A stretch of 64,000 bases of DNA, taken from positions 64,885-128,884 of the forward strand of contig JBDRLN010000066.1 of the NCBI GenBank assembly GCA_043812955.1. The letters are read 5' to 3'. Within the stretch, counting starts at the first letter, position 1. Each line of letters begins with the position of its first letter. Below, one piece after another: positions 1 through 64,000 of the stretch. The notes under the pieces are model-generated. The model was given only the letters and a program-made list of their open reading frames with translations, was not told the DNA's origin and searched no databases. A program made the position numbers and the translations under genes. This stretch comes from Candidatus Omnitrophota bacterium (GTDB lineage: Bacteria > Omnitrophota > Gorgyraeia > Gygaellales > Profunditerraquicolaceae).

Positions 1-917
1 CTAAAAATGAATTCCTGACCGACTTTGGAGTCCTTTTAGGAGAACAGATCTCCACACTGCTTCGTCCGACTTTAGAGCGCTTGGTCTTGGAGATAAACCG
101 GACTATCAGTTACTATGTAAAAACATTCAGGGGCGCCGTCATTGATGAGTTATATATAACCGGAGGAAGCTCACGGTTGAATAATATAGATAAATTCCTG
201 CTCTATAATCTTGAGGGTGTAAAAAAGGTTGAGCATTTAAACGTACTTAAATCGGTCAAAGGCTGGGATGATACAGGGGTGTTAAAGCAGGAGTTGGTAA
301 TAGAGCAGGCTGCGCCGCATTTAAGCGTAGCTTTTGGCCTTTGTTTTGGCAAGGGGGGCCGGGTTAACCTTCTGCCGGCAAAGGAAAAGTTGGAACAGAA
401 AACGATTTTTCTGGCTAACCTTATGGGTATATTTTTTCCCGTAATCCTGATTTTATGCTTAGTTTTCTATGGGTTTATTTACAAGGATTCATTAAAATAC
501 GAAGAGTTAAATCAAAAGTTGGACCAAGGGATCCGTAATTTGGAGCCTATTGCCCGTCGGGTCAGGGAATATATGAGCATCAAGTCAAGGCTAGAACAGC
601 GTAAAGATATCCTGGAGAAAGCCAGAGGAAAGCAACCTCCTTGGTGGGGCATATTGAAAGAATTGAGTAATATTACTCCCAAAGAGGTGATTCTCCGGCA
701 GGTAACCTTAGGCCAGGGAAAGAGCGATAAAGAGATTCTCTTGGTTGGCAAGATTTTTGCCAAATATACGATCGTTGATGTGGCGGTCTCCCAGTATCTT
801 ATGGCCCTGGAAGAATCTCCGTTTTTTATTAATGTCGAACTGGTCTCTGGTAAAACCGATATGTATTCAGCAATCCCGGCGGCGGATTTTAAAATTTCCT
901 GCCGGCTGGTTTATTAA
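1..917 (+). CDS. pilMN: Type IV pilus assembly protein, PilM C-terminal part fused in frame to a PilN-like domain (5'-partial; the frame is open to the window edge)
   Basis: The ORF continues upstream of position 1 with no stop. The PilM-like actin-fold C-terminus (ELYITGGSSRL) runs straight into an NLLP motif and a single TM helix typical of PilN. pilO/P/Q follow immediately. Confidence 0.8.
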   Translation, partial: KNEFLTDFGVLLGEQISTLLRPTLERLVLEINRTISYYVKTFRGAVIDELYITGGSSRLNNIDKFLLYNLEGVKKVEHLNVLKSVKGWDDTGVLKQELVIEQAAPHLSVAFGLCFGKGGRVNLLPAKEKLEQKTIFLANLMGIFFPVILILCLVFYGFIYKDSLKYEELNQKLDQGIRNLEPIARRVREYMSIKSRLEQRKDILEKARGKQPPWWGILKELSNITPKEVILRQVTLGQGKSDKEILLVGKIFAKYTIVDVAVSQYLMALEESPFFINVELVSGKTDMYSAIPAADFKISCRLVY

Positions 918-920
918 AAA

Positions 921-1532
921 ATGATTAAAGAAAAAGATAAGTTTATCCGTATCGCGGTGTATATTAGCGCTTCTTTAGGAATTCTGTTCCTGGTTTATTT
1001 TCTGGTGGGCAAGCCGGTTATTGGTTATTCTAATAGGTTAAAAAAAGAATTTAAATCCCGGCAGGCTAAGCTCAAAGAATCAGAGTCCTTGGTCAGGTCC
1101 ATGCCTAACCCGACTAAAGCCATTGAGGATATCGAAGATAGGGTTCAGGAGTTTAACGATATGGGGGTGAGTAGGCGGCAGTTGCCTAAACTTATCCAGA
1201 TCCTGGCAGGCCTAACTTCCAATAGTAACATCAACTTAATCTCTATCCGCCCCCGCGATGATATCCATTCCGGAAACGAAGACCTGCCTCCGGGGATAAG
1301 CAAGGTTTATGTTGAGATGATCATAAATTGCTCTTACCGGACCTTGGGGGAATATATAAAATCCCTGAATGAAAAGGCGGCATCTTTTTCTATCGAGTCT
1401 ATAACTATATATAGAAAAGAAAGCAATGTTGAAGCAGCCGAGGCAAAAAAATCTTCAGAAAAAACAGATGAAAAGCCGGTAAGTTTAGTGATTACCCTGC
1501 TTTTAAGTACTTATATGATTTGGGAGCTATAA
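921..1532 (+). CDS. pilO: Type IV pilus assembly protein PilO
   Basis: N-terminal TM helix, coiled coil and C-terminal domain. It sits between the pilN-like domain and pilP/pilQ, and is tightly coupled (4-nt gap). Confidence 0.7.
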   Translation: MIKEKDKFIRIAVYISASLGILFLVYFLVGKPVIGYSNRLKKEFKSRQAKLKESESLVRSMPNPTKAIEDIEDRVQEFNDMGVSRRQLPKLIQILAGLTSNSNINLISIRPRDDIHSGNEDLPPGISKVYVEMIINCSYRTLGEYIKSLNEKAASFSIESITIYRKESNVEAAEAKKSSEKTDEKPVSLVITLLLSTYMIWEL

Positions 1533-1538
1533 ATTATT

Positions 1539-1991
1539 ATGACAAAAGAGGTAAAGCAGTTTATTATGGTCGCGGTTTTGGTAATAGTTCTTATTTTCGT
1601 GATGCTGAGTAGTTTTAAGAAAAAACCAACTAAAAAGAAAGCCCCGATAGTTAAATCTCCTGCTGAATTGGCTGTTGATATAAAAGCATTATCGCCAGGC
1701 CCGGGCATTCTTTTGGATAATAAGGAAATTGCCTTGCAGAAGCAGAGGATGGACTTGGATTGGGGTAAGGATCCTTTTAACATGGCTATAGAAAAAGAGT
1801 TCCAGCTAGCTGACCTGAAATTAAAAGGAATATCTTATGGCGAGGGGAAAAAAGGTTATGCCTTTATTAATGATGAAATAGTAAAACCGGGGGATCGGGT
1901 CGGGGATTACGAAGTTGTTGAGGTGGAGAAAAATAAAGTCTTGCTGCAGAAGGCAGGCCAGAGTTTTTATCTTGCTTTTGAGCAGGAATGA
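1539..1991 (+). CDS. PilP-like pilus assembly protein (small, N-terminally anchored, Lys-rich linker, C-terminal beta domain)
   Basis: Size, N-terminal TM and linker, plus position directly upstream of the secretin gene. Confidence 0.5.
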   Translation: MTKEVKQFIMVAVLVIVLIFVMLSSFKKKPTKKKAPIVKSPAELAVDIKALSPGPGILLDNKEIALQKQRMDLDWGKDPFNMAIEKEFQLADLKLKGISYGEGKKGYAFINDEIVKPGDRVGDYEVVEVEKNKVLLQKAGQSFYLAFEQE

Positions 1992-2007
1992 AGCAATCAA
2001 AAACCTT

Positions 2008-2040
2008 ACACCCCGTAGGTGTAAGACACCTACGGGGTGT
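2008..2040 (+). promoter_or_regulatory. Perfect 15-bp-stem hairpin (ACACCCCGTAGGTGT-AAG-ACACCTACGGGGTGT) in the pilP-pilQ spacer
   Basis: Read directly: perfect inverted repeat with a 3-nt loop and no downstream T-run, lying between the pilP stop (1991) and the pilQ RBS. Confidence 0.6.
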
Positions 2041-2065
2041 ATACGGGTTAATTGAGGTGAAAAAT

Positions 2066-3490
2066 ATGAAAAGAAAGATAGTAATTTTTAGCCTGACATT
2101 TTTATTCCTCTTTAGTTTATCGCCGGGTAATCTTATTTTTCCCCAGGAGGATATTGAAAAACAGGTGATTGAATCCCTGGAATTCCGGGAAGTAGATATT
2201 AAGGATATCCTGAGGCAGCTGGCTAAACAATACAATCTCAATATCGTGTTTTCCGAGAACGTCAAAGGCCTGGTAACAGTGCAATTAAATATTGTCACTA
2301 TAGAACAGGCCATGGATTCTATAATTACGGTTAACGGGTTTTCTTATACCAAGAAGGAGAATGTGTATAAAGTTTCTACCCAGGAAGAGGCTTTACGCGA
2401 AGGAAAACAGACCAAACTTTTCAAATTGAATAACGCTGATGCCCTTAAGCTCAAAAATACCCTAGCTAAGGTTTTAACTGCCGAAGGCTCGATTGAAGCA
2501 GATAGCCGGTCTAATTCTATCCTGGTTACGGATTCAGTGAATGCGATCAATAAGATTGAGCAAATGATGTCGGTATTAGATGAGCTTACCCCTCAGGTTT
2601 TAATTGAGGCCAGGCTTATCGAAACCTCACTTACTAAAGCCGAAAATTTGGGTATTCAATGGGATACTACGATTGCAGCCAGTGGAGCGAAACGTCCGGT
2701 TACCTTTCCTTTTGATCCTTTAGGCGCTGGGACTGCTGACGCTAACCAGTGGTATAGGAACTATTTTCCTTCTTCCAACCCTACTGATACTAATTTTACC
2801 ACTACTTCAGGCCAGGCGTTTCCTTTTATTAACGCTACCAGTTTTACTTTTGGCACCCTGGATTTTTCTCAGTTGGCCGCGACATTTAAAATTCTTAAAA
2901 CCCGCGAAGATACCAAGCTTATCGCTAACCCCAGGATTGTAACTATCAATAATCAAAAAGCTACTATAAATGTAGGCAAGGTGATTCCAATAGCTACCTA
3001 TCAAATGGACTCAACTACCGGCCAATGGCTGGTTACCGGCTGGGAAAATATTAACGTGGGCATTAATCTGGAGGTTACTCCTCAGATTTCACCGGATGGG
3101 CATATCCGGTTAAAACTTAAGCCTGAGGTAAGCAGCGAGGTCGGCAGTATTGGTACGGGTGTAAACCAGAGGCCGATTATCACCACCCGCACTGCCGAGA
3201 CCGAAGTCCAGATCAGGGATGGCCAGACTGTAGTGATCGCCGGGTTAGTCAAAACCAAAGATTATACTCGAGTAAGCAAGATTCCTATTTTAGGCGATAT
3301 ACCTTTTTTGGGGTATTTATTTAAACGCAAGACCGAAGGCTCATCAGAACCTAATGAGAAAACCGATCTGATGATTTTTGTCACTGCCCGGATTATGAAA
3401 GATAATAAGGAGCCGCTGGTCGGCTGGGATACCAATATTTTAAGCTCTGTGCCCAGGCCGTTTAAATTAGAGAGCAGGGTCATTAAGTAA
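2066..3490 (+). CDS. pilQ: Type IV pilus secretin PilQ
   Basis: Signal peptide, then a secretin/GspD-PilQ C-terminal domain (IANPRIVTINNQKATINVG; ILGDIPFLGYLFKRK; VTARI). The ATG at 2066 has a GAGGTG RBS. The ORF track's start at 1988 overlaps the hairpin and is less likely. Confidence 0.85.
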   Translation: MKRKIVIFSLTFLFLFSLSPGNLIFPQEDIEKQVIESLEFREVDIKDILRQLAKQYNLNIVFSENVKGLVTVQLNIVTIEQAMDSIITVNGFSYTKKENVYKVSTQEEALREGKQTKLFKLNNADALKLKNTLAKVLTAEGSIEADSRSNSILVTDSVNAINKIEQMMSVLDELTPQVLIEARLIETSLTKAENLGIQWDTTIAASGAKRPVTFPFDPLGAGTADANQWYRNYFPSSNPTDTNFTTTSGQAFPFINATSFTFGTLDFSQLAATFKILKTREDTKLIANPRIVTINNQKATINVGKVIPIATYQMDSTTGQWLVTGWENINVGINLEVTPQISPDGHIRLKLKPEVSSEVGSIGTGVNQRPIITTRTAETEVQIRDGQTVVIAGLVKTKDYTRVSKIPILGDIPFLGYLFKRKTEGSSEPNEKTDLMIFVTARIMKDNKEPLVGWDTNILSSVPRPFKLESRVIK

Positions 3491-3491
3491 T

Positions 3492-3606
3492 GTTAAGTAA
3501 GTTAAGAAAGTTAAATAGGAAAAAAAGAGGTTGAGCGGATTGCCAAAGAATCAGTGTAACGCTTGTAACATTCTTAACGTCTTTAACCTTCTTAACTTCT
3601 TTTAGC
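3492..3606. repeat. Array of 9-bp-periodic GTTAAG / CTTAAC motifs arranged as a long imperfect inverted repeat
   Basis: Left side: gttaagtaa gttaagaaa gttaaatag. Right side: tgtaacgct tgtaacatt cttaacgtc tttaacctt cttaacttc. The outer arms are near reverse complements. Confidence 0.6.
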
Positions 3607-3629
3607 GTTATATATACGGAGGTTTAATA

Positions 3630-5051
3630 ATGAAAGATAAGAAGATGTTAATATTTATAATTTTTGTTTTGATTGCCGGATTTATATTTATTTATATCTC
3701 CCGGCCGATCCATAAACCCAAGTTGATCCTGCCCGGACAAACCAAGGGGGTCTTGGGATTAAACGATCAAATAGAACAGTTAAGAGGGGTGGTCCGCAGC
3801 CTTATTCAATTAGAGGGTGTTTTAAAGCAGCAGCTGGAAGAGCAAAAAATGAAGTTTGCCGACTTAGAAAAAAACTTTATGGGGGTAGTTTTCAATAACG
3901 AAGCTCTCAATAAAGAACTATCCTTGTTCAGGGCAGGCCTGGACTTCGCTAAACCTTTAAAACAGAGGCTGGTTTTAATAGAGGAGAAATTGGCTAATTT
4001 TGACTTTGCCCAAGGTAAAGAAAAGCAGATCATCAAACAACTTCAGGATATAAATAAATCTCTGGTTGCGGTTGATAATCAGATGCCCTGGTTTGTAAAT
4101 GAAGATAAATTATACCGCGTCAAGGCCCAAGCCCTGGAAAGCGAATTGGTCGGTATCAAACAGGACCTAAAGCAGGAGCAAATTAAAAGAGAGGCCTTGA
4201 GCCGGGAATTCAACGCTATAGACCTGGAGTTGAAAATGGCTAATAAGGCCAAGGCTTCTGCCGGTGAAAGAGCGGCAGCCCTGGAAAAGGAGACGGTTGA
4301 ACTTAAAAACAAAAATAGTTATTTAAACGAAGAAATAAAAAAAAGCGATCAGTCTTTAAAGGAGATTGCCAGGAGAGAGGCTCAGTTAATCCGGGATAAG
4401 GAAGGCCTGGCCAAAAATAAGCAAAAGCTGGAGGATGAGGTAGGCCGGCAATCCCAAGCTATAATCCCCTTAAAAGAAAAGAATAAGGAGTTAGCCGAAG
4501 AATTACTTAGCCTTAAGCGGGAACTGGATCAATTAAGCCGGGAGCGGCAGGTAATGCTCAAGGCGATGGATGAGGCCAAGGCGGCTATTTTAAATTATCA
4601 GAAGCTCCAGCAGGAGGTAGCGCGGCTGCAGACTCAGCTTGAGAAGGTAAATATTGATTACGCCGGCCTTAAAGAAGAATATAATTCGGCCCGGGAATCT
4701 ATTAAACAGGATAAACTGGAATTGGGTAGCCGGGCAGACCGGATATTGGTCCTGCAGGGAAAGACCGCTGATATAGATAATAAACTTATTGAACTGCAAT
4801 TAAAATATAAGGAGGCGGAGAAAGAATCCGTTTCCTTAAGAGAAGAGAATGTGGCTATTCAGCTGGAGAAGGAAGAGCTTGGCCTTGAGTTGAGCAGGAC
4901 AAAAGAAAAACTAGTTGAGCTGGATAGTAAGTTGCAACAGATCGGTAGTGTTTTTGGCGCAGGCCAAAGACTCGCTGAACCCATCGGGAAGAAGGTGGAT
5001 GTAAAATTAGTGCCGGAAGTCCAAATAAAATCAGCCGGAGAAGAAAAATGA
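3630..5051 (+). CDS. Membrane-anchored long coiled-coil protein (hypothetical)
   Basis: N-terminal TM helix followed by ~430 aa of heptad-like E/K/L/Q-rich sequence. No enzymatic motif recognised. Confidence 0.6.
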   Translation: MKDKKMLIFIIFVLIAGFIFIYISRPIHKPKLILPGQTKGVLGLNDQIEQLRGVVRSLIQLEGVLKQQLEEQKMKFADLEKNFMGVVFNNEALNKELSLFRAGLDFAKPLKQRLVLIEEKLANFDFAQGKEKQIIKQLQDINKSLVAVDNQMPWFVNEDKLYRVKAQALESELVGIKQDLKQEQIKREALSREFNAIDLELKMANKAKASAGERAAALEKETVELKNKNSYLNEEIKKSDQSLKEIARREAQLIRDKEGLAKNKQKLEDEVGRQSQAIIPLKEKNKELAEELLSLKRELDQLSRERQVMLKAMDEAKAAILNYQKLQQEVARLQTQLEKVNIDYAGLKEEYNSARESIKQDKLELGSRADRILVLQGKTADIDNKLIELQLKYKEAEKESVSLREENVAIQLEKEELGLELSRTKEKLVELDSKLQQIGSVFGAGQRLAEPIGKKVDVKLVPEVQIKSAGEEK

Positions 5052-5704
5052 TTATAAGAAAACTTTCAGGAATGTTTACGGGCGTTTTTTTATTTATAGG
5101 CGCGGGTTTAGTTTTTGCTCAAGGCCTGGATATCGGGTTATCTAAAGAAGAGAAAGTCAAGAAGGCCCGGGAGTATTATTCCTCCGGAAGAGAAATGTCC
5201 CGGCAGGGCAATTTTACCCAGGCCAATGAGGCGTTTAAAAAAGCCCAGCAGCTTTTAGGAAGGGAAAAACTTAAATCCGTTACAGCTTTAGCAGCTCCGG
5301 TTGGCAATGCTCCGGCCCAGGCTGCTTTAAGCCAGGCTGCCGCTAAGAAAGAAATAGAACCCCTGATTATTAAGGGAACCCCGGAGGAGATGTCTATCCA
5401 CTATTTAAGAGCAATTGAAAAATCTCCCAAGGATTCGAATTTATATTATAATTTAGGGGTGGAGTATCTTAGATCTAACCGTTTCAGCCTGGCGGCCGAA
5501 GCCTTTAATCAGGTTATCCGGTTAAACCCCAAGGACAAAGACGCTTATTATAACCTGGGGGCATTATGTGAAAGCTACTTTAACGATAAAAACCGGGCCG
5601 TTATTTTTTATAGCCAGTATCTTAAATTAGCCGATAATAATGACGACGCATCCCGGGTAAGGAGCTGGATCAAGCAGATAAAAAAAGAATCAGGCGATAA
5701 ATGA
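5048..5704 (+). CDS. Secreted TPR-repeat protein, candidate PilF/PilW/Tgl-like secretin pilotin
   Basis: Signal peptide and TPR repeats (YYNLGVEYLRSNRFSLAAEAFNQVIRLNPKDKDAYYNLG). ATGA-coupled to the coiled-coil gene and directly upstream of pilB. Confidence 0.6.
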   Translation: MIIRKLSGMFTGVFLFIGAGLVFAQGLDIGLSKEEKVKKAREYYSSGREMSRQGNFTQANEAFKKAQQLLGREKLKSVTALAAPVGNAPAQAALSQAAAKKEIEPLIIKGTPEEMSIHYLRAIEKSPKDSNLYYNLGVEYLRSNRFSLAAEAFNQVIRLNPKDKDAYYNLGALCESYFNDKNRAVIFYSQYLKLADNNDDASRVRSWIKQIKKESGDK

Positions 5705-7518
5705 CCGATAAAGAATTAGAGAATTTATTAATAAGGACTAAACTTTTAACCCAAGAAGAGCTTTTCCGGGCTGTTGATGAGATGAAAAAACTCAAGCGGC
5801 CTTTAGAAAAAGTTATTTTGGAAATATGTCTTCTCTCCCGTCCGGTGCTTTATGAGGCGATTGCCAAGCACCTGGGGTATGAATATATAAAACTTGAAGA
5901 GGTTGAGCCGGATCCGGAATTGATCAAAGTTATGCCTGAGGCCTTGGCCCGCCAGACCCAATCTGTCCCCATAAAAATAGAAAATAATACTCTGCATGTG
6001 GCGGTAACCGACCCCACTGACCTTTATTCCATTGACCAGATCCAGATGCATACCGGGATGGCTTTGGAGGTGGTTTTATCCAGTCCCCAGGAAATAGAGG
6101 ATAGGCAGAACAAGCTTTATGTAGATCACAGGGTTAACAAAGATTTCATGGAGGATCTGACTAGGGCGGTGTCTTCAGATGTCAAGATTGTATTTACCGA
6201 TGCAAGCTCTATAATTAAATTAGTTGACTTGATTGTTGCTCAGGCAGCGCATGACCGGGCCTCGGATATCCATATTGAGCCGGAACAAGAAATGACCCGG
6301 ATAAGGTTTCGGATCGACGGCATACTGCATGAAATACCGTCTCCCCCCAAGGAATGGGAACAGGCGATTGTCTCCAGGGTCAAGGTATTGGCAGGCATGG
6401 ATATCGCTGAAAGCCGGGTTCCCCAGGATGGGCATTTCCAGGCTAAGATAGAAGAAAGGATCATTGATTTTCGTGTTTCTACCGTGCCTACTATTTTCGG
6501 AGAAAATTTGGTTATGCGTTTATTGGATACGAATTCAGTAACCATCGGTTTGGAAAAATTAGGGTTTACTACTTATGATGAATTAAAAAGATATGAAGCT
6601 ATTATCTCTAGGCCTTACGGAATAATTTTATCAACTGGTCCTACGGGGAGCGGTAAAACCACCACTCTTTATTCAGCCTTGATGCGGATTAATACCATTG
6701 ATCGCAATATTATCACTATCGAAGACCCGGTTGAATACCGCCTCGGACTTATCCGGCAGATCCAGGTAAACCCTAAGGCCGGGATCACTTTTGCTAATGG
6801 GCTAAGGGCGATCCTGCGCCAGGATCCTGATGTTTTAATGGTCGGCGAGATCCGGGACCTGGAGACCGCCATAATCGCTATCCAGTCCGCCCTAACCGGA
6901 CATTTGGTCTTTTCCACCCTACATACTAATGATGCGCCTTCGGCAGTCACTCGTTTAGTCAATATGGGAGTTGAGCCTTTTTTGATCTCAGCTTGTTTGA
7001 TCGGAGTTATGGCCCAGCGCCTGATCCGGACCATCTGTGATAAGTGCAAAGAGTCTTACGAGCCATCTAAATCCCTAATAGAAAGATGGGGATTAAGCGA
7101 TAAAAAAGGAGTTGTTTTATACCGGGGTAAAGGATGTGATAATTGTAAAGGCACAGGTTTTCGGGGGCGCAGCGGGCTATTTGAATTAATGACAGTTGAT
7201 GATGAACTAAGAGAGATGATTATCTCGGAAAGCTCTACTGTTTTATTACGTAATAAATCCCGGGAAAAAGGCATGCGGGTTTTAAGCGAGGACGGGATCG
7301 CTAAGGCCCTGGCTGGCATCACTACTATTGAAGAAGTGGCCAGGGTATGCGAAGAGCGGGTGGAGATTAAAAAGACCGAAGAATCGGTAGTTAAGGTCGA
7401 GCCTTTTATTAAGACTGCGTCAACAGCTCAAAAATCCGGAGCTAAGCCTATAGAGGTTAAGGTCTCGGATTATGAAGAATACCAGAAGCGCATAGCTAAC
7501 TGGTTAAGCAATAAATAG
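5701..7518 (+). CDS. pilB: Type IV pilus assembly (extension) ATPase PilB/GspE family
   Basis: N-terminal T2SSE_N domain; Walker A GPTGSGKTTT; DPVEY; Walker B/His box (VGEIRD); tetra-Cys (CDKC...CDNC). It carries a ~60-aa C-terminal extension. Confidence 0.9.
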   Translation: MTDKELENLLIRTKLLTQEELFRAVDEMKKLKRPLEKVILEICLLSRPVLYEAIAKHLGYEYIKLEEVEPDPELIKVMPEALARQTQSVPIKIENNTLHVAVTDPTDLYSIDQIQMHTGMALEVVLSSPQEIEDRQNKLYVDHRVNKDFMEDLTRAVSSDVKIVFTDASSIIKLVDLIVAQAAHDRASDIHIEPEQEMTRIRFRIDGILHEIPSPPKEWEQAIVSRVKVLAGMDIAESRVPQDGHFQAKIEERIIDFRVSTVPTIFGENLVMRLLDTNSVTIGLEKLGFTTYDELKRYEAIISRPYGIILSTGPTGSGKTTTLYSALMRINTIDRNIITIEDPVEYRLGLIRQIQVNPKAGITFANGLRAILRQDPDVLMVGEIRDLETAIIAIQSALTGHLVFSTLHTNDAPSAVTRLVNMGVEPFLISACLIGVMAQRLIRTICDKCKESYEPSKSLIERWGLSDKKGVVLYRGKGCDNCKGTGFRGRSGLFELMTVDDELREMIISESSTVLLRNKSREKGMRVLSEDGIAKALAGITTIEEVARVCEERVEIKKTEESVVKVEPFIKTASTAQKSGAKPIEVKVSDYEEYQKRIANWLSNK

Positions 7519-7530
7519 GAATAGTAAATT

Positions 7531-8361
7531 ATGTATGAATCTTACTGGTGCCTTAAGGAAAAACCTTTTCAGAATACTCCCGACTCAAATTATTTATATT
7601 TATCCGGCCAGCATGAAGACGCGCTGATGAAGCTTAGTTATGTAGTGGCCCAGGATCTGGGGTGCGGCCTGCTTACCGGGGTATTTGGGTGCGGTAAGAC
7701 ATTGTTAGGCCGGGTAGTAGTTAATGGTCTGGGCAAAGACAGATACGCCTCGGCTTTTGTCAATTGCCTTACTGCGTCCGAGCCTGCGGAACTACTGCGC
7801 GCAATTGTCCGGAGTTTAAGCCCCCAATCTTTGCCGGAGAAGAAAACCGAGATAATGGCTGATTCCCTGCTGGAAAAACTGAATAATATATTATTGGATA
7901 ATATCCGCGACGGAAAACGCAATATAATAATAGTTGACGAGGCCCATACCATCGAAGACCCCCGGATATTCGAGCAATTGCGGATGATCCTGAATTTTCA
8001 GCAGGAGGATAAATTTCTGCTGACCCTCTTGATCTTCGGCCAGCCGGAGTTAAAAGATAAGGTTACTATCTCTAAACCCCTGGAACAGAGGATTGCGGTG
8101 CGCTGCCATTTAAACCCTTTTAGCGAAGAGGATGTTGGCAAATATATCCTGCACCGTTTAAAGATATCCGGAAGGCCTGATCCTTCGGCCGAGGTTTTTA
8201 CCAAGGAGGCGATAAAGTTTATCGCTAAATACTCCGGGGGCATCCCCCGCAGGATCAATACGCTTTGTGATCTGGTTTTAATGACCGGTTTTGCCAAGAA
8301 GGCCAACCAGATCGATCAGGACCTTGTGGAATTAGCGATCAAGGATTTTAACGTTACCTAA
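7531..8361 (+). CDS. ExeA/GspA-like AAA ATPase (AAA_22), short form without TM or peptidoglycan-binding region
   Basis: N-terminus MYESYWCLKEKPFQNTPDSNYLYLSGQHEDAL matches the ExeA signature. Walker A GVFGCGKT; Walker B IIIVDEAH. Confidence 0.75.
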   Translation: MYESYWCLKEKPFQNTPDSNYLYLSGQHEDALMKLSYVVAQDLGCGLLTGVFGCGKTLLGRVVVNGLGKDRYASAFVNCLTASEPAELLRAIVRSLSPQSLPEKKTEIMADSLLEKLNNILLDNIRDGKRNIIIVDEAHTIEDPRIFEQLRMILNFQQEDKFLLTLLIFGQPELKDKVTISKPLEQRIAVRCHLNPFSEEDVGKYILHRLKISGRPDPSAEVFTKEAIKFIAKYSGGIPRRINTLCDLVLMTGFAKKANQIDQDLVELAIKDFNVT

Positions 8362-8370
8362 AGGATAGGT

Positions 8371-9600
8371 ATGGGTATATACATTTATAAAGCGGTAGAT
8401 TCAAGCGGTAAAATGATCAAGGGTGAAATGGAAGCGGCCAGCGAGGTTGAGCTTACCACCCAATTGGCTAAAACAGGTTATTTAGCGGTAAGCATAAATT
8501 TTAAAAAACAAGTCTTACCAAGTAAATCTATTTTTGAAATAAATCTGTTTAACACAAAAAAAACCGTTAAACAGGAAGCGGTCGTTGTTTTTACCCGCCA
8601 GTTCGCCACCATTATCAAAGCGGCTATACCGATAATCGAGGGTTTAGGGGTTTTGGCTGAGCAGGCCGAAGATCCGGTTTTAAAAGAGGCCTTAAAGCAG
8701 ATCGTTCGGGATGTCGAGGGAGGCATTAGCCTCTCCCAGTCAATGGCTAAACACCCCGGAGTTTTCTCTCCACTCTACGTAAATACCGTGATCGCCGGAG
8801 AAAGCGGCGGTGTTTTGGATAAAGTGTTGCTGAAATTATCAAAAGTAATGGAGGATGATTTTGAGACCCGCACGAATATAATGGCTGCCCTGAGGTATCC
8901 GATAATGACGATAATCGCACTTGTAATCGCGATCGTTGTGCTTTCGGTTTTTGTCGTGCCTCAATTCGCCAAAGTATATTTAGACGCCAAAATGAATTTA
9001 CCTTTGCCTACCCAAGTAATGATCATGATCAGTAATGTACTGATTCATCAGTGGTACCTGGTGATCGGCGCAGCGGCAGGAGTATTTTTCGGGGTAAAAC
9101 AATACATTGCTACCAAGCCAGGAAGGTTCTTCTGGGACGGGCTTAAGTTTAAAATAATTATTTTTAATAAGGTCTACATCAAGATGACCATGCTGCGTTT
9201 CGCTTCAATGTTAAGCGTGCTTCATCAGGCCGGCCTGCCGGTGCTTAAGACTTTAGATATTGTTTCTTTAACTATAGGCAATGCCATATTAGCCAAAGAG
9301 GTAGAGGCGATAAAGCGCGATGTTTCCGACGGTAAGGGTATCTCCGGAGCTGTTTTAAACTCAAAATTCTTCCCCCGTTTAGTCGGTTATATGATCTCAG
9401 TCGGGGAAAAAAGCGGTTCGCTTCCAATGATGCTGGATTCCCTTTGCGATTATTTTGATCTGGAAGTTAAAAACGCGATTAAAAATTTGACTACGATGAT
9501 TGAACCGGTGATGACCGCTTTTCTCGGGGCCGCGGTCTTAGGCATGGCCCTGGCGATATTCCTGCCCATGTGGAGCATGATCCAGGTGCTCAAGAGATAG
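8371..9600 (+). CDS. pilC: Type IV pilus inner-membrane platform protein PilC/GspF family
   Basis: Two GspF repeats with three TM helices; typical ~400-aa layout. Position after pilB. Confidence 0.85.
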   Translation: MGIYIYKAVDSSGKMIKGEMEAASEVELTTQLAKTGYLAVSINFKKQVLPSKSIFEINLFNTKKTVKQEAVVVFTRQFATIIKAAIPIIEGLGVLAEQAEDPVLKEALKQIVRDVEGGISLSQSMAKHPGVFSPLYVNTVIAGESGGVLDKVLLKLSKVMEDDFETRTNIMAALRYPIMTIIALVIAIVVLSVFVVPQFAKVYLDAKMNLPLPTQVMIMISNVLIHQWYLVIGAAAGVFFGVKQYIATKPGRFFWDGLKFKIIIFNKVYIKMTMLRFASMLSVLHQAGLPVLKTLDIVSLTIGNAILAKEVEAIKRDVSDGKGISGAVLNSKFFPRLVGYMISVGEKSGSLPMMLDSLCDYFDLEVKNAIKNLTTMIEPVMTAFLGAAVLGMALAIFLPMWSMIQVLKR

Positions 9601-9603
9601 ATT

Positions 9604-10461
9604 ATGCTAAATTTATATTCCATTATAGCGGCAGGGGCGATTTTTATTCTCTACGCTATTTTTCTCAATAGTTATTGGAAGTCTAAGATCAAAGAGAAAT
9701 CCAGGCAGGTAAAGGAAGCCCAGGCCCAGGTTATCCAAATGGAGAAGATGTCATCAGTAGGCATAATGGCTTCCGGGATCGCCCATGAAATAAATAATCC
9801 CTTGGGTTTTTTGATTAGCAACTTGGATTCTTTAAAGCAAAATTCCCAGGATTTGGCGGGAGGCCTGCTTCCGGTGGATAAGAGCATAAAGATCCTGGAT
9901 GAAACAAAGTTAATGATTGAGGAATCCCTAGAGGGGGCGCTGAGGATCAAAAGGATAGTTTCGGACCTGAGGACTTTTTCCCGGCGCAGCGAATCCCAGG
10001 AGCTTCTCGTAGATATAAATCAGATTATGGAATTAGTTCTTTCAATTGTTTGGAATGAGATAAAATACAAAATCAGCCTGGACAAGGATTATAAGGCTTT
10101 TACAAATATCTTGGCCGATCCGACTCAGCTGACCCAGGTATTCTTAAATATTATCATCAATTCATCCCAAGCGATAGAGGGTAAGGGGAACATTAATATT
10201 TCTACTTACGAAGACGCAGGTTCTGTTTATGCTAAAATCAGCGATACAGGCTGCGGCATGCCTAAAGAGGTACTGCCTAAAATATTTGATCCTTTTTTTT
10301 CAACCAAAAAAACCACTGGACTGGGGCTATACGTAAGCTATAATATTATCAAGAACCACGGAGGCGATATAAAAGTAGAAAGTAAGGAATGCTTTGGGAC
10401 TACTTTTATTATCTGTCTGCCAAAAGAAAAAAAAGGAGGAGAGGATGAAAAAGACCTATAA
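9604..10461 (+). CDS. Sensor histidine kinase (one TM helix, HisKA + HATPase_c)
   Basis: H-box SGIAHEINNPLGF. N, G1 and G2 boxes present (NIIINSSQAIEG...DTGCGM...GLGL). Confidence 0.85.
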   Translation: MLNLYSIIAAGAIFILYAIFLNSYWKSKIKEKSRQVKEAQAQVIQMEKMSSVGIMASGIAHEINNPLGFLISNLDSLKQNSQDLAGGLLPVDKSIKILDETKLMIEESLEGALRIKRIVSDLRTFSRRSESQELLVDINQIMELVLSIVWNEIKYKISLDKDYKAFTNILADPTQLTQVFLNIIINSSQAIEGKGNINISTYEDAGSVYAKISDTGCGMPKEVLPKIFDPFFSTKKTTGLGLYVSYNIIKNHGGDIKVESKECFGTTFIICLPKEKKGGEDEKDL

Positions 10462-10660
10462 TTTAAGCGGCGATCTTTTTATCGCCGCGGCCTTTGTCCT
10501 TGTACCGGTAGGGATCTTTATGAAGCTTTTAGGGATTGATGTTTTATTTTGGGTGATTACCCCGTCCGCGATAATTAAATTAGCGGGTTTGAGCCTACTG
10601 TTTAGTATTACTTTGAATTTGCATGATTTAGTTGTTTTTGAAATTTGGAGCAAAAAATAA
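10445..10660 (+). CDS. Small hydrophobic membrane protein (hypothetical)
   Basis: ATG with an AAGGAGGAG RBS overlapping the kinase stop. Two predicted TM helices. Short ORF, so weak. Confidence 0.3.
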   Translation: MKKTYNLSGDLFIAAAFVLVPVGIFMKLLGIDVLFWVITPSAIIKLAGLSLLFSITLNLHDLVVFEIWSKK

Positions 10661-10874
10661 AGAACTGGATTGCGCTTTTTAAGACCATCCAGATTTACCG
10701 GCGATGTCTAAGTTTGGGCAATCAGAAGGTTTCTCTTTGGGTACGACCAAAAAAATCAAATTTCCCGAAGGAATATAATTGTTTTTAAGTTAGCTATAGA
10801 AAATGTTTGCTACAAAACCGGGAAAGTTTCCCTGACCCGGTTTCGACTTGACTTTTTTTATGTGAAAGGCGATT

Positions 10875-11249
10875 ATGGGCATTGAAGAAAGAAGAGAACA
10901 TAAACGGGTATACATAAGGTTTAAGGTTGAATGCCGGGGAAAAAAATATTGGCAATATGTAGACGCGATGAATATTTCCGCCGGGGGTATGTTTATATTC
11001 ACCGAAAAGCTGGAACCGTTGGAAACGAAATTAGAGGTTATGTTTGAATTCGGCGACGGGATCGGCAAACTGATCAAGGCGGATGCGGTTGTCGCTTGGG
11101 TCAGGGAGAAAACGATAGAAGATATTAATGGTGATATAATCAAGCCGGCGGGTATGGGGCTGAAGTTTACCAAAGTCAGTCCTTTAACGGCAAAAGAATA
11201 TATTAATCAAGTGGTAGCAGCATCTAATAAGGAGAGTGGTGGTGGATAA
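10875..11249 (+). CDS. PilZ-domain c-di-GMP-binding protein
   Basis: RxxxR (RREHKR) and D/NxSxGG (NISAGGMF) motifs of the PilZ domain. Confidence 0.75.
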   Translation: MGIEERREHKRVYIRFKVECRGKKYWQYVDAMNISAGGMFIFTEKLEPLETKLEVMFEFGDGIGKLIKADAVVAWVREKTIEDINGDIIKPAGMGLKFTKVSPLTAKEYINQVVAASNKESGGG

Positions 11250-11823
11250 GCATACGATCCTGCTTGTTGATGATGAAAAGAATATTTTAAATAGTATCTC
11301 CAGGTTATTGCAGGATGATAGCCGGGAGATAATCACGGCGGAGAATTCGCGGGAGGCCCTGGAGAAATTAAAAAGTATAGGCGGGGTGGACCTGGTTATC
11401 TCTGATAACCGGCTCCCAGATTTCTCGGGAATTGATTTTTTGATCAAGGTAAGACAGCTCTATCCGAATACGATCCGGGTACTTATTACCGGATATCCCG
11501 ACGTGGAATCAGTCATCCATGCCATCAATAAGGGCCAGGTCTACCGGTTTATTACCAAGCCCTGGGATAATGAAGAGATCAAGGTAATTGTAAAACAGGC
11601 CCTGGATTTTTATGACGTATTAAAGGATAACCGTTCGCTTCTTAAGATCGCCCGCCAGCAGGCAGATCTGTTAAAGAGCGTCAAACAGAAATATCCTGAT
11701 ATCTCCCAGGCTGAATTTGATAAGAGCAGCCTGTATATAATAGATGAAAAAGTGATCTCTGCGAACCTCTCGGGGTTTATGCAGAAATATTACAGTCAGG
11801 ATAATACAGAGGCCAAGGATTAA
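11236..11823 (+). CDS. Response regulator receiver protein with a C-terminal domain of unknown function
   Basis: LLVDDE...D55-equivalent (VISDNRLPD)...K (ITKPW) receiver signature. GTG start with an AAGGAGAG RBS. No DNA-binding or sigma54 domain. Confidence 0.75.
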   Translation: MVVDKHTILLVDDEKNILNSISRLLQDDSREIITAENSREALEKLKSIGGVDLVISDNRLPDFSGIDFLIKVRQLYPNTIRVLITGYPDVESVIHAINKGQVYRFITKPWDNEEIKVIVKQALDFYDVLKDNRSLLKIARQQADLLKSVKQKYPDISQAEFDKSSLYIIDEKVISANLSGFMQKYYSQDNTEAKD

Positions 11824-11824
11824 T

Positions 11825-12661
11825 ATGGAAGGACTGGAATCAAAACTTATTAATTGTGGGTTGATTACTACCCAACAGGCGCTGCAGGCTGAAAAAGAGG
11901 CGCTGGACTGTAGGAAGTCCTTAAGCGCTGCTCTGGTAAAATTAGGGTTCGTAACGGAAGAAGGGATGGCTATATTTTTTGCCGACGAATGTTCGATACC
12001 GTATGTCCGGGTTTCAGATTATGTTATTTCTAGGGAAGTACTTAAAATACTGGATGAGAGTTTCTGCCGGCAGTATATGGTTATTCCGGTATTTAAGATA
12101 GGAAAAAGTTTATTTGTAGCCATGAATAACCCGTTGGATACCGCTCTAACGGATAACCTGTTTAAAATAACCAGCCTGGATATCGAGCCTTTGATTGCCT
12201 CCGGGACAGAGATATTAAGAAATATAAACTTGTATTATGGGCCGCAGGAGAAGAATTTCGAGGTTGAGAAATTCATAATTAATCAAAATACCATTAAGTG
12301 TGTGCCTTTTCATCGGGAATCGGAGAGGCTGAATTTAAAAATCCCGGTCAGTTTAACCATAGATGATAAAAATCTTGCTTTGCGCGGACTTTCTTCGGTA
12401 GATGGGTTTACCCAGAATATATCCAATGGAGGGACGGCTATAGGCCTGGAGGTATTTTTTTTTCTTCCTAAGGGGGTTAATTTAATCCTAGAGTTTAAGC
12501 TCTTTCAAGACCTAAAATCTACGGAAGAAATAATCAAAGCCAAGGGCCAGGTGGTCCATTACTCTATGGGTAAAAATAAGAAATTTTTACTTGGGGTACA
12601 ACTTGCTGACCTAGATAGGTCAGATCGGAATAAGCTTTTAAAACTTGCCAGCCAAAGATAA
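11825..12661 (+). CDS. T2SSE_N (GspE N-terminal/MshEN-like) domain fused to a PilZ domain
   Basis: N-terminal ~140 aa match the GspII_E N-domain fold sequence (CGLITTQQALQA...VFKIGKSLFVAMNNPLD). C-terminal RESER...NISNGGTAIG matches PilZ motifs. Confidence 0.7.
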   Translation: MEGLESKLINCGLITTQQALQAEKEALDCRKSLSAALVKLGFVTEEGMAIFFADECSIPYVRVSDYVISREVLKILDESFCRQYMVIPVFKIGKSLFVAMNNPLDTALTDNLFKITSLDIEPLIASGTEILRNINLYYGPQEKNFEVEKFIINQNTIKCVPFHRESERLNLKIPVSLTIDDKNLALRGLSSVDGFTQNISNGGTAIGLEVFFFLPKGVNLILEFKLFQDLKSTEEIIKAKGQVVHYSMGKNKKFLLGVQLADLDRSDRNKLLKLASQR

Positions 12662-13031
12662 TCTTTCTTTGAAAATACCTAAAATCATATTATTCAATAT
12701 TGTAGTTATTGCCTGTCAGTTTATCGCTCCCGGGTTAAATTACGCCCAGACCAGCGAGATAGTTAGGGAATTGGCCCTGGAGAGGGCCAAAGAAAAAAAA
12801 CCTACCCTCGAGACAGTTAAGAAGGATCAAGTAAAAAAACCAGAAAAGCTAAAATTAGCCAAACCTTTGATAAAGACTAAGCAGCCCAAAGTTGAAGAGA
12901 TTAAGCCAGTCAGCCGTAAATCCAATATGGGCCTGGAAGAGCCCAGGATGGCCCAGGAATCCAACGCTCTGGATAAAGAGCTGAAGGATTGGTTGGGTAA
13001 GCTTAAAACCATAGAATCTGTTCTTCCATAA
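12645..13031 (+). CDS. Lys/Glu-rich secreted hypothetical protein
   Basis: ORF with a hydrophobic N-terminus and then a low-complexity K/E/P region. Start codon uncertain (TTG in the track). Confidence 0.4.
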   Translation: MPAKDNLSLKIPKIILFNIVVIACQFIAPGLNYAQTSEIVRELALERAKEKKPTLETVKKDQVKKPEKLKLAKPLIKTKQPKVEEIKPVSRKSNMGLEEPRMAQESNALDKELKDWLGKLKTIESVLP

Positions 13032-13150
13032 GGTCATCCCCCCCCAATGATTTCTAACTTGAAAAGCCGTACATATATGTTATACTTAAATCAGCAGAGT
13101 ATTTTATTAGTTTAAGCCTTTTCGAAGGGGGGGATGCGGATAAAAAAGGC

Positions 13151-13178
13151 TTGACAAAAATACTTATTATGCTAAAAT
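13151..13178 (+). promoter_or_regulatory. Sigma70-type promoter with extended -10 for pilA (TTGACA-N16-TGcTAAAAT)
   Basis: Read directly, 24 nt upstream of the AGGAGGTG RBS. Confidence 0.6.
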
Positions 13179-13201
13179 CATTTTCTAAGGAGGTGACTGA
13201 T

Positions 13202-13549
13202 ATGAAAAGACATGGTTTTACGTTAATCGAACTAGTTATGGTTATTGTCATCATAGGTATATTAGCGGCAATTGCTATACCCAGGTTTGTCAGCTTAAGG
13301 GAAGATGCTCTGAGGGCAGCTTGTGAGGCTAATGCTGGAGCGTTAAGGGCGGCTATTTCTAATTTTTACGCCAACGCTACACTGCATAATGTTAATGAAA
13401 CCGACGCTTGGCCGGCGGATATTAGCAACGCAACGTTTATAAGTGCTTACATGCAATCTGCACCAGCAGCCCCAGTTAATGGCACTTGGGCGGCAGCTTA
13501 TTCTAATACTACAGGTATATTAAACATGACTCAAGCTTGCGGAAGTTAG
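13202..13549 (+). CDS. pilA: Type IV major pilin (prepilin, class III signal peptide)
   Basis: MKRHGFTLIELVMVIVIIGILAAIAIP: the G/F cleavage-methylation site and Glu+5. 115 aa. Strong RBS. The track's ORF start at 13151 is upstream of the true start. Confidence 0.9.
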   Translation: MKRHGFTLIELVMVIVIIGILAAIAIPRFVSLREDALRAACEANAGALRAAISNFYANATLHNVNETDAWPADISNATFISAYMQSAPAAPVNGTWAAAYSNTTGILNMTQACGS

Positions 13550-13572
13550 GATAAGAGTAAATAACTAATAAA

Positions 13573-13606
13573 AAGGAGAGGTTTAAAAACCTCTCCTTTT
13601 TTTTAC
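13573..13606 (+). terminator. Rho-independent terminator of pilA
   Basis: GGAGAGGTTT-aaaa-ACCTCTCC followed by T9. Confidence 0.8.
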
Positions 13607-13612
13607 CAATGC

Positions 13613-13678
13613 AAAATGGGGTCAGAATTATTTTTTCCTTAATCTGCAGGCTCGAAAAAATAATTCTGACCCCATTTT
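13613..13678. terminator. Perfect 24-nt inverted repeat (AAAATGGGGTCAGAATTATTTTTT / 18-nt loop / revcomp), likely bidirectional terminator shared by pilA and the convergent GGDEF gene
   Basis: Read directly. It abuts the stop of the minus-strand gene at 13681. Confidence 0.6.
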
Positions 13679-13680
13679 AG

Positions 13681-14619
13681 TTAATAAAAGGGATAACTTT
13701 TCCTTCTTTCTTTGATGTAGGCGCTCTTTTCTAAATCGGCTTTGGCAAAATCTTTTATCTCGGATACGATCTGGATCGTCTGGGCAGGCGAGGTAAATTG
13801 GTAGGATTCATTAGTGGTTATTCCGATATGAATCTTAAGGATAGGTTTTTTTTCAAAATCACCCTTACGGTTTTTAAGCAGCACTCCATCCCTCTCCCGG
13901 TCCTCTCCATCATAAAAAGAAGCAATGCCTGCGTCAAAGTCATGGATTATTTTATCAGCAATTGAGTCAATGCTATCTGCCAGGCTTAAAAATATATAGT
14001 CGTCGTCTTGGGGATGAGAAAGAAAGTCTGATGGGGATCCGCGTTCTTTAAGCGCCCTCAAGATTATTGATCCGGCATACCGGATCACATCATCCCCGCG
14101 TTTAAATCCATAGCGCTGGTTAAAATCCCTTAATTTATCCATGTCCGCGTAATAAATAGCAAAGGGGTTCTTGCCGGCTATTCTTTTTTCTAATTCTTTA
14201 TATAGGCTGGATTGTCCGGGAAGTTTAGTTAAGGGATGGATGTCCTGCTGCCTGGCTATCCGGTATAAATTAAGTTTAACCTTTAATAATAGTTCATTTT
14301 CGACAGAGTTGCGGGAAATATAATCATCCGCTCCGGCATAGGTGATCCGGGCCTTATTTAAAAGATCGGAGTCAGAAAGGATGAATAATACCGGTATATA
14401 GCGGAAGAGAAAATTTTTCTTCAGGGCATTGCAGATCTCCAGGCCGTTTATATTCAAGGATTGGAATTCTGAAATGATCAGGTCGGGAAGTTCTTTTTCC
14501 AGGCCGGCGAGGGCAGCATCCTGGTCAGGGTAGACCTTGACCTCATAGTCTTCTCCTAAAAGCAGAAGGACAATCAGGTTTTGTAATGCAGGCTCGTTTG
14601 CTATTAGGCTTATTTTCAT
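13681..14619 (-). CDS. Receiver + GGDEF-family domain protein with a degenerate active-site motif (PQDDDY in place of GGDEF)
   Basis: N-terminal receiver (DLIISEF). GGDEF-domain landmarks LTKLPG, DMDKLRDFNQRYGFKRGD, IGITTN. The signature pentapeptide reads HPQDDDY. No RxxD I-site. Confidence 0.7.
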   Translation of the reverse strand: MKISLIANEPALQNLIVLLLLGEDYEVKVYPDQDAALAGLEKELPDLIISEFQSLNINGLEICNALKKNFLFRYIPVLFILSDSDLLNKARITYAGADDYISRNSVENELLLKVKLNLYRIARQQDIHPLTKLPGQSSLYKELEKRIAGKNPFAIYYADMDKLRDFNQRYGFKRGDDVIRYAGSIILRALKERGSPSDFLSHPQDDDYIFLSLADSIDSIADKIIHDFDAGIASFYDGEDRERDGVLLKNRKGDFEKKPILKIHIGITTNESYQFTSPAQTIQIVSEIKDFAKADLEKSAYIKERRKSYPFY

Positions 14620-14753
14620 TTATTTTAATATTTGTTATATTGTAGCATATTCTTAAGAAACTAACAGTTTTTTTATTAATTTTTTTTATCAAGAGCGAGG
14701 ATTTAGTTATTTCCCAAATTTGTAGCAAAAGGCAAAGATCTTGATTGCGCAGA

Positions 14754-14894
14754 TTTTTCCCGCCAAGCAAATATAACATCTGGCGGGATCCCGCTAGCTA
14801 TTTTAATTAACCTGGCGGGAAAGAGGATTACACAGATTCAAGGATGAGTTTTCAATCAATGAAATCTGTATTTTCCCGCAACGCGGGATCCCGG
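14754..14894. repeat. Two copies of the TTTCCCGC...GCGGGATCCCG palindromic repeat family (third locus of the family)
   Basis: ttttcccgccaagc...ctggcgggatcccgctag and ttttcccgcaacgcgggatcccggtag. GCGGGATCCCGC is a perfect 12-bp palindrome. Confidence 0.7.
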
Positions 14895-15038
14895 TAGATT
14901 TTTTTTATTTTGGTACGGGATAATCGGTGCAATCAGAGGTTAGCGGTGTGGTTTTTAAAAATTTTTCAGGCAACCTCGGTGATTTCTCTTGACATAATTC
15001 TTAAGTAATTTATAATTCTAATATAAGGAGTATGAAAA

Positions 15039-15422
15039 ATGGCGAGAGTTATGATAGTAGATGACGCGCTTTTTATGCGTAAAATGCTGACTAAGACCTT
15101 GACCGAAGCCGGCCATGAAGTCTTGGCTGAGGCAGGCAATGCCAAAGAAGCCGTAGAGAAATATAAAAAGTTCAAACCGGACCTGGTAACTATGGACATT
15201 GTAATGCCATTGATGGAAGAGATGGATGGCATTGGCGCGGTAAAAGAGATCATTAGGATTGACCCCAAGGCCAAAATCCTGGTTTGTTCGGTAATGGGCC
15301 AGCAGTCGCTGGTAGTGGAAGCTATTCGTTCCGGCGCCAAGGATTTTGTGATTAAGCCTATCAAGCCTGAGAGGCTGATCGAGGCGGTGAATAAGGCGCT
15401 GATGTCCCAAGATAAAAAATAA
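15039..15422 (+). CDS. cheY: Chemotaxis response regulator CheY
   Basis: Single receiver domain, 127 aa, with D-D...D (TMDIVMP)...K. A TTGACA-N16-TATAAT promoter lies ~50 nt upstream. Confidence 0.85.
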   Translation: MARVMIVDDALFMRKMLTKTLTEAGHEVLAEAGNAKEAVEKYKKFKPDLVTMDIVMPLMEEMDGIGAVKEIIRIDPKAKILVCSVMGQQSLVVEAIRSGAKDFVIKPIKPERLIEAVNKALMSQDKK

Positions 15423-15425
15423 ATA

Positions 15426-16034
15426 ATGGCTGATATTGTTTTCAGTGATTCCCAGAAGGACGCCTTGCAGGAGATTGGCAATATCTGCGCCGGTAATGCC
15501 GCTACCGCCCTTTCCCAATTACTCAATAAAAAAATAAATATAGTTGTCCCTCGTATCCTCCTGGTCCGCCTGGAAGATGTCCCTATGGTGGTTGGAGGGC
15601 CGGATACGTTAGTAGCCGGGCTGATACTTAAGGTTTTAGGGGACCTGCCCAGCCATATCCTTTTTATTTTTTCCCAAAGAGACGCACTTATCCTGGCTTC
15701 GTTGTTGACTGGTAAAAAAGTTACTGAGTCCGGTATACTAGGGAGATTAGAGACATCTGCCCTTAAGGAGATCGGGGTTATCTTAGCCAGCTCTTATTTA
15801 GGCGCCTTAGGCAATTTTTTGGGGATGGGGTTAGTTCCGGCGGTCCCGGAATTAATTGTGGATATGGCCGGTTCAATGATAGACTATATTTTGATCGAAT
15901 TAAGTTGTAATTCGGAATTTGCCTTACTGATTGAATCGGAATTCAAGGAGCCTCAAGCTTCGATAACCGGACATTTTTTTCTCATTCCTAATGTCAGCGC
16001 CTTAGACGCCATACTTAAAGCCATAAATAAATAA
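15426..16034 (+). CDS. cheC: CheC/CheX-family CheY-P phosphatase
   Basis: Two CheC motifs (EIGNICAGNAATALS and EIGVILASSYLGAL). Confidence 0.75.
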   Translation: MADIVFSDSQKDALQEIGNICAGNAATALSQLLNKKINIVVPRILLVRLEDVPMVVGGPDTLVAGLILKVLGDLPSHILFIFSQRDALILASLLTGKKVTESGILGRLETSALKEIGVILASSYLGALGNFLGMGLVPAVPELIVDMAGSMIDYILIELSCNSEFALLIESEFKEPQASITGHFFLIPNVSALDAILKAINK

Positions 16035-17974
16035 TGATTCAAGACAGTTACCGTGAATTATTTTTCTCCGAATCCCAAGAGTATCTAAACAGTATTAATA
16101 AATGTTTATTGCGGGTTGAAACTAATCCCGGGGATTTTGAGGCTATAAATGAGATATTCCGCTGTATGCATACCTTAAAAGGTATGTCTGCCACTATGGG
16201 ATATGATAAGCTCACCCAGCTTTCCCATCATACCGAGGATCTTTTGGATGAATTGCGCTCTAAGAAAAAACAGGTCAGCGCGGAGATCATTGATGTGCTC
16301 TTTAGTTGTGTAGATATTCTAGAAAAATTAATAGACGCGGCAAAAGCCAAGAAAGAGCCTGGAGTGGATATTTACGGGTATATTGATAAAATAAAAAAAA
16401 TCATAATTAGGGAAGGGCAATCTTCACCTCTGGAGCCTAGGACTCAAGGCCTAGAGTTTAGCCCGGAGGAAAACTCGAGGCTAAGGGAATTAAAGGCCAG
16501 CGGTTTAAATATATTTAAAATAAAGATTACCCTGATTAAAGATTGCACTATGAAAGAGGCCCGGGCCTTCCTTTTGCTGACCAGCCTTAAAAAAATAGGC
16601 GAATTAATTAAGTCCATTCCTTCGGTCGAGGCCTTGAAGGAGGGTAATTTTGATTTATCTTTTACCTTTATTTTAGCTCTCCAGAAAGATGACAAGGCAG
16701 TCCACCAGAAATTATTGGGCGTAGCTGAGGTAGATGAAGTATCTATTGAGCCTGTAGTGATAGAAGACAATGCCTCCGGAGATATTCAGCCGCAGGCAGC
16801 GACAACTTATACCAAGAAGATCCAGAGCATGCGTATTAGCGTTGATAGATTGGATAAGATTATGAATCTGATGGGGGAATTAGCCATTGCCAAGATCCAG
16901 CTGATCCAGATTGTCCAGTCTTTTAAAATCAAGGAATTGGAGGAAGTTAGTTTTACCCTGGAACATCTAACTTCTACGCTTCAGGATGAAATAATCCAGA
17001 CCAGGCTTCTGCCGTTAGCCTATATCCTGGATACTTTTCCCAGGTTGGCCAGGGATTTGGCCAAGAAACAGGGTAAGAATATTGATCTGGAGATTATCGG
17101 CAGTGAAATAGAATTGGACCGGGTGGTTTTGGATGAGATAGGCGATCCGTTAGTCCATCTTATCCGCAACGCCATTGACCACGGTATTGAAGATCCCGAA
17201 GAGAGAAAAAAAACCGGTAAACCTGAGCAGGGGAAGATTCTTATTAAGGTAAGCCGCCAGAAAGGGCAGATATTTATTGAAGTTATTGATGACGGCAGAG
17301 GGGTTAATTTTAATGAAGTAAAACGCCTAGCCATAAAAAAAGGGATTATCAGTGAAAAAGACGCCGGTGATTTAGATGAAAAAAGGGTTTTGGATCTGAT
17401 CGCTCTGCCGGGTTTTTCTACTGCCGGGAAAATTACGGATATTTCCGGCCGGGGTGTCGGGCTGGATGTGGTTAAAGCCAAGATGGAGGTTTTAGGCGGG
17501 AGGGTGGATTTTGAAACTAAACAGGGTTCAGGAAGCCGTTTTATCTTAATTATTCCTTTAACCCTGGCTATAATTAAGGCTATGCTGGTCCGGGTCAGGA
17601 ACGAGATATTCGCCGTTCCTTTGATGAGTATAAGAGAGACTATCAAGATTGAAGAGAAAGAAATCAAAGTTTTACAGAGTTTTGAAGTAACCCGGGTCAG
17701 GGATGAGATCATCCCGATAATCCGCCTGGAGAAGAGCATGGGCTTAGAAGGCCTGGTAGCGGATAAAAAAGAGATCGAAAGGCGTAAATCAGTAGTAATT
17801 ATTGAGCATGGTAAAAAAGTTTTAGGCTTAGTGGTAAGCCAGGTAATAGGTGAACAGGACATAGTGGTCAAGCCTTTAGGCTCTATTATTAAGAAGACTA
17901 AGGGTATTGCCGGAGCAACTGTGTTAGGGGATGGCCGGGTTGCTTTAATCCTGGATACTATGAGTTTAGTATAA
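16034..17974 (+). CDS. cheA: Chemotaxis histidine kinase CheA
   Basis: HPt (HTLKGMSATMGY), dimerisation, HATPase (GRGVGLDVV) and a C-terminal CheW-like domain. Confidence 0.9.
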   Translation: MIQDSYRELFFSESQEYLNSINKCLLRVETNPGDFEAINEIFRCMHTLKGMSATMGYDKLTQLSHHTEDLLDELRSKKKQVSAEIIDVLFSCVDILEKLIDAAKAKKEPGVDIYGYIDKIKKIIIREGQSSPLEPRTQGLEFSPEENSRLRELKASGLNIFKIKITLIKDCTMKEARAFLLLTSLKKIGELIKSIPSVEALKEGNFDLSFTFILALQKDDKAVHQKLLGVAEVDEVSIEPVVIEDNASGDIQPQAATTYTKKIQSMRISVDRLDKIMNLMGELAIAKIQLIQIVQSFKIKELEEVSFTLEHLTSTLQDEIIQTRLLPLAYILDTFPRLARDLAKKQGKNIDLEIIGSEIELDRVVLDEIGDPLVHLIRNAIDHGIEDPEERKKTGKPEQGKILIKVSRQKGQIFIEVIDDGRGVNFNEVKRLAIKKGIISEKDAGDLDEKRVLDLIALPGFSTAGKITDISGRGVGLDVVKAKMEVLGGRVDFETKQGSGSRFILIIPLTLAIIKAMLVRVRNEIFAVPLMSIRETIKIEEKEIKVLQSFEVTRVRDEIIPIIRLEKSMGLEGLVADKKEIERRKSVVIIEHGKKVLGLVVSQVIGEQDIVVKPLGSIIKKTKGIAGATVLGDGRVALILDTMSLV

Positions 17975-17982
17975 TATAAAAT

Positions 17983-20121
17983 ATGAAAGAGATATTCGCT
18001 TTAGATATCGGCACGCGCAAGGTTATGGGCATTATTGCCCGTAAAAACGAAGACATGATAGAGGTATTGGATGTTGAGGTTATAGAGCATTCTGCTCGGC
18101 CGATGTTTGACGGGCAGATCCATAGTATTGATGAAGTAGCCAAGATTGTCAAGTTGATCCGGGAGAGGCTGGAGTTGCGCCTAAATAAAAAATTAACTCA
18201 GGTGGGGATTGCGGTTGCCGGAAGAAATCTAGTGACTTACAAAAGCAGGGTCGGTAAGGCTTTCGATTCTAAGCAGGAGATAACCCAAGACCTGGTAAGG
18301 GAGCTGGAGCTTGAGGCGGTGGATAATATCGTATCTGATTCGGGTAAAGATCTCTCGGAGTTCTATTGTGTAGGCTATAGCCCGGTTTATTATGAATTAG
18401 ATTCAAACCGAATCTCCAATCTTATCGGCCATATTGCCTTGTCAATAGCGGCTGAGGTAATAGTTACATTCCTGCCGCGGTTGGTATTAGACAGCATGTT
18501 CTCGGTTTTAAAGAAAGTCGGCCTTGAGGCGACCAATATAACTTTAGAGCCTATCTCGGCTATTAACGTGATAATCCCCGCGGAGATGCGTAATCTAAAT
18601 ATAGTCTTGGTAGATATCGGCGCGGGCACTTCGGATCTGGCCTTGACTAAAGCCGGGGTTATATTCGCTTACGGCATGGTCCCAGAAGCCGGAGATGAAG
18701 TAACTGAGAGGATCTCGGAAGTCCTCCTGGTGGATTTTGCCACAGCCGAAAAAATAAAGAGGTCATTAAATACTTTAAATGAAATTGAATATGAGGATAT
18801 TTGGGGCAGGCTGCGCCACACCCACTCCGTAAGTTTAAAACAGTTTTTAATGCCATCAGTAAAAAGATTGGCTGAATTGATCGCCAAGGCCGGCCTGGAA
18901 TTAAATGGGGGTATCCCCCAGGCAGTAGTAGCGGTAGGCGGAGGCAGCCTTACTTTTAATTTAATGGAAGAACTGGCTTCGAGCTTTGGCCTGCCCTTAG
19001 ATAAAGTAGGCATCCGTCTTCCTCAGGCGATAAAGAATATCCAGGATGCCCATAAGAAATTAACCGGCCCGGAAGCGGTTACGCCCATCGGTATTGCCCA
19101 GATGACCGCTAATATCCAGGGGTTGCGTTTTATTGAAGTTGAAGTTAATGGTAAAAAGAACAAGATACTGGATTTTTATCAAAAAAAGGACGTCATGGGG
19201 GCGATTGCTATTTCCGGAGTGCTTAATAATAAAAAGTTGTATGCCCGGCCAGGGATGGCCTTGACCGTTAAGGTTAACGGCGAATTAAAAATTATTAAAG
19301 GAACAATGGGCGAACCAGCCAGAATATTTTTAAATAGCAGGTTGGTTGCTTCTTTATCCGAAAAGATAAACGACGCCGACAAGATTGAATTTCAGGGGGC
19401 TGTGGATGGCCTTGATGGCACAGCAATGATCAGGGACCTGGTGCAGATAGAACCCCTTGCCGTTATCTTTAACCAGGAGATCCTACATATTGTTGCCCCT
19501 ATAATTATGGACGGCGTTGAGGTAAGCTTAGGCGTTGCGGTCTATGACCGGGCGGAAGTTTTCCACTCAATATTAAAGGTAAAGGATATTTTAAAATTTA
19601 AGGATATAAAATTAGAGGATTTATCCCAGAGGCAGGTCCTGGTAAATATCAACGGGACGCCGAAGATCTTAACCCAGAGGAATTTTACCCTCCTAGTAAA
19701 TAATAATATTGCGGATTTAGATACTGAAGTTAAAGAAAATGATACGCTGGAGTTTATCTACCAAACACCTACTTTCTATAGGATAAAAGATATAATCGAC
19801 TTGCCCGAAGGGCCTAAAAAATTAAATATCAATGTTGATGGTAAAGACTTGGAGATAGCTGTAGAGCCGGTGCAGGTCTTTATGAACGGCCACCAGGTCA
19901 GTCCTGAGGAGTTTGTAATCGATGGGGCTGACATCCGGGTCTACTCTTTAAGGGAGCGCCAGATTTTACTTTCTGAGATATTCCGCTATATTGACTTTGA
20001 CCCCCAGAGGGCGGTAGGCAAAAGGATGAAAATATTAGTTAATGACCAGCCTGCAGGGTTTACCACTCTTTTAAAAGAGGGCTCAAGGGTGAATATTATT
20101 TTGGAAGATAGGGAGGAATAA
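17983..20121 (+). CDS. FtsA/PilM-like actin-fold ATPase fused to ~4 tandem ThiS/MoaD-like beta-grasp repeats (712 aa)
   Basis: N-terminus ALDIGTRKV...VDIGAGTSDLAL...AEKIKRSL follows the FtsA/ASKHA phosphate-1/2/adenosine motifs. The C-terminal 350 aa contain repeated V(K/N)(V/I)NG...(D/N)xD(K/T)(I/L)E(F/I) units. Confidence 0.6.
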   Translation: MKEIFALDIGTRKVMGIIARKNEDMIEVLDVEVIEHSARPMFDGQIHSIDEVAKIVKLIRERLELRLNKKLTQVGIAVAGRNLVTYKSRVGKAFDSKQEITQDLVRELELEAVDNIVSDSGKDLSEFYCVGYSPVYYELDSNRISNLIGHIALSIAAEVIVTFLPRLVLDSMFSVLKKVGLEATNITLEPISAINVIIPAEMRNLNIVLVDIGAGTSDLALTKAGVIFAYGMVPEAGDEVTERISEVLLVDFATAEKIKRSLNTLNEIEYEDIWGRLRHTHSVSLKQFLMPSVKRLAELIAKAGLELNGGIPQAVVAVGGGSLTFNLMEELASSFGLPLDKVGIRLPQAIKNIQDAHKKLTGPEAVTPIGIAQMTANIQGLRFIEVEVNGKKNKILDFYQKKDVMGAIAISGVLNNKKLYARPGMALTVKVNGELKIIKGTMGEPARIFLNSRLVASLSEKINDADKIEFQGAVDGLDGTAMIRDLVQIEPLAVIFNQEILHIVAPIIMDGVEVSLGVAVYDRAEVFHSILKVKDILKFKDIKLEDLSQRQVLVNINGTPKILTQRNFTLLVNNNIADLDTEVKENDTLEFIYQTPTFYRIKDIIDLPEGPKKLNINVDGKDLEIAVEPVQVFMNGHQVSPEEFVIDGADIRVYSLRERQILLSEIFRYIDFDPQRAVGKRMKILVNDQPAGFTTLLKEGSRVNIILEDREE

Positions 20122-20240
20122 AATATACTCATACTCCGCTACGTAAGCGCTGCCGAAATTATCTGCGATAATTTTGGCGCACTTCGCGGAGTCTCACTAA
20201 ATGCGCCTATGGCGCTAAATTGTGTTCGAGGAGGTTAGAG

Positions 20241-20504
20241 ATGCAGATCCATAATTATATGGAGGATATTGTCAGGGACGCATTGGAAGAATTGCTTGCT
20301 CAAAAAGATAATATTTGCAAGTGCCAGAAGTGCAAGCTGGATATGATGGTCTGGGCCTTAAACCGTATGCTCCCTAAATACTCAGTATCGGATAAAGGGA
20401 GATTTTTTACTAAATTAGGAGAAGAAGAAATTCAATCCAAGGTTGATGTAGTCAGGGAGCTGACCAAGGCTATTACGAATATCAGTAAGAACCCGCGGCA
20501 TTAA
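20241..20504 (+). CDS. ComFB-family small protein (4-Cys; family reported as cyclic-dinucleotide receptors)
   Basis: HNYMEDIVRDALEELL...ICKCQKCKLDMMVWALNRMLPKY matches the ComFB signature. ATG at 20241 behind a GAGGAGGT RBS; the track's start at 20220 is less likely. Confidence 0.65.
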   Translation: MQIHNYMEDIVRDALEELLAQKDNICKCQKCKLDMMVWALNRMLPKYSVSDKGRFFTKLGEEEIQSKVDVVRELTKAITNISKNPRH

Positions 20505-20516
20505 ATTAAATATTTT

Positions 20517-21356
20517 ATGGAAGAAGAAAAATTCACCGGCAGTGGTAATATAAAAGAGCTTGACTTAAAGAATGTCATTGAATATATCCGTACCAAAAGA
20601 GGCGTTGATCTATTGAATTCCTACCGGAGTACTTTTGTATTTCGCCGTCTGCGTATCCGGATGCGGGAAGTCAAGGCGTTAAATTATGCCGAATATACCG
20701 ATATAATTGAGAAAGACCCTAAAGAATTCAATAAGTTTTTGGATGTGTTATCGATTAATGTCACCGAATTTTTTCGCGATAAAGAGGTATTTGACGCCTT
20801 CAGGAATATTATCTTGCCCGGTATAATTAAGAATAAAGAAAGCAATAAAGAGAATATTATCCGGGTCTGGTCAGCAGGCTGCGCTTCAGGGCAAGAACCT
20901 TATTCACTGGCTATTATTTTAAAAGAGGCATTAGCGGATAAAAAAGATTTTTTAATCCGAATAACAGCCACAGATATAGATAGCTTGGCTTTAGAGAATG
21001 CCGATAAGGCAGAATATAACATCAGTGATTTTAAAGAGATAGATAATAAAATCCTTGAAAAATACTTTACCTTAGCTTATAATGGATGTTATAAGTTAAA
21101 TGACGAGATAAAGAATATGGTTTTATTCCGGCGGAATAACCTTATCAGCGAGCCGCCGTTGCATTTTATAGATGTGATATTCTGCCGGAATGTCCTGATT
21201 TATTTTAAACGTGAACAGCAGGACCTGATATTTCAAAAGTTTAACCAGGCGCTTAACCGGCAAGGATTCCTGGTGATCGGCAAGACTGAAATGATCTGGA
21301 GCAAGGATTTATTCGCTGCGGTAAATACCCGGCAGAAGATTTATCAGAAGTTATAA
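20517..21356 (+). CDS. cheR: Chemotaxis protein methyltransferase CheR
   Basis: SAM-binding VWSAGCASGQEPYSLAI plus the CheR N-domain. Confidence 0.9.
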   Translation: MEEEKFTGSGNIKELDLKNVIEYIRTKRGVDLLNSYRSTFVFRRLRIRMREVKALNYAEYTDIIEKDPKEFNKFLDVLSINVTEFFRDKEVFDAFRNIILPGIIKNKESNKENIIRVWSAGCASGQEPYSLAIILKEALADKKDFLIRITATDIDSLALENADKAEYNISDFKEIDNKILEKYFTLAYNGCYKLNDEIKNMVLFRRNNLISEPPLHFIDVIFCRNVLIYFKREQQDLIFQKFNQALNRQGFLVIGKTEMIWSKDLFAAVNTRQKIYQKL

Positions 21357-21391
21357 ATTTTAATGAATCTAACTAAAAGGAGGTAAGGGTT

Positions 21392-21763
21392 ATGGCAAAA
21401 GTATTAGTGGTAGATGACGCTTTATTTATGCGCAAGATGCTCTCGGATATCCTTAAAAAAGAAGGTATTGAGATTTGCGGAGAGGCGGAAAACGGAAAAG
21501 ACGCGATCGGAAAATACCAGCAGTTAAAACCCGATCTGGTAACTATGGATATAGTAATGCCGAAAGTAGAAGAGATCGACGGGATCGGCGCGGTCAAGGA
21601 GATTATCAAGATAGACCCTCAAGCCAAGATTATTATGGTCTCGGCTATGGGCCAGCATTCCTTGGTAGTTGAGGCGATCCAGGCCGGGGCAAAAGACTTT
21701 GTTACCAAGCCTTTTCAGCCCTCCCGGGTGGTGGAGGCGGTAAACCGGGTTCTGGGAGGATAG
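21392..21763 (+). CDS. cheY: Chemotaxis response regulator CheY (second copy, ~70% identical to the first)
   Basis: Receiver domain. Strong AAAGGAGGT RBS. Confidence 0.85.
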   Translation: MAKVLVVDDALFMRKMLSDILKKEGIEICGEAENGKDAIGKYQQLKPDLVTMDIVMPKVEEIDGIGAVKEIIKIDPQAKIIMVSAMGQHSLVVEAIQAGAKDFVTKPFQPSRVVEAVNRVLGG

Positions 21764-21770
21764 ATTCTTT

Positions 21771-22274
21771 ATGCAGGAAGAGATTATGGAAGATAAAATT
21801 ATAGAAGTTGAAATGGCCCAAATGGCCGTGGATAATGCCCCGGCAAGGTTAGTCACCCGGGGTTTAGGGTCTTGTTTAGGCATCACCATTTATGACCCGG
21901 TTAAAAAAATCGGCGGCATGGTCCACGCTATGCTTCCGGATATAGAAATAGCCAAGATTCGGACTAACCCGGCCCGTTTTGTTAATTCATCGATCAAGAA
22001 AATAGTTGAGGAGTTGGAAATAAGGGGTTGTTTAAGAAGGGGGTTGGTGGCTAAAGTGTTTGGCGGGGCGCATATGTTTAGTTTTATTGTTTCCGATGGA
22101 TCTTTGAATGTGGGTCTGAAAAATGTTGAAATGGCTGAATCCATTTTAAATGAAATGAAGATAAAGATTGCGGCCCAGGAGACCGGGGGGACATTTGGAA
22201 GGACTATTGAACTAAATTTGGATAACGGGAAGGTTTTGATTAAAACAGTCTCTTGGGGAGAAAAAGAGGTGTAA
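21771..22274 (+). CDS. cheD: Chemoreceptor glutamine deamidase CheD
   Basis: GLGSCLGITIYD...GGMVHAMLP, the CheD catalytic Cys/His region. Confidence 0.8.
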   Translation: MQEEIMEDKIIEVEMAQMAVDNAPARLVTRGLGSCLGITIYDPVKKIGGMVHAMLPDIEIAKIRTNPARFVNSSIKKIVEELEIRGCLRRGLVAKVFGGAHMFSFIVSDGSLNVGLKNVEMAESILNEMKIKIAAQETGGTFGRTIELNLDNGKVLIKTVSWGEKEV

Positions 22275-22297
22275 ATCAAAAAGAGGTGTAAATCGTA

Positions 22298-23332
22298 ATG
22301 GAAGAAAAGATTCGCGTATTAGTGGTTGATGATTCTTTTTTAATGCGCCGGGTTATATCGGACATGATAAATAATAGCCCGGGTTTTGAAGTCGTTGGCA
22401 AGGCTAAAGACGGTAAAGAGGCATTAGTTAAAGTGTATTCATTAAAGCCCGATATTGTAACCCTGGATATAAATATACCCTTGATGGACGGCCTCTGCGT
22501 ACTGGAAGAAATAATGAGGAAACAGCCCACTCGGGTTATTATGGTTTCAGCTTATACCCGCGCGGGTACCAGCGCGACCATCAAGGCCCTGGAGTTGGGG
22601 GCTATAGATTTCATAGCTAAGCCGTCAGGAGAAATATCCCTGGATTTAAATAAGCTCGAGCAAGAAATAATTTCTAAATTAAAGATGGCTTCCCGGGTTG
22701 ACTTGGATAAGTTTAGCGCTTTGGCTAAGCCGGTTAAGAAGCCAGGGGCCGTTATTAAGAAGATAGTGGTTATCGGAGCATCTACCGGCGGGCCAAAAGC
22801 GGTTTTAGATATAATGCAGTATATCCCTGTGGAAAACAATGCGGCATTTATTATAGTGCAGCATATGCCTAAGGGTTTTACCTTAAGTTTTGCCGAAAGG
22901 ATATCCTGGCAGACCGGGATCAAGACTAAAGAGGCTGAAGAAGGGGATGAGATTATGTCAGGTAAAGTCTATGTAGCCCCGGCGGGTTTCCACTTAGTTT
23001 TGGAAAAGGGCTATTCCGGCGTAAAGGTTAAATTCACCGAAGATCCTTTGGTAAATTTTGTCCGGCCTTCAATTGATGTAACTATGACTTCTGTAGCGGG
23101 TATATTCGGTAAAGATGTAATAGGGGTAATTTTGACTGGTATGGGTAAAGATGGAATGGAAGGGGCAAGGAGTATAAAGTCTAAGGGGGGCTATGTTGTT
23201 GTCCAGGATGAAAAGACTTCAGTTATCTGGGGGATGCCTAAGGCGGTTCATGATGCAGGCCTAGCGGATAAGGTTTTGCCGTTATCCCAGATCCCCAAGA
23301 TGATTATGGAGCGCATCGAGAGAGAGGAATAA
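22298..23332 (+). CDS. cheB: Chemotaxis response regulator protein-glutamate methylesterase CheB
   Basis: Receiver domain plus methylesterase domain (GASTGGPKAV; catalytic S/H/D context). Confidence 0.9.
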   Translation: MEEKIRVLVVDDSFLMRRVISDMINNSPGFEVVGKAKDGKEALVKVYSLKPDIVTLDINIPLMDGLCVLEEIMRKQPTRVIMVSAYTRAGTSATIKALELGAIDFIAKPSGEISLDLNKLEQEIISKLKMASRVDLDKFSALAKPVKKPGAVIKKIVVIGASTGGPKAVLDIMQYIPVENNAAFIIVQHMPKGFTLSFAERISWQTGIKTKEAEEGDEIMSGKVYVAPAGFHLVLEKGYSGVKVKFTEDPLVNFVRPSIDVTMTSVAGIFGKDVIGVILTGMGKDGMEGARSIKSKGGYVVVQDEKTSVIWGMPKAVHDAGLADKVLPLSQIPKMIMERIEREE

Positions 23333-23336
23333 ATAT

Positions 23337-23945
23337 ATGTATTCCAGGTTGAATTTGATCCAGATGGATGTATTAAAGGAGTTGAGCTCGATCGGTTCAG
23401 CTAACGCCGCTACCGCTCTTTCTTCGTTGGTTTCCAGTAGAGTTGAAATTACAGTGCCTCAGGTGAATCTGGTGCCTTTGGAGAATATATCCAGTTTGTT
23501 CGGGGGTATGGATAAGTTACTTTTTGTGCTGGATACGGAGTTAAAAGGCGATATATCGGGGAGGATATTTATATTCCTGTCTCTTGAAGACGCCAAGGGC
23601 CTGGGGGGGATGCTTCTGGGAAAATCTCCGGAAGAAGTGGATATCAGAGATGAGATGTTCCTTTCCTCGCTTAAAGAATCCGCCAATATACTGGGGGGTT
23701 CTTATATATCAGCCCTGGCTGAGATGACCAACATGCTCATACTTAACTCAACGCCTTCTTTAGCTATTGATATGGTGGGGGCGGTATTGGATTTTATCTT
23801 TATTAAGATCGCCCAATATTCCGAAGAGGTGCTTTTTATCAGGAATTCACTTCAGGTTCACGGCAAGAACCTGAACAGTTTAATAATGTTATTCCCGGAC
23901 AATGAATCACTTATCAAAATTTTTGAGACATTAAATGTAAAATAA
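23337..23945 (+). CDS. cheC: CheC/CheX-family phosphatase (second copy)
   Basis: ELSSIGSANAATALS and ESANILGGSYISALA motifs. Confidence 0.7.
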   Translation: MYSRLNLIQMDVLKELSSIGSANAATALSSLVSSRVEITVPQVNLVPLENISSLFGGMDKLLFVLDTELKGDISGRIFIFLSLEDAKGLGGMLLGKSPEEVDIRDEMFLSSLKESANILGGSYISALAEMTNMLILNSTPSLAIDMVGAVLDFIFIKIAQYSEEVLFIRNSLQVHGKNLNSLIMLFPDNESLIKIFETLNVK

Positions 23946-24051
23946 AGGAGCGCGTTCATATCCCGACTGCGTCGGGATCTCACTAAATGCCCGCCTGAGA
24001 GTGAGGCAGGCGCCAAAAAGCAGCGCAAAATTGTGTTCGAGGAGGTATAAG

Positions 24052-24552
24052 ATGGCTACGGAGAAATCCAAGGAATTTCAATTAGTTGTTTTTACTCTTG
24101 GCGATGAAGAATTTGGAGTGGACATTGCTCAGGTGAGGGAGATCGTAAGGCTGGTCCAGATCACCTATCTGCCTAAAGCCCCTTCTTTTATCGAGGGCGT
24201 GGTAAACTTAAGAGGGCAGGTCTTGGCGGTTATTGACCTTTCTAAAAGGTTAAACATCCCTTCTAAGACCCGGGGAGAACAATCCAGAATCATAGTGGTA
24301 GAGGTAAGCGATAATACTGTTGGTATGATCGTAGATTCTGTCTCTGAGGTATTACGTTTGTCTTCGGATAATGTAGAGGGGGTTCCTAGTTTAGTTGAGA
24401 CTGAGGTGGCGGAACACTATATACGGGGAGTGGGAAAATTAAAAGACAGGCTTTTGGTCCTTTTGGATTTGAACCGGGTCTTGAGCCAGGAAGAAGTCCA
24501 GCATGTGGATCAACATGTAAAAGTGGCCGTAAATAGCATAAAGCCTGAATAA
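24052..24552 (+). CDS. cheW: Chemotaxis coupling protein CheW
   Basis: Single CheW domain (FGVDIAQVREI...IEGVVNLRG). ATG at 24052 behind a GAGGAGGT RBS. The track's upstream extension covers the conserved leader. Confidence 0.85.
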   Translation: MATEKSKEFQLVVFTLGDEEFGVDIAQVREIVRLVQITYLPKAPSFIEGVVNLRGQVLAVIDLSKRLNIPSKTRGEQSRIIVVEVSDNTVGMIVDSVSEVLRLSSDNVEGVPSLVETEVAEHYIRGVGKLKDRLLVLLDLNRVLSQEEVQHVDQHVKVAVNSIKPE

Positions 24553-24652
24553 CTCTGTTATTTTATAGGGGATAATGATAATTAAGGGAAAGTTGTATAA
24601 TAATGATTAAATAGATTTATTAGTATTTTAGTGCTTTAGTACTAAGGAGGTC

Positions 24653-26314
24653 ATGATGAGATTAAATATACGGGTCAAGACTATTGGTCTATTTGTAGTT
24701 TTGTTTACGTTGGGCGTTTTATCCCTGACATTTTTTTCGGTTTTTCAGGTCAATAAGGGTTTTAAGAATGAGTTGAATATTAAAGCAGAGGTTATTGCCA
24801 AGAGTTTGAATTCAGCCTTAAACCAGCCTCTTTCTCTGGGCATGACCGCTACTATCAAATATCTACTTAATTCCGCCAAGGAGACCTCCGATGATTTGAT
24901 CTATGCCCACGTAATTGATGTTTCTGGATTATGTGTTGCCAGTACTGATAAAAGCCTTCCCGGTAAGGTGCTTAAAGAAAATCCATTTGAAAAGGCTGCC
25001 TTGGAAGTTAATGGGTTTAGCAGTGTAACTGTGCCAGACAAAATAAATCTCTTTGAGGTAAGGATACCGATCATATCCGAGGATATCGGTAAATTGGGTA
25101 TTTTGCGTATAGGTATGACTACTTCTATTATGAATAAGCTAATCTCTCAGATGACCAAGGTGATCATATTAATAGGTATAATTATACTTATAATAGGTGG
25201 GGTGATATTTAACTTTATTATAACCGGCGGAATAATAAAGCCTCTTAAGCAGGTAGTATTAATCTTAAAGACCATGGTAACTGGAGGGGGAGATCTGACC
25301 CAGCGTATAGTAGTTCAGACCAATGATGAAATCGAGGATATGGCTACCTTGTTCAATACTTATATAGAAACGCTGCATAATATGGTAGCCAAGATCAGGC
25401 TTACCGCGGGAAGCGTATCCGGTACAGCTGAACAGATGTCGTCTTCTACGCAGGAGATGAATGCTTCTACTCAGGAAGTCTCTAACGCGATAAATCAGGT
25501 TAGTAGGGGCGCGACTACTCAGGCCGGCAGGATCGAAGAAACTTTTGAAATCATGGAGAGATCAGCGATCAGCCTTAAACAGGTAGTTGCAAATGCCCAG
25601 AATACCAGTCAGGCTATCGGTCAAACTAGTGCTAAGGCTGAAAATGGCCGTATTGTAGCCCAGGAGGCAGTGGAGAAGATAGAGCGTTTAACCAATACCG
25701 TGGTTGAAACTACTAAGGTTATTCAGGACCTGGGCCAGATGTCTCAGCAGATAGGCGAGATTACCGAGACCATAACTTCTATAGCTGACCAGACTAATCT
25801 TTTGGCCCTTAACGCCGCTATTGAAGCTGCCCGCGCCGGTGAAGCTGGCAGGGGCTTTGCGGTTGTTGCCGAAGAGGTACGTAAACTTGCCGAAGGTTCA
25901 GCTGAGGCGGTAAGAAAGATAGGTGGCCTGATCAAGGCTATCCAGAGCGAGGCTAATAGGGCGGTAAACGCTATCGAAATTAGCTCTAAGGAGGTTCTGG
26001 AGGGTAAGGTTCAGATAATTAAAATCTCAGAAGTTTTATTCGAGATTAATAAATCGACCAAGGAAGCTAATAACCTAGCTAATCAGATCGCTTCAGCCGG
26101 CCAGGACCGCGTAGTAGAGATGGAGGGGGTGATTAAAACCTTTAATGAAGTAGCTAATATTGCCAAGGAATCAGCTACTACCGCTCAGGAAGTATCTTCA
26201 ACCACCGAAGAACAGACTGCTTCAATGGAAGAGATGTCTGCTTCTTCCCAGGAATTAGCCCGTCTGGCAGTGGATTTAAAAGAATTAGTAGGTAAGTTTA
26301 AATTGAAGGAATAA
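24653..26314 (+). CDS. Methyl-accepting chemotaxis protein (two TM helices, HAMP, MCP signalling domain)
   Basis: Highly conserved signalling hairpin [38 protein letters not shown]. Confidence 0.9.
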
Positions 26315-26319
26315 TAAGA

Positions 26320-27279
26320 TTAGTCTTTACGCCTATCTTTTACAAATGCACTTCCCCCTAAGGTTTTAGCGTAGGATTTTAGTTCTGTAGCAATCTGGAT
26401 TACTTCGCCGATGTGCGAGAATTTCGATTGTTCATTAGTGGCGATACCAATAGAAACGCTTAAAAGAGGGATTCGACAAAAATCTCCCCTTCTATTTTTA
26501 GCGATAATATATCCTTTTTCTTTGTCCTCTTCGTTGTAAAAAGAGCCAATAGTCTTGTCAAATTCATCTACAATATCCTGGGATATTTTTTCAATCAGCT
26601 CAGGTACGCAGATGAATACAAAATCATCGCCTCCGATATGGCCCAAAAAGTCCGTTGGCTTACCTATTTTCTCTAAGACATTCATTATGATCGATGCGGT
26701 ATGGTTAATGATCTGGTCGCCTTTATCAAAGCCGTAGCAATCATTAAACTCTTTGAATTTATTTAAGTCTAGGTATCCTATAGCTAACGGTGCGTTAGTT
26801 TTTATTCTCAATTCCAATTCTTTGAGTAGGGAGACATTCCCGGGCAGCTTAGTTAAAGCGTTTGCTTCTAAATCGCGGCCCAGGCGAACGAGTGAGGCCT
26901 TGATTCTTACCAGAAGTTCTCCGGCATCAATCGGGATTTCAATGTAATCGTCCGCTCCGGAGTAGATGCCTTTTATTTTATCCAGGGGATTTCTTTGGTC
27001 CATTACCAGAATGACAGAGATATGCCGGAATCGGAAATTACCGCGTATAAGTTTGCAGATTTCAATGCCGTTAATATAAGGGGCCTGAAAATCCGAGATT
27101 ATTAAATTGAATTGTTCCTTTTTAAGTAAGTCTAAGGCATCGGTCTGGGTGAGACAAATTTTTACATTATAGTTTTCTCCAGTCAAAAGCGCCAAGATGA
27201 ATTCCCGAACCTCGTCATCGTGGATTACGATCAAGATGTTGTTTTGGCCTGGCGTGTAGTTGCCGTTAATAAGGTCCAT
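26320..27279 (-). CDS. Receiver + GGDEF-family domain protein, paralog of 13681-14619, active-site motif GGDDF
   Basis: Same architecture and landmarks (LTKLPG, GFDKGD, IGIATN). Motif reads HIGGDDFVF, with Asp in place of the catalytic Glu. Confidence 0.7.
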
Positions 27280-27283
27280 CTTC

Positions 27284-27907
27284 TTATTTTAAGGATTCTA
27301 GCAATTTCTTGCAGCCATCCTGAATAAATTTAACTGATTCTGGGGTTAAGGCAAGATAGAATGAACCGTTTAAGGTATGTTCTTGTTCTTCAAAAATCGC
27401 CTCGATCAAAAGTACATACTCGGTTTTATTATCAGGGTTAAAGAGCATATTCAAGATTTGTTGAGCCGGGCCACTGATCATAGTGGGTATTGATGGGATA
27501 ATAATCATTCGCAGCATCATGCTTAATGCCCCTAAATAGGAGGATATGACTACATTGCCCACCTCTTTAATTAAGGATAGGCCCATTTCGGTTTGCCGGC
27601 CGCTTTTTTTACCATCTTCTATCAAATAGCATATGTCAATGAGTTTAAACGCGCTCTTCTCATCCATTAAAAAAAGAATGTTACCTTTGATTCCGGTTAA
27701 GATATCGCAGGATACGCTTATAACGATCTGGTCAATCAGCAGTTTATTCAAAACCATTCCTCCGGGTAAGAACTCTAGGGATGGGAGCGTAAGGCCGATC
27801 TTCTTGCCCAACATTTGTGAAAGCGCAATACTCCCCTGCCCGGCTGATATGCTGCCAACTTCTCTTAAAATATCCATTTCATCTTGCATATTTATCTCCT
27901 CTAGCAC
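27284..27907 (-). CDS. CheC/CheX-family phosphatase (third copy), co-directional with and 4 nt upstream of the GGDDF gene
   Basis: [16 protein letters not shown] and [16 protein letters not shown] motifs. Confidence 0.7.
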
Positions 27908-28061
27908 AAATATGTACCCTTAGGTGTATCGTTAAGTGCATATTGCGAAGCCCTGACCTTTTAGATATTTACTTAATATAGCTTTCCCAAAAGGGCGCAG
28001 TAAGCCCTATATTTGTATACCTATTTTATAGTATAATATCATAATTTATTGTAAGGTCAAT

Positions 28062-28130
28062 ATAAATTAGGGGACGTTTCTATTTTTACAAATTAAGGGC
28101 CGGAGAAAATAGAAACGTCCCCTAATTTAT
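28062..28130. repeat. Perfect 25-nt inverted repeat with 19-nt loop (ATAAATTAGGGGACGTTTCTATTTT ... revcomp) in a divergent intergenic region
   Basis: Read directly; flanked by AT-rich sequence. Confidence 0.6.
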
Positions 28131-28139
28131 ACAAAAAAC

Positions 28140-28168
28140 TTGACCCTGCAATAATGTTATGCTAAACT
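28140..28168 (+). promoter_or_regulatory. Sigma70-type promoter TTGACC-N17-TAAACT (extended TGc) for the sugar-binding protein operon
   Basis: Same TTGAC(A/C)...TTATGCTAAA shape as the pilA promoter. Confidence 0.5.
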
Positions 28169-28257
28169 TATTTGCTAATTCTATTTTACCTAAATAGGCT
28201 GGTTTGCTAGCCTTAAGCCCCAAAGCAAGGCAATAATAAATTATAAAAGGATTAATT

Positions 28258-29598
28258 ATGAGTCTTTTATCGCGTATCGTATTCATTATTCTTCTAACCT
28301 TAGGAATATCTGCCTGTACACCGGTAAAAAAAGCCAATAAACCAACCATAACCGTATGGCATTGGATGATTGATCGGGAAGCGGCACTCCGGGAATTAGC
28401 TAAAAGATATGAGGCTAATACCGGGATAAGGGTGAATTTTGAACTTTACGCCCCCTCTGATGTTTATTCCCAGAAGGTCCGGGCGGCAGCCCAGGGTAAT
28501 ACCTTGCCTGATATATTCGGTATATTAGGCGAAAAGAGAGATTTTAGTTCGTTTATTAAAGCCGGGTTTATCCTGGATTTAACGCCCTATATGGAAGAAA
28601 ATAGCGGTTTTTGGAAAAATAGTTTCTTTGCTACCGCGCTGGCAGTCAATGAATTTAGCGATGGCAATAGTTATGGAATAAAGCCGGGAATTTATGGCGT
28701 GCCCATAGATATTATGACTATTCAGATGCTTTATAATAAAGATTTATTTAAAAAATTAGGGTTAAATCCTGATAAATCGCCGGTTACCTTCCGGGAATTT
28801 TTAGATATCGGTGCCAAGATCAGGCTTGCGAATATGCAAGGGTTAGTTTCTGGCTGGACAGAACCTTGGATGATAGATTGTTTTGCCAATAATTATGCTT
28901 TTAATATTATGGGCAAGGATAAAGTTCTGGCTACCATTAAAGGCGAAGTCCTTTATACTGACCCGGACTGGATAAAGGTATTGACCATTTTTAAGGATAT
29001 GCAGGAATCCGGGGTCCTGGCCAGCGGACTGGTAACAATGGTGAATAAAACCGCAGAGCAGCTTTTTGCCAGCGGCAAGGCGGTATTTGCTTTTAATGGT
29101 TCCTGGTGCGTGAACGTGTATAAGGGGATGAACCCGGATTTAAATTACGCGGCCATGTTTCCACCAAAGGCCTCGGAGCAATTCCCCATGGCGATTTGGG
29201 GCGGAGCTGGCTCGTCTTTTATGGTCAACCCCCGTTCTAAGAACTTAGACGAAACAGTAAAATTCCTAAAATGGTTTACTGCTACCGGACAGCAGACCTA
29301 TTTCTCTGGGGCTACTAACAATCTGCCGGCGAACAAGCAGAGCGCGGCAAGTATGCCCGAGATCAATGCGGCGTTCGCTCGGGGCCTGGATTACGCGATT
29401 CATCCTAATGCCTGGGGCGTATCGGAGTTTTCAATGGTGATTGAGACTTGGGATAAGGGGATCCAATCGATTATCATGGGTGAGAAAACCCCTGAACAGG
29501 TAGCGGCCGAAACTCAAGCGGTTAAGGAGCGGGAAATGGCGCGCAAGCGAAAAATAGATGTCAATAAGAAAGGGGTAATTAGTGGAAAAAGCAGTTAG
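28258..29598 (+). CDS. ABC transporter extracellular solute-binding lipoprotein (family 1, carbohydrate type)
   Basis: Lipobox LGISAC. Size and composition typical of MalE/UgpB-like binding proteins. Confidence 0.75.
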   Translation: MSLLSRIVFIILLTLGISACTPVKKANKPTITVWHWMIDREAALRELAKRYEANTGIRVNFELYAPSDVYSQKVRAAAQGNTLPDIFGILGEKRDFSSFIKAGFILDLTPYMEENSGFWKNSFFATALAVNEFSDGNSYGIKPGIYGVPIDIMTIQMLYNKDLFKKLGLNPDKSPVTFREFLDIGAKIRLANMQGLVSGWTEPWMIDCFANNYAFNIMGKDKVLATIKGEVLYTDPDWIKVLTIFKDMQESGVLASGLVTMVNKTAEQLFASGKAVFAFNGSWCVNVYKGMNPDLNYAAMFPPKASEQFPMAIWGGAGSSFMVNPRSKNLDETVKFLKWFTATGQQTYFSGATNNLPANKQSAASMPEINAAFARGLDYAIHPNAWGVSEFSMVIETWDKGIQSIIMGEKTPEQVAAETQAVKEREMARKRKIDVNKKGVISGKSS

Positions 29599-31105
29599 CC
29601 AGCCTAAACAGCACGTAACAGCCAGCAAAGACCGCATTCCTTTTTTTCAAAAAGCTATATACAGCATAGGGGCATTTGCGAATACTGCTCAGGCTGCTTT
29701 TATTGGGCAGATGGTTATTGTTTTGAACCTCGGATTAGGCGTGAACCCGGCTTTAGTCGGCTTGGTGGGAGCCATTCCCCGTATCGTTGATGCCATATCA
29801 GATCCCATAACCGGGTACTATTCTGATAATCTGCGCTCCCGCTGGGGCAGACGTAAGCCGGTTATATTTTTGGGGGCGATTAGTGGGGGGATTTTATACG
29901 CATTGATGTTCCAGCTCTATAAGGGACATAGCGAAATGTATTATTTCTGGTATTTTTTAATATTCCAAATTTTCTATTTCATTGGATTCACCTGTTTTTC
30001 CATCCCCTGGATTGCGCTCGGCTATGAAATGACGCCTGATTATCATGAGCGGACCCGGTTGCAGGCGGCTAGCAATTTTGTCGGTCAATTACCCTGGCTT
30101 ATCGCACCCTGGTGCTGGGCCATTATGCACAACCGGGCGTGGTTCCTGGATATCGTTGTTGGCGGGCGAGTCCTGGCCGTCATCATCGGTGCCGTTATAA
30201 TCGGGTGCGGCATACTCCCGGCCATCTTCAATAAAGAATTCTTCCATACTTTGCCAAGACCTGATGTCAGGGGCGCTTGGAATGTGATGAAAGACTTCTT
30301 TAAAGGGGCCCTCATCACTCTTAAATGTAAGCCGTTCGTCAAGCTTTGCGTGGCCACCCTGCTGATCTTTGGCGGATTCATGTGTGCGTCAGCTTTTACC
30401 CTTTATGTTGTTTTCTTCTATGTCTTCAAGAACGCTCCCATGCTTGATCAAGCCTATGCAAAAGGCGGTTTATTACTCGGCCTCTTTGGAACATTCAGCG
30501 CTATCTGTACTCTGGGCGTCATTTCTTTAACCACATGGCTATCCAGAAAGCTCGGAAAAAGAAACACATTTTTTGTCACTATCCCTATTTCGATCCTAGG
30601 TTACGCCTTGAAATGGATAGGGTATAATCCTGATCATCCCTATTTGCTATTCATTGCCGCTCCATTTATCACCTTCGGCTTAGGGTCGCTTTTTACGCTG
30701 ATGAACTCTATGGTTGCCGATGTTTGCGATGTTGACGAACTTCAAACCTCCACCCGGCGCGAAGGTATGTTCAGTGCCGTGTATTGGTGGATGGTTAAAC
30801 TGGGAGTAGCGCTGTCATCACTTATCTCTGGATTACTTATCAACGCAACCGGTTTTCACCAAGAGTTGGGCTTGGCTCAAGCATCCGGAACTTTATTGTG
30901 GATGAGAATCTATGATATCGGTATTCCTATTGTGACCTCTATAGGCGCTATTTTCATTATCTGGACTTTTGACATATCGGAAGCGAGGGCGCATGAAGTT
31001 CGCATGCAAGTCGAAAGACGAAGAGAGGAAAGGCGAAAAACAGATGAGCTAGAAGCGCTGAGGCTGGAAGAAGAAAGGCGAAGAAGGGAAAGAAGGAAAG
31101 AGTAG
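29582..31105 (+). CDS. MFS transporter, glycoside-pentoside-hexuronide (MelB-like) family, with a highly charged Arg/Glu C-terminal tail
   Basis: 12 TM helices. GPH N-terminus (FFQKAIYSIGAFANTAQ) and the RWGRRKP loop. Tail reads ERRREERRK...EERRRRERRKE. GTG start uncertain. Confidence 0.7.
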   Translation: MEKAVSQPKQHVTASKDRIPFFQKAIYSIGAFANTAQAAFIGQMVIVLNLGLGVNPALVGLVGAIPRIVDAISDPITGYYSDNLRSRWGRRKPVIFLGAISGGILYALMFQLYKGHSEMYYFWYFLIFQIFYFIGFTCFSIPWIALGYEMTPDYHERTRLQAASNFVGQLPWLIAPWCWAIMHNRAWFLDIVVGGRVLAVIIGAVIIGCGILPAIFNKEFFHTLPRPDVRGAWNVMKDFFKGALITLKCKPFVKLCVATLLIFGGFMCASAFTLYVVFFYVFKNAPMLDQAYAKGGLLLGLFGTFSAICTLGVISLTTWLSRKLGKRNTFFVTIPISILGYALKWIGYNPDHPYLLFIAAPFITFGLGSLFTLMNSMVADVCDVDELQTSTRREGMFSAVYWWMVKLGVALSSLISGLLINATGFHQELGLAQASGTLLWMRIYDIGIPIVTSIGAIFIIWTFDISEARAHEVRMQVERRREERRKTDELEALRLEEERRRRERRKE

Positions 31106-31117
31106 GTTAGTGTTGCC

Positions 31118-32002
31118 ATGAAGATCAAAGATACTCTTGAAAATTACGTGTTCGTATTACCGGCAGTAATTATCTTTACGATTTTCTATATCGTCCCGTT
31201 TTTTTGGATTTTCCAGCTGGGGATGTTTGATTGGGATGGCATCCTCCCGACTAAGATTTTTATCGGCTTTGACAATTTTAAGGAGATTTTTACCCTTGAT
31301 AAAAGCTGGTGGCAGGCGATGGGGAATGCCGGATACATCACCCTGATCGCCCTGACCTTCCAGAACGCCATAGCTTTTTTACTAGCTTTAGCCTGCGACC
31401 GAGAAATCCGGATGAAGAACTGGTACAAGGTGATTTTCTTTATCCCGCCTATACTTTCAGAGATAGTGGTAGGTATGGCCTGGAGGTTTATCATCAGCGA
31501 TGTGGGAGGCGCTAACCTGGTCAACCGTTTTCTTATAGCTAGCGGGTTCCCGCAGCTCGTGCGCAACTGGCTCTCAGACCCTAAGACCGCCTTGACTACT
31601 GTCGCTATAGTGCACTGTTGGAAGGGTTTTGGTTTTGGATTTCTCATCTTTCTTGCCGGGCTACAAACCATCCCTAAAGAATTGTGCGAGGCCGCCCGGG
31701 TTGACGGGGCCAATGCCTGGCAATCGTTTTGGCGCATAACCCTGCCGCTAATGATGCCGGTGGCGGTGCTGGTTGCGATACTGACTATTTTGGGTACGAT
31801 GCAGGCATTCGTGCTGATCATCGGTTTGGTTGGCGGTGAAATGGCCGGCCATACCTCGGTGCCGGTCTTACGCATCCTGGCTTCGATGCGCGATTCATCC
31901 AGGTTCGGATACGCCTGCGCCCAGGGCATCACCTTCGGCGCGGTGCTAGTAGCGATCTCTTTCATGCAGCTCAGGTTATCGAGGAAGTACAGGAGTGCGT
32001 AG
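31118..32002 (+). CDS. ABC sugar transporter permease (MalF/UgpA-type)
   Basis: Six TM helices. EAA loop (ELCEAARVDGANAWQSFWRITLP). Confidence 0.85.
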   Translation: MKIKDTLENYVFVLPAVIIFTIFYIVPFFWIFQLGMFDWDGILPTKIFIGFDNFKEIFTLDKSWWQAMGNAGYITLIALTFQNAIAFLLALACDREIRMKNWYKVIFFIPPILSEIVVGMAWRFIISDVGGANLVNRFLIASGFPQLVRNWLSDPKTALTTVAIVHCWKGFGFGFLIFLAGLQTIPKELCEAARVDGANAWQSFWRITLPLMMPVAVLVAILTILGTMQAFVLIIGLVGGEMAGHTSVPVLRILASMRDSSRFGYACAQGITFGAVLVAISFMQLRLSRKYRSA

Positions 32003-32059
32003 GGAGTCAAAGAGTTCATAGTTCGTAGTGCGTAGTTAAAGCAAAAAGGTTTTAAGATC

Positions 32060-32908
32060 ATGAGAGTATTTGCATATTACACTACTAAAAAGGTCACTAT
32101 TAATCTGTTCATCCATTTATTCCTGTTCAGCGTGGCCTTGATTTGCCTTTATCCGCTTTTATGGATGGTCCTGGCGAGTTTAAAGACCCAGCAGACTATT
32201 TTTAGCGATATCTGGGTCATTCCGCGCCAATTCCATTTTGAGAATTATGTTAACGCTTGGAAAGAAGGCGGCTTCGGCCGCAATTTTTTAAACAGCATTT
32301 TTTACACAACCTTGGTGGTCGTGGGAATAGTGTTTATTTCCTCGCTGGCTGCCTATGCCTTTGCTCGGATGAGATTTCCCGGTAGGAACGTCCTGTTCAT
32401 AATCTTCATGGCGGCGATGATGATTCCTATTCCTGGCAGTTTTGTCGCCCTTTACGTACTTTTGAATAAACTGCATCTGCGTAACACGCCCGTAGGCTAT
32501 ATTCTATGCATGATCAATGTTGGTCTCTCCACCAGTATTTATCTGCTGAAGACATTCTTTGATAAGATGCCTCAGGAGTTTGAGGATGCCGCGCGTATTG
32601 ACGGTTGTTCCAAGATCGGGCTCTGGTGGCACGTTGCAATGCCATTGGCAAAACCGGCCTTGGCAGTTGTGGTCGTGTTCAACGCGCTCAATGTCTGGAA
32701 TGAATATATCCTGGCTATGATCATTTTTGATTCGCGTAAACTTATGCCGCTTCAGGTCGCCTTGAAGTCATTCCAGGGCGAGTTCGTCACCAATTACCCG
32801 CTTTTGATGGCCGGGCTGACCATTACCGCCATGCCGATTATAATAGTATATATATTAATGCAGAAATATATTATTAAAGGGGTTACTCAGGGAGCGTTAG
32901 TAGGATGA
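32060..32908 (+). CDS. ABC sugar transporter permease (MalG/UgpE-type)
   Basis: EAA loop (EFEDAARIDGCSKIGLWWHVAMP). Confidence 0.85.
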   Translation: MRVFAYYTTKKVTINLFIHLFLFSVALICLYPLLWMVLASLKTQQTIFSDIWVIPRQFHFENYVNAWKEGGFGRNFLNSIFYTTLVVVGIVFISSLAAYAFARMRFPGRNVLFIIFMAAMMIPIPGSFVALYVLLNKLHLRNTPVGYILCMINVGLSTSIYLLKTFFDKMPQEFEDAARIDGCSKIGLWWHVAMPLAKPALAVVVVFNALNVWNEYILAMIIFDSRKLMPLQVALKSFQGEFVTNYPLLMAGLTITAMPIIIVYILMQKYIIKGVTQGALVG

Positions 32909-35241
32909 TTAATTTAGTTATCGGTTATCGGTTGTCGGTTATCGGGTTAAAAAAGATTTTGAAAATTTCCTTACTGTTATTTATTACGGTTTACGGTTTA
33001 CAGTTTACAGCTTATAGCTTATTTGCTGAAGATAAGCCATCTTCCGGTGAATTGATCAGTAAATCCTGGGATGCCCACGGTAAAAAAGATATCGAGAATA
33101 CCTTTAAATATACCCAGCAATGTATAGATTTATATAAGGATATTGCTGATAGAGAGCAGGTTTCTTTAAGGGCCTTACCTAAGAATAAGGATGAGATTGA
33201 GAGGGTGAATATCTTAAATGATGTGGCTACGGCTTATTTTATCCAGGCCGAGTCTTATATGCGCCAGGGTAGGCCTGAGGAATCCAAAAAAATATTTAAG
33301 ATAATTATTGATAATTACTATTATGCCCAGGCCTGGGATCAGTTTGGTTGGTATTGGCAGGTAGCCGAGATAGCCAAAAAGAGTATTCAGAAGATAGAGA
33401 CCGGTTCTATCGAGATAGAAGAAAAGAAGAAAGAAGTCAGCCAGTTGGTTACAAAAATAATCCTTTATGATCCGGGCAAGGAATTTATCGTCAACTATGA
33501 CAAATATGGGGAATTCAGAGATATAGGGACTAAGGGTTACCGGTATATTATTAAAAACCAGGAAGGTTTGTCCCAAGCTGTTGGTGAAGCAATCTATCCC
33601 AATACTACATCTATAAGGTGGGACCCGGAGTTTAAAAAGGCTAATAAAGAAAAGAGGTTGCAAGGTAACCTTTGGGATTTTGTCTATTCTCCTGACCTGG
33701 AGGCTGCTTTTTTAAAATGGGCTATGTCTTCCGAGCCGCAAGGAGTAAAATTATTCTATACCGGGCTGATGCTTGAGAAATCCGGTTTGATAGAACAGGC
33801 TATTAAATGTTACTATGCTATAGTAGTACATTTCCCGGGATCTTATGGTTGGACTTATTTTAAGACTCCTTGGTATGTCGGCCAGGCTGCCATAGCAAAA
33901 ATAAATTTTTTATTACACCGTAATCCCCAATTAAGCTACAAATTAGTTGATGCCGATATCAATATAATCAATGGTTATGATAATGATGTGGCTAATGATA
34001 CTGTGATTACTAATCCGGGTAGATTTGTTAAGGTTAATCTTTTAGATAAAATCAGGCCTAAACCGGCTGTGGAGGATCTAAGTATTAAGAGGCGGTTAGG
34101 CAAGGGGAAGGTGAGACTTATCCAATACGAGACCGGCGACTGGCAGCTTTTAGTTGAAGATAAGCCGTTTGTGATCAAGGCAGTGACCTATGCTCCGACT
34201 ACAATAGGTCAATCTCCTCATGAGGGGACATTAGGCAATTGGATGGATGAGGATTCTAATCATAACGGAAAGATCGATGGGCCTTATGATGCCTTTTGGG
34301 ATAAGAATAAAAATAATATCCAGGATCCGGATGAACCGGCCTCCGGTGATTTTAAATTAATGCAGGATATGGGGGTTAATGCCGTCAGGTTGTATCATCA
34401 TCCCAACCGGGTCAATAAAGAACTTTTAAGAGACCTTTACAGAAATTATGGTATAATGGTGATAATGGGGGATTACCTGGGTGTTTACGCGCTTGGTTCA
34501 GGCGCGCCTTGGAATCCGGGCACGGATTATAATAACCCCGAGCATAAAAAGAACATGACTGAATCCGTGACCAATATGGTCATGGAGTTTAAGGATGAGC
34601 CGTATATATTATTCTGGCTTCTGGGAAATGAGAATGTCTATGGGGTGGCCTGTAATGCCAAGGCCAACCCGGATGCCTTTTATAAGTTTGCTGACGATAC
34701 GGCTAAGTTAATTAAATCTCTGGATCCCGAACATCCGGTAGCTCTTAGTAATGGAGATGTTTTTTATCTGGATAAATTTGCCAAGGATGCCCCGGATATT
34801 GATATCTTTGGGGCTAATGCCTATCGCGGGAATTACGGATTCGGGGCTTTATGGAGGCAGGTAAGGGTATTAACCGATCGACCGGCTTTTATTACCGAAT
34901 TCGGTTGTTCGGCTTTTGCCAAAGGTAAGTCCGAAGACGAATCTGAAATGCTTCAGGCTGAATATCACCGCGGCTCTTGGGAGGATATTCAGAATAATAT
35001 AGCTTTTGCTGGCGGTGCCGGTAATGCCTTAGGCGGTATCATCTTTGAATGGCTGGATGAGTGGTGGAAAGGCTATGAACCTTCGATCCATGATAAAAAA
35101 GGCTTGTGGATAGGGCCGTTTCCCGATGGTACTATGTATGAAGAGTGGCTTGGCCTTTGCAGTCAAGGTGAAGGTAAGCTTAGCCCTTTTTTGCGCCAGT
35201 TAAGAAAGTCTTATTTTATGTATAAAGAAATGTGGAAGTAA
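32905..35241 (+). CDS. Secreted multi-domain glycoside hydrolase, clan GH-A TIM barrel (GH5/GH2-like) with an N-terminal TPR-like region
   Basis: NAVRLYHH, WLLGNENVYG (acid/base NE), FITEFGC (nucleophile E). ATGA-coupled to the permease gene. Confidence 0.7.
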   Translation: MINLVIGYRLSVIGLKKILKISLLLFITVYGLQFTAYSLFAEDKPSSGELISKSWDAHGKKDIENTFKYTQQCIDLYKDIADREQVSLRALPKNKDEIERVNILNDVATAYFIQAESYMRQGRPEESKKIFKIIIDNYYYAQAWDQFGWYWQVAEIAKKSIQKIETGSIEIEEKKKEVSQLVTKIILYDPGKEFIVNYDKYGEFRDIGTKGYRYIIKNQEGLSQAVGEAIYPNTTSIRWDPEFKKANKEKRLQGNLWDFVYSPDLEAAFLKWAMSSEPQGVKLFYTGLMLEKSGLIEQAIKCYYAIVVHFPGSYGWTYFKTPWYVGQAAIAKINFLLHRNPQLSYKLVDADINIINGYDNDVANDTVITNPGRFVKVNLLDKIRPKPAVEDLSIKRRLGKGKVRLIQYETGDWQLLVEDKPFVIKAVTYAPTTIGQSPHEGTLGNWMDEDSNHNGKIDGPYDAFWDKNKNNIQDPDEPASGDFKLMQDMGVNAVRLYHHPNRVNKELLRDLYRNYGIMVIMGDYLGVYALGSGAPWNPGTDYNNPEHKKNMTESVTNMVMEFKDEPYILFWLLGNENVYGVACNAKANPDAFYKFADDTAKLIKSLDPEHPVALSNGDVFYLDKFAKDAPDIDIFGANAYRGNYGFGALWRQVRVLTDRPAFITEFGCSAFAKGKSEDESEMLQAEYHRGSWEDIQNNIAFAGGAGNALGGIIFEWLDEWWKGYEPSIHDKKGLWIGPFPDGTMYEEWLGLCSQGEGKLSPFLRQLRKSYFMYKEMWK

Positions 35242-35451
35242 GTGAGCGCATTAGGATTGGGATATTTGGGCTATAACAGCGCACCTTTTTATATTAAGAT
35301 TTTGACTTGAGAAGCACGAATAAATAAAAGGTGCTGAGTTATCTGCTCGTTGGAGGTAGAAAGGAGGCGGTAGGCAGGATTTTCTCTGCTTGAAATATAA
35401 ATTTTAATTATATAGCATAATCAAAATTACCTTAAAAGGAGGCGGTTAAAA

Positions 35452-36612
35452 ATGAAAAAAATCATATTAGCGCTAATTGTAGTGTTTGCTTGCTTAGGCG
35501 TAAGTCTTGCCCAGAACAGGGCTACTGCCGAAACAAAGGAGTTTACGGTTTACAAGGATAAAAATGCCAAAGAGAATCATTATGCCCCGTCGGGCTGGAT
35601 GGGCGATTATAATGACGTAAAACTGAATGACCAATCTGCGGATAATCCTCATTCCGGGGTCAGCTGTATACAGTTTATTTATACTGCCAAGAAATCGCAA
35701 GGCCAGGGTTGGGCCGGGGTATATTGGCAGAATCCGGCTAATAATTGGGGCGATAAAAAGGGTGGTTTTGACTTGACCGGAATGACCAAGCTGACTTTTT
35801 GGGCCAGGGGCGCTAAGGGTGGTGAGGTAATCCAGAAATTCAAAATCGGCGGGATGGGGATTGAATCTGGGAAGACCTATCCGGATTCAACCCAGGTGGA
35901 ATTTGGTCCAATCGAATTGACTAATAACTGGAAGCAATACACCATTAATCTGGCCGGAAAAGACCTTTCTTATATTAATGGGGCCTTTTCTTGGACTACC
36001 ACTGTTGATTTAAATCCCGAAGGAGCGATCTTTTATATCGATGATATTAAGTTTGAGGCTGATGCGTCGATGAAGATTGAAGGCCGCAAGCAGCAGAACA
36101 TGCCTTTTTACGTTTTTGCTGACAGGTCGTCGATCAATAATCATTTTGTTTCTTCAGGGTATATGGGCGATTACGGCGATTTAAGGTATGACGGCGCTTC
36201 CAAGGAGGATGCTTATTTAGGTGATACTTGTATTAAGATAATTTATACCGGAAAGGCTACTCAGGGTGCGCGTTGGGCAGGTATATACTGGCAGCAACCG
36301 GCTAATAACTGGGGTACTATTGATGCCGGATATGATTTATCCAAAGCCACCAAGCTTACCTTTTGGGCCCATGGGGCCAAGGGTGGGGAGCGGATTGAGG
36401 AGTTTAAGGTCGGCGGATTAATGGGCGAGTATTCTGACTCCGACACGGCAAGCGTAGGCCCAGTTATCCTGAACAAAGAGTGGACTCAGTATACGATTGA
36501 CCTTAAGGGTAAAGACATGTCCTATATTATCGGCGGATTTTGTTGGGCAACTAATAGCGACATGAATCCCGAAGGAGCTACTTTCTACCTTGATGAGATT
36601 AGATACGAATAA
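35452..36612 (+). CDS. Secreted protein made of two ~170-aa tandem repeats, putative carbohydrate-binding module pair
   Basis: Signal peptide. Internal duplication (WAGVYWQNPANNWG...KLTFWARGAKGG // WAGIYWQQPANNWG...KLTFWAHGAKGG). Confidence 0.6.
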   Translation: MKKIILALIVVFACLGVSLAQNRATAETKEFTVYKDKNAKENHYAPSGWMGDYNDVKLNDQSADNPHSGVSCIQFIYTAKKSQGQGWAGVYWQNPANNWGDKKGGFDLTGMTKLTFWARGAKGGEVIQKFKIGGMGIESGKTYPDSTQVEFGPIELTNNWKQYTINLAGKDLSYINGAFSWTTTVDLNPEGAIFYIDDIKFEADASMKIEGRKQQNMPFYVFADRSSINNHFVSSGYMGDYGDLRYDGASKEDAYLGDTCIKIIYTGKATQGARWAGIYWQQPANNWGTIDAGYDLSKATKLTFWAHGAKGGERIEEFKVGGLMGEYSDSDTASVGPVILNKEWTQYTIDLKGKDMSYIIGGFCWATNSDMNPEGATFYLDEIRYE

Positions 36613-37933
36613 GCCTAAAAATAGACCTACAGGTAAAGTCCATCATAAGGGCGCCAGGCCTAAAAACCTGGTGCCCTTATATCTTGGTTTAGGCCTGTGT
36701 TTTTTATTTTTGTTTATCCTTTGGGCAGCCTCTTTCAAACCTAGCCCTAAGGTTTATATTCAAAAACTCGCCGATGGCCAGTATCGTTTAATCGTCAATT
36801 CTAAGCCTTATGTGGTAAAAGGTGTTTGCTATAGCCCCGTGCCCATAGGCCAGAATCACCAGTATGACTGGTGGTCCAGCCCGTATAAACCCTGGATTGT
36901 TGACGGTAAATTGATGAAAGAGATGGGAGTTAATACAGTGCGGTTCTATCAACCCGGAGAAAATCCGGAGGCAGTTAAAAAAGTGATTCAGGATTTATAT
37001 GATAAGTATGGTATAAGGACTATCCTTGGCCACTGGTTGGGTTTTTGGGAGTATCCTTGTCCGTTTTACGGAGACGCCGATTTCCAGGATAAGGTTAAAA
37101 AAGATGTCCTGGAAATGGTTAAGAATTTAAAGGATGAGCCGGGAATCCTGATGTGGGTTTTAGGTAATGAGAATAATTATTCTTGTCTGGGTACAGTTAA
37201 TCCCTGGTCAACTGAAGAGATAGAAAAAGAGCGTGACCCCCAGAAACAAAAGGCGATGCGGGCCAAGATTTATTATTCTTTCATTAATGAATTAACCAAA
37301 GAGATTCATAAAATAGACGTTAACCATCCTGTGGCATTAGGCAATGGAGAGTTAATAGGGTTGGAATATGCTAAAGAATTCGCTTCCGATGTCGACCTGA
37401 TAGCTTGTATCATCTACCGGGGCAAGACATTCGGTAATTTGTTCAAGTCCCTGAAGGCGACTTTTGATAAACCGGTAATGTTAAGTGAATTTGGCGCAGA
37501 TAGCTACGATGCCTACCTTAAGAAAGAGGACCAGAATATGCAGGCCTTTTTCTTAGAATCACAGTGGCGTCAGATTTATCAGAATCTAGCCGGCAATAAA
37601 GATGGCGCGGGGAATTGCCTGGGCGGGGCGATGTTTGAATGGACAGATGAATGGTGGAAACATAATGAGGCTTCTACGGATGGCTGGAAGATCCATGATA
37701 CTGAATCTAACTGGTCTAACGGCAGTTATTATTTTGATATTAAAGCCGAAGATAATAAGAATATGAACGAAGAATGGTTTGGTATTGTAGCTTTGTCCGA
37801 ATCTCAAAAAGAAAGCGGCTTAAATAAGCGTATACCCCGTAAGGCCTATTATGTAATCCGCGATTTCTGGAAGAATCCGGATACCAATAACCGGAATAAA
37901 ATAACCGGAATAAAAATAAAAAAAACTAAATGA
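36590..37933 (+). CDS. Glycoside hydrolase, clan GH-A TIM barrel, paralogous to the catalytic part of 32905-35241
   Basis: NTVRFYQPG, WVLGNENNYS, MLSEFGADSY. N-terminal signal anchor. Start approximate. Confidence 0.7.
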   Translation: MMRLDTNKPKNRPTGKVHHKGARPKNLVPLYLGLGLCFLFLFILWAASFKPSPKVYIQKLADGQYRLIVNSKPYVVKGVCYSPVPIGQNHQYDWWSSPYKPWIVDGKLMKEMGVNTVRFYQPGENPEAVKKVIQDLYDKYGIRTILGHWLGFWEYPCPFYGDADFQDKVKKDVLEMVKNLKDEPGILMWVLGNENNYSCLGTVNPWSTEEIEKERDPQKQKAMRAKIYYSFINELTKEIHKIDVNHPVALGNGELIGLEYAKEFASDVDLIACIIYRGKTFGNLFKSLKATFDKPVMLSEFGADSYDAYLKKEDQNMQAFFLESQWRQIYQNLAGNKDGAGNCLGGAMFEWTDEWWKHNEASTDGWKIHDTESNWSNGSYYFDIKAEDNKNMNEEWFGIVALSESQKESGLNKRIPRKAYYVIRDFWKNPDTNNRNKITGIKIKKTK

Positions 37934-37945
37934 GGCAGGAATAAT

Positions 37946-39547
37946 ATGAGGTTAGTAAAGGCTATATTGTTGTTGTTCTTTATCACGTATCTCTTATATC
38001 TTAATCCTTCATTTTCCCAGGATTCAAGTGATATTATTGGGAGAATAATTGCCTGTGGCAAGGCGGATGCCTGTTATTCTGAATTAGAGCAGCTTAAGGA
38101 CTTGAATTTTAAAAATAATAGTTACGCCCAGTTTATCCAGACCTTAAAGAATATCTCCCGGAGGAAGAAATCCCTGGAACATTATTGCGCTTATTTTATA
38201 GCCCTCGCCCGCTATCAGCAACTTAAGTATTTAGAAAGTAGCCAGATCTGGGATGAGTATTTTGGCAAAGGCGATGAGTACAGGAAAGAGTTGTCAGCGA
38301 ATCTACTAGAAGCGTTGGAAATGGTTTCGCCCGGAGAAAAAACCTATCTTTATAGCCGTCTGCTTAGGTGGCAGTTCTTTAAGGACCAGCAGGATCCGAA
38401 AGAAGAGAGGGCGTTTAATGATCTGATCAAAGCCGTAAATGAATATTCCAAAGTTTCTCAAGAAACCCAGCCGCTTAAGGATATTGGAGATAAGCTTTTA
38501 GCTTACGGTTATAAAGGCAAGTCTAAAGAAATCTACCGTCTATATGTGGAGAAAATAACTACTTCTAATATTAAAGATGAAGCGCTCTATGATATAGCTG
38601 CGGTTTTTTTTAAGGAAGGCAACCTGGAGCTGGCCCAAATAATCTATGATGTTTATATCGAAAGGATTATCAAGGCGTTACCTAAAGACCAGGCAATATC
38701 CATTCTATTTAAAATCGCCGGTGAGTTTGCTTATAAGGACACCGGCCTTAACGATGCCGTTTATGCTGAAAAGATATTTAAGAGGATAGAAAAATTAGCC
38801 GGTTTAAGCTACTTTAGCCAGGAGATGATGTATTTAAGGGCTTTTAACCTGGAAAAGTCCAAGGATTACGCAGGAGCTAAATTGGCCTATCAGGATTATA
38901 TTCAAGCCTATCCTGCCGGCAGCCGGCATAATGAGGCTGTTTTTAAATTAGGGATTATTTCTGCTTACATCTTCCGGGATATTGCCGGCGCAAAGAGTTA
39001 TTTGGAAAAGATACTGGGCTCTGTAGTAGTTAATTCTTATACTATTTCAGCCCTATACCAATTAGGGTTGCTTAATCAATGGCAGGGTGATTTGATTAAG
39101 GCCAAAGAATATTATAATAGATTAATCGAAATATCTAAGGGTAATAGTATTTTTAAGAAAGAAGCGGATTCAGCACAAGAAAGATTAAAGGAGATTGAAA
39201 ACGGCAAGCCCTTAAGCTATAATTTGAATATTCTTCTGGATGTTTCTTTGAAAGATGAATATGCTATGTTGGATACGTCCAGCTCGAGTTTAAAATCTTC
39301 TTCTTATAACCTTAAGCCGGAAGCGCAGGTCAGTCTGAATCTGGGTACCTATAAACAGGAGAGTGGCTGTAGCCCGGTAACCCTGCAATACATCTGGTCA
39401 GGAGATACAGGTAAAACTCCTCCGAATTTAGAATCAGTAGTTTTTGACACATCGTATCTTACCGCAGGAACTAAGTTTATCGGCGTAGTAATAGTCGGCC
39501 CCAGCGGTGTCATCGGCAGGAACATTGATATGATTGATGTAGAGTAG
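37946..39547 (+). CDS. Secreted TPR-repeat protein (hypothetical)
   Basis: Signal peptide and multiple TPR-like helical repeats. Confidence 0.6.
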   Translation: MRLVKAILLLFFITYLLYLNPSFSQDSSDIIGRIIACGKADACYSELEQLKDLNFKNNSYAQFIQTLKNISRRKKSLEHYCAYFIALARYQQLKYLESSQIWDEYFGKGDEYRKELSANLLEALEMVSPGEKTYLYSRLLRWQFFKDQQDPKEERAFNDLIKAVNEYSKVSQETQPLKDIGDKLLAYGYKGKSKEIYRLYVEKITTSNIKDEALYDIAAVFFKEGNLELAQIIYDVYIERIIKALPKDQAISILFKIAGEFAYKDTGLNDAVYAEKIFKRIEKLAGLSYFSQEMMYLRAFNLEKSKDYAGAKLAYQDYIQAYPAGSRHNEAVFKLGIISAYIFRDIAGAKSYLEKILGSVVVNSYTISALYQLGLLNQWQGDLIKAKEYYNRLIEISKGNSIFKKEADSAQERLKEIENGKPLSYNLNILLDVSLKDEYAMLDTSSSSLKSSSYNLKPEAQVSLNLGTYKQESGCSPVTLQYIWSGDTGKTPPNLESVVFDTSYLTAGTKFIGVVIVGPSGVIGRNIDMIDVE

Positions 39548-40030
39548 GCTAGAGAACTAGGAACAACTAGGGGTCAGGTCCCTTCTATATAACCAATTGC
39601 AGTATATACCAGTTACACACAGTCGCTTTGCACTTTTTACTATCGCTGTCTTTAATGCTTAAAATGCAACTGTCGAGCTGCTCGTTCAGTGAGTTATTTT
39701 AGGGTTTTGCGCTCCGCGTGCTGAATATTTTTGCCGTCTGCTGCGGTTTATGGCTCACTCCCGACAACCGTATGCTGTTAAGAGAGTCTCCGTTCGCCGT
39801 AATTCCTTGTAGACTTTTGCCAAAAATGTTCTAATGCACGTTCCGGCAAACCCCTAAAATTGTCTAGAATAATATTCATTCACATCTCGCCAGCCGCATT
39901 TTTATATATGCTCTAGCAAAACCGCTAAAATTTCTGCAGGTGATATTCGCTCAAAAACCCGCCAGGGTTCATCTCTTTTGAATTAATTTAATTGCGCAAC
40001 CTACTAGTTGAGTTATAATTAGCTAAAGGA
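39548..40030. other. ~480-bp ORF-free island with distinct composition and three copies of a 16-mer (GCAAAACCSCTAAAAT, one inverted)
   Basis: No ORF of 60 aa or longer on either strand. Motif copies at about 39697 (inverted), 39846 and 39918. Confidence 0.5.
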
Positions 40031-40036
40031 GTGATC

Positions 40037-40441
40037 ATGGAGAAAAAAATTTCGGTTGTAATTATAACGATTGCCATAGTAGATTTTATTCTTGCTTTTA
40101 ATTTGCTATTTATGTTTTTTAACTTTGGCATGGGTAGTCAAGTAGCGAATATCAGCAGTAATTTGCGTCATCCACTAATCCCATTTCTTTACGGTTTTTG
40201 TCTTTCATTGCCTGTTCTTATCGCTGCTGTTTCAACAATTAAATTTAGACGGCTTGGCAGAAGGCTAAACATCTATATTTTTGTTTTAGGTGTTTTACTG
40301 TCTCTTGCGCCGTGTCTTGGTGGTGGGATGCGTTATTTAATAGAAGGACGATGGTTTCAATATGAGTTTGTCCGGTTATTGTTTTCCGTAGCAATTCTTG
40401 TATTTCTTTTCCTCCCTAAAGTAAAGGAGCAGTTTAAGTGA
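40037..40441 (+). CDS. Small polytopic membrane protein (4 TM helices, hypothetical)
   Basis: Hydrophobicity pattern. AAAGGAG RBS. Confidence 0.55.
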   Translation: MEKKISVVIITIAIVDFILAFNLLFMFFNFGMGSQVANISSNLRHPLIPFLYGFCLSLPVLIAAVSTIKFRRLGRRLNIYIFVLGVLLSLAPCLGGGMRYLIEGRWFQYEFVRLLFSVAILVFLFLPKVKEQFK

Positions 40442-40584
40442 ATAAAAAACAATTGATAGTTGCCTTGGCGCTCTTAGTATTTCTGTGTGGGTGCGATAAG
40501 TTTGCCGTCAAAAACGGCAAGGCCGGATTCACTATTCCTTTTGATTTACCCCAGAACAAATCTAACACAGATAAAATTAAGTGA
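40438..40584 (+). CDS. Small lipoprotein (48 aa, hypothetical)
   Basis: The GTG start overlaps the upstream stop (GTGA), and its own stop overlaps the next GTG start. Lipobox LFLCGC. Confidence 0.35.
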   Translation: MNKKQLIVALALLVFLCGCDKFAVKNGKAGFTIPFDLPQNKSNTDKIK

Positions 40585-41120
40585 AATTATCTTTCCTTTT
40601 ATTGTTATTGCTGGCTCCGATAGTATTATTCGTCGGAATTCTATCCCTTCCGCGGAATATCCTGGAGAAAGCCCCCTTTTATTCTAAGCCTCTTATAATA
40701 AATACAATTTGGTTGGCAAAAGAAATAAAAGAAATTTCTACAGATAAGAAGGGAAATAAGGTTTACGAGTTGATCCTAAATCAAGGAGAGCGACTAAAAC
40801 TAGAAAGAGACAAGGATGAAGGTTTATTCTCGTTTCAGACCGAAGAAAGCGAAGATAAATCCTTTTTTGTATTGACTAATAGGGTTGCCACAGACAAAGA
40901 GATTAAAAAGATTATGGGTATAATAAACAACAGGTTCTCAAACTCTTATTCTAGAAAAGAAATGGAAGCTAAATTAATTATTCCTGAAGGCTATAAACAA
41001 GATTTAGGTGTTAAATTTAATGATGTAGACTACACTTTATGCGTTTTATTTGCTATCTTCTGCCTACTAATGTATTTTCCAATTATAATAGCGATTATTA
41101 AACATTTAAGAAAAAGCTAA
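40581..41120 (+). CDS. Hypothetical membrane protein with TM helices at both termini
   Basis: ORF with hydrophobic ends and a charged middle. Confidence 0.5.
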   Translation: MKLSFLLLLLLAPIVLFVGILSLPRNILEKAPFYSKPLIINTIWLAKEIKEISTDKKGNKVYELILNQGERLKLERDKDEGLFSFQTEESEDKSFFVLTNRVATDKEIKKIMGIINNRFSNSYSRKEMEAKLIIPEGYKQDLGVKFNDVDYTLCVLFAIFCLLMYFPIIIAIIKHLRKS

Positions 41121-41143
41121 TAATTTAAAAAAGAGGTATTATT

Positions 41144-41176
41144 AAAAAACCGCCAATTGCTTGGCGGTTTTTTTAG
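41144..41176. terminator. Bidirectional rho-independent terminator (A-run, AACCGCCAA-ttgc-TTGGCGGTT, T-run)
   Basis: Read directly. Confidence 0.75.
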
Positions 41177-41181
41177 GTTAA

Positions 41182-41380
41182 TTGCGAGGAGAGGACCTTC
41201 CCGCTTAAATCATTTTATTATCTGAAGCGGGATCCCGACTATACAATGGTGGATACGGCGAGAACCTTTCTATTAATATATTGCGGGGGCATGATTTTCC
41301 CGCCAACATGATCTATAATCATAGCGGGATCTCGACTGTTCAATGGTGGAAATCGGGAGAACATGCCTATTTTAAATTAT
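41182..41380. repeat. Two tandem ~100-bp units of the GCGGGATCCCGAC repeat family, each starting with a degenerate copy of the tRNA-fMet 3' end
   Basis: ttgcgaggagagga (41182) and ttgcgggggcatga (41281) against the tRNA 3' end ttgcggggagagga (41381). Units share TTTCCCGC-N24-GCGGGATC(C/T)CGACT-N4-CAATGGTGGA-N5-G(C/G)GAGAAC. Confidence 0.75.
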
Positions 41381-41454
41381 TTGCGGGGAGAGGATTTGAA
41401 CCTCTGACCTCAAGGTTATGAGCCTTGCGAGCTACCAGGCTGCTCCACCCCGCG
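41381..41454 (-). tRNA. tRNA-fMet (anticodon CAU, initiator-type; CCA not encoded)
   Basis: Cloverleaf folds. CGCGGGGUGGAGCAGCCUGGUAGCUCG...GGUUCAAAUCC...CCCCGCAA closely follows the bacterial initiator tRNA. C1.A72 mismatch. Confidence 0.8.
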
Positions 41455-41519
41455 AAATTTCTACCCAAACAAAGAACAACGTAAACGTATTATAACTCAA
41501 AAAAATAAATAATCCAGGT

Positions 41520-41792
41520 TTATTCTTTTCCTCCGACTACCCTGACCGGGATTTCGTCTTTTCGGACTACTCCCATTTTTTCCCGCAGAATTCTCTCCTG
41601 ATATACCGGATCGTTCTCAATACGCCTAAGCTGCTCTTCTAAAAGTTTATTTTCTTTGCCCAAGGCTATATTTTTGTTAAATAAATCCCGGTTTCTATCC
41701 CGCAGTTCTTGGATCTTTGTGTAAGTAGGAAGAAATATGATTAAAAGCAAAATTGCTGCAGCAAAAAACAAAAAGATTTTTCTAAGAATCAT
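41520..41792 (-). CDS. ftsB: Cell division protein FtsB/DivIC-like (septum formation initiator)
   Basis: One TM helix plus a coiled coil. Conserved eno-ftsB synteny with a TAATG overlap. Confidence 0.7.
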   Translation of the reverse strand: MILRKIFLFFAAAILLLIIFLPTYTKIQELRDRNRDLFNKNIALGKENKLLEEQLRRIENDPVYQERILREKMGVVRKDEIPVRVVGGKE

Positions 41793-43057
41793 TATTTTTT
41801 CAATAATTTACCGGCGTAAATCGCCTTTTTACCTAATTCTTCCTCTATCCTTAAAAGCTCGTTATATTTGCAGATTCTGTCGGTGCGGGATAAAGAACCG
41901 GTTTTAATCTGACCGCATCCGGATGAAACAGCTAAATGGGCTATGGTCGTGTCTTCAGTCTCTCCGCTGCGGTGAGAAATAATCGCTTTGTATTTATTTT
42001 TATGGGCGATAGCAATAGTTTTTAAGGTTTCGGATAATGAGCCTATCTGGTTGACTTTTATTAGGATAGCATTGCCGATCCCATCTTGAATGCCTTTCTC
42101 GAAGATCTTGGGATTAGTAACGAATACATCATCGCCAACTAATTGTAATTTGGAGCCTAATTTACGGGTCATCTTTTGCCATCCATCGGCGTCGTGCTCG
42201 GAAAGCCCATCTTCTATAGATAGGATGGGGTATTTATTGATCCATCCAGCATAAATATCGATAAGGCCGTTGGAATCCCTTCGGGAATTATCAAAGGAAT
42301 AAATACCTTCTTTACAAAAAGAACTGGCTGCGCAATCTAAGGCCAGATAGACGTCTTTGCCGGGTTTATAGCCTGTTTTTTCAATTGCCTGTAAAATTAA
42401 CCCTAACGCTTCTTCATTAGATTGCAAGTTAGGAGCAAAACCGCCTTCATCACCTACTGAAGTAGAGAGGCTTTTGGATTTTAGAATAGATTTTAAATTG
42501 TGAAATACCTCAGTTGCCATCCGGATAGCCTCGCTAAAGCTTGGGGCGCCTACCGGCATGATCATAAATTCCTGGATATCCAGATTGTTATCTGCATGTA
42601 AACCGCCGTTTAAGATGTTCATCAAAGGCACGGGAAGGATTCTAGCTTTAACGCCACCTAGGAATTTGTATAAGGGTTGTTTTTTAGCTAGCGCAGCTGC
42701 TTTAGCCACTGCCATAGATACTCCTAAAATAGCATTGGCACCCAGCTTGGATTTGTTTTCGGTTCCGTCCAGGTCGATCATGATCTTATCTATCTTTTCG
42801 AAATCCGGCTCCAATCCCTTTATTTCAGAGGCAATTACAGTATTGACATTGTTTACCGCGTTTAAAACCCCCTTACCTAAATATTTAGCTTTATCCCCAT
42901 CACGCATCTCCAGGGCTTCATTATCACCGGTAGACGCCCCTGAAGGCACAGCCGCCCTTCCCAGAATGCCGTTATTTAAAATAACATCAACCTCTACGGT
43001 AGGGTTACCCCGGGAATCTAAAATCTGTCTGCCCTGAATCTTTTTGATCTTGCTCAT
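41792..43057 (-). CDS. eno: Enolase (phosphopyruvate hydratase)
   Basis: [14 protein letters not shown]; [13 protein letters not shown]; full length. A TTGACT-N16-TATAAT promoter lies at about 43095-43125 on the minus strand. Confidence 0.95.
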
Positions 43058-43139
43058 TTATTGTTTTCTCCTTAGGTTATTGATTTAGGGGTGAAAGTAC
43101 ATTATACATACCAAACTACTACAGTCAAACAATATTTAT

Positions 43140-43245
43140 GGCAGGTAGGTAGCGGGTCCTGCCCGAAGGAGACGGCTCTTGGGCCCCTCCGCCCGGTGTG
43201 GATCCTCCCAAATCGCCGCCATCCTTCGGTCACCCGCTGTTCTTG
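43140..43245. ncRNA. GC-rich (~65%) ~100-nt extended imperfect hairpin between the divergent eno and ftsH promoters; candidate small structured RNA or protein-binding element
   Basis: 5' GCGGGT..CCGAAGGA..GACGGC pairs with 3' GCCGCC..TCCTTCGG..ACCCGC. No plausible ORF. The ftsH promoter (43278-43306) lies downstream of it. Confidence 0.35.
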
Positions 43246-43332
43246 TTATAATAGTAGTGCAATTTTTAAAAGAAGAATTGACTTTTGAAGGCTAATGTGA
43301 TAATTTAAAGTTCTATGAAAGGAGCAAGCCCC

Positions 43333-45027
43333 ATGAATTGGCGAAAAACCAAGGTGTTTTTTAAACTGCACTGGTTAGGTATCAGCGGTTCGATTGTTGT
43401 CATTGCCATAGCTATATCTTTCGTGTATTTCGTAAGCAGCGCTGTAAATGCCTGGATTACATCCGAGTCTTATTTCAAAAAATCACTTCTCGCCCAGAAT
43501 GCGATTTTCTTCTATATATTCCTGGTTTTGAATTTAATCACCCTGCCGTTAAGCGGTTTACTCTGGATATGGGTTATGAGGGGCGGGCATATGAAGTTTT
43601 CCCAGATAGGCAAAAAAGCGGTAAAGGGTAAAGAAATAAAAATACATTGGCAGGATGTTATCGGTATGGAAGAAGCCAAGGAAGAGGCGATGGAAGTGGT
43701 GCGTTTAGTTTCTGACCGGGCTAAACTGCAGGCAATCGGGGGCCAGATTTTAAGGGGGATATTAATGATCGGCCCTCCGGGCTGCGGCAAGACCTATTTA
43801 GCCAAAGCTATTGCTACCGAAGCAAATATGCCTTTTATTTCAATGTCCGGCTCAGAATTTATCGAGATGTTTGTGGGAGTAGGGGCCAGCCGGATCCGCA
43901 AACTTTTCAAACAGGCTCGGCAATTAGCCTATACAGACGGCGGCTGTATAATTTTTATTGATGAACTTGATGCGGTTGGGGCCCAGCGTTCAGTGGACCG
44001 GGGTTTTGGCGGCCAGACAGAATCCAACACTACTTTAAACCAATTGCTTATAGAAATGGATGGTTTAAAGGAAAAAGAACAAAACGTGATTATAATCGGG
44101 GCGACCAATGCGCCAGAAGGTTTCCTGGATCCTGCTTTGATAAGGCCGGGAAGATTTGACCGTAAAATTTATGTTAATCAGCCTAACCTGGAAGAGCGGG
44201 AGAAGCTATTTGAGTATTACATGAAAGAAGTCAAATGCGATGATACAGTAGACCGCCAGCGCATGGCCAGGCTAACCGTTGGCAATAGCCCTGCGGATAT
44301 CTCTAATCTTATCCGGGAAGCGGCTTTAATTGCCGTCAGAAACAGGAAAGAGCTGATTTCTATGAAAGAAATTTCTGAGGCCTATGATCGGGTGGAGATG
44401 GGCATAAAACATAAAATAGTCTTTGCCCAGAGCGACAGGGAGAAGATCGCTTATCATGAAGCCGGACATGCCATAGCTATGTATTTTCTGGCCCCTCATA
44501 AAGATGTTTTTAAGGCTACAATACTTGCCAGGGGCGGGGCCTTAGGGTTTGTTATGCCCCACCCGCGGGAAGAAATACATGTGCGCACTAAAGATCAATA
44601 CCTGGGGGATATTAAGGTCAGCCTGGGTTCTTATGCCGCAGAGAAATTAAAGCTTAAAATTACTACTTCCGGCGTGAGCCAGGATTTTACTAGTGCCATG
44701 CGGATTGCCCATCAGATGGTTTGGAATTGGGGTATGGGTAATTCCGGGTTAGTAGGTAATTACGGTTTATTGGCTTCTATGAACCAGGGGATGGGTGTAT
44801 TTAAAGGGGAAAATGTTTCTTATATTTCGGAAAAACTTAAAGAACAACTAAATAATGACGTCCAACAGATTATCAACGGATGTTTAAAAGAGGTGGATGA
44901 TCTTTTAAAACAGGAATCCGCTCTTCTTGAGCGTTTTGCCAAGGAACTGCTGGCCAAAGACGAATTAAATTATGATGAGATTGAAGCTATATTTAAAGAA
45001 TTCCATAAAGCCCGCCCTCCTATTTAA
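43333..45027 (+). CDS. FtsH-family ATP-dependent zinc metalloprotease, minimal form (two TM helices, no periplasmic domain)
   Basis: Walker A GPPGCGKT; Walker B IIFIDELD; SRH/arginine fingers; zinc motif HEAGHAI. The ATG at 43333 has a GGAG RBS; the track's start at 43315 lacks one. Confidence 0.8.
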
Positions 45028-45850
45028 TCTGATATTAATATTTTCGCTTTTTTTATCCGGCTGCGATAGTTCGATAAAGCCCACTTATAAAGAAGAAGAT
45101 ATCCCATTTCTGGTAAAGAAAATCTGTAAAGAAGAATATAAGCTGGATGTAATTACTAAAAGAAATCCTACTGCGCTATGGATTTATGCTCCTTTACAAA
45201 AGATCCTGCATAATGAATATGGTATCAAAGAAGGAAAGTTTTTTGATGAAGAGATTATGGAGAAAATGCGCAATATATTGACTACGGTAGGCAGGGTATT
45301 GATTAGTTCCGATAATGCCCCAGAATTCTTTGCCTTGTTGGCCTCGGATATTAATATCGGTATAGATTATACTATAATTAGCAGCGTTTTGGATTTAAAG
45401 AAATCTTATGCGGGATTTATCCCCTGGACCGAGGCTAACCGTAGGTATGTGGTTAGGTTGAAAGAAAACTCCGAGGCAATAAATGATAAGACTGGCCAGC
45501 ATCTAATAGCCGAAAAGATAGTTTTGCCTGATTTTTTGGCCGAGCAGATAGCCGGGAGGATAGGCAGCCATTTTCAGGGAGAAGCTTTAAAGGGGAGTTT
45601 TAAGGTAGATAAAGTAGATGGAGTTTTTGAAATTGATAGGTTTATATTTGAATATTCCATAAACCAGACTCAAGCCTTAAAAAATAAGATAGATCTGCAG
45701 AATGAGATAATAAAGATAGCGGCTTATTGTATCAAGACTTATGAGTTTAAGGATTTTTCAGCGGTGGAGTTAAAGGATTTGTTTACTAACGAGGAAACTG
45801 TAGTTGGTAAGGATTTTATCTGGTCCAGCCCGGTTAATGAGAGATTCTGA
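44972..45850 (+). CDS. Hypothetical lipoprotein
   Basis: Lipobox FLSGC. The start overlaps the ftsH end by 56 nt, so the start is uncertain. Confidence 0.5.
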   Translation: MMRLKLYLKNSIKPALLFNLILIFSLFLSGCDSSIKPTYKEEDIPFLVKKICKEEYKLDVITKRNPTALWIYAPLQKILHNEYGIKEGKFFDEEIMEKMRNILTTVGRVLISSDNAPEFFALLASDINIGIDYTIISSVLDLKKSYAGFIPWTEANRRYVVRLKENSEAINDKTGQHLIAEKIVLPDFLAEQIAGRIGSHFQGEALKGSFKVDKVDGVFEIDRFIFEYSINQTQALKNKIDLQNEIIKIAAYCIKTYEFKDFSAVELKDLFTNEETVVGKDFIWSSPVNERF

Positions 45851-46415
45851 TTCTTCTTCCTTTTAAGGAGAGCTTGCCGTCCAAAAATAATTTTATAGCC
45901 TTAGGATAGATCCCGTGTTCGATTTGATGAATTTTTTCCTCTAGAGAGCGGATAGTGTCGAACATATCTATTTTTACAGCCTCCTGAAGGATTATCGGGC
46001 CATGGTCTATTAATTCATCTACGAAATGAACGGTTACTCCGGTAATCCTGACTCCGTAATCAAGGGCATCTTTTATGCCCTGCCTTCCTTTAAAAGAAGG
46101 CAGGAGGCTGGGGTGGATATTGATGATCCGGTTTTTATGTTTTCGGATAAATTCCTTACTTAAGACCCGCATAAAACCAGCCAGGATAATTAAATGTACT
46201 TTTTCTTTCTTGATATATCCGGCGATTTTTGCTTCATTTGATTCCAGGATAACTTTTATACCCATATTTTTAGCCTTACTGATCACTGCTGCTTCTGGGT
46301 TATCGCAGACTAAAAGCGCGAGTCTGCATTTTAGTCTCCCCTTTTTAATTTCTTTAGCTATCGCTAAAAAATTGCTCCCCCGGCCTGAAGCGAATACCGC
46401 TATATTTTTATTCAT
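45834..46415 (-). CDS. purN: Phosphoribosylglycinamide formyltransferase
   Basis: FASGRGSN...HPSLLPSFKG...VHFVDE...D, the PurN motifs. Confidence 0.85.
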   Translation of the reverse strand: MNKNIAVFASGRGSNFLAIAKEIKKGRLKCRLALLVCDNPEAAVISKAKNMGIKVILESNEAKIAGYIKKEKVHLIILAGFMRVLSKEFIRKHKNRIINIHPSLLPSFKGRQGIKDALDYGVRITGVTVHFVDELIDHGPIILQEAVKIDMFDTIRSLEEKIHQIEHGIYPKAIKLFLDGKLSLKGRRIRISH

Positions 46416-46474
46416 ATCATCGCCTTTACTTTACCTATACCTCTACCTATACAAAATATTGCCGAGTTTATTTA

Positions 46475-47260
46475 TTACCTAATTCGAATTGTCTTCGCGG
46501 GGCATACCTTAACGCAATCCCCGCAGGAAATGCATTTATTATAGTTTATAATTGCCAAATTATCAACTATATGTATCGCGTCGTACTTGCAGGTTTTTTC
46601 GCAAATCCGGCAGGCAATGCATCCCACAGAACAGACTATCCTGGTATCTTTTCCTGGATCGCGGGAACTACAGGCAACATATACAGATGAAGAATAAGGC
46701 CCAAGAAAAAAAAGTTTTTTAGGGCATACTTCTACGCATTTATTGCAGGCAAGGCATTTTTGACTATCTATTACCGGTAGAAATTCCTTCGACATCTTAA
46801 TTGCCCCAAAAGGGCAAACCCTAGAGCAATCACCAAACCCTAAACACCCGAAAAAACATTCTTTTTGCCCGCCCAGAGCGAGGATAGCCTCCGAGCAGTT
46901 TATAAGGCCGGTATAGGAAAATTTATCTTTTACTTTTATACCACCATTGCAGCGCAGGATAGCGTTAAGCCGTATCTTTTTGTCCAGTTTCTGCCCTAAT
47001 ACTTTAGCAATTTCTTGTTTATTATTGTCCGTGTTTACTTTACACTTTTGAATATCTATCTCTCCGGATAGCAGGCCTTCCGCAAAACCTAAGCAACCGG
47101 CTTTGCCGCAGGCGCCGCAGTTAGCTCCTGGCAGAAGGGTCAATATCTTATCGAGCCGGGGGTCGCCAGTAACAGAAAACTTTTTTGAGGCTAGGATTAA
47201 ACCTATGCCAAATGCTAATCCCAGCCCGCCCAATATTAATGCGGGTATTATTATATCCAT
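46475..47260 (-). CDS. rnfB: Rnf/ion-translocating ferredoxin:NAD+ oxidoreductase subunit B
   Basis: N-terminal TM helix, CGAC...C cluster and two 4Fe-4S ferredoxin motifs. Confidence 0.85.
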   Translation of the reverse strand: MDIIIPALILGGLGLAFGIGLILASKKFSVTGDPRLDKILTLLPGANCGACGKAGCLGFAEGLLSGEIDIQKCKVNTDNNKQEIAKVLGQKLDKKIRLNAILRCNGGIKVKDKFSYTGLINCSEAILALGGQKECFFGCLGFGDCSRVCPFGAIKMSKEFLPVIDSQKCLACNKCVEVCPKKLFFLGPYSSSVYVACSSRDPGKDTRIVCSVGCIACRICEKTCKYDAIHIVDNLAIINYNKCISCGDCVKVCPAKTIRIR

Positions 47261-47384
47261 AGTTAGCGTAAAGTGTAAAACGCCTGAAAATGGGAACAGG
47301 ATTATTTTTCTTTATTCTGCTTGCTCGTAAAAAATAATTCCGATCCCATTAGCGCTCTAAGCTTATTCTTAATTCTCATTTTTC

Positions 47385-47993
47385 CTAGAATCTAAACCCA
47401 TTGAATCCCATAAAACTCAAGCTCATAATCGAAGCAATAATAAAGGCAATGGGGAATTCTTTTAAAGCCTTAGGCACATAGCAATAGTCAAGCCTTTCTC
47501 TTATGCCGGACATCAGTAACATTGCCAGTGCATAACCTAAGCCTACCGAGATACCCTGAAAAACAGAATAGGCAAAGCTTCCCGGCACAGCAATATTTTT
47601 TAGAAAGAACATTTCTGAGTTTAAAACTGCCACTCCCATGACAGCGCAATTACAGGTTATCAAGGGTAGGTATATTCCGAAAGCCCTGTAAATTGCTGGG
47701 TTGGCCCTTTTAATCACGATTTCCACTAACTGAACAAAAGCGGCAATCACCAGGATAAATGATACAGTGCGTAAATAGGTTATGTCAAAAGGGATGAGTA
47801 AGTATCTATAAATAACCCAGGTTATAGCTGAAGACATTGTTGTAACAAACATAACTGCCAGGCTCATGGCCAATGCCGGTTTGGTTTCTTTGGAGATGGC
47901 GATAAAAGGGCATAATCCTAGAAAGCGCGAGAGGATTACATTGTAAATAAAAACGCTTGAAATAAATATGTTAAGGAATTGAGAGGGGTTCAT
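47385..47993 (-). CDS. rnfA: Rnf complex subunit A
   Basis: RnfA/NqrE-type six-TM protein. Confidence 0.85.
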   Translation of the reverse strand: MNPSQFLNIFISSVFIYNVILSRFLGLCPFIAISKETKPALAMSLAVMFVTTMSSAITWVIYRYLLIPFDITYLRTVSFILVIAAFVQLVEIVIKRANPAIYRAFGIYLPLITCNCAVMGVAVLNSEMFFLKNIAVPGSFAYSVFQGISVGLGYALAMLLMSGIRERLDYCYVPKALKEFPIAFIIASIMSLSFMGFNGFRF

Positions 47994-48069
47994 CCCGCAC
48001 CTTCCTTTTTATTTATAATTCTAAAACCATTTGTTTTAAAGTCATTTAATCTTTTGGAAGGTGCGGGAT
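47994..48069. repeat. 76-nt intergenic element IE1 (TCCCGCACCTTCC-N50-GGAAGGTGCGGGA) between rnfE and rnfA
   Basis: ~80% identical to the element at 50138-50213. The terminal 13-nt arms are perfect inverted repeats. Confidence 0.7.
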
Positions 48070-48663
48070 TCATGCTTTCCTGTTCTTTAAAAGGTTAAAA
48101 AAACCCAGTAATAAACCAATCACTAATAATGCGCCCGAAGGCATAGCTATTAATGATATTGGTTCAAAGCCCTTGATCAGGCTATAGCCCATAATCTGGC
48201 CGGCGCCTAATAATTCCCGTATAGCTGAAATTAGAATCAAGGCCAAGGTAAAACCAATACCCATGCCTAAGCCGTCCAGCAGGCAATTTAATAATCTATT
48301 TTTACTGGCAAAGGCTTCAGCCCGGCCCAGGACAATGCAATTTACCACGATCAGGGGGACATAAATCCCCAATGCCCGGTTAAGCGCCGGGCTATAAGCT
48401 TTCATTAACAATTCGGTAATGGTAACAAAGGTAGCGATCACTACTACGAAACAAGGGATACGTATTTTATTTGGGATAAAGTTTTTGATTAAAGAGATGA
48501 TTATGTTTGAGCCCAAAAGGACAAAAGTCGAAGCAATGCCCATGCCTATCCCGTTAATTACCGATACTGACACTGCCAGGGTCGGGCATAGCCCCAGGGC
48601 CAGGACAAAGGTCGGGTTCTCCTTAATAATTCCTTTTATAAATTCCCTATAAGAATTATTCAT
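48070..48663 (-). CDS. rnfE: Rnf complex subunit E
   Basis: RnfE/NqrD-type membrane protein. Confidence 0.85.
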   Translation of the reverse strand: MNNSYREFIKGIIKENPTFVLALGLCPTLAVSVSVINGIGMGIASTFVLLGSNIIISLIKNFIPNKIRIPCFVVVIATFVTITELLMKAYSPALNRALGIYVPLIVVNCIVLGRAEAFASKNRLLNCLLDGLGMGIGFTLALILISAIRELLGAGQIMGYSLIKGFEPISLIAMPSGALLVIGLLLGFFNLLKNRKA

Positions 48664-49623
48664 TTATTTAGTTCCATAAATCCTGCTCTTAGTATATCTA
48701 TCAATAATCGGCGCTGCCGCGTTCATTATCAATATGGAATAGCATACGCCTTCGGCAGAACCGCCCCATAACCGGATAATTATAGTGAACAGCCCGCAGC
48801 CGATGCCGAAAAATATTTGTCCTTTGCGGGTCAATGGAGAAGTAACATAATCTGTAGCCATAAAAAAAGCGCCCAGAATAAGCCCGCCGGATAAAATATG
48901 GAATAACCAGTCTCCGCTAAAATAACCTTTTGGCCCGAATACATAAGCCAATAAACCCACGGTTATTATATAAGGAATAGGGATGTGCCAGGATATATAA
49001 CCTTTAAGTAAAAGAAATATCGCGCCTAAAATAAGGGCTAGTATAAATATCTCGCCGATACAACCTGCTTTATTTCCCAGGAACAAATCTAGGTAGGATA
49101 GGTTATTTAGGGTTCCGCCTTCTTTTATTAAGGTCAGGGGGGTTGCCTGGGTTATGGCATCATAATTAAACCCAGCCCCTGCGTGCAGGGGCTGGGTAAA
49201 AGCTGTCATGTATTTTGGCCAGGAGGCAACCAAAAAAGCCCTTCCGACTAATGCTGGATTGAATATATTCTGGCCTAAACCTCCAAAAACAAACTTGCCT
49301 ATTGCGATAGCGAAAAAGGAACCGGCAATCGGTAGCCAAAAAGGGGTGTTGGGAGGCAGGTTATAACTTAAAAGTAACCCGGTTAAAAAAGCGCTTCCGT
49401 CAAAAATAGCAATTTTTCTTTTGAAGAGTTTTTGTAAGAATAATTCACTGAGTAAGGCAGAGGTTATTCCCAGGATAATCGTCCAAAGCGCGCTGAGACC
49501 GAAAATATATATTCCGAAAAGACCTGTCGGGATCAAGCTGATAATTACCAGCCACATTATTTTGTTAGTGGATTCCCGGGTGTGGATGTGGGGCGAAGAA
49601 GATACAATTAGCTTATTTGGCAT
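48664..49623 (-). CDS. rnfD: Rnf complex subunit D
   Basis: NqrB/RnfD-type polytopic membrane protein. Confidence 0.8.
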   Translation of the reverse strand: MPNKLIVSSSPHIHTRESTNKIMWLVIISLIPTGLFGIYIFGLSALWTIILGITSALLSELFLQKLFKRKIAIFDGSAFLTGLLLSYNLPPNTPFWLPIAGSFFAIAIGKFVFGGLGQNIFNPALVGRAFLVASWPKYMTAFTQPLHAGAGFNYDAITQATPLTLIKEGGTLNNLSYLDLFLGNKAGCIGEIFILALILGAIFLLLKGYISWHIPIPYIITVGLLAYVFGPKGYFSGDWLFHILSGGLILGAFFMATDYVTSPLTRKGQIFFGIGCGLFTIIIRLWGGSAEGVCYSILIMNAAAPIIDRYTKSRIYGTK

Positions 49624-50137
49624 TTTTTAATAACTCCGTAATTTCAGAAGCCTTATTTTTAACAGAATCAATAACTGCCTTGGAAGATATAGTTGCTCCG
49701 GTAATAGCCTGGATATCGCTCATCTCAGACACGGACCTATCAATAAACCGTCCTGTAAAATTTGGCTCGTTTATTTGACTGCCTAATCCGGGAGTCTCGC
49801 TATGGTTTAAGATCTTGATTGCGGTAATTTTGTTTTTGGTGTTCATGCCTACGAGGGTAGTAATAGTTCCGGAATAACCCTGGATTACGGCTTTAAAGGC
49901 GATACCGACAAGTTTTATGTTTTTATCTACGGCTTTGTAATAAACTGTTTCATTATTTAATTTCATTGGTTCAAAAGAGATGCCTTCAGGCAGGACTTCT
50001 TTTAAGCTGCTTTCCTCTTTCAAAGTTTCCTGGGCCATGATTTTTGAGATGGTAAAAAAATTTACTAAAGCTAATAATCCGGCAGCCAAAAAGCAGATCA
50101 GGCTTAAGGTAAGGCTACAACGCAAAGATTCTTTCAC
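49613..50137 (-). CDS. rnfG: Rnf complex subunit G (FMN-binding)
   Basis: N-terminal TM helix and FMN_bind motif (ITGATISS). GTG start next to IE2. Confidence 0.8.
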   Translation of the reverse strand: MKESLRCSLTLSLICFLAAGLLALVNFFTISKIMAQETLKEESSLKEVLPEGISFEPMKLNNETVYYKAVDKNIKLVGIAFKAVIQGYSGTITTLVGMNTKNKITAIKILNHSETPGLGSQINEPNFTGRFIDRSVSEMSDIQAITGATISSKAVIDSVKNKASEITELLKNAK

Positions 50138-50213
50138 CCCGCACCTTCTTTCTTATTCATAATACTAAAACTATTTGTCTTAAAATGATTTAATATTTTA
50201 GATGGTGCGGGGT
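50138..50213. repeat. 76-nt intergenic element IE2 between rnfC and rnfG, a copy of IE1
   Basis: CCCCGCACCTTC...GATGGTGCGGGG. Same length and internal sequence as IE1. Confidence 0.7.
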
Positions 50214-51503
50214 TCATAGTAATTCCTTTTTTGCTCTTTTTATGGATTGAACCAAGTTACGATTTGCCGGGCAGACGAAACTACATATCCCGCATTCAAT
50301 ACAGTCTAATGCGCCGTTTAATTTAGTTTGTTCCCAGAGTTGTTTTTCCGAAGCCAGGTTTATCAAGCAGGGCATTAAGCCCATCGGGCATTCCCGGATA
50401 CAGGCTCCGCAGCGGATACAGAAATCCTCTTCGTACGGCTTAGCCTCTTTTTCATTAAGCAGGATGACCCCGGAGGTAGTTTTAATAGCCGGGACTGTAT
50501 CGGTATATTGGGTAATACCCATCATCGGTCCTCCGATTATTATTTTTGCCGGTTTTTCTTTTACCGGAACGCAGAAATCAATCAGGTTTTTTATAGGAGT
50601 ACCGATCCTGGTGAGAATATTCTTGGGGCTGGTAAGGCAACTGCCAGTTACAGTAATAACCCTTTCATATAAAGGTTTCTTTAGATAAACTGCTTCATAA
50701 ATCGCGAATACCGTAGCAATATTTTGAATTATTACCCCTAAATCAAAAGGGAGTTTATTTCGGGGTATTTCCTTACCTAATATATTTTTTATAAGTTGTT
50801 TTTCGCTGCCTTGCGGGTAAGCGCTTTTTAATACTTTTACTGTGAACTGTGAACTGTGAGCTGTGAACTTATCAATGGCTTCAGGTTTATTATCCTCAAT
50901 AGCGATATACATATTTTTCACCCCTAGGCATTTAGCGGTTAATTCTATGCCTAGGAGTATTTCTTGGGTTTTCTCAATCATCAGACTATAGTCGGCGCTA
51001 AGATATGGTTCGCATTCCGCGGCATTAATAATTAGGGTTTCTATCTGCTTTGGAGGATTAAGTTTGATATGGGTGGGAAATCCTGCTCCACCCATGCCTA
51101 CGATACCGGCCTCGAATATAATATCCCGGATTTGTTGGGGAGTTAGCTGATCCAGCAAGGAAGGCGCCCGGTGTCCGGTGTCCTGGTGTCCTGGTGCCTT
51201 GGTGTCGGATAAATCCTTAAAATTATTTTCAATGACTATTGCCTGTGAGCGGCCAAGGGTTGGATGCGGCCAATTCTTTATATCAATAACCGTTCCCGAA
51301 ACAGAAGAATGGATAGGCGCGTATACCTGCGCTTGAACATCAGCGATTTTTTGTCCTAGGGTTACCTCTTCACCAATTTTTACTAAAGGCAGACAGGGTT
51401 TACCGATGTGCTGACTCAAAGGTATATAAACTTTAGATGGCGAAGGCGCTGGTTGGGTAGTGATGTTTTTTGTCCTATCTTTATTTTCGGTTAATCTAAC
51501 CAT
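50214..51503 (-). CDS. rnfC: Rnf complex subunit C
   Basis: NADH-binding region and two ferredoxin motifs (CIRCGACIRECP; CIECGICSFVCP). Carries two internal tandem-repeat insertions. Confidence 0.85.
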   Translation of the reverse strand: MVRLTENKDRTKNITTQPAPSPSKVYIPLSQHIGKPCLPLVKIGEEVTLGQKIADVQAQVYAPIHSSVSGTVIDIKNWPHPTLGRSQAIVIENNFKDLSDTKAPGHQDTGHRAPSLLDQLTPQQIRDIIFEAGIVGMGGAGFPTHIKLNPPKQIETLIINAAECEPYLSADYSLMIEKTQEILLGIELTAKCLGVKNMYIAIEDNKPEAIDKFTAHSSQFTVKVLKSAYPQGSEKQLIKNILGKEIPRNKLPFDLGVIIQNIATVFAIYEAVYLKKPLYERVITVTGSCLTSPKNILTRIGTPIKNLIDFCVPVKEKPAKIIIGGPMMGITQYTDTVPAIKTTSGVILLNEKEAKPYEEDFCIRCGACIRECPMGLMPCLINLASEKQLWEQTKLNGALDCIECGICSFVCPANRNLVQSIKRAKKELL

Positions 51504-52747
51504 GAGAGCTTGTGATTGATAATAAAATTAATTAATCCTAGAACGCTGATTATGCTGCCTACGGCAGTAAGTATGAATAATGGGGGTATTTTATCAGCGA
51601 GTATGCTGCTGATGAACATAAAAATCAGGAAACCCAGGTGCATTACTATTTCCATCGAGCTGAAGATCTTGCCCATCATATGATTAACGCTAGCCCTATG
51701 AATAATAGTGTTTGAGGCTATCATGATAGGGGCTGTCGTCAGGCCCAGAGTCAACGAGAGGATGATTGCCAGCGAAAAGTGCGGGTAATGATTTATTCCT
51801 GAGGCAAAGACAATCAGCATTATTCCGGTTAAGGTAAGCGAGGTGAATATTGTCTTGTATTGGGATAGCTTTTGGCCAAAACGGCCATAGGCCAAAGACC
51901 CCAAGAGCAGGCCTAAGCCTAAGAACATAGCCAGCAACCCTAAGTCTTTAGTCGCTGAATGCAGGCTTTTCTGGACAAAGACTATTATTACCACATATAC
52001 TGCGCCTAATGCTGACCAAAGAGTGAATATTATCCCGGTAGTGAACCTAATGTTTTTATTTCTGATAAAATACAACGTCCCTTCTTTTATCTCGGCAAAT
52101 ACCGATTTCTTGATCACATCAACGATCTCTTTGCCTACTTCTTTAAGGCTAATCTGGGAGCTCGCTCTTTTAGCGATCGAGAATATCAATAATCCTGAGA
52201 CCAGGAAACTTAATGAGTCTAAATAAAATCCGCTTTTAGCTCCTACCCATTCCACTATTACGCCGCTGATACCAAATCCTAAAATAGCCGCGATCATCCC
52301 GGTGATATTGACCAGTGAATTAGCTATAAGTAAGTCTTTTTTTTCCACCAGGTCGGGGATTATGGAAAGTTTTGCCAGGACAAAAAATCTGCCGATTGAA
52401 AAAACCAAGAATATAATCAGGTAGATTACCCAGGTCAGGCTTTTACTGTAGAATAAAAATAAAGGGATAGTCAAGACTAGGGCTGCCCGTAATAAATCGC
52501 ACGTATACATAACCTTGCGTCTGTTCCACCGGTCAACGTATACGCCAGCTATAGGGCCAATGATAAAAACCGGGATTATGGTAAAAGAGAGTATTTTAGC
52601 GATTTCGATCGCTGAACCAGGAGTTCGGGAATAAACAAAAGCGATTAAAGCCATCTGGTCCAGCCGGTCGCCCAGCTGGGATATGATCTGGCCTATCCAG
52701 AGGAGAAAGAAATTCCTGTTTTTTAATATTTTTCTGAATTGGGACAT
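51491..52747 (-). CDS. MFS transporter (12 TM helices)
   Basis: Hydropathy. Loop GDRLDQ and D-RWNRR motifs between TM2 and TM3. Confidence 0.75.
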   Translation of the reverse strand: MSQFRKILKNRNFFLLWIGQIISQLGDRLDQMALIAFVYSRTPGSAIEIAKILSFTIIPVFIIGPIAGVYVDRWNRRKVMYTCDLLRAALVLTIPLFLFYSKSLTWVIYLIIFLVFSIGRFFVLAKLSIIPDLVEKKDLLIANSLVNITGMIAAILGFGISGVIVEWVGAKSGFYLDSLSFLVSGLLIFSIAKRASSQISLKEVGKEIVDVIKKSVFAEIKEGTLYFIRNKNIRFTTGIIFTLWSALGAVYVVIIVFVQKSLHSATKDLGLLAMFLGLGLLLGSLAYGRFGQKLSQYKTIFTSLTLTGIMLIVFASGINHYPHFSLAIILSLTLGLTTAPIMIASNTIIHRASVNHMMGKIFSSMEIVMHLGFLIFMFISSILADKIPPLFILTAVGSIISVLGLINFIINHKLSWLD

Positions 52748-52750
52748 TTG

Positions 52751-52956
52751 AATATTTTTCTGGAACCGATGAGTGGAATTTCCCGCTGATTAGCCGTAAT
52801 TGTCAAGCGGGATCCCGACCGAGCAATATAAATGTCGGGAGAACCACTGGTTATTTAAAGCCGGCGGGGGGAGTTTCCCGCCCTCAGTTCTCAAAAAGTA
52901 GGCGGGATCCCGACTATGCAATAGTGAGTCTCGGGAGAACCCTCCTAATATTTTTC
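52751..52956. repeat. 30-bp direct repeat of the tRNA-Thr 3' end (52751-52780, 29/30 identical to 52947-52976) followed by two tandem ~95-bp units of the GCGGGATCCCGAC repeat family
   Basis: aatatttttctggaaccgatgagtggaatt against aatatttttctggagccgatgagtggaatt. The units match those at 41182-41380. Confidence 0.8.
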
Positions 52957-53032
52957 TGGAGCCGATGAGTGGAATTGAACCACCGACCTTGACTTTACGA
53001 AAGTCCTGCTCTACCAACTGAGCTACATCGGC
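52957..53032 (-). tRNA. tRNA-Thr (anticodon CGU; CCA encoded)
   Basis: 7-bp acceptor stem GCCGATG/CATCGGC. D, anticodon (UUCGUAA loop) and T arms fold. Confidence 0.8.
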
Positions 53033-53261
53033 AAAATTTTTTGACTTGCGAATCCTATACCGTTATAATACTTGTTCTCAAGGCTTAGCAGGTGAGCTAC
53101 GCCGGCAACCTGAATTACTGCATTAATTTTAATTATAACAATTTTTACCCAATAGTCAATCTAAGAAGGAGGTAATATAGGGCAGATAATTATATTGCGC
53201 TTATGCTTAATACTATATATAATACACCTATAAATAATTCTAAAAAGACCGGAGGAAAAAT

Positions 53262-53870
53262 ATGGCTAAAAAATTTCTAATTTTATTATCTTTTATATTT
53301 CTTTCTATCCCGTTTGCTTTTGCCGACGAATCCATAACCCTGGCTACCTATTATCCTTCACCTTATGGAAGCTATTATAATTTCTCATCTTCTAATAATG
53401 TTACCTTGGCTAATGTTGTCGGAAGCAGGGTCGGCATCGGAACGTTGGCTCCGGGTGAAAAACTTGAAGTTAATGGGGCGATTAAATTTACCGTGGACGC
53501 CAGCGTTATTTCTAAAGCGCCTCGAGTGATTTATACGCCGGATAATAGGGCAGGATGCCCTCCGGCCGCAGCCGCCAATACTGATCTATACGGGCAAACT
53601 TTTACACTAGCCCGTAGCGCAACTGTAGTTGTCGCAGTAGATACGATAACAACTTATACCACACGTACAGATACAGCTCTTTATGTTGATGGTGTATCAA
53701 GGCGAAGCACACTAACAGATACAACAAGTGCTTCGTGGAAGCCAGTTCATATAATTTGGGGTGGAACGTTAGCGGCTGGTGCACATACTGTGTCGATTCG
53801 ATCTTCGATTGCAAATACCGTTGGTTGTGGCACGACTTGGGGAGGAATTACAACGACAATCTATGAATAG
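53262..53870 (+). CDS. Secreted Thr/Gly-rich protein with a tail-fibre-like VGIGTxxPxEKLxVNG motif (hypothetical)
   Basis: Signal peptide. The motif RVGIGTLAPGEKLEVNGAIKF is common in fibre and adhesin-like proteins. A TTGACT-N17-TATAAT promoter lies at about 53040. Confidence 0.55.
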   Translation: MAKKFLILLSFIFLSIPFAFADESITLATYYPSPYGSYYNFSSSNNVTLANVVGSRVGIGTLAPGEKLEVNGAIKFTVDASVISKAPRVIYTPDNRAGCPPAAAANTDLYGQTFTLARSATVVVAVDTITTYTTRTDTALYVDGVSRRSTLTDTTSASWKPVHIIWGGTLAAGAHTVSIRSSIANTVGCGTTWGGITTTIYE

Positions 53871-54031
53871 GTAAAAAGAAAATAAAATTAGAGTACATTT
53901 TTATTTTCTTAGATTTACCCTCCCTTACGTCAATTGATAGTAAAGAGGAGGGTTTTTTTTGATAAATTGTCGTTGAAGAACGGCGTATTTAGTAGTAAAA
54001 TACAAAAAATGAACGAATTTATTTGGAACGT

Positions 54032-55975
54032 ATGCCGATAAATAAAGAAGAGCTCTTAGCCGAATTCCTTAAAAGTTTCAAGATAGCTATTAATGGTGCG
54101 CTGCTTTATACTAAATCCCACCCTTTTTTCATGCGCTATATTGAAGATCTGAAACTAAAAATCGATCCGCTTTTTGGTTTTTTAAACCCCTTAAGAATCG
54201 TTGTAACCCCCAATTCGCTGATAATAAGTGATAAAAGTTTTTCCAAAACCAGCTGGTATGACGAACTGATAAAAATCCTCCACCGCCGGAAAATAAAAAG
54301 CATTGAATTTAAAAAAGGTATAACTATCCAAGAATTGGCAATTCTTTTAGACCGAATATCTCTTCCCCCGCAGGAGATCTTAAAACGAGGAGGAGTAGAT
54401 AAGATCTTCAGCGCCGAGGAGAACGCGCATTTTGCAATTGAGGAGCTGGATTACTCCTCATTATTAACCGATAAAGAAGGCCAGGGGTATAATGAGGCCT
54501 GGTTTGGCCTGGTAGAAAGTTCAATAAACCGAAATGATATCAGGAAGATCAATGAATTTGCTGACAACTTTCAGATCATCATGGCTAAACTCAATGTTAA
54601 GGACCTGGTAAATGACCAAAGGCTGCAGAAGAGCATGCACGACTTTTTGAATTACCTAAAAACTTATCAAAAGGAGAAGTTTAATAAATGCTGCCAGATA
54701 ATGCTGGAAACAACCCTAAAATACAGCGGGGATCTTAATCAGACGCAGCTTACCAGCCTTCAGAGTTTTTTTATGGAGTTAGACGATAAATACCTGGCTG
54801 ATGTTCTTTGGAACAAGTTATCCATTGATGATGATTTCGGGCCGGTCGGCCTGAGGTTATTTTCCCAGCTTACCAATCAGGATAAGCATAAGACAATAAT
54901 CTCCAATATCTTTAATAAGACCAGAGATGTTGCGTCGGCCGGTGGGGCATCTAAGATAAAGGATAAGATAGAAAAATTGTTTTCCTCTTCGGATAATATC
55001 AAGATCCCGGAGATCTATCAGAATATGCTTTCTGCCCTGCGGGAAAATAGCGCCTCTGAAGATAAGATCGGCTTTGATCGGGATCAGGTTGAGTTTAATT
55101 ACCGCCGGATCATTTTAAACCTTATAATGGAGGAAAAGAATAATGACGCGCTTCTGATGTTTTTAAATAAGGTGATGGAAGTCTGGGATGTGATCGTTGC
55201 CAGACAGGATTTTGAGTATCTTAAGAATTTAACGGAAGTCTCAAGGCGCAAGGTCCAAGAAGATCCATCCTGCAAGCGCGTTTTTAAAGAATTAGATAGC
55301 CAGATCGTAAGTTTTGTGGAAAAAGCGGTATTTGAACAGCCGTTTAATCAGGGTATCAAGCCGTTGATCCAGGGCATCGAAAAAAGTTCGTCCGGCTATG
55401 AATTTTATCTGGACAAAATATTTAAAGAGAGAAAATTTAACCAGTTTGCCTTAAGCCTGTTTTTCAGGTTTTTCCCCGGGGACCTGGAAAAATTCTGTAA
55501 TAAATTAGAGCAGAGTAAATCCGACATAGATTTATTGGTCAATCTGATAGAGGATTTAAAACAGGTTAATTCCTCGGTATCCCTAGATGTGTTGAAATAT
55601 TTATATTTTTCCTGCAACGAATACATAAAAATAGAGGCGCTGCGGGCAATGCAGGAATGCTCAAATTATAATAAAGAGTTCCTTTTATCAATTATTGCCA
55701 AGGAAAACGCTGCCTTAAAGAAAGTGGCCCTGCAGGTTATAATGCGGGATAAAGAACTGGTGAAAGAGGCGTTAAGTGAGCTTCTGGATATCCCCAGCCC
55801 TTTTGGCAAAAACAACGGCGTTCTTATAGAGAATATTTCAGTGGTTGAAGATATTGAATTAAAAGAGGCAGGTGTTTTCCTCGCTAGCTTCTCCAAAAAA
55901 AGGTTTTTTTGGAATAGGGCTTTAAGGATAAAAGCGAAAGAAGTCCTGCAAAAGTGGAATGTTGGAAAAAATTGA
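54032..55975 (+). CDS. Large cytoplasmic protein with a DUF3391-like N-terminal domain (paralog of the N-terminus of the next gene)
   Basis: N-terminus ...ALLYTKSHPFFMRYIEDL parallels ...VIKLYTAAHPRFRKFLDK of the downstream gene. No catalytic motif recognised. The start could be the TTG at 54023. Confidence 0.55.
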   Translation: MPINKEELLAEFLKSFKIAINGALLYTKSHPFFMRYIEDLKLKIDPLFGFLNPLRIVVTPNSLIISDKSFSKTSWYDELIKILHRRKIKSIEFKKGITIQELAILLDRISLPPQEILKRGGVDKIFSAEENAHFAIEELDYSSLLTDKEGQGYNEAWFGLVESSINRNDIRKINEFADNFQIIMAKLNVKDLVNDQRLQKSMHDFLNYLKTYQKEKFNKCCQIMLETTLKYSGDLNQTQLTSLQSFFMELDDKYLADVLWNKLSIDDDFGPVGLRLFSQLTNQDKHKTIISNIFNKTRDVASAGGASKIKDKIEKLFSSSDNIKIPEIYQNMLSALRENSASEDKIGFDRDQVEFNYRRIILNLIMEEKNNDALLMFLNKVMEVWDVIVARQDFEYLKNLTEVSRRKVQEDPSCKRVFKELDSQIVSFVEKAVFEQPFNQGIKPLIQGIEKSSSGYEFYLDKIFKERKFNQFALSLFFRFFPGDLEKFCNKLEQSKSDIDLLVNLIEDLKQVNSSVSLDVLKYLYFSCNEYIKIEALRAMQECSNYNKEFLLSIIAKENAALKKVALQVIMRDKELVKEALSELLDIPSPFGKNNGVLIENISVVEDIELKEAGVFLASFSKKRFFWNRALRIKAKEVLQKWNVGKN

Positions 55976-57311
55976 AAACGCGTTAAAGGATCTGGTATCT
56001 TTGTTGCAGGTAATAAAGCTTTACACTGCCGCCCACCCCCGTTTTAGAAAATTTCTGGATAAGTCCTTTGAAAGCCTAAAAAATATATTTATTAATCAGC
56101 AGGAAGTAGTGATCGGTATTGTGGGGGATGAGTTTGTTTTTGAAAAAGAAATCTTTTTTGAGTTCAGCAAGATAGCTAAACCGATAATCGACTATTTAAG
56201 AGCTAGGGGAGTGGAGAAGATTATTTTCTCCAGCGGCGTACAGAAAGAAGAACTGGAAAAATTTGTTGAGTTTTTAGCGATTGATCTTGATAAGGAAGAA
56301 ACGAGGAAGAACTCGCAGGAGGCGTTGTATCTGGCAGGGGTGAGGAATATAGCTTTAGGTAAACTTGGTTCATCCGGGGCCGGCGATACCATCAGCGCGG
56401 CGGCGGAAAAATCAATCAGTTACCTTAGCCTTTATGAGAGTTCCCTGGGCCAGGTAACGGATTCTTTGGATAGTGTTCTGGGTGAGCAGAATATTAATTA
56501 CCTGTCTTTGAGATTCGCGATAAACAATATCGCGGAAAATATGGCTGTTAGATATAACGAGATACTAAAACTTATCACCATCAAGCGTTATGATGCCGGG
56601 ACATTTATTCACCTTCTAAATGTTTCTATTCTGTCGATGTATTTTTCAACCAGGTTGGGTTTCTCTAGGGAAGATGTGTTGGATGTCGGCACGGCCGCGT
56701 TATTCCATGATATCGGTAAACTCTTTATTTCCCGTAAAATCATTAAGAAGACAGATAAGCTTACTGAAGATGAATTTAAAAATATAAGGAGTCATTCGTT
56801 TCTGGGCGCCCGTCTTCTTTTAAGGCAAGCTGAAACTATTGGGATACTGCCGGTAATCGTCGCTTTTGAGCATCATATGAGGCAGGACGCGAAAAGCTAC
56901 CCTAAGCCTTATTTTCCCTATGTGCCGCACATTGCCTCTGTGATTGTATCCATCTGCGATGTATATGATGCCTTGGCCCAGAGAAGGAGCTACAAAGCGG
57001 ATTATTCGCCGGATGTTATTTATGACCTGATGAATAAAGATAAGAATAGATTTTTCCAGCCCAAGTTGGTAAGCAAGTTTTTTTCTATAATGGGAGTCTG
57101 GCCGGTAGGAACAATAGTTACTTTAAATGGCGGCAGGATTGCTATAGTCAGAGAGGAGAATGAAGACAATGCCTCTTTGCCTAAAGTCGAGGTCATGTAT
57201 CCTCCTTCAAAAAGAGGTCTTATGGATCTAAGCTTAAATCAGGAAAGCGATTGGATAGAGTCTTTTGTGAATCCTTTAAGGCAGGGAAAAGATTTTTTAA
57301 ACATGGTCTAG
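55959..57311 (+). CDS. DUF3391-like N-domain + HD-GYP-family domain with a degenerate signature (HHMRQDAKSYP)
   Basis: HD motif (LFHDIGK), then EHHMRQDAKSYP where HD-GYP enzymes have HHExxDGxGYP. Confidence 0.65.
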   Translation: MLEKIENALKDLVSLLQVIKLYTAAHPRFRKFLDKSFESLKNIFINQQEVVIGIVGDEFVFEKEIFFEFSKIAKPIIDYLRARGVEKIIFSSGVQKEELEKFVEFLAIDLDKEETRKNSQEALYLAGVRNIALGKLGSSGAGDTISAAAEKSISYLSLYESSLGQVTDSLDSVLGEQNINYLSLRFAINNIAENMAVRYNEILKLITIKRYDAGTFIHLLNVSILSMYFSTRLGFSREDVLDVGTAALFHDIGKLFISRKIIKKTDKLTEDEFKNIRSHSFLGARLLLRQAETIGILPVIVAFEHHMRQDAKSYPKPYFPYVPHIASVIVSICDVYDALAQRRSYKADYSPDVIYDLMNKDKNRFFQPKLVSKFFSIMGVWPVGTIVTLNGGRIAIVREENEDNASLPKVEVMYPPSKRGLMDLSLNQESDWIESFVNPLRQGKDFLNMV

Positions 57312-57400
57312 TAAACATGCGGTTTGAAAAAACCTTGACTTATAATGCTATTGTTGGTAGTATAATTTAAAATAAATCCACCAGAAAGGCGTAAAAGATA

Positions 57401-58636
57401 ATGCATGATTTGAATTTTCAAAAAGAGGATTTTTCCGAGAAAGAAAGGCGTAATATCGATATACTGGAGATACTTAGAAGGCGCGGGCCTATAAGCCGGC
57501 CGGATATCTCTAAAGAGATAGGTATCAATGTGGTGACCATCTCTAATTATATAGATGATTTTATTAAACATAACTTTGTTCATGAGAAAGAGTTAGATCG
57601 TTCAGAAGGTGGAAGGCGGCCGACGCTCTTAGATTTAAATCCCCAGGGTGGTTATGTTATTGGGATTGGTTTAAACCTGATGAATATGGTCGGGCTTTTG
57701 GTGGATTTAAAAGGGAATATCATTACTAAAACTCAGATTGCTAGGCCTCGGGCTTCAGTTAATGAAATTGCCGAGTGCCTCCTGGAGCTTATTCGGGAGA
57801 TCTTGAGGCGTTCCAAGGAATACGCGGCTAATATTAAAGGTATAGGCGTAGGCATGGCCGGTCTTATTAATAAGGAAGATGGTTCCATACATTGGCCGCA
57901 AAAAATGGATCATTATTATACTTACGCCTCAGTTGATTTATCGTTTAGGGAATTAATCGAAAGGGAATTTAACCTACCCACCTTAATTGAAAATGACGCT
58001 ACCAGCGCCTGTTTCGGCGAGCACTGGTTCAGCATGGATTCCAATATTAAAGATCTTATTTATATGTTTTCCGGGGTAGGCTGCGGCATGATGATCAATG
58101 GTCAGATCTACCGGGGCGCCCAGGGTTACGCGGGCGAGGTAGCTATTTATAATTATAAGGAGCAGGATCTTTTTAGCTGTTCAAGCGGAAATCCCTGTTT
58201 TATTAAACGCTGGGAGATGGATTTGGGTATAGTTGAACACGCGAAGAAGATACTGGCTATAGATAAAGAGGCGGCAGAAAGTTTTTTTAAACTAACTTCT
58301 TCTAATATTGAAAATGTTGATCTAAAAAGCGTATTTATCGCTAACCGCGCTAAAAATGAGATCGCGATTTCTGCTTTAGACGCCGCGGCCAAGAGGTTAG
58401 GTATAAAAGTAGCTTCTTTAGTAAATATGCTTAATCCTCAGATTGTAGTTATCGGTGGCGGGCTAGAAGACGCCGGGGATGATTTTTTAAATAAACTAAC
58501 CCTGGTGGTAAAAGACTGGTCATTCAGGGAGATTACTGAAGGTTTAAAGATTGTTTATTCCCAACTCAGGGAGAATGCTGTCGCTTTAGGAGCCGCCGGA
58601 TTGGTGATGCAGAGGGTATTCGCTCAAATGGAATAA
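57401..58636 (+). CDS. ROK-family transcriptional regulator (winged-HTH + ROK sugar-kinase fold)
   Basis: N-terminal HTH (ILEILRRRGPISRPDISKEIGINVVTISNYI). ROK motifs, including the Cys-rich CFGEHWF...GCGMMING region. Confidence 0.8.
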   Translation: MHDLNFQKEDFSEKERRNIDILEILRRRGPISRPDISKEIGINVVTISNYIDDFIKHNFVHEKELDRSEGGRRPTLLDLNPQGGYVIGIGLNLMNMVGLLVDLKGNIITKTQIARPRASVNEIAECLLELIREILRRSKEYAANIKGIGVGMAGLINKEDGSIHWPQKMDHYYTYASVDLSFRELIEREFNLPTLIENDATSACFGEHWFSMDSNIKDLIYMFSGVGCGMMINGQIYRGAQGYAGEVAIYNYKEQDLFSCSSGNPCFIKRWEMDLGIVEHAKKILAIDKEAAESFFKLTSSNIENVDLKSVFIANRAKNEIAISALDAAAKRLGIKVASLVNMLNPQIVVIGGGLEDAGDDFLNKLTLVVKDWSFREITEGLKIVYSQLRENAVALGAAGLVMQRVFAQME

Positions 58637-58655
58637 GAAAGGGAGGTTTTATATT

Positions 58656-59816
58656 ATGCCACAGAAAATAAAATTTATTATAATCGGTCTGGCGGTTATA
58701 TTAGTGATCAGTCTTTTTATTAATCTGCAGGTTATGGTTTCCAAACAGACGGTAGAACGCGATAGGGATGTTTTACAAAATGAGAAGGCCGGTCTGCTTA
58801 CTAAGATCGATAGCACCTTAAAGGATAATAAACGTCTGGAAGATAAGATTAACCTTATGAATAAAGATATGGAAAAACTTGTCCGGGATTTAGATAGGGC
58901 CGCAAAGGATAAATCCGATGTCCAGAGAAGATATGATAATTTAAGCAAGGAAAGAGATGCCTTGGCGGAGCAGTTAAAGAGTCGTCCCGTGGAGGTAGAA
59001 CAAAGGGAAATCAAAGAAGAAGTGTTCAGGCCGGTTTCTACTACCGCTACTACCGAAGATACATATTGGGCGGGGATATTAAAGGCCAAGGCCGATTTAG
59101 AGCTAAAATTAAATAATCTGCGTAATGAATTAAGAATCGATAAGATTACCAATGAAAAACTGCAAAGGGAAAAAAGTTCTTTAAGTCTGGAATTGAAAAA
59201 CCTAGAAATGCAAAATACCGATATTAAGCGCCAGCTTGAATATAACTATCAGGTAACAGACGCCCTGACCCAGGAGTTAGTCAGGGAGAAAAATGATAAG
59301 ATTAAGATTCAGGAAGAAATAAAGGTTTTAAGGAGCGATAGCGCAAGTTTGCGTCGTCAGATAGAGGGAGTTTCTGTGCGCAAATCCAGGTTGGAAGAAA
59401 AAGTGGCCGAGTTAGAGGTAAAAAATAGCGAGCTTGAGCGTAGTTTGAATAAAACTCAAAGCCAGCAGTCAGTCCAGGCAGATGTATTAAAGCAGCAGAT
59501 AGGCCAGGATAAGCAGGAAAGAAGAGAGTCAGTAGAATTGCCGCCGATAGTAGTGCGCCCGCAAAAAGAGGTTTCTTTATCGTTGGTAAATAATATCCAA
59601 AATGGCAAGATCTCCTTAGTTAATAGAGAAAATAAATTTGTGATCATGAGTTTGGGCGAAGAGTCAGGGGTTAAGGTTGGTGATGTATTTAAGGTATATA
59701 GGGCAAATAAGGAGATCGCCACTATCGAAGCGATCAGGGTTCGCCAAGATATAACTGCCTGTGATATTAAAAATGAATCCACGCCTATCGCCATAGGTGA
59801 TATAGTTTTAAGGTAA
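58656..59816 (+). CDS. Membrane-anchored coiled-coil protein with a small C-terminal beta domain (hypothetical)
   Basis: TM helix, ~280 aa of coiled coil, then a C-terminal ~70-aa beta-rich domain. Confidence 0.55.
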   Translation: MPQKIKFIIIGLAVILVISLFINLQVMVSKQTVERDRDVLQNEKAGLLTKIDSTLKDNKRLEDKINLMNKDMEKLVRDLDRAAKDKSDVQRRYDNLSKERDALAEQLKSRPVEVEQREIKEEVFRPVSTTATTEDTYWAGILKAKADLELKLNNLRNELRIDKITNEKLQREKSSLSLELKNLEMQNTDIKRQLEYNYQVTDALTQELVREKNDKIKIQEEIKVLRSDSASLRRQIEGVSVRKSRLEEKVAELEVKNSELERSLNKTQSQQSVQADVLKQQIGQDKQERRESVELPPIVVRPQKEVSLSLVNNIQNGKISLVNRENKFVIMSLGEESGVKVGDVFKVYRANKEIATIEAIRVRQDITACDIKNESTPIAIGDIVLR

Positions 59817-60838
59817 TGACCCGGCCAAAAAAAACTAATTCTAAAAATACCTCGATCAAAGATGTTGCCCGTTTATCCGGAGTATCTATTAGCACAGTCT
59901 CGCGGGTAATTAATAAATTCCCTTCAGTTAAAGAGAAACACCGGATCAAGGTCCTGGAGGCAGTAAGTGAGCTTAAATTCCAGCCATCGGTTTTTGCCCA
60001 GCGCCTAGCAACCGGCAGGAGCAATGTTGTAGCCCTGGTAATACCGCGCTATGAAGGAATGTTTTATTCTTTTTATGTCCTCGAATTGATCCGCGGCATC
60101 GGGACCCTCTGTGAGGCGTTAAAATTAGATTTATTATTGCATATTATTGATAGCAAACTGTCTTTTAACTTCAAAGGCATAGGAGGGATAATTTTCGCGG
60201 ATATTATCGCTAACCGGCATCAGGTTGAGGAGGCCTTAGATAGTTCAATACCTCTAGTGGTAATTAATAATAATGTTTTAGATTTAGAAGTAACTTGTCT
60301 GTCTTTGGATAATCAGGGGGGGGCTTTAAAGGCAGTTGAGTATTTGATAGGTCTGGGGCATAAGAAAATCGCCCATATTTCGGGAGATATGATTACCCAG
60401 GCCGCGGTCCAGCGCCTAGATGGATATAAGCAGGCTTTAAAAAAGAGTAAAATTTCACTTTCGGATGATTATATAATCAAGACTGATTATTCCCGGGGCC
60501 AGGCAAGAACGGCCGCGGAAAAATTGATCACAATGCAGGAACGGCCGACAGCGGTCTTTGTAGCTTCAGATTCTATGGCCCTTGAGGTAATGACGGTAGC
60601 CATGGAAGCGGGTCTGAAGATTCCGGCGGATTTATCAGTAGTTGGTTTTGATGATAACCCGTCAGGGCTCTATGGTCCGGTATCCCTTACTACTGTGAGG
60701 CAGCCTCTAGTAAAGATGGCCCAGGACGCAGTAAAGGAATTAAATATTCTTATTGATCCCAAGCAAGAGCATAAAGTAAAAAAAATTGTGATACCTACGG
60801 AATTGGTGATCCGTGAATCTTGTAGTACGTTAAAATAA
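59816..60838 (+). CDS. LacI-family transcriptional regulator
   Basis: HTH (TSIKDVARLSGVSISTVSRVIN) plus a periplasmic-binding-fold effector domain. Confidence 0.85.
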   Translation: MTRPKKTNSKNTSIKDVARLSGVSISTVSRVINKFPSVKEKHRIKVLEAVSELKFQPSVFAQRLATGRSNVVALVIPRYEGMFYSFYVLELIRGIGTLCEALKLDLLLHIIDSKLSFNFKGIGGIIFADIIANRHQVEEALDSSIPLVVINNNVLDLEVTCLSLDNQGGALKAVEYLIGLGHKKIAHISGDMITQAAVQRLDGYKQALKKSKISLSDDYIIKTDYSRGQARTAAEKLITMQERPTAVFVASDSMALEVMTVAMEAGLKIPADLSVVGFDDNPSGLYGPVSLTTVRQPLVKMAQDAVKELNILIDPKQEHKVKKIVIPTELVIRESCSTLK

Positions 60839-60876
60839 TTTGCCTTTCCAATAGCCTCTCTTCTTTAGAGGCTTTT

Positions 60877-60923
60877 ATACAATTTATAGTGCCCCTCGTG
60901 GAAAAATATACCATATATTGTAT
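60877..60923. promoter_or_regulatory. Two putative NrdR boxes (ATACAATTTATAGTGC and ATACCATATATTGTAT) spaced 31 bp centre to centre, overlapping the nrdJ promoter (TTGACA 60931, TATACT 60954)
   Basis: Each matches 13/16 positions of the NrdR-box consensus acaCwAtATaTwGtgt. The tandem spacing is typical. Confidence 0.5.
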
Positions 60924-61020
60924 TTTCTTATTGACAAGTCTTGGTCTTGAGGTTATACTTAGTTTTCGTAAGTAGGATAATTTTTTTAATCTGTTTTTAT
61001 TTTTTTATGGAGGTAAGATA

Positions 61021-63312
61021 ATGTCGCTTAAACTTTCCGAGAATTCCCTCAAAGTTTTAGAGAGAAGGTACTTAAAAAGAGATGCTAATGGCTTGGTCGT
61101 AGAAACCGCCGAAGATATGTTTAGAAGAGTCGCTCAGGCAATAGCCGAAGCCGATAGAAAATATGACTTAAAAGAAGAAGAGATTTCTAAAATTGCTGAT
61201 GATTTTTACCGGGTTATGATCGCCTTGGAATTTATCCCAAATTCTCCCTGTCTTATGAATGCTGGAAGAGAGCTAGGCCAGTTGAGTGCCTGTTTTACTT
61301 TGCCGATCTGCGATTCAATGGAATCGATATTTGAGACCTTAAAAGCGACCGCCATGATCCACAAGTCCGGCGGAGGAACAGGATTTTCCTTTTCTCGGAT
61401 CCGGCCTAAGAATTCAGTAGTGAAATCTACCGGCGGTGTCGCCTCAGGCCCGGTTTCTTTTATGAAGGTTTATGACGCGGCTACTGAAGCAGTTAAGCAG
61501 GGTGGCACGCGCAGGGGCGCGAATATGGGGATCTTAAGAGTAGACCACCCCGATGTTTTAGAGTTTGTAACCTGTAAGGAGAGCAATAAAGAGATTAATA
61601 ATTTTAATATTTCGGTCGCGATCACCGATGATTTTATGAAGAGATTAGAGAATAACCAGGAACACGATTTAGTGGACCCTCATTCCAATGAATTAGTTAA
61701 AAGGGTGCGGGCCCGGGAGGTTTTTGACCTAATCGTTAAACAGGCGCATAAAAACGGGGAACCTGGAGTTTTGTTTATTGATAAGGTTAATCAGGATAAC
61801 CCTACTCCTAAATTAGGCAAGATCGAAAGCACCAACCCTTGCGGCGAACAGCCGCTTTTGCCTTATGAGAGCTGCGATCTGGGTTCAATAAATCTGGACC
61901 GGATGTATAAAAAAGCAGGCTTAAATTATGAGATTGATTGGGAGAAATTAAAAGAAGTAACCCATTTGGCAGTGCATTTCCTGGATAACATAATAGATGT
62001 AAACAGATATCCTATACCGGAGATCGAAAAAGCGACTAAGCTGACCCGTAAGATCGGATTAGGGGTAATGGGCTGGTCTAGCCTTTTAATCCGGATGGGC
62101 GTACCTTATAATAGTAATGAGGCAGTGTATTTAGGCGAGAAGGTAATGTCTTTTATTCTTAACGAGGCTTTTTCTGAGTCTGAAAGTTTAGCCGGGAAAA
62201 AAGGCGTATTCCCGGCTTTTAAAGGAAGTATTTATGATAAAAAAGATGCAGGAAGGAAGCTGCGTAATGCTACTCTGACTACTATAGCACCTACCGGAAC
62301 CATCAGTATTATTGCCGGTCCTTGCTCTTCAGGGATTGAACCTTTGTTTGCTATAGTTTATTACCGCAATGTAATGGATAACGATAAGCTGGTAGAGATA
62401 GATCCTTTTTTTGAAGAGATAGCCAAAGAGAGAGGGTTTTATAGCCGGGAATTAATGGAGAAGATCGCTGAAACAGGCTCAGTTAAAGATATTGAAGGCG
62501 TTCCTGAGGATGTAAAGAAGGTATTTGTCACCGCCCATGATATAGCCCCGGAATGGCATGTTAAGATGCAGGCGGCATTTCAGAAATATGTGCATAATGC
62601 CGTATCTAAAACTGTTAATTTCCATCATGATGCTACTATAGAAGAAGTCAGAAAGTCTTATCTTTTAGCTTACGAGTTGGGGTGCAAAGGTATTACTATA
62701 TACCGCGACCGCAGCCGTGAAGAGCAAGTATTAAATATTGCCCACAAAGATAAAAAAGAAGTCAAAGAAATAGTTTTGCCTATTAATGAAATTGCCCCCC
62801 GTCCGCGCCCGGAAGTTATTATCGGTACCACGACCAAGGTTGCCACTGGATGTGGAAATCTTTATGTTACCATAAACATTGATGAAGAAGGCAATCCCTT
62901 TGAGTTGTTTACCCAGATGGGCAAGGCTGGCGGCTGCGCCGCTTCTCAGCTTGAGGCGATCGGCAGGCTGGTATCTTTGGGTTTTCGTTCTGGCATAGAA
63001 GTAAAATCGATTATTGAGCAGTTACGTAATATCCGTTGCCCTTCCCCATCTTGGGAGAAGGGCCAGCGTATCTTCTCTTGTGCTGACGCTATTGCCCGCG
63101 TAGTTGAGAAGAGGCTGATAAATAGACAAGTCATACCTTCCGCCATAACAGTCGCTGAGCTGGCAATGAAGCATTCCCATAATGAAGAAGTTGTCCTGGA
63201 TAAAGCAGTCCATGGCGGGGATATCGTCGGAGTATGCCCGGATTGCGGCGGCGCGCTGCGTCATGAAGAAGGCTGCGTTAAGTGCCAGGCCTGCGGATAT
63301 TCCAAATGTTAG
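61021..63312 (+). CDS. nrdJ: Class II (adenosylcobalamin-dependent) ribonucleotide reductase
   Basis: TNPCGEQPL active-site loop; C-terminal Zn ribbon CPDCGG...CVKCQACG; 763 aa. Confidence 0.9.
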   Translation: MSLKLSENSLKVLERRYLKRDANGLVVETAEDMFRRVAQAIAEADRKYDLKEEEISKIADDFYRVMIALEFIPNSPCLMNAGRELGQLSACFTLPICDSMESIFETLKATAMIHKSGGGTGFSFSRIRPKNSVVKSTGGVASGPVSFMKVYDAATEAVKQGGTRRGANMGILRVDHPDVLEFVTCKESNKEINNFNISVAITDDFMKRLENNQEHDLVDPHSNELVKRVRAREVFDLIVKQAHKNGEPGVLFIDKVNQDNPTPKLGKIESTNPCGEQPLLPYESCDLGSINLDRMYKKAGLNYEIDWEKLKEVTHLAVHFLDNIIDVNRYPIPEIEKATKLTRKIGLGVMGWSSLLIRMGVPYNSNEAVYLGEKVMSFILNEAFSESESLAGKKGVFPAFKGSIYDKKDAGRKLRNATLTTIAPTGTISIIAGPCSSGIEPLFAIVYYRNVMDNDKLVEIDPFFEEIAKERGFYSRELMEKIAETGSVKDIEGVPEDVKKVFVTAHDIAPEWHVKMQAAFQKYVHNAVSKTVNFHHDATIEEVRKSYLLAYELGCKGITIYRDRSREEQVLNIAHKDKKEVKEIVLPINEIAPRPRPEVIIGTTTKVATGCGNLYVTINIDEEGNPFELFTQMGKAGGCAASQLEAIGRLVSLGFRSGIEVKSIIEQLRNIRCPSPSWEKGQRIFSCADAIARVVEKRLINRQVIPSAITVAELAMKHSHNEEVVLDKAVHGGDIVGVCPDCGGALRHEEGCVKCQACGYSKC

Positions 63313-63323
63313 CCTAGGGCCAA

Positions 63324-64000
63324 TTGAAAAAGATATTATACATAATCTTAGACGGCTTAGGTGATCTGCCTATCAAAGAACTAGGCAAGAGAACTCCGCT
63401 TGAAGCAGCATTAACTCCCAACTTAGACCGTTTGGCTCAAACCGGAATAACCGGTATTGTTTATCCCTTGGGTAAAGATATTGCTCCCGAATCTGATGCC
63501 GCGGTAATCAGCCTTTTAGGTTACGATGTCTTAAAATATTATACCGGAAGAGGGCCTTTAGAGGCCTTTGCTGAGGGCTTAAGTATTGTTGATGGAAATT
63601 TAGCCCTAAGAGTTAATTTTGCTACCGCGGTTGACGGCGGTTTAACTATTAAAGACCGCAGGGTAGGCCGAAGTTTAACCCCAGAGGAAGCTGATAACTT
63701 AACCAAAGAGATAAATTCTAAAGTCATCCTCTCCAATGCTACTTTTGAATTCAAAAATACTGTCGGGCATAGAGGGGTATTGGTAATCAGGGGAATGCAT
63801 TCAAGTTTATCCGGATATATCACTAATACCGATCCTGCTTATGCCAGGGATAATTTATTCGGGCAGGCCTTAGATAAATTCCAGGATGTTATCCAGGAAT
63901 CCAAGCCTATGCCGGGGTATGAGAATTCATTGGAAGCAATTGAGGCGGCCGGACTTTTAAATGAATTTACTCAGAAATCCCATCAGGTTTTAAATAATTC
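63324..64000 (+). CDS. Cofactor-independent phosphoglycerate mutase, archaeal-type ApgM-like metalloenzyme (3'-partial)
   Basis: TTG start. N-terminus KKILYIILDGLGDLPIKELGKRTPLEAALTPNLDRLA is the ApgM-family signature. Open to the window end. Confidence 0.6.
   Translation, partial: MKKILYIILDGLGDLPIKELGKRTPLEAALTPNLDRLAQTGITGIVYPLGKDIAPESDAAVISLLGYDVLKYYTGRGPLEAFAEGLSIVDGNLALRVNFATAVDGGLTIKDRRVGRSLTPEEADNLTKEINSKVILSNATFEFKNTVGHRGVLVIRGMHSSLSGYITNTDPAYARDNLFGQALDKFQDVIQESKPMPGYENSLEAIEAAGLLNEFTQKSHQVLNN

Follow-up and report, generated by a model that had tools for sequence, protein, structure and literature searches.

Small selfish palindromes are already known from bacteria (REP, RPE and Correia elements) as well as from mitochondria (double-hairpin elements, DHEs, and GC clusters), and in the literature we searched there was no T-loop-preferring family, no description of palindromes residing in the T-loops of bacterial tRNA-gene fragments and, for Omnitrophota, no description of the element analysed here. 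Homing-endonuclease "terminal replacement" is known from fungal mitochondria; in Allomyces, an insertion carrying a GIY-YIG ORF, with a DHE at its boundary, replaced the end of atp6 and left the old end downstream. We know of no concentration of the Rickettsia palindromic elements (RPEs) in tRNA gene fragments; these elements, said to have been described by Ogata et al. in 2000, reportedly consist of one long hairpin and encode no transposase. PMC10085805 characterizes DHEs, which are fungal mitochondrial elements, as short, GC-rich and non-coding sequences of two adjacent hairpins that are embedded in AT-rich DNA, and, with reference to Paquin & Lang and Bullerwell 2003, reports that they are regarded as mobile, with near-identical copies across species that are found in intergenic DNA and in rnl and rns. 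REPs are given as extragenic sequences of 20-40 bp that are tagged by GTAG or CGTC in PMC3733652.

We analysed a stretch of 64,000 nucleotides from a Candidatus Omnitrophota bacterium (GCA_043812955.1, JBDRLN010000066.1:64885-128884), hereafter the window, which contains two intact tRNA genes, each followed by two units of ~97-100 nt that repeat with a period of 97-100 nt and harbour a non-coding element, here called E. Both tRNAs lie on the minus strand, and "immediately 3'" therefore means towards lower plus-strand coordinates. As read from the sequence, tRNA-Met(CAT) has a C1-A72 mismatch and is thus of the initiator type (tRNA-fMet). The features are:

14757-14821 and 14873-14920: two further family members with no tRNA gene nearby, both with variant arms (GCC/GC and GC/GG)
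23961-23977: single minimal hairpin TCCCGAC-TGC-GTCGGGA in an intergenic gap, equal to half an element
41144-41173, strand not assigned: perfect 13-bp A-tract/T-tract hairpin AAAAAACCGCCAA/TTGGCGGTTTTTT, from a repeat search
41171-41181: duplicated trailer of unit A, directly after this unit
41182-41269, minus strand: unit A, a copy of the 3' end of the present tRNA-fMet, AAAGG-TTC-(E 41199-41261)-AGGT-CCTCT-CCTCGCA-A
41281-41366, minus strand: unit B, the displaced old 3' end of tRNA-fMet, GCATG-TTC-(E 41298-41358)-AAAT-CATGC-CCCCGCA-A
41380-41455, minus strand: intact tRNA-Met(CAT), found by ARAGORN and as Rfam tRNA with 62.4 bits, T-stem AGAGG/CCTCT
52751-52848, minus strand: unit T2, the original 3' end of tRNA-Thr, AGTGG-TTC-(E 52781-52840)-AATT-CCACT-CATCGGT-T-CCA plus 10 nt of trailer
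52861-52945, minus strand: unit T1, GGAGGG-TTC-(E 52876-52936)-AA-ACTCC-CCCCGCC-G
52957-53032, minus strand: intact tRNA-Thr(CGU), found by ARAGORN and Rfam, T-stem GGTGG/CCACT
53093-53106, minus strand: decayed 5' fragment of tRNA-Thr, GCCGGCGTAGCTCA, adjoining the ancestral upstream flank

Read in the sense of the tRNA, a unit is made up of a 5-nt stem strand, TTC, E, RAAT, the complementary 5-nt strand, 7 nt that resemble the 3' strand of an acceptor stem, and a discriminator, i.e. the units are a tRNA T-arm plus the acceptor 3' strand, with the T-loop split by E between C56 and A57. E consists of two adjacent hairpins with the layout T-CCCGAC-loop-GTCGGG-A-T-CCCGCC-loop-GGCGGG-A and has a length of 60-63 nt in the window, the range for the whole family being 56-85 nt. 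Its ends, TCCCG...CGGGA, are terminal inverted repeats in 70/70 distinct copies, its centre is the palindrome CGGGATCCCG, and the part conserved throughout the family comprises the four TCCCGNC/GNCGGGA arms around this palindrome, the loops being variable. The stem of unit B (GCATG/CATGC) differs from that of the working fMet gene and its acceptor strand (CCCCGCA-A) is that of fMet; the 3' end of unit T1 (CCCCGCC-G) does not match the neighbouring tRNA-Thr, and unit T2 runs straight into the ancestral downstream flank.

A preliminary description of this locus, made from the sequence alone, had reported two ~100-bp units with a conserved core 3' of the initiator tRNA, and both are confirmed. 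The core GCGGGATCCCGACT-N3-CAATGGTGGA exceeds chance by far: it starts at 41227 and at 41324, a third occurrence at 52902 has 3 mismatches, and shuffles give an expectation of 0. The core is real, but partly tRNA-derived, GAGAAC being the reverse complement of the T-loop GTTC plus the start of the element, and CAATGGTGGA is common to the two fMet units only. Likewise, the copies of the last 14 nt of the tRNA that were noticed at the start of the units exist, but they are longer, i.e. 25 nt at fMet (41171-41195 vs 41370-41394, 84% identity) and 30 nt at Thr (52751-52780 vs 52947-52976, 97% identity or 30/31 nt, with 197 nt between the copies), where half of the T-loop, the 3' strands of T-stem and acceptor, CCA and a 10-nt piece of trailer are covered; the copy at fMet likewise extends ~10 nt into the trailer. 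The same family had also been recognized at the second tRNA and at a third site, and we indeed see it at tRNA-Thr, at 14757-14920, and in many other genomes: TTCCCGC-N-GCGGGATC occurs seven times in the window (0.00 expected), twice at fMet, twice at Thr and three times at 14757-14890. Hairpins of the form TCCCG-N-CGGGA number 13 in the window as compared to 1.4 expected.

The stretch comprising tRNA-fMet and its units is closed, after unit A, by the hairpin at 41144-41173, which looks like a bidirectional terminator. As the consensus terminator scan did not call this hairpin we treat it as terminator-like only; in relatives, the same hairpin lies directly 3' of tRNA-fMet. On the 5' side of tRNA-Thr, the fragment at 53093-53106 looks like what is left of an earlier insertion on this side; at the corresponding position L143 carries GCCGATGTAGCTCAGTT with a palindromic insert and L145 has neither.

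A scan of one genome per species yielded 79 pattern matches, ~60 of which are chance matches in GC-rich genomes, and of the ~20 loci with the full double hairpin 11 are labelled Candidatus Omnitrophota. A stricter two-gap pattern returned 63 loci from metagenomes and 0 matches were obtained when viral contigs were scanned for E; the matches in L088 and L114 were excluded as they are chance matches in native ABC-ATPase coding sequence. Altogether, the E-bearing genome and metagenome loci, mostly Candidatus Omnitrophota, contain 80 strict copies in ~580 kb. E is a probably mobile non-coding family common in Omnitrophota, and the search of related genomes that had been proposed for the unit revealed many copies, an association with tRNAs and empty tRNA sites, the opposite of units confined to this locus and identical in all relatives. 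Three of the contigs have ends that touch these features, L149 ending within a tRNA and L045 and L079 both ending within one and the same E copy.

In total, 36/80 strict copies lie no more than 120 nt from a tRNA called by ARAGORN, 29 of them downstream and 7 upstream, and by our own estimate ~4% of the ~580 kb falls within this distance of the 76 tRNAs present. Of these 36 copies, 20 are oriented like the tRNA and 16 opposite to it. The flank consensus, TTN-E-RAAYCC (69 distinct copies), with T at -2 in 54/69, A at +2 in 53/69 and then YCC, is what a T-loop leading into a T-stem would look like; on the left, TTN is preferred without being fixed, and the flanks are symmetric (TTN^RAA, the caret marking the insertion point), with both orientations present. 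Closing stems of at least 5 bp surround 23% of the E copies versus 6.6% in controls, and since this holds for just 23% of the copies hairpin-loop targeting is not general, and we dropped the rule that E always resides in a hairpin loop. Within tRNA fragments, E is also found in D-loops (L135, L126, L081, L092) and in an anticodon loop (L075). Further copies are nested inside the loop of another E (L133, L129, L109), are located just upstream of 16S rRNA (L121/122/141), form tandem arrays with a constant spacer (L112, L095/L140), or lie in genes and intergenic DNA without flanking duplication. Selfish palindromes behave in this way, and neither an RNA gene with a set orientation nor one att site would show such a distribution.

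The exact point of insertion can be derived from relatives, whose orthologous loci were fetched via the enolase gene adjoining the fMet locus (enolase identity to the window: L143 93%, L145 90%, L147 83%, L148 81%, L111 79.5%). The enolase of the window itself has 100% identity to an NCBI protein labelled Candidatus Omnitrophota, in keeping with an Omnitrophota MAG as its source. The states of the two sites are:

window: two units (B, A) at fMet; two units (T1, T2) at Thr
L145/L146: fMet site empty, with the terminator hairpin directly after the tRNA; Thr site empty, with the flank TAAAAATATTTAAATGTCCC directly after the tRNA
L143: no 3' unit at fMet, other small palindromes on both sides (a single hairpin 3'); no 3' unit at Thr, 5' fragment with a different palindromic insert
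L147: no 3' unit at fMet, 5' fragment with a short hairpin insert
L148, L150 and L151: fMet site empty (fMet sampled)
L111: one unit at fMet, the ortholog of unit B (fMet sampled)

L111 is syntenic with the window over 41281-49029 at ~70% nucleotide identity. If E is deleted in silico, the L111 unit matches the tRNA 3' end and trailer of L150 at 44/44 nt, and T2 of the window matches the empty tRNA-Thr end and flank of L145 at 74/82 positions; moreover, the flank that is found directly 3' of tRNA-Thr in L145 stands after unit T2 in the window. A target-site duplication was looked for in both filled/empty pairs, L150/L111 and L145/window, and none was present. As the deletion restores the sequence of the relatives, E is a precise insertion without target duplication, and its host piece, which has remained contiguous with the ancestral flank, is the original 3' end of the tRNA. 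The idea of a small, non-coding, non-autonomous and probably mobile piece of foreign DNA, put forward in the preliminary description, thus gains support from the recurrence of the family together with the empty sites in close relatives.

At the fMet locus the displaced end and the working gene do not agree. The T-stem of the displaced end is GCAAG/CTTGC (closing stem) in L111 and GCATG/CATGC in the window, and GCAAG/CTTGC is the T-stem of tRNA-fMet in L143, L145, L150 and L151. The working fMet gene in the window and in L111 has the T-stem AGAGG, a different anticodon stem, and its own trailer of 13-14 nt and is a different allele from the displaced old end. Unit A, the copy of the present end, is missing from L111, L143 and L145. 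At both tRNAs, an intact gene has been restored upstream of the former end, in which E resides, and the repeat hosts E rather than flanks it. Unit B has persisted since the divergence of the window and L111, with conserved arms and a compensatory change in the closing stem (GCATG/CATGC vs GCAAG/CTTGC), which hints at structural constraint or homogenization rather than neutral junk. A further relative, L152, carries a group I intron in the anticodon loop of tRNA-fMet (Rfam RF00028, 76 bits).

Across the family, tRNA-end repeats are ~16-65 nt long and occur at 5' ends as well as at 3' ends, always stretching between the loop that was hit and the closer end of the gene, with an additional 0-12 nt of leader or trailer. 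The interval between repeats is ~70-165 bp and contains no ORF. A copy of the last 16 nt is present downstream in 24/85 tRNAs and a copy of the first 16 nt upstream in 17/85, most with an E core nearby, these frequencies being biased upward because the loci were gathered by searching for E. L084 has a nearly full-length second tRNA copy that carries two E's beside the intact copy; the other hosts of E lack the tRNA 5' half.

What is observed directly, i.e. the anatomy of E, its family and distribution, the exact insertion point, the empty sites, and the origin of the host pieces from tRNA ends, would on balance best be explained if E is a non-autonomous mobile palindrome that inserts at TTN^RAA, whose surviving copies are found in redundant tRNA pieces and which has come to lie downstream together with the old gene ends, and we consider this explanation probable, if far from certain. 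E would integrate flush at TTN^RAA without target duplication, the favoured site being the universally conserved T-loop of tRNAs, GTTC^RAAT. Insertion into the T-loop should kill a tRNA, and the copies that persist would therefore be those in redundant pieces beside an intact gene. The old 3' end, comprising T-arm, acceptor 3' strand and trailer, would take up E and shift downstream while a functional 3' end is rebuilt upstream, and repeated rounds may lead to the arrays of two units. The partial copies may arise by local tandem duplication, or a second allele or a paralog may supply a new gene end, a process that may be likened to the homing-endonuclease "terminal replacement". Transcription of the arrays as part of the tRNA trailer, ending at the terminator-like hairpin, is probable and would be incidental. 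Mobility would be provided in trans by an enzyme, and, by analogy to REP/RAYT, mobilization by a single-copy HUH-Y1 enzyme is plausible. We clustered all ORFs within 3 kb of E copies in the genome fragments at hand (the 64-kb window and short locus flanks), and this search revealed no transposase or recombinase common to the E loci but only syntenic housekeeping genes and a small GIY-YIG cluster; an HUH-Y1 protein (RAYT or TnpA) was not seen among the shared ORF clusters.

In a rival explanation insertion and repair are coupled, i.e. the placement of E itself would regenerate an intact tRNA gene, so that the repeat would be the mechanistic footprint and a small GIY-YIG nuclease may be the driving force. 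Such a process might proceed via double-strand-break repair of the homing-endonuclease type, which copies a replacement end, or via template switching at the hairpin, and we regard it as possible, but doubtful. It agrees with the repeats always covering the part between the affected loop and the closer gene end, with 0-12 nt in addition, with the rebuilt fMet gene being a different allele that has its own 13-14-nt trailer, and with GIY-YIG ORFs (Pfam PF01541, E-value 6e-15) that are located exactly between an E-bearing 5' tRNA fragment and the intact tRNA in L075 and L021, while in L089 tRNA-Glu has one on its upstream side; next to the palindrome in L147 and L092, 6-9 nt of the flank are present as inverted copies, which suggests fold-back synthesis. 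A GIY-YIG ORF adjoins a tRNA in just ~4 E-bearing loci, however, and in none in the window, so that we dismissed it as a general partner of E; repeats of 16-65 nt fit no single cut geometry and also rule out a target-site duplication by a fixed staggered cut, including Cas1-like repeat duplication; the host of E in L084 is an ordinary whole-gene tandem duplicate; and the copies in genes and intergenic DNA have no flanking duplication. If E nevertheless were, which seems rather unlikely, a bacterial mobile element of a kind not described before that specifically targets the T-loops (and other loops) of tRNA genes and whose integration is mechanistically coupled to the rebuilding of the hit gene, possibly driven by GIY-YIG, this would be a self-healing mode of insertion that leaves long, variable loop-to-gene-end repeats, sometimes with a swapped-in foreign tRNA allele, and tRNA genes would be allele-exchange hotspots in Omnitrophota. 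Even less is to be said for an origin without mobility, in which tRNA pseudogenes simply duplicated in tandem on the spot and decayed and the palindromes are due to chance, which we deem extremely improbable: E-plus-spacer arrays do exist (L112, L095/L140) and units A and B have a loop motif in common, but ~80 copies with identical arms and centre are spread over dozens of loci and genes that have no relation to each other, 0 matches are expected by chance, and the empty sites are precise.

Two readings had been offered in the preliminary description, and both fare worse than the mobile palindrome. The direct repeats of the tRNA end were taken as the footprint of site-specific integration by an integrase, in which case the units would be scars, i.e. 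attL/attR remnants similar to CIMEs, of elements that carry a copy of the tRNA 3' end. Direct repeats of the 3' end do lie downstream of the intact tRNA, and the rebuilt fMet 3' end is of the foreign allele type. Elements described by Williams in 2002 are said to integrate in tRNA genes and to restore them, which would give an end of a foreign allele. Still, an integrase is very improbable here, as E interrupts the repeat at the C56/A57 junction instead of lying between repeats and has no duplication of its own, the ~70-165 bp between the repeats contain no gene, and no integrase or other recombinase is common to the surroundings of the E copies. Events on the 5' side with repeats of the 5' end, sites in D- and anticodon loops, and copies within genes or nested in each other do not fit one att site, and the variable repeat length of 16-65 nt and the occurrence of both orientations also speak against it. 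A crossover in the T-loop was rejected in particular, as it predicts the old GCAAG in the 5' strand of the working T-stem, which actually is AGAGG. The second reading, a structured RNA transcribed together with the tRNA as a module in its trailer, e.g. a processing/stability element or a decoy, seems quite improbable as the primary nature of the units. The units are located between the tRNA and the terminator-like hairpin in the window and in L111, and because of this position a secondary, exapted RNA role is possible; in addition, the L111 ortholog keeps the arms with a compensated closing stem while its loops diverge, units B and T2 fold as three-way junctions, and the orientation leans to the tRNA sense (20 vs 16). 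All the same, both orientations occur, the closest relatives have no units, E copies lie in frame in ORFs and inside each other, and the folding z-scores are only -2.3, -0.7, -1.0 and -1.9. The extra loop pairing, 1.6 bp as compared to 0.8 bp in shuffles, is barely above background, and covariation in the upper hairpin stems was dropped as an argument. The Rfam search suggested at the outset gave no match to the units: at the gathering score it finds the two tRNAs only in the whole window, and at E-values up to 10 over 41100-41480 the tRNA and sub-threshold noise on the terminator hairpin, with nothing over the units and no catalytic-intron signature. A dedicated RNA gene is thus unlikely.

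Considered as a mobile palindrome, E resembles DHEs and RPEs more closely in kind than REP/BIME and IS200/IS605-derived elements. Like DHEs, E consists of two adjacent GC-rich hairpins, is repeated, and shows evidence of mobility, a likeness of kind that implies no homology, as DHEs are mitochondrial and fungal and have no sequence relation to E; neither a preference for tRNA T-loops nor arrays of partial tRNA copies are known to be described for DHEs. With RPEs E has in common that it is of the selfish-palindrome kind and encodes no transposase, and it differs from them by its two hairpins in place of one long hairpin, as well as in clade and sequence. REP/BIME and the IS200/IS605-derived PATEs are hairpin-based and non-autonomous and cause no target duplication, just like E, and BIMEs also pair two palindromes. 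In contrast to REPs, however, E has 56-85 bp, no GTAG/CGTC tag, arms that start with TCCCG, long variable loops, and copies in frame in ispD and other ORFs, and IS200/IS605 elements have no inverted-repeat ends, the rule for their insertion being one orientation and a position 3' of a tetra- or pentanucleotide that is fixed.

E fails the defining tests of an att scar, a DDE-type MITE, a REP, a CRISPR array and a tRNA intron. With tyrosine-integrase islands and CIMEs, too, a displaced copy of the 3' end comes to lie downstream of an intact tRNA, and a foreign allele can replace the gene end, whereas E has just 60 bp, lies inside the repeat, comes with no integrase, and affects both gene ends and several loops, with a repeat length that varies. 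With DDE-type MITEs E shares the terminal inverted repeats, but not a target-site duplication of fixed length. As to a CRISPR array, each locus has two units, in which conservation is confined to four 7-nt arms and the loops vary, and the place of "spacers" is taken by tRNA ends. Insertion is as precise and as free of duplication as that of introns in tRNA loops (group I introns in tRNA-fMet, archaeal bulge-helix-bulge introns in T-loops), but in all cases examined in detail E resides in dead partial or redundant copies and not in the working gene, and it does so in both orientations. The intron reading is not supported, as the hosts lack the tRNA 5' half, with the exception of the almost complete one in L084, which contains two E's and has an intact copy next to it.

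E accounts for the odd partial tRNA copies around many tRNA genes in Omnitrophota MAGs, and it is plausible that the tRNA-end repeats cause assembly breaks. For annotation this means that such units are to be regarded neither as RNA genes nor as att sites. Moreover, tRNA genes are seen here in the course of being remodelled, their ends replaced by those of other alleles, and the natural pairs of filled and empty sites provide a basis for working out the insertion mechanism and the enzyme.

Finally, E also lies within coding sequence. In four contigs an in-frame E of 69 nt in ispD adds ~22-23 residues after the AAGSGLRF motif, and alignment to solved IspD structures, in which residue 40 of the query corresponds to chain residue 18, confirms the extra segment. 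Further in-frame copies, of 60 and 63 nt, are found in a giant protein (L107/L120). The same IspD has a second extra segment, which contains TCCCTCGTCTTCGCTCGGGA, a short single hairpin that L143 and L147 also carry as an insertion at the tRNA-fMet 5' end.

Different elements invade one and the same tRNA gene, tRNA-fMet, in different lineages; in the Omnitrophota relative GCA_030650425.1 (locus L152) a group I intron (Rfam RF00028, 76 bits) occupies the anticodon loop of this tRNA (L152:3130-3324). The gene also varies between close relatives, i.e. when the window copy (41380-41455, minus strand) is compared with those of loci L143, L145, L147, L148, L111, L150 and L151, the T-stems AGAGG, GATAG, GCAAG and GCAGG are found. 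As the window shares its allele with L111, the most distant relative, and not with the closest relatives, the sequences suggest that alleles of tRNA-fMet have been exchanged.

Next to other tRNA genes, ORFs of ~83 aa encoding GIY-YIG nucleases lie between a 5' tRNA fragment carrying a palindromic insert and an intact tRNA, which is tRNA-Glu or tRNA-Tyr:

L075:4966-5214, GIY-YIG ORF
L021:410-643 and 750-983, GIY-YIG ORFs
L089:9-209, GIY-YIG ORF

This layout resembles that of a free-standing homing-endonuclease insertion that brings along a replacement gene end.

A decayed 5' fragment of tRNA-Thr is also present upstream of its intact gene (window 53093-53106). At the equivalent position L143 (~240-380) contains GCCGATGTAGCTCAGTT together with a palindrome, TCCGCCAC...GTGGCGGA, which is placed in the D-loop and belongs to a family different from E, the probably mobile palindromic double hairpin; in L145 neither the fragment nor a palindrome is found there. 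Elsewhere, 6-9 nt of the neighbouring tRNA flank, outside the tRNA proper, are copied in inverted orientation beside a palindromic insert (L147:~11450-11512 and L092:~1952-2110; GGTGGAG...TTCCACC and GACGTCGTC...GACGACGTC), and the perfect palindrome CCCTGCCTGCCGGCAGGCAGGG adjoins tRNA fragments in two unrelated MAGs (L109:~1150-1172 and L033:~925-950).

E itself is also located within a protein-coding gene, as an in-frame copy of 69 nt, corresponding to 23 aa, lies in the region of the nucleotide-binding loop of IspD (L104:9424-9492) and is kept in four contigs (L104, L100, L106 and L136). A second extra segment of IspD, aa 168-190, includes a related single hairpin, TCCCTCGTCTTCGCTCGGGA.

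Moreover, E forms tandem arrays with a constant spacer of ~60 nt and a period of 132 nt (L112:27-230 and 1410-1482; L095/L140), similar to a small satellite, and an isolated minimal hairpin, TCCCGAC-TGC-GTCGGGA, equalling half an E, lies between two ORFs at window 23961-23977. Finally, contigs of close relatives terminate within a tRNA or an E (the 3157-nt contig L149; L045/L079), suggesting that such repeats break short-read assemblies.

Follow-up and report, generated by a model that had tools for sequence, protein, structure and literature searches.

The closest analogue of the elements described here is found among the mycobacterial interspersed repetitive units, or MIRUs (Supply et al., 1997, summarised in PMC12548453 and PMC3184786). 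Their insertions lie at start codons and contain an internal ORF coupled at -4 (PMC12548453), and they show tetranucleotide direct repeats, filled and empty sites, and ORFs that overlap the neighbouring genes (PMC3184786). Translational coupling through RNA unfolding is a second point of reference, with examples in Escherichia coli rpmI-rplT, the coat-lysis pair of phage MS2 and genes VII/IX of phage f1 (reviewed in PMC12548453). The elements below are treated as an analogue of MIRUs and not as members of that family.

The locus is an rnfC-G-D-E-A-B operon on the minus strand (46475..51503) of the window, i.e., the whole 64-kb stretch of DNA analysed here. Gene assignments follow NCBIfam: rnfC (50214-51503), rnfG (49613-50137, with a GTG start), rnfD (48664-49623), rnfE (48070-48663), rnfA (47385-47993) and rnfB (46475-47260). 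An MFS gene (51491-52747, minus strand) precedes and overlaps rnfC, purN comes after the operon, and the rnf synteny is kept in 26 relatives. The original prediction drew attention to two 76-nt spacers on the minus strand, IE1 at rnfE/rnfA (47994-48069) and IE2 at rnfC/rnfG (50138-50213), in an operon whose other junctions were said to be tight. The spacers are indeed of equal length, lie exactly between a TGA stop and an ATG or GTG start, and align without gaps at 83% identity (13 mismatches), close to the 80% first estimated. Tight coupling holds for MFS/rnfC (-13), rnfG/rnfD (-11) and rnfD/rnfE (0), but not for rnfA/rnfB, which has a 124-nt spacer of its own (47261-47384). Three-hairpin elements at the rnfA/rnfB junction of relatives have no Rfam family.

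When defined by their inverted repeats, the elements sit one base away from the spacers as first delimited, so that the start codon downstream of each begins with the element's final base. IE1 proper runs from a terminal T to a terminal A (47993..48068, 76 nt; family profile nhmmer E=9.5e-14) and IE2 from a terminal C to a terminal G (50137..50212, 76 nt; E=1.4e-15). The 5' repeat of IE1, UCCCGCACCUUCC (48056..48068), begins 1 nt past the rnfE stop and pairs perfectly with the 3' repeat, GGAAGGUGCGGGA (47993..48005), which ends on the A of the rnfA AUG. In IE2 the 5' repeat CCCCGCACCAUCU (50200..50212) and the 3' repeat AGAAGGUGCGGGG (50137..50149), which ends in the G of the rnfG GUG, pair at 12 of 13 bases with a single A.A mismatch; the perfect 13-nt inverted repeat originally described is thus a property of IE1 and not of IE2. 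Both 3' repeats contain a Shine-Dalgarno (SD)-like GAAGGUG (48004-47998 and 50148-50142), 6 nt from the start codon if the internal AGG is taken as the reference point. In shuffled sequence the pattern CCCGCACCWTCY-N(40-60)-RGAAGGTGCGGG has an expectation of 0.00, so the pair of spacers is not a product of chance.

A TGAA direct repeat stands on either side of both copies. At IE1 the left TGAA (48069..48072) supplies the rnfE stop codon and, together with A48073, forms a vestige of the putative ancestral ATG, while the right TGAA (47989..47992) comprises the TG of the rnfA start codon and the AA of codon 2. At IE2 the left TGAA (50213..50216) contains the rnfC stop codon and the right one (50133..50136) the TG of the rnfG GTG followed by AA. 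These direct repeats, the inverted repeats and the copies found elsewhere make it highly likely that IE1 and IE2 are two members of a non-autonomous, MITE-like palindromic mobile element family, widely distributed within one clade of Candidatus Omnitrophota.

The search for further copies proposed with the original prediction was positive, revealing a family dispersed over many genes and several Omnitrophota genomes. Its members have inverted repeats of about 12-13 bp (YCCCGCACCTTCY ... RGAAGGTGCGGGR; family consensus YCCCGCACCTTCT / AGAAGGTGCGGGR) around an AT-rich core 45-55 bp long, with a 4-bp target duplication that is mostly TGAA. Within the rnf operons of Omnitrophota MAGs the same architecture occurs at rnfC/rnfG (L001), rnfE/rnfA (L018 and L012), rnfB/purN (L012) and rnfG/rnfD (L013), and on other contigs it is found at the start codons of unrelated housekeeping genes, including trpA, rpmC, plsX, metG, radA and others. 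Sister subfamilies have arms of CCCGTTAGA or CCCGCCCTTTC, and the former lies in frame within rnfB, rpmC and a recombinase gene of relatives. A profile search returned 47 unique matches in ~0.59 Mb of related low-GC sequence, 28 of them directly at the start of an ORF and approximately nine more either at a short gene (rpmJ) or in tandem arrays sited at a start. A metagenome scan in which the flanks were left unconstrained gave ~35 low-GC matches, all with the family architecture, which was absent from the ~80 GC-rich matches and from 26/26 viral matches; matches in viral contigs arise by chance only and served as a negative control. Two near-matches to the arm in the window, at 28473 and 57477, lie inside coding sequence and were dismissed as chance. 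The suggestion that a TCCCGC half-site recurs in the tRNA-associated repeats did not hold up, as only a CCCGC/GCGGG core is in common and those repeats are a different family.

The flanks of the wider family resemble those in the window. Identical 4-bp flanks were present in 31 of 43 unique elements (TGAA in 24, TAAA/TTTA in five, TTAG and TGAG in one each). Most of the 12 remaining pairs were one base off, and two had CC..GG ends and a TGAA duplication. Short arrays of two to three units in which tandem re-insertions have one common RTGAA were found at L097, L064, L087 and L089. The outermost pair of the element (T..A or C..G) tracks the use of ATG or GTG as start codon in 36/43 copies. We considered this covariation as evidence of RNA pairing and set it aside, since a requirement for inverted repeats would explain the pattern equally well.

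Comparison with relatives demonstrates that these junctions are ordinarily free of the element. At rnfC/rnfG, 20 of 23 relatives have a 4-nt ATGA overlap; at rnfE/rnfA the ATGA overlap is found in 18 of 26, and there is no large spacer in 24 of the 26. Sites without an insertion have the sequence ATGAAaga.. or ATGA[AG]c.. (xxATGA[AG]c at rnfE/rnfA) and match the flanks in the window. The reverse arrangement occurs in the divergent spacer between eno and ftsH, where the window has an empty TGAA (43092..43095, plus strand) and the close relative L001 is filled at exactly this point by a copy of the same subfamily (14800-14879), with flanks agreeing on both sides. IE2 is orthologous to the copy at L001 7767-7842, from which it differs at nine positions. 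The L001 copy at rnfE/rnfA has decayed, having lost its 5' arm but retained the SD and start codon.

The element shows terminal inverted repeats, target-site duplication, a length of 76 bp with no transposase gene, dispersed copies and presence/absence at orthologous sites, all of which are features of MITEs. The only ORF in the element has 27 codons, with the ends of the peptide dictated by the repeats. We infer transposition of the DDE type, with staggered cuts suggested by the duplicated flanks. The same ~0.59 Mb of low-GC sequence contained no transposase or autonomous element with the family termini, and the loci of relatives that we examined held no full-length parent element and no solitary end beside an ORF of transposase size. 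Two known kinds of element were compared and rejected. The end of IS5, GGAAGGTGCGAA..., resembles the arm, yet the IS5-like sequence faces inward here, with CCCG outermost, and the duplication does not follow YTAR. An integron attC site would have RYYYAAC/GTTRRRY cores, which are absent; nor is the rnf operon a cassette array.

A different route of mobility is conceivable, in which an HUH/Y1 enzyme of the REP/RAYT or IS200/IS605 type moves the element as a single-stranded hairpin, or in which insertion is directed to start codons by end homology, the SD, spacer and RTGAA of the target being similar to those at the 3' end of the element. Several observations lean this way: the whole element is a single hairpin, RTGAA start codons are strongly favoured, the native ribosome-binding site of L135 (agaaggtgaggggATGAA) is nearly identical to the 3' end of the element, and the search for a DDE partner found none. 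The orientation relative to the gene is also fixed, being the same in 16/16 copies that bear a G-rich mid motif, which is not expected of simple DDE transposition and implies either selection or an unusual mode of targeting. Nevertheless, identical 4-bp flanks that vary in sequence among copies (TGAA, TAAA, TTTA, TTAG, TGAG) are the signature of staggered-cut duplication, and the conserved GTAG-type tetranucleotide is absent. To our knowledge HUH elements make no staggered-cut duplications. We regard these alternative routes as rather unlikely and retain DDE-type mobility of a MITE as the preferred reading.

The way in which such an insertion may have been accommodated can be read from the junctions. 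Each element would have entered an ancestral overlapping junction, A/TGAA, in which the TGA stop was nested in the next ATG. On duplication of TGAA, the left copy would preserve the upstream stop codon, and the duplicated TG on the right would join the last base of the element (A or G) to create a new start codon in the original frame, with the GAAGGUG of the 3' repeat as its ribosome-binding site. With the stop codon, ribosome-binding site and start codon rebuilt in this manner, the rnf operon probably still works.

Folding of the transcribed strand, as the original prediction proposed, yielded for each element a hairpin of 13-14 bp (-28 and -34 kcal/mol; z-scores -8.1 and -6.5) that is predicted to bury the downstream SD sequence and start codon. 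On an rnf mRNA the two repeats would pair, and the resulting stable hairpin would shield these signals from free ribosomes. The old ATG, overlapping the upstream TGA, would begin an ORF of 27 codons spanning the element, with a terminal TGA that overlaps the new start. In IE1 this candidate ORF (47990..48073, minus strand) encodes MNPAPSKRLNDFKTNGFRIINKKEGAG, its ATG overlapping the rnfE TGA and its TGA the rnfA ATG; in IE2 (50134..50217, minus strand) it encodes MNPAPSKILNHFKTNSFSIMNKKEGAG, its ATG overlapping the rnfC TGA and its TGA the rnfG GTG. Given the old ATG and the bridging ORF, ribosomes leaving rnfC or rnfE could re-initiate, translate the mini-ORF, melt the hairpin and arrive at the start of rnfG or rnfA. 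Translational coupling has thus probably been preserved across the 76-nt insertion. Co-transcription of the genes, formation of the hairpin in vivo, and translation of the mini-ORF with its attendant coupling are suggested by sequence analysis. Hairpins of the modelled stability could also lower the output of rnfG or rnfA, or undergo cleavage by RNase III.

The mini-ORF is open in IE1, IE2 and the L001 rnfC/rnfG copy, but as these have a common ancestry they do not constitute independent evidence; the chance of an open frame with a shuffled interior was 0.085 for IE1 and 0.083 for IE2. Across the family the mini-ORF is open more often than expected by chance: in 9/11 in-frame members against 1.4 expected. 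The ribosome 'relay' reaches the start of the gene in 13/27 copies against 3.4 ± 1.7 expected, and frame 0 is stop-free in 12/27 copies compared with 0 and 4 in the other two frames. An in-frame bridging ORF was rejected as a universal property, because the lengths of the elements are spread over the three frames (13/11/9) and the relay is limited to the copies just given; it is enriched without being obligatory.

Whether the family does more than tolerate start codons is a separate matter. The copies are biased toward starts, as TGAA sites at starts make up ~2% of all TGAA sites in the window and ~23% of the non-coding-plus-start sites. A family adapted or actively targeted to start codons, a 'start-codon-regenerating' MITE that donates the start base, the SD and a relay mini-ORF, is an idea we put forward tentatively and would rate at somewhat less than even. 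An internal ATGAAT in the consensus would, on reading the mini-ORF as a relay, offer a second ATGA hand-over within the element. If this were true, a targeted MITE could colonise essential coupled operons (ribosomal proteins, rnf, aminoacyl-tRNA synthetases) without polar effects, in the streamlined and uncultivated phylum that would be its host.

The original prediction favoured a function for the spacers in rnf expression, and the form of this that best survives is an RNA element selected by the host, either a REP-like signal for processing or stability or an occluder of the ribosome-binding site that sets the expression levels of blocks of Rnf subunits. The hairpins are very stable and well placed, the SD and start codon are sequestered in the predicted fold, IE2 shares its position with L001, and hairpins of the REP and Correia types are known to affect mRNA decay (PMC3184786). 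Against this, the same junctions lack the element in most relatives, identical elements stand at unrelated gene starts and in one intergenic spacer, and the gene persists in L001 despite the decayed 5' arm at rnfE/rnfA. These same observations tell against processing or stability functions specific to rnf. Covariance models of Rfam 15, run over 45000-54000 at E<=1, likewise gave no match to either element, only a tRNA and one sub-threshold sRNA elsewhere. The proposal that the spacers decouple membrane from soluble subunits does not fit the operon, as IE1 separates RnfE from RnfA and both are membrane subunits. We consider host selection improbable. Most probably the element is selfish and close to neutral, and not a regulator of rnf kept by selection.

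An internal promoter or a transcription attenuator within the AT-rich core, both also raised in the original prediction, are very unlikely. The base composition of the core is suggestive, IE1 has one weak sigma-70-like match (ATGACT-16-TAGAAT, 9/12), and TTTAAA-17-TATAAA can be picked out there by eye; yet the region as a whole has 21 promoter-like hits against 17 ± 3.4 in shuffled sequence, IE2 has none, and aligned family members do not preserve the hexamers. Downstream of the 3' arm the sequence reads AUGAACCCC or GUGAAAGAA, and as the hairpin has no U-tract after its stem it is neither a terminator nor an attenuator, in keeping with a scan of the region that found no terminator-like hits inside IE1 or IE2. 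A purely local event, in which one junction of the operon was copied to the other by duplication or gene conversion without mobility, is scarcely credible and already refuted as a full explanation by the dozens of copies at unrelated loci in several genomes, by the third copy of the subfamily, found in L001 where the window has an empty site, and by duplicated flanks that differ in sequence among copies, although the window holds only two copies in 64 kb, IE1 and IE2 share a subfamily-specific core, and IE1 is nearer to the L001 rnfC/rnfG copy (six differences) than to the L001 rnfE/rnfA spacer, so that conversion between the two junctions may have occurred.

Interpreted as insertions of a mobile family, the two equal-length structured spacers of the rnf operon are explained without the need for a new regulatory system; they represent a new case of a type of selfish DNA already known, rather than a control device particular to rnf. 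For the annotation of Omnitrophota MAGs this serves as a warning that the repeat family leaves its footprints as spacers of this kind, unusual GTG starts, short 'MNPAPS...' ORFs and contig breaks where genes begin. If the bias toward start codons reflects real targeting, the transposase would merit interest as a site-selective enzyme. The element would also serve as a natural 'bicistronic design' cassette for comparing models of coupling by unfolding and by re-initiation.

Among the known families of short repeats, REP/BIME sequences were the ones named in the original prediction. They are likewise repeated extragenic palindromes, often lying between genes of an operon and forming hairpins in the mRNA, and the description of IE1 and IE2 as repeated, structured, REP-like intergenic elements stands in that loose sense. 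Strict membership fails, however, on the 4-bp target-site duplication, the terminal inverted repeats and the 76-nt length with its 50-nt core, whereas REPs are ~35-nt imperfect palindromes with a conserved 5' tetranucleotide, linked to RAYT and lacking both the inverted repeats and the duplication. The Correia/CREE elements of Neisseria, the ERIC sequences of enterobacteria and RUP are closer in kind, being non-autonomous and dispersed, ~70-150 bp in length, with inverted repeats, a target duplication and long RNA hairpins, often situated beside or between genes and co-transcribed with operons. They differ in duplicating TA, in having no tie to start codons, and in being known for promoters, IHF sites and RNase cleavage; we know of none described as rebuilding a stop codon, SD and start codon. 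Rickettsia palindromic elements (RPE) are also palindromic repeats and survive in essential genes by keeping the reading frame open, but they are ~150 bp in length and mainly intragenic, whereas the copies in the window are intercistronic and lie at the point of translation initiation. In systems of coupling by RNA unfolding, as proposed here, one strand of a helix contains the downstream ribosome-binding site and the opposite strand comes from the upstream ORF or the sequence immediately behind it, so that the site is inaccessible until upstream translation opens the helix. Unlike those helices, which evolved in place, that of the Omnitrophota element would have arrived ready-made with a mobile element and be bridged by a mini-ORF.

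The resemblance to MIRUs goes further. Both are small (40-100 bp) intra-operon repeats at start codons or intercistronic junctions, with tetranucleotide direct repeats, filled and empty sites, and an internal ORF whose overlap with the adjacent stop and start codons (-4) is thought to render the insertion harmless through translational coupling; in both window copies the 27-codon ORF has ATGA-type overlaps at its two ends. The Omnitrophota family nonetheless comes from another phylum, with a different base composition, and is probably unrelated to MIRUs in sequence. It occurs mostly as single copies and not in long VNTR-type arrays, the coupled ORF is present in about half of them, and its perfect 12-13 bp terminal inverted repeats, which include both the SD and the initial nucleotide of the new start codon, are predicted to form a hairpin that sequesters the ribosome-binding site. 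Taken as an analogue, it would provide an independent example from a distant phylum of the MIRU principle, that a mobile repeat is tolerated in essential operons if coupling is preserved, and an especially complete solution in that the insertion appears to rebuild stop codon, SD and start codon alike.

The rnf operon occupies the minus strand of the window (46475-52747), where NCBIfam assigned an MFS transporter (51491-52747), RnfC (50214-51503), RnfG (GTG start, 49613-50137), RnfD (48664-49623), RnfE (48070-48663), RnfA (47385-47993), RnfB (46475-47260) and, next in line on the same strand, PurN. The RnfA protein places the source among Candidatus Omnitrophota MAGs. The comparison set comprised 30 related loci, with 26 Omnitrophota species representatives sharing the synteny MFS-rnfC-G-D-E-A-B-purN. 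The usual rnf order is C-D-G-E-A-B. In the window and clade-wide it is C-G-D-E-A-B, with G preceding D; one related locus, L029, is the exception, with a D-G order. The 13-nt overlap of the MFS gene with rnfC and the position of purN directly 3' of the operon are also kept across the clade.

Two junctions, rnfE|rnfA (47994-48069, element IE1) and rnfC|rnfG (50138-50213, element IE2), hold spacers of 76 nt each. As originally predicted, both run exactly from the TGA stop to the next start codon, and the estimate of ∼80% identity at equal length agrees with a gapless alignment containing 13 mismatches (83%). The predicted 13-nt perfect inverted repeat is present in IE1, but is interrupted by one A.A mismatch in IE2. 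The remaining junctions are tight and without spacers, as described, except for rnfA|rnfB, where a 124-nt spacer (47261-47384) is predicted to form a long, imperfect hairpin (−28.8 kcal/mol, z −2.1). The closest relative, L001, carries an unrelated 85-nt hairpin spacer at rnfA|rnfB, and most relatives have no spacer there.

Within the 64-kb window, IE1 and IE2 were the only copies recovered by either the family profile or a repeat search, and 0.00 occurrences of the two-arm pattern are expected in shuffled sequence. The minus-strand RNA reads UGA, A, a 5' arm (YCCCGCACCWUCY), an AU-rich core of 50 nt with a small inner hairpin, a 3' arm (RGAAGGUGCGGGR) and UG. Folding of this strand, proposed as a check in the original prediction, returned a stable arm helix of 13-14 bp, with minimum free energies of −34.0 (IE1) and −28.2 kcal/mol (IE2) and z-scores of −8.1 and −6.5, respectively, against dinucleotide shuffles. 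The 3' arm includes an SD-like GAAGGUG, with 6 nt between its internal AGG and the start codon, and its last base, A in IE1 and G in IE2, doubles as the first base of that codon; the predicted helix would therefore sequester both SD and start codon. Neither element had a match in Rfam.

Comparison of orthologous junctions clarified the origin of the spacers. Adjacent genes overlap by a 4-nt ATGA at rnfC|rnfG in 20 of 23 relatives and at rnfE|rnfA in 18 of 26, the latter pair also overlapping or abutting in 6 others. Empty sites in relatives read ..ATGAAagaRatg.. and ..ATGA[AG]c..., and the window sequence minus the element and one TGAA is exactly the empty-site sequence. Judged against these relatives, the IE1 and IE2 spacers are insertions. 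L001, whose RnfA is 89% identical to that of the window, has the same 76-nt element at rnfC|rnfG, with 9 differences from IE2 but only 6 from IE1, while its 91-nt rnfE|rnfA spacer still ends 3' in GAAGGTGCGGGATG and has a 5' arm decayed to ATTCCATACTTTTTC. As the element is missing from most orthologous operons and decaying in others, it is not a conserved rnf regulator, which speaks against the rnf-specific regulatory element first proposed. An internal promoter or attenuator is less likely still, given that promoter-like matches are at background level only and neither IE1 nor IE2 has a U-run after the arm helix. Three independent assemblies of one species (L003, L004 and L005) have contigs that terminate within the rnfE|rnfA spacer, at a point 61 nt upstream of rnfA, which would be expected of a repeat that confuses assemblers.

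The search for further copies advised in the original prediction revealed a family dispersed over Omnitrophota MAGs and unrelated genes. The same architecture, sometimes with different cores or arms (CCCGTTAGAG/CTCTAACGGG, CCCGCCCTTTCT), occurs in named Omnitrophota MAGs at rnfE|rnfA (L018, L012), rnfB|purN (L012), rnfG|rnfD (L013) and one non-rnf junction (L012). A metagenome scan with the two arms only, flanks unconstrained, matched at least 120 loci. Among the matches listed, ∼80 had GC-rich contigs, GC-rich interiors and random flanks and are due to chance, the type to which all 26 of 26 matches in viral contigs (the negative control) belonged; ∼35 of those listed lay on contigs of 36-49% GC, all with the full architecture. 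The aligned consensus is ATGAAC-CCCGCACCTTCT-TTATATTCAA...AAGGYGYGGGTTT...ATGAATAAAGGAGAAGGTGCGGG-GTGAA, and a distinct core sets IE1, IE2 and two L001 copies apart as a subfamily. Copies lie next to a variety of unrelated housekeeping genes (trpB/trpA, kdsA/kdsD, rpmF/plsX, rplP/rpmC, infA/rpmJ, argC/argJ, metG, radA, hisG and others). In an alignment of 24 copies (A2), all 16 with the G-rich mid motif AAGGYGYGGG point the same way with respect to the downstream gene. This motif resembles the 3' arm and might compete with it for pairing with the 5' arm, giving a helix other than the SD-sequestering one. Our literature search found no description of this family or of any Omnitrophota repeat, and it is a previously undescribed, MITE-like family of Omnitrophota.

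Several features bear on transposition. Identical 4-bp flanks border 31 of the 43 unique elements with complementary arms, and these flanks differ among copies (TGAA 24, TAAA/TTTA 5, TTAG 1, TGAG 1); 2 more of the 43 have TGAA flanks and CC..GG ends. The family profile also placed a third IE1/IE2-subfamily member between the divergent eno and ftsH genes of L001, where the filled site (TTGATTTATGGC-TGAA-[element]-TAAA-AATATATTATACAT) matches the empty site of the window (TTGATTTAGGGG-TGAA-AGTACATTATACAT) on both flanks. Tandem arrays with two elements per shared RTGAA (L097, L064, L087, L089) indicate repeated insertion into the duplicated target. These tandem or nested arrays hold 2-3 elements sharing single RTGAA units (e.g., L097 1473-1662), some with an extra duplicated 3' arm (..AAAGGTGCGGGATGAATAGGAAAGAAGGTGCGGGGTGAA). 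A parent element with a transposase was not found in ∼0.59 Mb of related sequence. IE1 and IE2 are very probably mobile repeats.

Nearly every copy has a start codon (ATGAA or GTGAA) as its left flank, and thus the target is the TGAA of the start-codon context RTG-AAx. Duplication of TGAA would leave the old, pre-insertion start on the left, together with the upstream stop at ATGA overlaps, and the duplicated TGAA plus the terminal purine of the element would create a new in-frame start on the right; insertion into A|TGAA in this way rebuilds stop codon, SD and start codon. The terminal pair is C..G in 28/43 copies and T..A in 8/43, so that a 5' C accompanies GTG starts and a 5' T accompanies ATG starts. 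Where upstream genes do not overlap, they end a few bases before the old start (e.g., rplP>rpmC, lysS>lolE-like, ftsK>next gene). In L069, 80 nt separate the previous gene from the old start, which is served by an SD of its own. Among 47 unique profile matches, 28 lie directly at an ORF start, ∼9 more are at a short gene (rpmJ) or are tandem-array members at starts, and ∼10 occupy other intergenic positions. Start-codon TGAA represents only ∼2% of window TGAA sites and ∼23% of those that are non-gene-disrupting, hence the bias towards start codons is strong. The rnfA of L011, which lacks an insertion, begins ATGAACCCCGCACAG (3970-3984), with 13 nt identical to the left flank and 5' arm start (ATGAAC-CCCGCAC), possibly by chance or as a hint about target preference or arm origin.

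In both IE1 and IE2, the overlap between upstream TGA and old ATG persists, and this ATG opens a 27-codon ORF across the whole element (peptides MNPAPSKRLNDFKTNGFRIINKKEGAG and MNPAPSKILNHFKTNSFSIMNKKEGAG, respectively, each followed by a stop), whose TGA overlaps the new start; one ATGA hand-over would therefore become two consecutive ones. Shuffling the core left this ORF open in only ∼8% of trials, and 9 of 11 in-frame family copies are open against 1.4 expected, although IE1, IE2 and the L001 rnfC|rnfG copy are non-independent samples in this respect. The frame set by the old start is free of stops in 12/27 copies, and the corresponding numbers for the remaining frames are 0 and 4. In several out-of-frame copies, this frame closes at an internal consensus ATGAAT, the ATG of which is in frame with the terminal TGA and gives mini-ORFs such as MNKGEGAG-stop. 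The stop-start relay is not universal, reaching the gene start in 13/27 copies (3.4 ± 1.7 expected). These reading-frame patterns suggest a preference for translation that begins at the old start and continues across the element. After terminating at rnfC or rnfE, ribosomes may re-initiate at the old ATG and unwind the 5' arm, which would make the SD and start codon of the next gene (rnfG or rnfA) accessible; this mode of translational coupling, by RNA unfolding and re-initiation, is the one reviewed in PMC12548453. We lean slightly towards such a mini-ORF relay, with re-initiation, operating on the mRNA.

Other repeats were also apparent. A separate family lies on the minus strand just downstream (3') of tRNA-Met (41380-41455) and tRNA-Thr (52957-53032), at 41227-41372 and 52800-52950, with two units each; a unit is ∼97 nt with two adjacent hairpins (GGTTCTCCCGA..TCGGGATCCCGC..GCGGGAAA). 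The half-site originally reported to recur there amounts to a common CCCGC/GCGGG core only, in a different family. The last 30 nt of tRNA-Thr are repeated after its repeat pair (52751-52780 vs 52947-52976, 97% match), resembling an att-type duplication around a 196-bp insert. At rnfA|rnfB, five species have a conserved 105-170-nt element of three hairpins bounded by GTGAGG...GTGCTCATTAA (L006 5320-5424, L007 3110-3266, L008 1420-1534, L011 4576-4745, L024 ∼6598-6744); it has no match in Rfam, and may represent either a structured RNA or a further family of mobile palindromes. Other fillers at rnfD|rnfE (L006 69 nt, L028 87 nt, L012 141 nt, L018 174 nt, L021 305 nt) and rnfA|rnfB (L018 131 nt, L021 153 nt) are long palindromes of short tandem motifs, e.g., CTTTCAGC/GCTGAAAG or GTTCGCG/CGCGAAC. 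In this clade, the gene boundaries of rnf operons seem to be places where hairpin insertions of several kinds build up.

Among known systems, the REP/BIME-like reading originally offered does not apply, because the family has a target duplication and inverted repeats and is of the wrong size. A sister subfamily, with arms CCCGTTAGA.. or CCCGCCCTTTCT and duplications TTTA or TAAA, is inserted within genes and adds peptides (e.g., NPVRNT...ISNGV). Its members behave like Rickettsia palindromic elements (RPEs; PMC10969869), lying in frame inside rnfB (L012 7191-7241, L014 7191-7238; same position, different arm types), rpmC (L095 5762-5809) and an XerC/D-like recombinase gene (L089). The family has the formal features of a MITE, save for a parent IS, and classic unfolding-type coupling follows a logic similar to that proposed for IE1 and IE2. 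The likeness to MIRUs extends to position, tetranucleotide repeats, overlapping ORF and filled/empty sites (PMC3184786, PMC12548453). IE1 and IE2 are copies of a MITE-like element comparable to the MIRU of mycobacteria, rather than a novel system of regulation.

Follow-up and report, generated by a model that had tools for sequence, protein, structure and literature searches.

Downstream of a tRNA-Thr gene of a Candidatus Omnitrophota bacterium, a second copy of the gene's 3' end lies on the far side of a short block of repeats. We wondered what the intervening sequence is and how it came to be there. The first-pass annotation of this 64-kb stretch of DNA (the window) had proposed an active or recently active mobile element with a target-site-like duplication.

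The inserts behind tRNA-Thr and tRNA-fMet

The repeat itself stands as it was first described. The 30-mers at 52751-52780 and 52947-52976, which hold the tRNA-Thr 3' end and 10 nt of flank, agree at 29 of 30 positions (one mismatch), and no such pair arose in 100 shuffles. The 166 bp between them do contain two members of one repeat family, 52781-52840 and 52876-52936, which score ~48 and ~47 bits under a covariance model (R1) trained on 69 family members, three of them from this window. The limits that had been drawn for the repeat unit were wrong: the conserved core is a double hairpin (DH) occupying the T-loop of a partial tRNA copy. Because tRNA homology resumes beyond the distal unit, with GTGGTTC, the duplicate is a 37-nt partial copy of tRNA-Thr with a 60-nt double hairpin splitting its T-loop. 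The units make most sense as a pair of cassettes, X (proximal) and Y (distal), the distal 30-bp copy being the right arm of cassette Y plus flank. The locus reads as follows.

52957-53032, minus strand: intact tRNA-Thr(CGT), CCA encoded (ARAGORN; 65.9 bits with the Rfam tRNA model)
52947-52976, minus strand: proximal 30-bp repeat copy, from T-loop A57 to CCA (20 nt), with 10 nt of 3' flank, gaaaaatatt
52937-52946, minus strand: left arm of cassette X, aggagGGTTC, a T-stem-5'-like strand plus TTC
52876-52936: double hairpin DH-D, TCCCGCC-N18-GGCGGGA / TCCCGAC-N15-(G)TCTCGGGA (R1 47.5 bits, E=4e-11)
52860-52875, minus strand: right arm of cassette X (AACTCCCCCCGCCGGC), T-stem 3' strand and acceptor 3' strand of the tRNA-Thr type of other lineages
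52841-52847, minus strand: left arm of cassette Y, GTGGTTC, equal to the T-stem 5' strand of the resident tRNA-Thr plus TTC
52781-52840: double hairpin DH-C, TCCCGC-N20-GCGGGA / TCCCGAC-N14-GTCGGGA (R1 48.4 bits, E=2.5e-11)
52751-52780, minus strand: distal 30-bp repeat copy, made of the right arm of cassette Y (AATTCCACTCATCGGTTCCA) and the original 10-nt flank
51491-52747, minus strand: MFS transporter gene directly downstream of the cassettes (Pfam MFS_1, 7.5e-28), its start codon 3 nt beyond the distal repeat copy

Cassettes of this kind run from a short spacer through the T-stem 5' strand with TTC, the DH, the rest of the T-loop and the T-stem 3' strand to the acceptor 3' strand. They measure ~95-110 bp, of which the DH makes up ~60 nt, and are non-coding. 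In the predicted RNA and DNA folds, a three-way junction is closed by the left arm of cassette Y, and the left arm of cassette X is predicted to pair with 52863-52872. The right arm of cassette X shares 6 of 8 acceptor bases with the resident tRNA-Thr and resembles both the arm at the orthologous locus of the relative L129 (AACTCCTCTCGCCGGCT) and the tRNA-Thr 3' end of L134 (AAGTCCTCTCGTCGGCT). We rejected an origin of cassette X from tRNA-fMet, since tRNA-Thr 3' ends from other lineages match its arm. What had been listed as a GCGGGGG(G)AGTTTCCCGCC junction is no separate motif: there the proximal cassette's T-stem 3' strand and acceptor-like tail abut DH-D.

Comparison with orthologous loci, as the first-pass annotation had suggested, was made with the MFS gene as the syntenic anchor. 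In the closest relatives, tRNA-Thr is directly followed by the MFS start codon: L116 and L117 (MFS 90% identical) have the tRNA, then taaaaatattt, then aaATG, and L119-L122 are likewise without an insert. The tRNA-Thr of L116 is identical to that of the window, and alignment with this empty site identifies the 10 nt after the distal cassette as the ancestral tRNA-to-MFS spacer. Occupancy is patchy, the locus being filled in L129, L138, L140 and L188 and empty in L116, L119 and L122. An identical cassette arm, GATTCCACTCATCGGCT, is present in L138, L140 and L188 despite differing DH loops, and L138 and L140 retain it while their resident T-stem is GAGGG/CCCCC.

A second tRNA had been said to carry the same insert of about two units, and it does; the window also has a third locus.

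41380-41455, minus strand: intact initiator tRNA-fMet with a C1:A72 mismatch, the second tRNA with cassette architecture
41298-41358: DH-B, in the proximal fMet cassette, with left arm GGCATGTTC and right arm AAAATCATGCCCCCGCAA (41281-41297) (R1 26.9 bits)
41199-41263: DH-A, in the distal fMet cassette, second stem decayed (GGCGAGA) (R1 27.6 bits)
41182-41198, minus strand: right arm of the distal fMet cassette (AGGTCCTCTCCTCGCAA), 14/17 identical to the tRNA 3' end
41150-41175, minus strand: Rho-independent terminator CCGCCAAGCAATTGGCGG plus T-run, downstream of the fMet cassettes
14758-14820: third locus, first double hairpin, no adjoining tRNA (R1 53.9 bits; inverted repeats)
14874-14920: second double hairpin of the third locus, shortened, lying upstream of a CheY-like gene (R1 23.7 bits)

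The closing stem of the proximal fMet cassette, GGCATG/CATGCC, is present in the predicted fold. The ancestral flank now lies behind the distal cassette arm and is followed by the terminator; the sequence directly after the tRNA is new. In L125 (enolase 90% identical) the site is empty, tRNA-fMet being followed by ttaataataaaaaa (14 nt) and then by the window's terminator, which is kept in L123 as well. Since the sites at both tRNA-Thr and tRNA-fMet are empty in the closest relatives, the cassettes were gained in this lineage. The terminator lies downstream of the fMet cassettes, which places them inside the predicted tRNA-fMet transcription unit. At the third locus an inverted duplication surrounds the DHs, and the CheY-like gene beside them is the ORF at 15039-15422 (Pfam Response_reg).

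The double hairpin and its distribution

The DH consists of two abutting hairpins with 7-bp stems, TCCCGCC..GGCGGGA, joined at GGGA|TCCC. Its head, TCCCG, is invariant in 69 aligned copies, as the search pattern demanded. Stem positions 6 and 7, which the pattern left free, form Watson-Crick pairs in 83% and 80% of copies and show C:G, T:A and A:T variants; position 8 is unpaired. The stems contain 49 double-change cells versus 10.5 in shuffles, demonstrating real hairpins conserved with covariation. Stem sequences are conserved phylum-wide, and the fold predicted for the three-way junction is better than that of shuffles (z = -2.9 as RNA and -3.1 as DNA).

The junctions of the DH are exact: the flanks rejoin as a 7-nt T-loop with no duplicated bases. 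The duplicated tRNA segment differs in length between loci, from ~17 to >80 nt. On both counts the proposed target-site-like duplication had to be given up. The flanks are biased, with T at -2 in 54 of 71 DHs and A at +2 in 59 of 71, but the target amounts to only a TTY|NAA preference; the commonest flanking tetramers are GTTC (17) and CTTG (8) among 142 flank ends. Flank complementarity at DH sites was no higher than in a shuffled control (25; shuffles averaged 19.4 and reached 29), so a hairpin-loop target is unsupported as a general requirement.

The DH pattern is concentrated in Candidatus Omnitrophota MAGs and occurs in a few CPR MAGs (Uhrbacteria, Kerfeldbacteria). Its single match in IMG/VR was a chance one, in GC-rich sequence, and on that ground we rejected a viral origin. 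More than half of the copies, ~40 of 71 family-like DHs by our reading of the flanks, occupy the T-, anticodon- or D-loop of a partial tRNA copy beside an intact tRNA; roughly half of all DHs are found outside tRNA sequence, at AT-rich sites flanked by TTY|NAA. The family adjoins tRNAs of at least 10 isotypes in many genomes. In metagenomes, an intact tRNA on the same strand lies no more than 500 nt upstream of 79 of the 85 T-loop DHs, mostly at 10-40 nt, with 10 isotypes represented. The first-pass annotation had considered that the 30-bp copy might be a partial tRNA pseudogene unrelated to the repeats, recognizable by homology beyond the repeat unit. A partial pseudogene it is, and the homology does extend; the pairing in 79 of 85 cases shows that it is not unrelated.

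A tRNA may have from 1 to 4 or more cassettes, and decayed copies exist, for example DH-A with its broken stem. Mirror-image cassettes with 5' tRNA parts sit upstream of tRNAs. In low-GC fetched loci, which were selected for containing a DH, a partial copy lies within 350 nt of 23 of the 77 tRNAs. Among the tRNAs of the fetched loci, a less biased sample, each 3' partial copy starts at the T-loop and therefore carries the insertion; no unoccupied 3' partial copy was seen there. The left arm consists in every case of the stem strand alone (5-12 nt) and does not stop at a random breakpoint. The full-length tRNA-Glu of one metagenome locus, L197, has a DH in its T-loop, and the 2.8-kb contig contains no intact copy. 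Some duplication junctions contain filler sequence. Hairpins of other families were found at these same tRNA-copy positions. Dispersed DH copies inside one genome sometimes share 85-93% loop identity; most share only ~65%, and most genomes thus give no sign of a recent burst.

Taken together, these results uphold part of the proposal that the insert is a mobile element and not a product of chance. The lineage-specific gain, the recurrence at many isotypes and the non-chance repeat all favor it, and cassette mobility is supported. The repeat, however, is no target-site duplication.

How the cassettes may move

The cassettes are non-autonomous elements. The search for a recombinase or transposase that the first-pass annotation had recommended came up empty: neither of these, nor a reverse transcriptase, is encoded among the 60 ORFs of the window, and all three are absent from the 25 commonest families in 103 ORFs flanking DHs elsewhere. 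No RAYT gene was found in the window or among those 25 families, and no Y1 or Y2 transposase gene was found in the window or beside DH copies.

We compared 68 distinct cassettes with their resident tRNAs. The acceptor strand with the discriminator is identical to that of the resident tRNA in 44 of the 68 and at least 7/8 identical in 55. By contrast, the T-stem 3' strand is unlike the resident one at two or more of 5 positions in 41/68, and the cassette's own T-stem is fully paired in 38/68, versus 7.7 expected from shuffling. A T-stem that differs while the acceptor strand matches points to recombination within the acceptor strand. A crossover in the T-loop would predict hybrid, mispaired stems and could not yield the observed pattern; one 3' of the T-stem could. 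We rejected a circular element with its crossover in the T-loop, at the DH|b junction (b being the tRNA segment 3' of the insertion point), because the observed stems are self-consistent but discordant, not hybrid.

Our preferred reading, which we hold with a little less than even confidence, is that the units are ~100-bp non-autonomous integrative cassettes, recombining in the acceptor strand and moved in trans by an enzyme encoded elsewhere. A cassette would join directly behind an intact tRNA gene and leave the tRNA undamaged, its acceptor-strand segment recombining with the matching segment of the resident tRNA; the identity is sometimes extended by T-loop or flank bases. Integration would be a miniature, without proteins of its own, of the attL/attR scheme used by elements that integrate at tRNA genes. 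The resulting order at tRNA-Thr would be the resident tRNA, cassette X of another lineage's type, cassette Y of the resident's own type, the original flank and the MFS gene, and the 30-bp direct repeat would be the identity segment at either side. Arrays would grow via further integration or unequal crossing-over. The crossover would probably lie in the acceptor strand, a recombinase or other enzyme would act in trans, and the predicted three-way junction of closing T-like stem and DH may be the feature that it recognizes.

This reading has its difficulties. Neither an enzyme nor a circular or excised form was found in the data examined, and a ~100-bp double-stranded DNA circle is physically awkward as an intermediate. 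Cassette X shares only 6/8 acceptor bases, so its arrival would need a composite X+Y element or some other route. The position of the DH exactly in the T-loop (or anticodon or D-loop) is left unexplained, as are the half or so of DHs in AT-rich TTY|NAA sites. The tRNA-Glu of L197 and the low loop identity of most within-genome copies also count against it, and the arm kept in L138, L140 and L188 while DH loops diverge could equally mean a host-level function.

The DHs outside tRNA sequence would be accounted for by two independent processes, a reading that we consider doubtful. Ordinary partial tRNA copies would arise as att scars, by short tandem duplications or by replication template switching at highly transcribed tRNA genes, and the DH would belong with REP-, PATE- or MITE-like elements, mobilised by a single-stranded DNA transposase (for example of the HUH, IS200/IS605 or IS91 type). 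It would enter TTY|RAA in hairpin loops without duplication; insertions into essential tRNA genes would be lethal, so that only those in redundant fragments survive. The exact junctions that restore the 7-nt T-loop argue for such an insertion, and so do the flank preference with its common GTTC and CTTG tetramers, the full-length tRNA-Glu of L197 and the presence of other-family hairpins at the same positions. The DHs also use three tRNA loops (T, anticodon at 35/36, and D) that should remain single-stranded in a gene strand folded as a tRNA. Two independent processes are, however, hard to reconcile with the fact that all 3' partial copies in the fetched loci carry the insertion, or with left arms that always end as a stem strand. 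Self-paired, discordant T-stems next to matching acceptors fit neither decaying duplicates nor T-loop att scars, and no transposase was found near any copy.

It is unlikely that the host maintains the cassettes as a functional module of RNA or DNA. Such a module could be a co-transcribed trailer whose acceptor strand may pair with the tRNA 5' acceptor strand and modulate processing or stability, or, at the DNA level, a decoy or variant of the tRNA attachment site against integrating phages. An acceptor strand kept as that of the resident tRNA, with a T-stem that varies with compensation, is what might be expected of it; the constant arm of L138, L140 and L188, the place of the fMet cassettes before the terminator, the predicted three-way junction and the phylum-wide stem sequences point the same way. 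Yet the cassettes are patchy among close relatives (L116, L122 and L125 are empty), their number per tRNA is variable and some are decayed, they match no Rfam family, and many DHs are unconnected with tRNAs.

Replicative insertion coupled to repair, in which a loop nick would prime strand displacement and the flap, from T-arm to flank, would gain a DH and be religated, is very unlikely, as is its variant, microhomology-mediated template switching between T-loops. Duplication and insertion would arise in one event, and the local sequence duplicated at tRNA-Thr, with its 10 nt of locus-specific flank (L033, L067 and L188 are similar), the variable duplicated length, the inverted duplication at the third locus and the filler at some junctions are all consistent with this; but it fails on the 41/68 cassettes whose T-stem is unlike that of the resident tRNA on both strands, the sequence after tRNA-fMet is not the original flank, and we know of no precedent enzyme.

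Further candidates were rejected. Pairs of single hairpins flanking an ORF, as expected for a larger autonomous element bounded by them, are absent from 115 loci. An intron-like insert fails because in-silico excision restored a tRNA in 0 of 128 genome copies and 1 of 85 metagenome copies (L197), and there was no Rfam match to the group I intron model. As for a known RNA family, in searches extended to E = 10 only the two tRNAs reach the gathering score in Rfam 15, and the other best E-values are 0.1 or worse. A fixed-stagger enzyme (casposase/Cas1-like, or IS1202-like with a long target duplication) is at odds with the variable duplicated length. A MITE derived from a DDE transposon would suit the inverted ends TCCCGCC / GGCGGGA, but the flanks join without duplicated bases.

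That the cassettes represent an unrecognised system at tRNA gene ends in ultra-small bacteria (Omnitrophota, CPR) we judge to be unlikely, taking two versions together. In the first, protein-less tRNA-end cassettes would offer the three-way junction as a folded recombination site to a dedicated recombinase, by analogy with the folded sites integron attC and CTX phage attP. Recombination at a folded DNA site, if that is the mechanism, would add a minimal member to the structure-dependent site-specific systems. In the second, host-maintained modules would keep their acceptor strand matched to the resident tRNA; if so, they may supply alternative T-arm or 3'-end versions, explaining fast T-stem turnover between close relatives, or may mask tRNA attachment sites from integrating phages. 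The literature searched, mostly outside subscription journals, contains no description of Omnitrophota repeats, double-hairpin elements or T-loop-split partial tRNAs of this kind, or of the motif.

For annotation, the cassettes matter as a source of partial tRNA copies and because they can interrupt assemblies at tRNA loci. For tRNA evolution, they may explain T-stem differences between close relatives. The DH also provides a concrete searchable motif for phylogenetic profiling toward the responsible enzyme.

Comparison with known systems

The DHs resemble the REP/BIME/REPIN elements mobilised by RAYT/TnpA-REP in being paired short GC-rich hairpins, intergenic and non-autonomous, with many diverged copies per genome whose stems are conserved and whose loops vary. 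Unlike those elements, the DHs have the head TCCCG, which the search pattern demanded, and neither GTAG nor CGTC. Their hairpins abut without a spacer and have loops of 16-20 nt, and, whereas REP/BIME/REPIN elements are species-specific, the DH motif is conserved across the phylum and into CPR and is tied to tRNA-fragment loops. With IS200/IS605 PATEs and IS91-type elements the DH shares a hairpin at each end, the absence of target duplication, plausibly single-stranded targets and a preference for a short T-rich target (TTC|; GTTC/CTTG as for IS91). Unlike them, it lacks a single fixed target tetranucleotide, and the element is only two hairpins.

Small repeats at structural RNA genes offer other parallels. 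The tyrT locus of E. coli has tandem repeats of 178 bp, and the final part of each copies the last 19 nt of tRNA-Tyr. Like the cassettes, they are tandem units downstream of a tRNA, each with a copy of its 3' end, and those of tyrT are co-transcribed with the tRNA. Unlike the cassettes, they belong to a single locus in one species, with no conserved double hairpin or T-arm mimic, and are not known to recur across tRNAs or genomes. Rickettsia palindromic elements (RPEs) are small palindromic repeats tolerated inside functional genes, including RNA genes. RPEs stay in functional products, whereas the tRNA pieces interrupted by cassettes are non-functional fragments beside an intact gene. The double-hairpin elements of Allomyces, and the related GC-cluster and hairpin repeats, are organellar and encode no protein. 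In them, too, two adjacent hairpins form a small mobile unit in intergenic DNA and structural RNA regions. The term itself appears in the literature, for the mitochondrial double-hairpin elements of Allomyces. The likeness is by description only, and, unlike the cassettes, the Allomyces elements come without reported partial tRNA duplication or acceptor-strand matching.

Parallels are also found at tRNA genes, which are classic landing sites of mobile DNA. Phages, ICEs and genomic islands target them, and the gene-less derivatives of such elements, the CIMEs (cis-mobilizable elements), are known from work on Streptococcus thermophilus. As with tRNA-integrating elements and CIMEs, the cassette insert lies directly 3' of an intact tRNA, flanked by direct repeats of the tRNA 3' end (14/17 at fMet), and the corresponding attB sites are empty in relatives. 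Cassettes also accrete in tandem, and each carries its own tRNA 3' segment. Like a CIME, they have att-like repeats and no genes; a CIME would in addition be mobilised in trans by the integrase of a related element. We rejected an integrase-encoding element of this class: the insert behind tRNA-Thr, at 166 bp, is non-coding, and no integrase or other recombinase is encoded by the 60 ORFs of the 64 kb. The cassettes differ further in that their arm is split in the T-loop by a conserved double hairpin, in the existence of mirror-image cassettes upstream of tRNAs, and in a T-stem discordance that would put any crossover in the acceptor strand and not in the 7-nt loops. The occupants known from tRNA sites have kilobase sizes and bring an integrase gene with them; here, a gene-less cassette of ~100 bp appears to use such sites throughout a phylum of ultra-small bacteria, all uncultured, and in some lineages of CPR.

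Double hairpins behind two tRNA genes

ARAGORN and Rfam identified two tRNAs in the window. Beside tRNA-Thr(CGT), the 30-mers at 52751-52780 and 52947-52976 differ by one mismatch; no comparable pair occurred in 100 dinucleotide-preserving shuffles. Read in the direction of the tRNA, the repeat spans 20 nt from T-loop A57 through the encoded CCA, plus 10 nt of flank. The 166 bp separating its copies contain two members of a repeat family and two more lie 3' of the initiator tRNA-fMet, confirming the first-pass annotation, which had described a near-identical repeat around two units at tRNA-Thr and a second tRNA with about two units. A third, weak copy (67%) of the repeat start (AATATTTTTCTGAATTGGGAC..) lies at 52725-52754, within the first MFS codons; it is AT-rich and may be a chance match.

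The annotation was wrong to take 'GCGGGATCCCGAC' as the conserved core of the repeat unit: the core is a ~60-nt double hairpin (DH). Each hairpin reads TCCCGCC-N16-20-GGCGGGA or is an inner-stem variant (e.g. TCCCGAC..GTCGGGA), and the two abut where GGGA meets TCCC. No Rfam family matched the DH. A covariance model trained on 69 DH copies found six in the window, three of them from its own training set, at three loci.

tRNAs (ARAGORN and Rfam) and DH copies (covariance model) in the window
52957-53032, minus: tRNA-Thr(CGT)
41380-41455, minus: initiator tRNA-fMet
52781-52840: DH, tRNA-Thr locus
52876-52936: DH, tRNA-Thr locus
41199-41263: DH, tRNA-fMet locus
41298-41358: DH, tRNA-fMet locus
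14758-14820: DH, third locus (no tRNA)
14874-14920: DH, third locus (no tRNA)

On the tRNA strand, the distal tRNA-Thr unit reads ccaGTGGTTC[DH]AATTCCACTCATCGGTTCCA: the T-arm of tRNA-Thr with the DH between C56 and A57, then the acceptor 3' strand and CCA. The proximal unit, aggagGGTTC[DH]AACTCCCCCCGCCGGC, has a different T-arm-like stem and an acceptor-like tail. We call such a tRNA-like arm with a DH in its T-loop a cassette, and the intact tRNA that it adjoins the resident. In the same way, tRNA-fMet is followed by aGGCATGTTC[DH]AAAATCATGCCCCCGCAA, gaaaGGTTC[DH]AGGTCCTCTCCTCGCAA, the original flank and a rho-independent terminator. RNA and DNA folding predict a three-way junction of the closing T-like stem and the two hairpins, with fold energies that beat shuffles at tRNA-Thr (z = -2.9 and -3.1 for RNA and DNA) and at tRNA-fMet (z = -2.2).

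The third locus (14740-14945) adjoins no tRNA and lies ~100 nt upstream of a CheY-like gene (15039-15422). Its DH and shortened DH (14874-14920) flank a central hairpin (14825-14876), and outer inverted repeats picked out by eye, TGATTGCGCAGATT and AATCGGTGCAATCA, enclose it wholly; the arrangement resembles a DH-bearing segment duplicated in inverted orientation. A lone short hairpin, TCCCGACTGCGTCGGGA (23961-23977), sits between a CheC-like gene (23337-23945) and a CheW gene (24001-24552); at 12 bits against the DH model (E about 0.06), its family membership is uncertain.

Empty sites in relatives and distribution of the family

The window is part of a Candidatus Omnitrophota MAG. We retrieved orthologous loci through the neighbouring genes, MFS at tRNA-Thr and enolase at tRNA-fMet; the window's MFS protein and enolase each have a 100% identical NCBI entry. 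In L116 and L117, comparison loci of the closest relative available (MFS 90% identical), taaaaatatttaaATG, the MFS start codon, comes after an identical tRNA-Thr, and the gap holds neither hairpin nor repeat; the site is also empty in two more distant relatives. In these relatives, the presence/absence comparison that the first-pass annotation had proposed finds the insert missing. At tRNA-fMet, L125 (enolase 90% identical) has the tRNA, 14 nt and then the window's terminator CCGCCAAGCAATTGGCGG; small hairpins of a different kind are present in L123 (93%) and L127 (83%). The window's original fMet flank sits behind the distal cassette, and what directly follows the intact tRNA is new sequence. 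From the empty sites and the displaced flank it follows that each of the two tRNAs gained its pair of units once its lineage had diverged from these relatives.

The T-stem of the initiator tRNA (window 41391-41410) is wholly different among close relatives, the remaining tRNA being nearly identical: AGAGG/CCTCT in the window, GCAAG/CTTGC in L123 and L125, GATAG/CTATC in L127. The window's proximal fMet cassette has GCATG/CATGC, close to the relatives' version.

Scanning one genome per species with the structural pattern TCCCGC-N-GCGGGATCCCG-N-CGGGA gave at least 115 loci. The low-GC matches listed come overwhelmingly from MAGs of Ca. Omnitrophota or labelled Planctomycetales or 'bacterium'; the complete genome of Ca. 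Velamenicoccus archaeovorus, Ca. Uhrbacteria and Ca. Kerfeldbacteria are also among the matches listed. High-GC matches (Sphingomonas, actinomycetes) were rejected as unrelated repeats or chance. Sphingomonad repeats, e.g. ..GTCACCCCGG-N-CCGGGGTCCCGC.., fit the pattern but are genome-specific and outside the family (Sphingomonas/Novosphingobium L010, L012, L037, L052, L065, L085, L094, L101, L102); unrelated repeats of Ca. Pullilachnospira also match (L011, L028, L035, L045, L063).

The DH hairpins are real. Stem positions 6 and 7, left free by the search pattern, form Watson-Crick pairs in 83% and 80% of 87 copies, and the pairs include C:G, T:A and A:T variants; position 8 is unpaired. In a 69-sequence alignment, double-change cells number 49 versus 10.5 in shuffles, and shifting the partner strand abolishes stem pairing. 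Typical pairs of copies within a genome share ~65% loop identity, which argues against a recent burst in most genomes; some dispersed copies reach 85-93%.

DH flanks are biased towards TTY before and NAA after the element. About 40 of 71 family-like copies among the matches listed, judged by eye from flank listings, lie in the T-loop, anticodon loop (35/36) or D-loop of a partial tRNA, 3'-part copies downstream of the intact tRNA and 5'-part copies upstream. A partial copy (at least 11 nt, within 350 nt) stands beside 23 of the 77 tRNAs of low-GC loci, and all 3' partial copies there begin in the T-loop. We rejected the DH as a tRNA intron: in-silico removal restored a complete tRNA in 0 of 128 cases. 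Members of the family are also found in MAGs of CPR/Patescibacteria type (L093, Ca. Uhrbacteria; L097, Ca. Kerfeldbacteria; L062, L084 and L099, 'bacterium DeMMO3_36'), with the subfamily consensus TCCCGCCGAC..TTTGGCGGGATCCCGCCAAA..GTCGGCGGGA; in L093 and L097 the DH splits the T-loop of a partial tRNA copy, which lies behind an intact tRNA.

Several other hairpin families sit at the same kinds of position. A separate small family, (A/G)TCCC..CG-N4-6-CG..GGGAT (~20 nt; L123:4105-4150, L127:4050-4100, and L061, where it precedes the tRNA-Met at about 6859-6935), is placed after the initial 8-11 nt of a 5' partial tRNA copy that adjoins the intact tRNA on its upstream side; in L127 the copied tRNA bases recur behind the hairpin as their reverse complement (GGTGGA...TCCACC). 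Loops of partial tRNA copies hold further insertions (L030, L034, L081, L111, L044, L086). In L030 a T-loop contains the 13-nt mini-hairpin GGCCGAAGGCC, and in L034 an anticodon loop contains a hairpin with a 13-bp stem, TCACCGGAATTTT..; in L081 and L111, tRNA-Glu T-loops contain a TCCCG or CCCCG hairpin and a second long hairpin, in tandem arrays. tRNA fragments split by a hairpin seem to be a general trait of these genomes. At L034:3747-3873, an intact tRNA-Gly(TCC) shares its acceptor 3' strand (TCCCGC) with the first DH hairpin, whose 5' strand it forms. In sequence, GCGGGA/TCCCGC of the DH equals the tRNA-Gly acceptor stem of these genomes, which may be a coincidence or a clue to DH origin.

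Cassettes and their resident tRNAs

A metagenome scan for GTTC, DH and RANTCC (a DH in T-loop context) gave 85 matches. An intact same-strand tRNA lies at most 500 nt upstream in 79, mostly at 10-40 nt, and the residents represent ten isotypes. The acceptor 3' strand with discriminator is the resident's in 44 of 68 distinct cassettes and identical at no fewer than 7 of 8 positions in 55. The T-stem 3' strand is unlike the resident's at two or more of 5 positions in 41, and the cassette's own T-like stem is fully paired in 38 (7.7 expected from shuffled pairings). By these counts, resident and cassette each have a self-consistent, often different, T-stem and share the acceptor strand.

Among orthologues of the tRNA-Thr(CGT)-to-MFS locus, L138, L140 and L188 have one cassette each, with arm GATTCCACTCATCGGCT; the resident T-stem of L138 and L140, GAGGG/CCCCC, is unlike it. 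The site is empty in L116, L119 and L122. In the window, the proximal tRNA-Thr cassette has the right arm AACTCCCCCCGCCGGCTT, which resembles the L129 cassette (AACTCCTCTCGCCGGCTT) and the L134 tRNA-Thr 3' end. The arm is therefore the 3' part of a tRNA-Thr of another lineage's type and not a piece of tRNA-fMet.

The metagenome contig Ga0272443_10044432 (L197, 2.8 kb) carries a full-length tRNA-Glu(TTC) with a DH in its T-loop (about 2190-2400, minus) and no intact tRNA elsewhere. Excising the DH in silico restores tRNA-Glu; the gene may be a pseudogene, or its tRNA may tolerate or eliminate the insert.

Candidate mechanism and known systems

The simplest model fitting all constraints, to which we tentatively give slightly less than an even chance, is a cassette recombining through the acceptor strand. 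The unit would comprise, in order, spacer, T5'-TTC, DH, RAN-T3' and acceptor strand, and recombination confined to the acceptor-strand segment would join it behind a tRNA. The resident T-arm would remain chromosomal, the cassette would supply its own T-like stem, the shared acceptor strand would be the identity segment and the original flank would finish behind the last cassette. Arrays (four units in L087; L033, L111) could extend by repeated addition or unequal crossing-over. In the distal tRNA-Thr cassette the T-stem is the resident's, so the repeat reaches 30 bp. The first-pass idea of a mobile repeat with att-like duplication at two tRNAs is largely right; its unit limits and the nature of the duplication are revised here. 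The suggestion of a recombinase or transposase acting from elsewhere found no candidate: no recombinase, transposase or reverse transcriptase is among the 60 window ORFs (type IV pilus/T2SS, chemotaxis, Rnf, enolase, FtsH and similar), ORFs flanking DHs elsewhere are housekeeping genes, and, apart from one chance match in GC-rich sequence, the DH pattern was not found in viral contigs.

Somewhat unlikely is a pair of independent processes, in which a REP- or PATE-like DH, specific for single strands, persists only where tRNA fragments are redundant. A host-maintained functional module is decidedly less probable, and nick-primed or template-switch insertion with coupled duplication is very improbable. 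A local duplication into which the DH was inserted afterwards would account for the tRNA-Thr locus, with its duplicated 10 nt of locus-specific flank, but not for the discordant cassettes or the new sequence after tRNA-fMet. Crossover in the T-loop, by a classic T-loop integrase or a circle opened between the DH and the tRNA segment 3' of the insertion point (the DH-b junction), would leave hybrid T-stems, which the 41 discordant cassettes contradict. Duplicated lengths of ~17 to >80 nt contradict a fixed staggered cut.

We found no description of these cassettes in the accessible literature. A 2025 preprint describes Patescibacteria tRNAs with group I introns at position 35/36, a loop position common to some DHs but occupied by a different kind of element. 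DH hairpins resemble REP/BIME, PATEs and mitochondrial double-hairpin elements but, where testable, are without their defining heads, fixed targets or associated transposases. The logic of an acceptor-strand cassette is similar to that of attL/attR in tRNA-integrating elements and their gene-less CIME derivatives. What sets the cassettes apart is their size, their lack of any gene, a T-arm split by hairpins, the position inferred for the crossover and the occurrence of mirror-image 5' cassettes. We classify them among small non-autonomous elements at tRNA attachment sites, and consider it unlikely that they are something more unusual.
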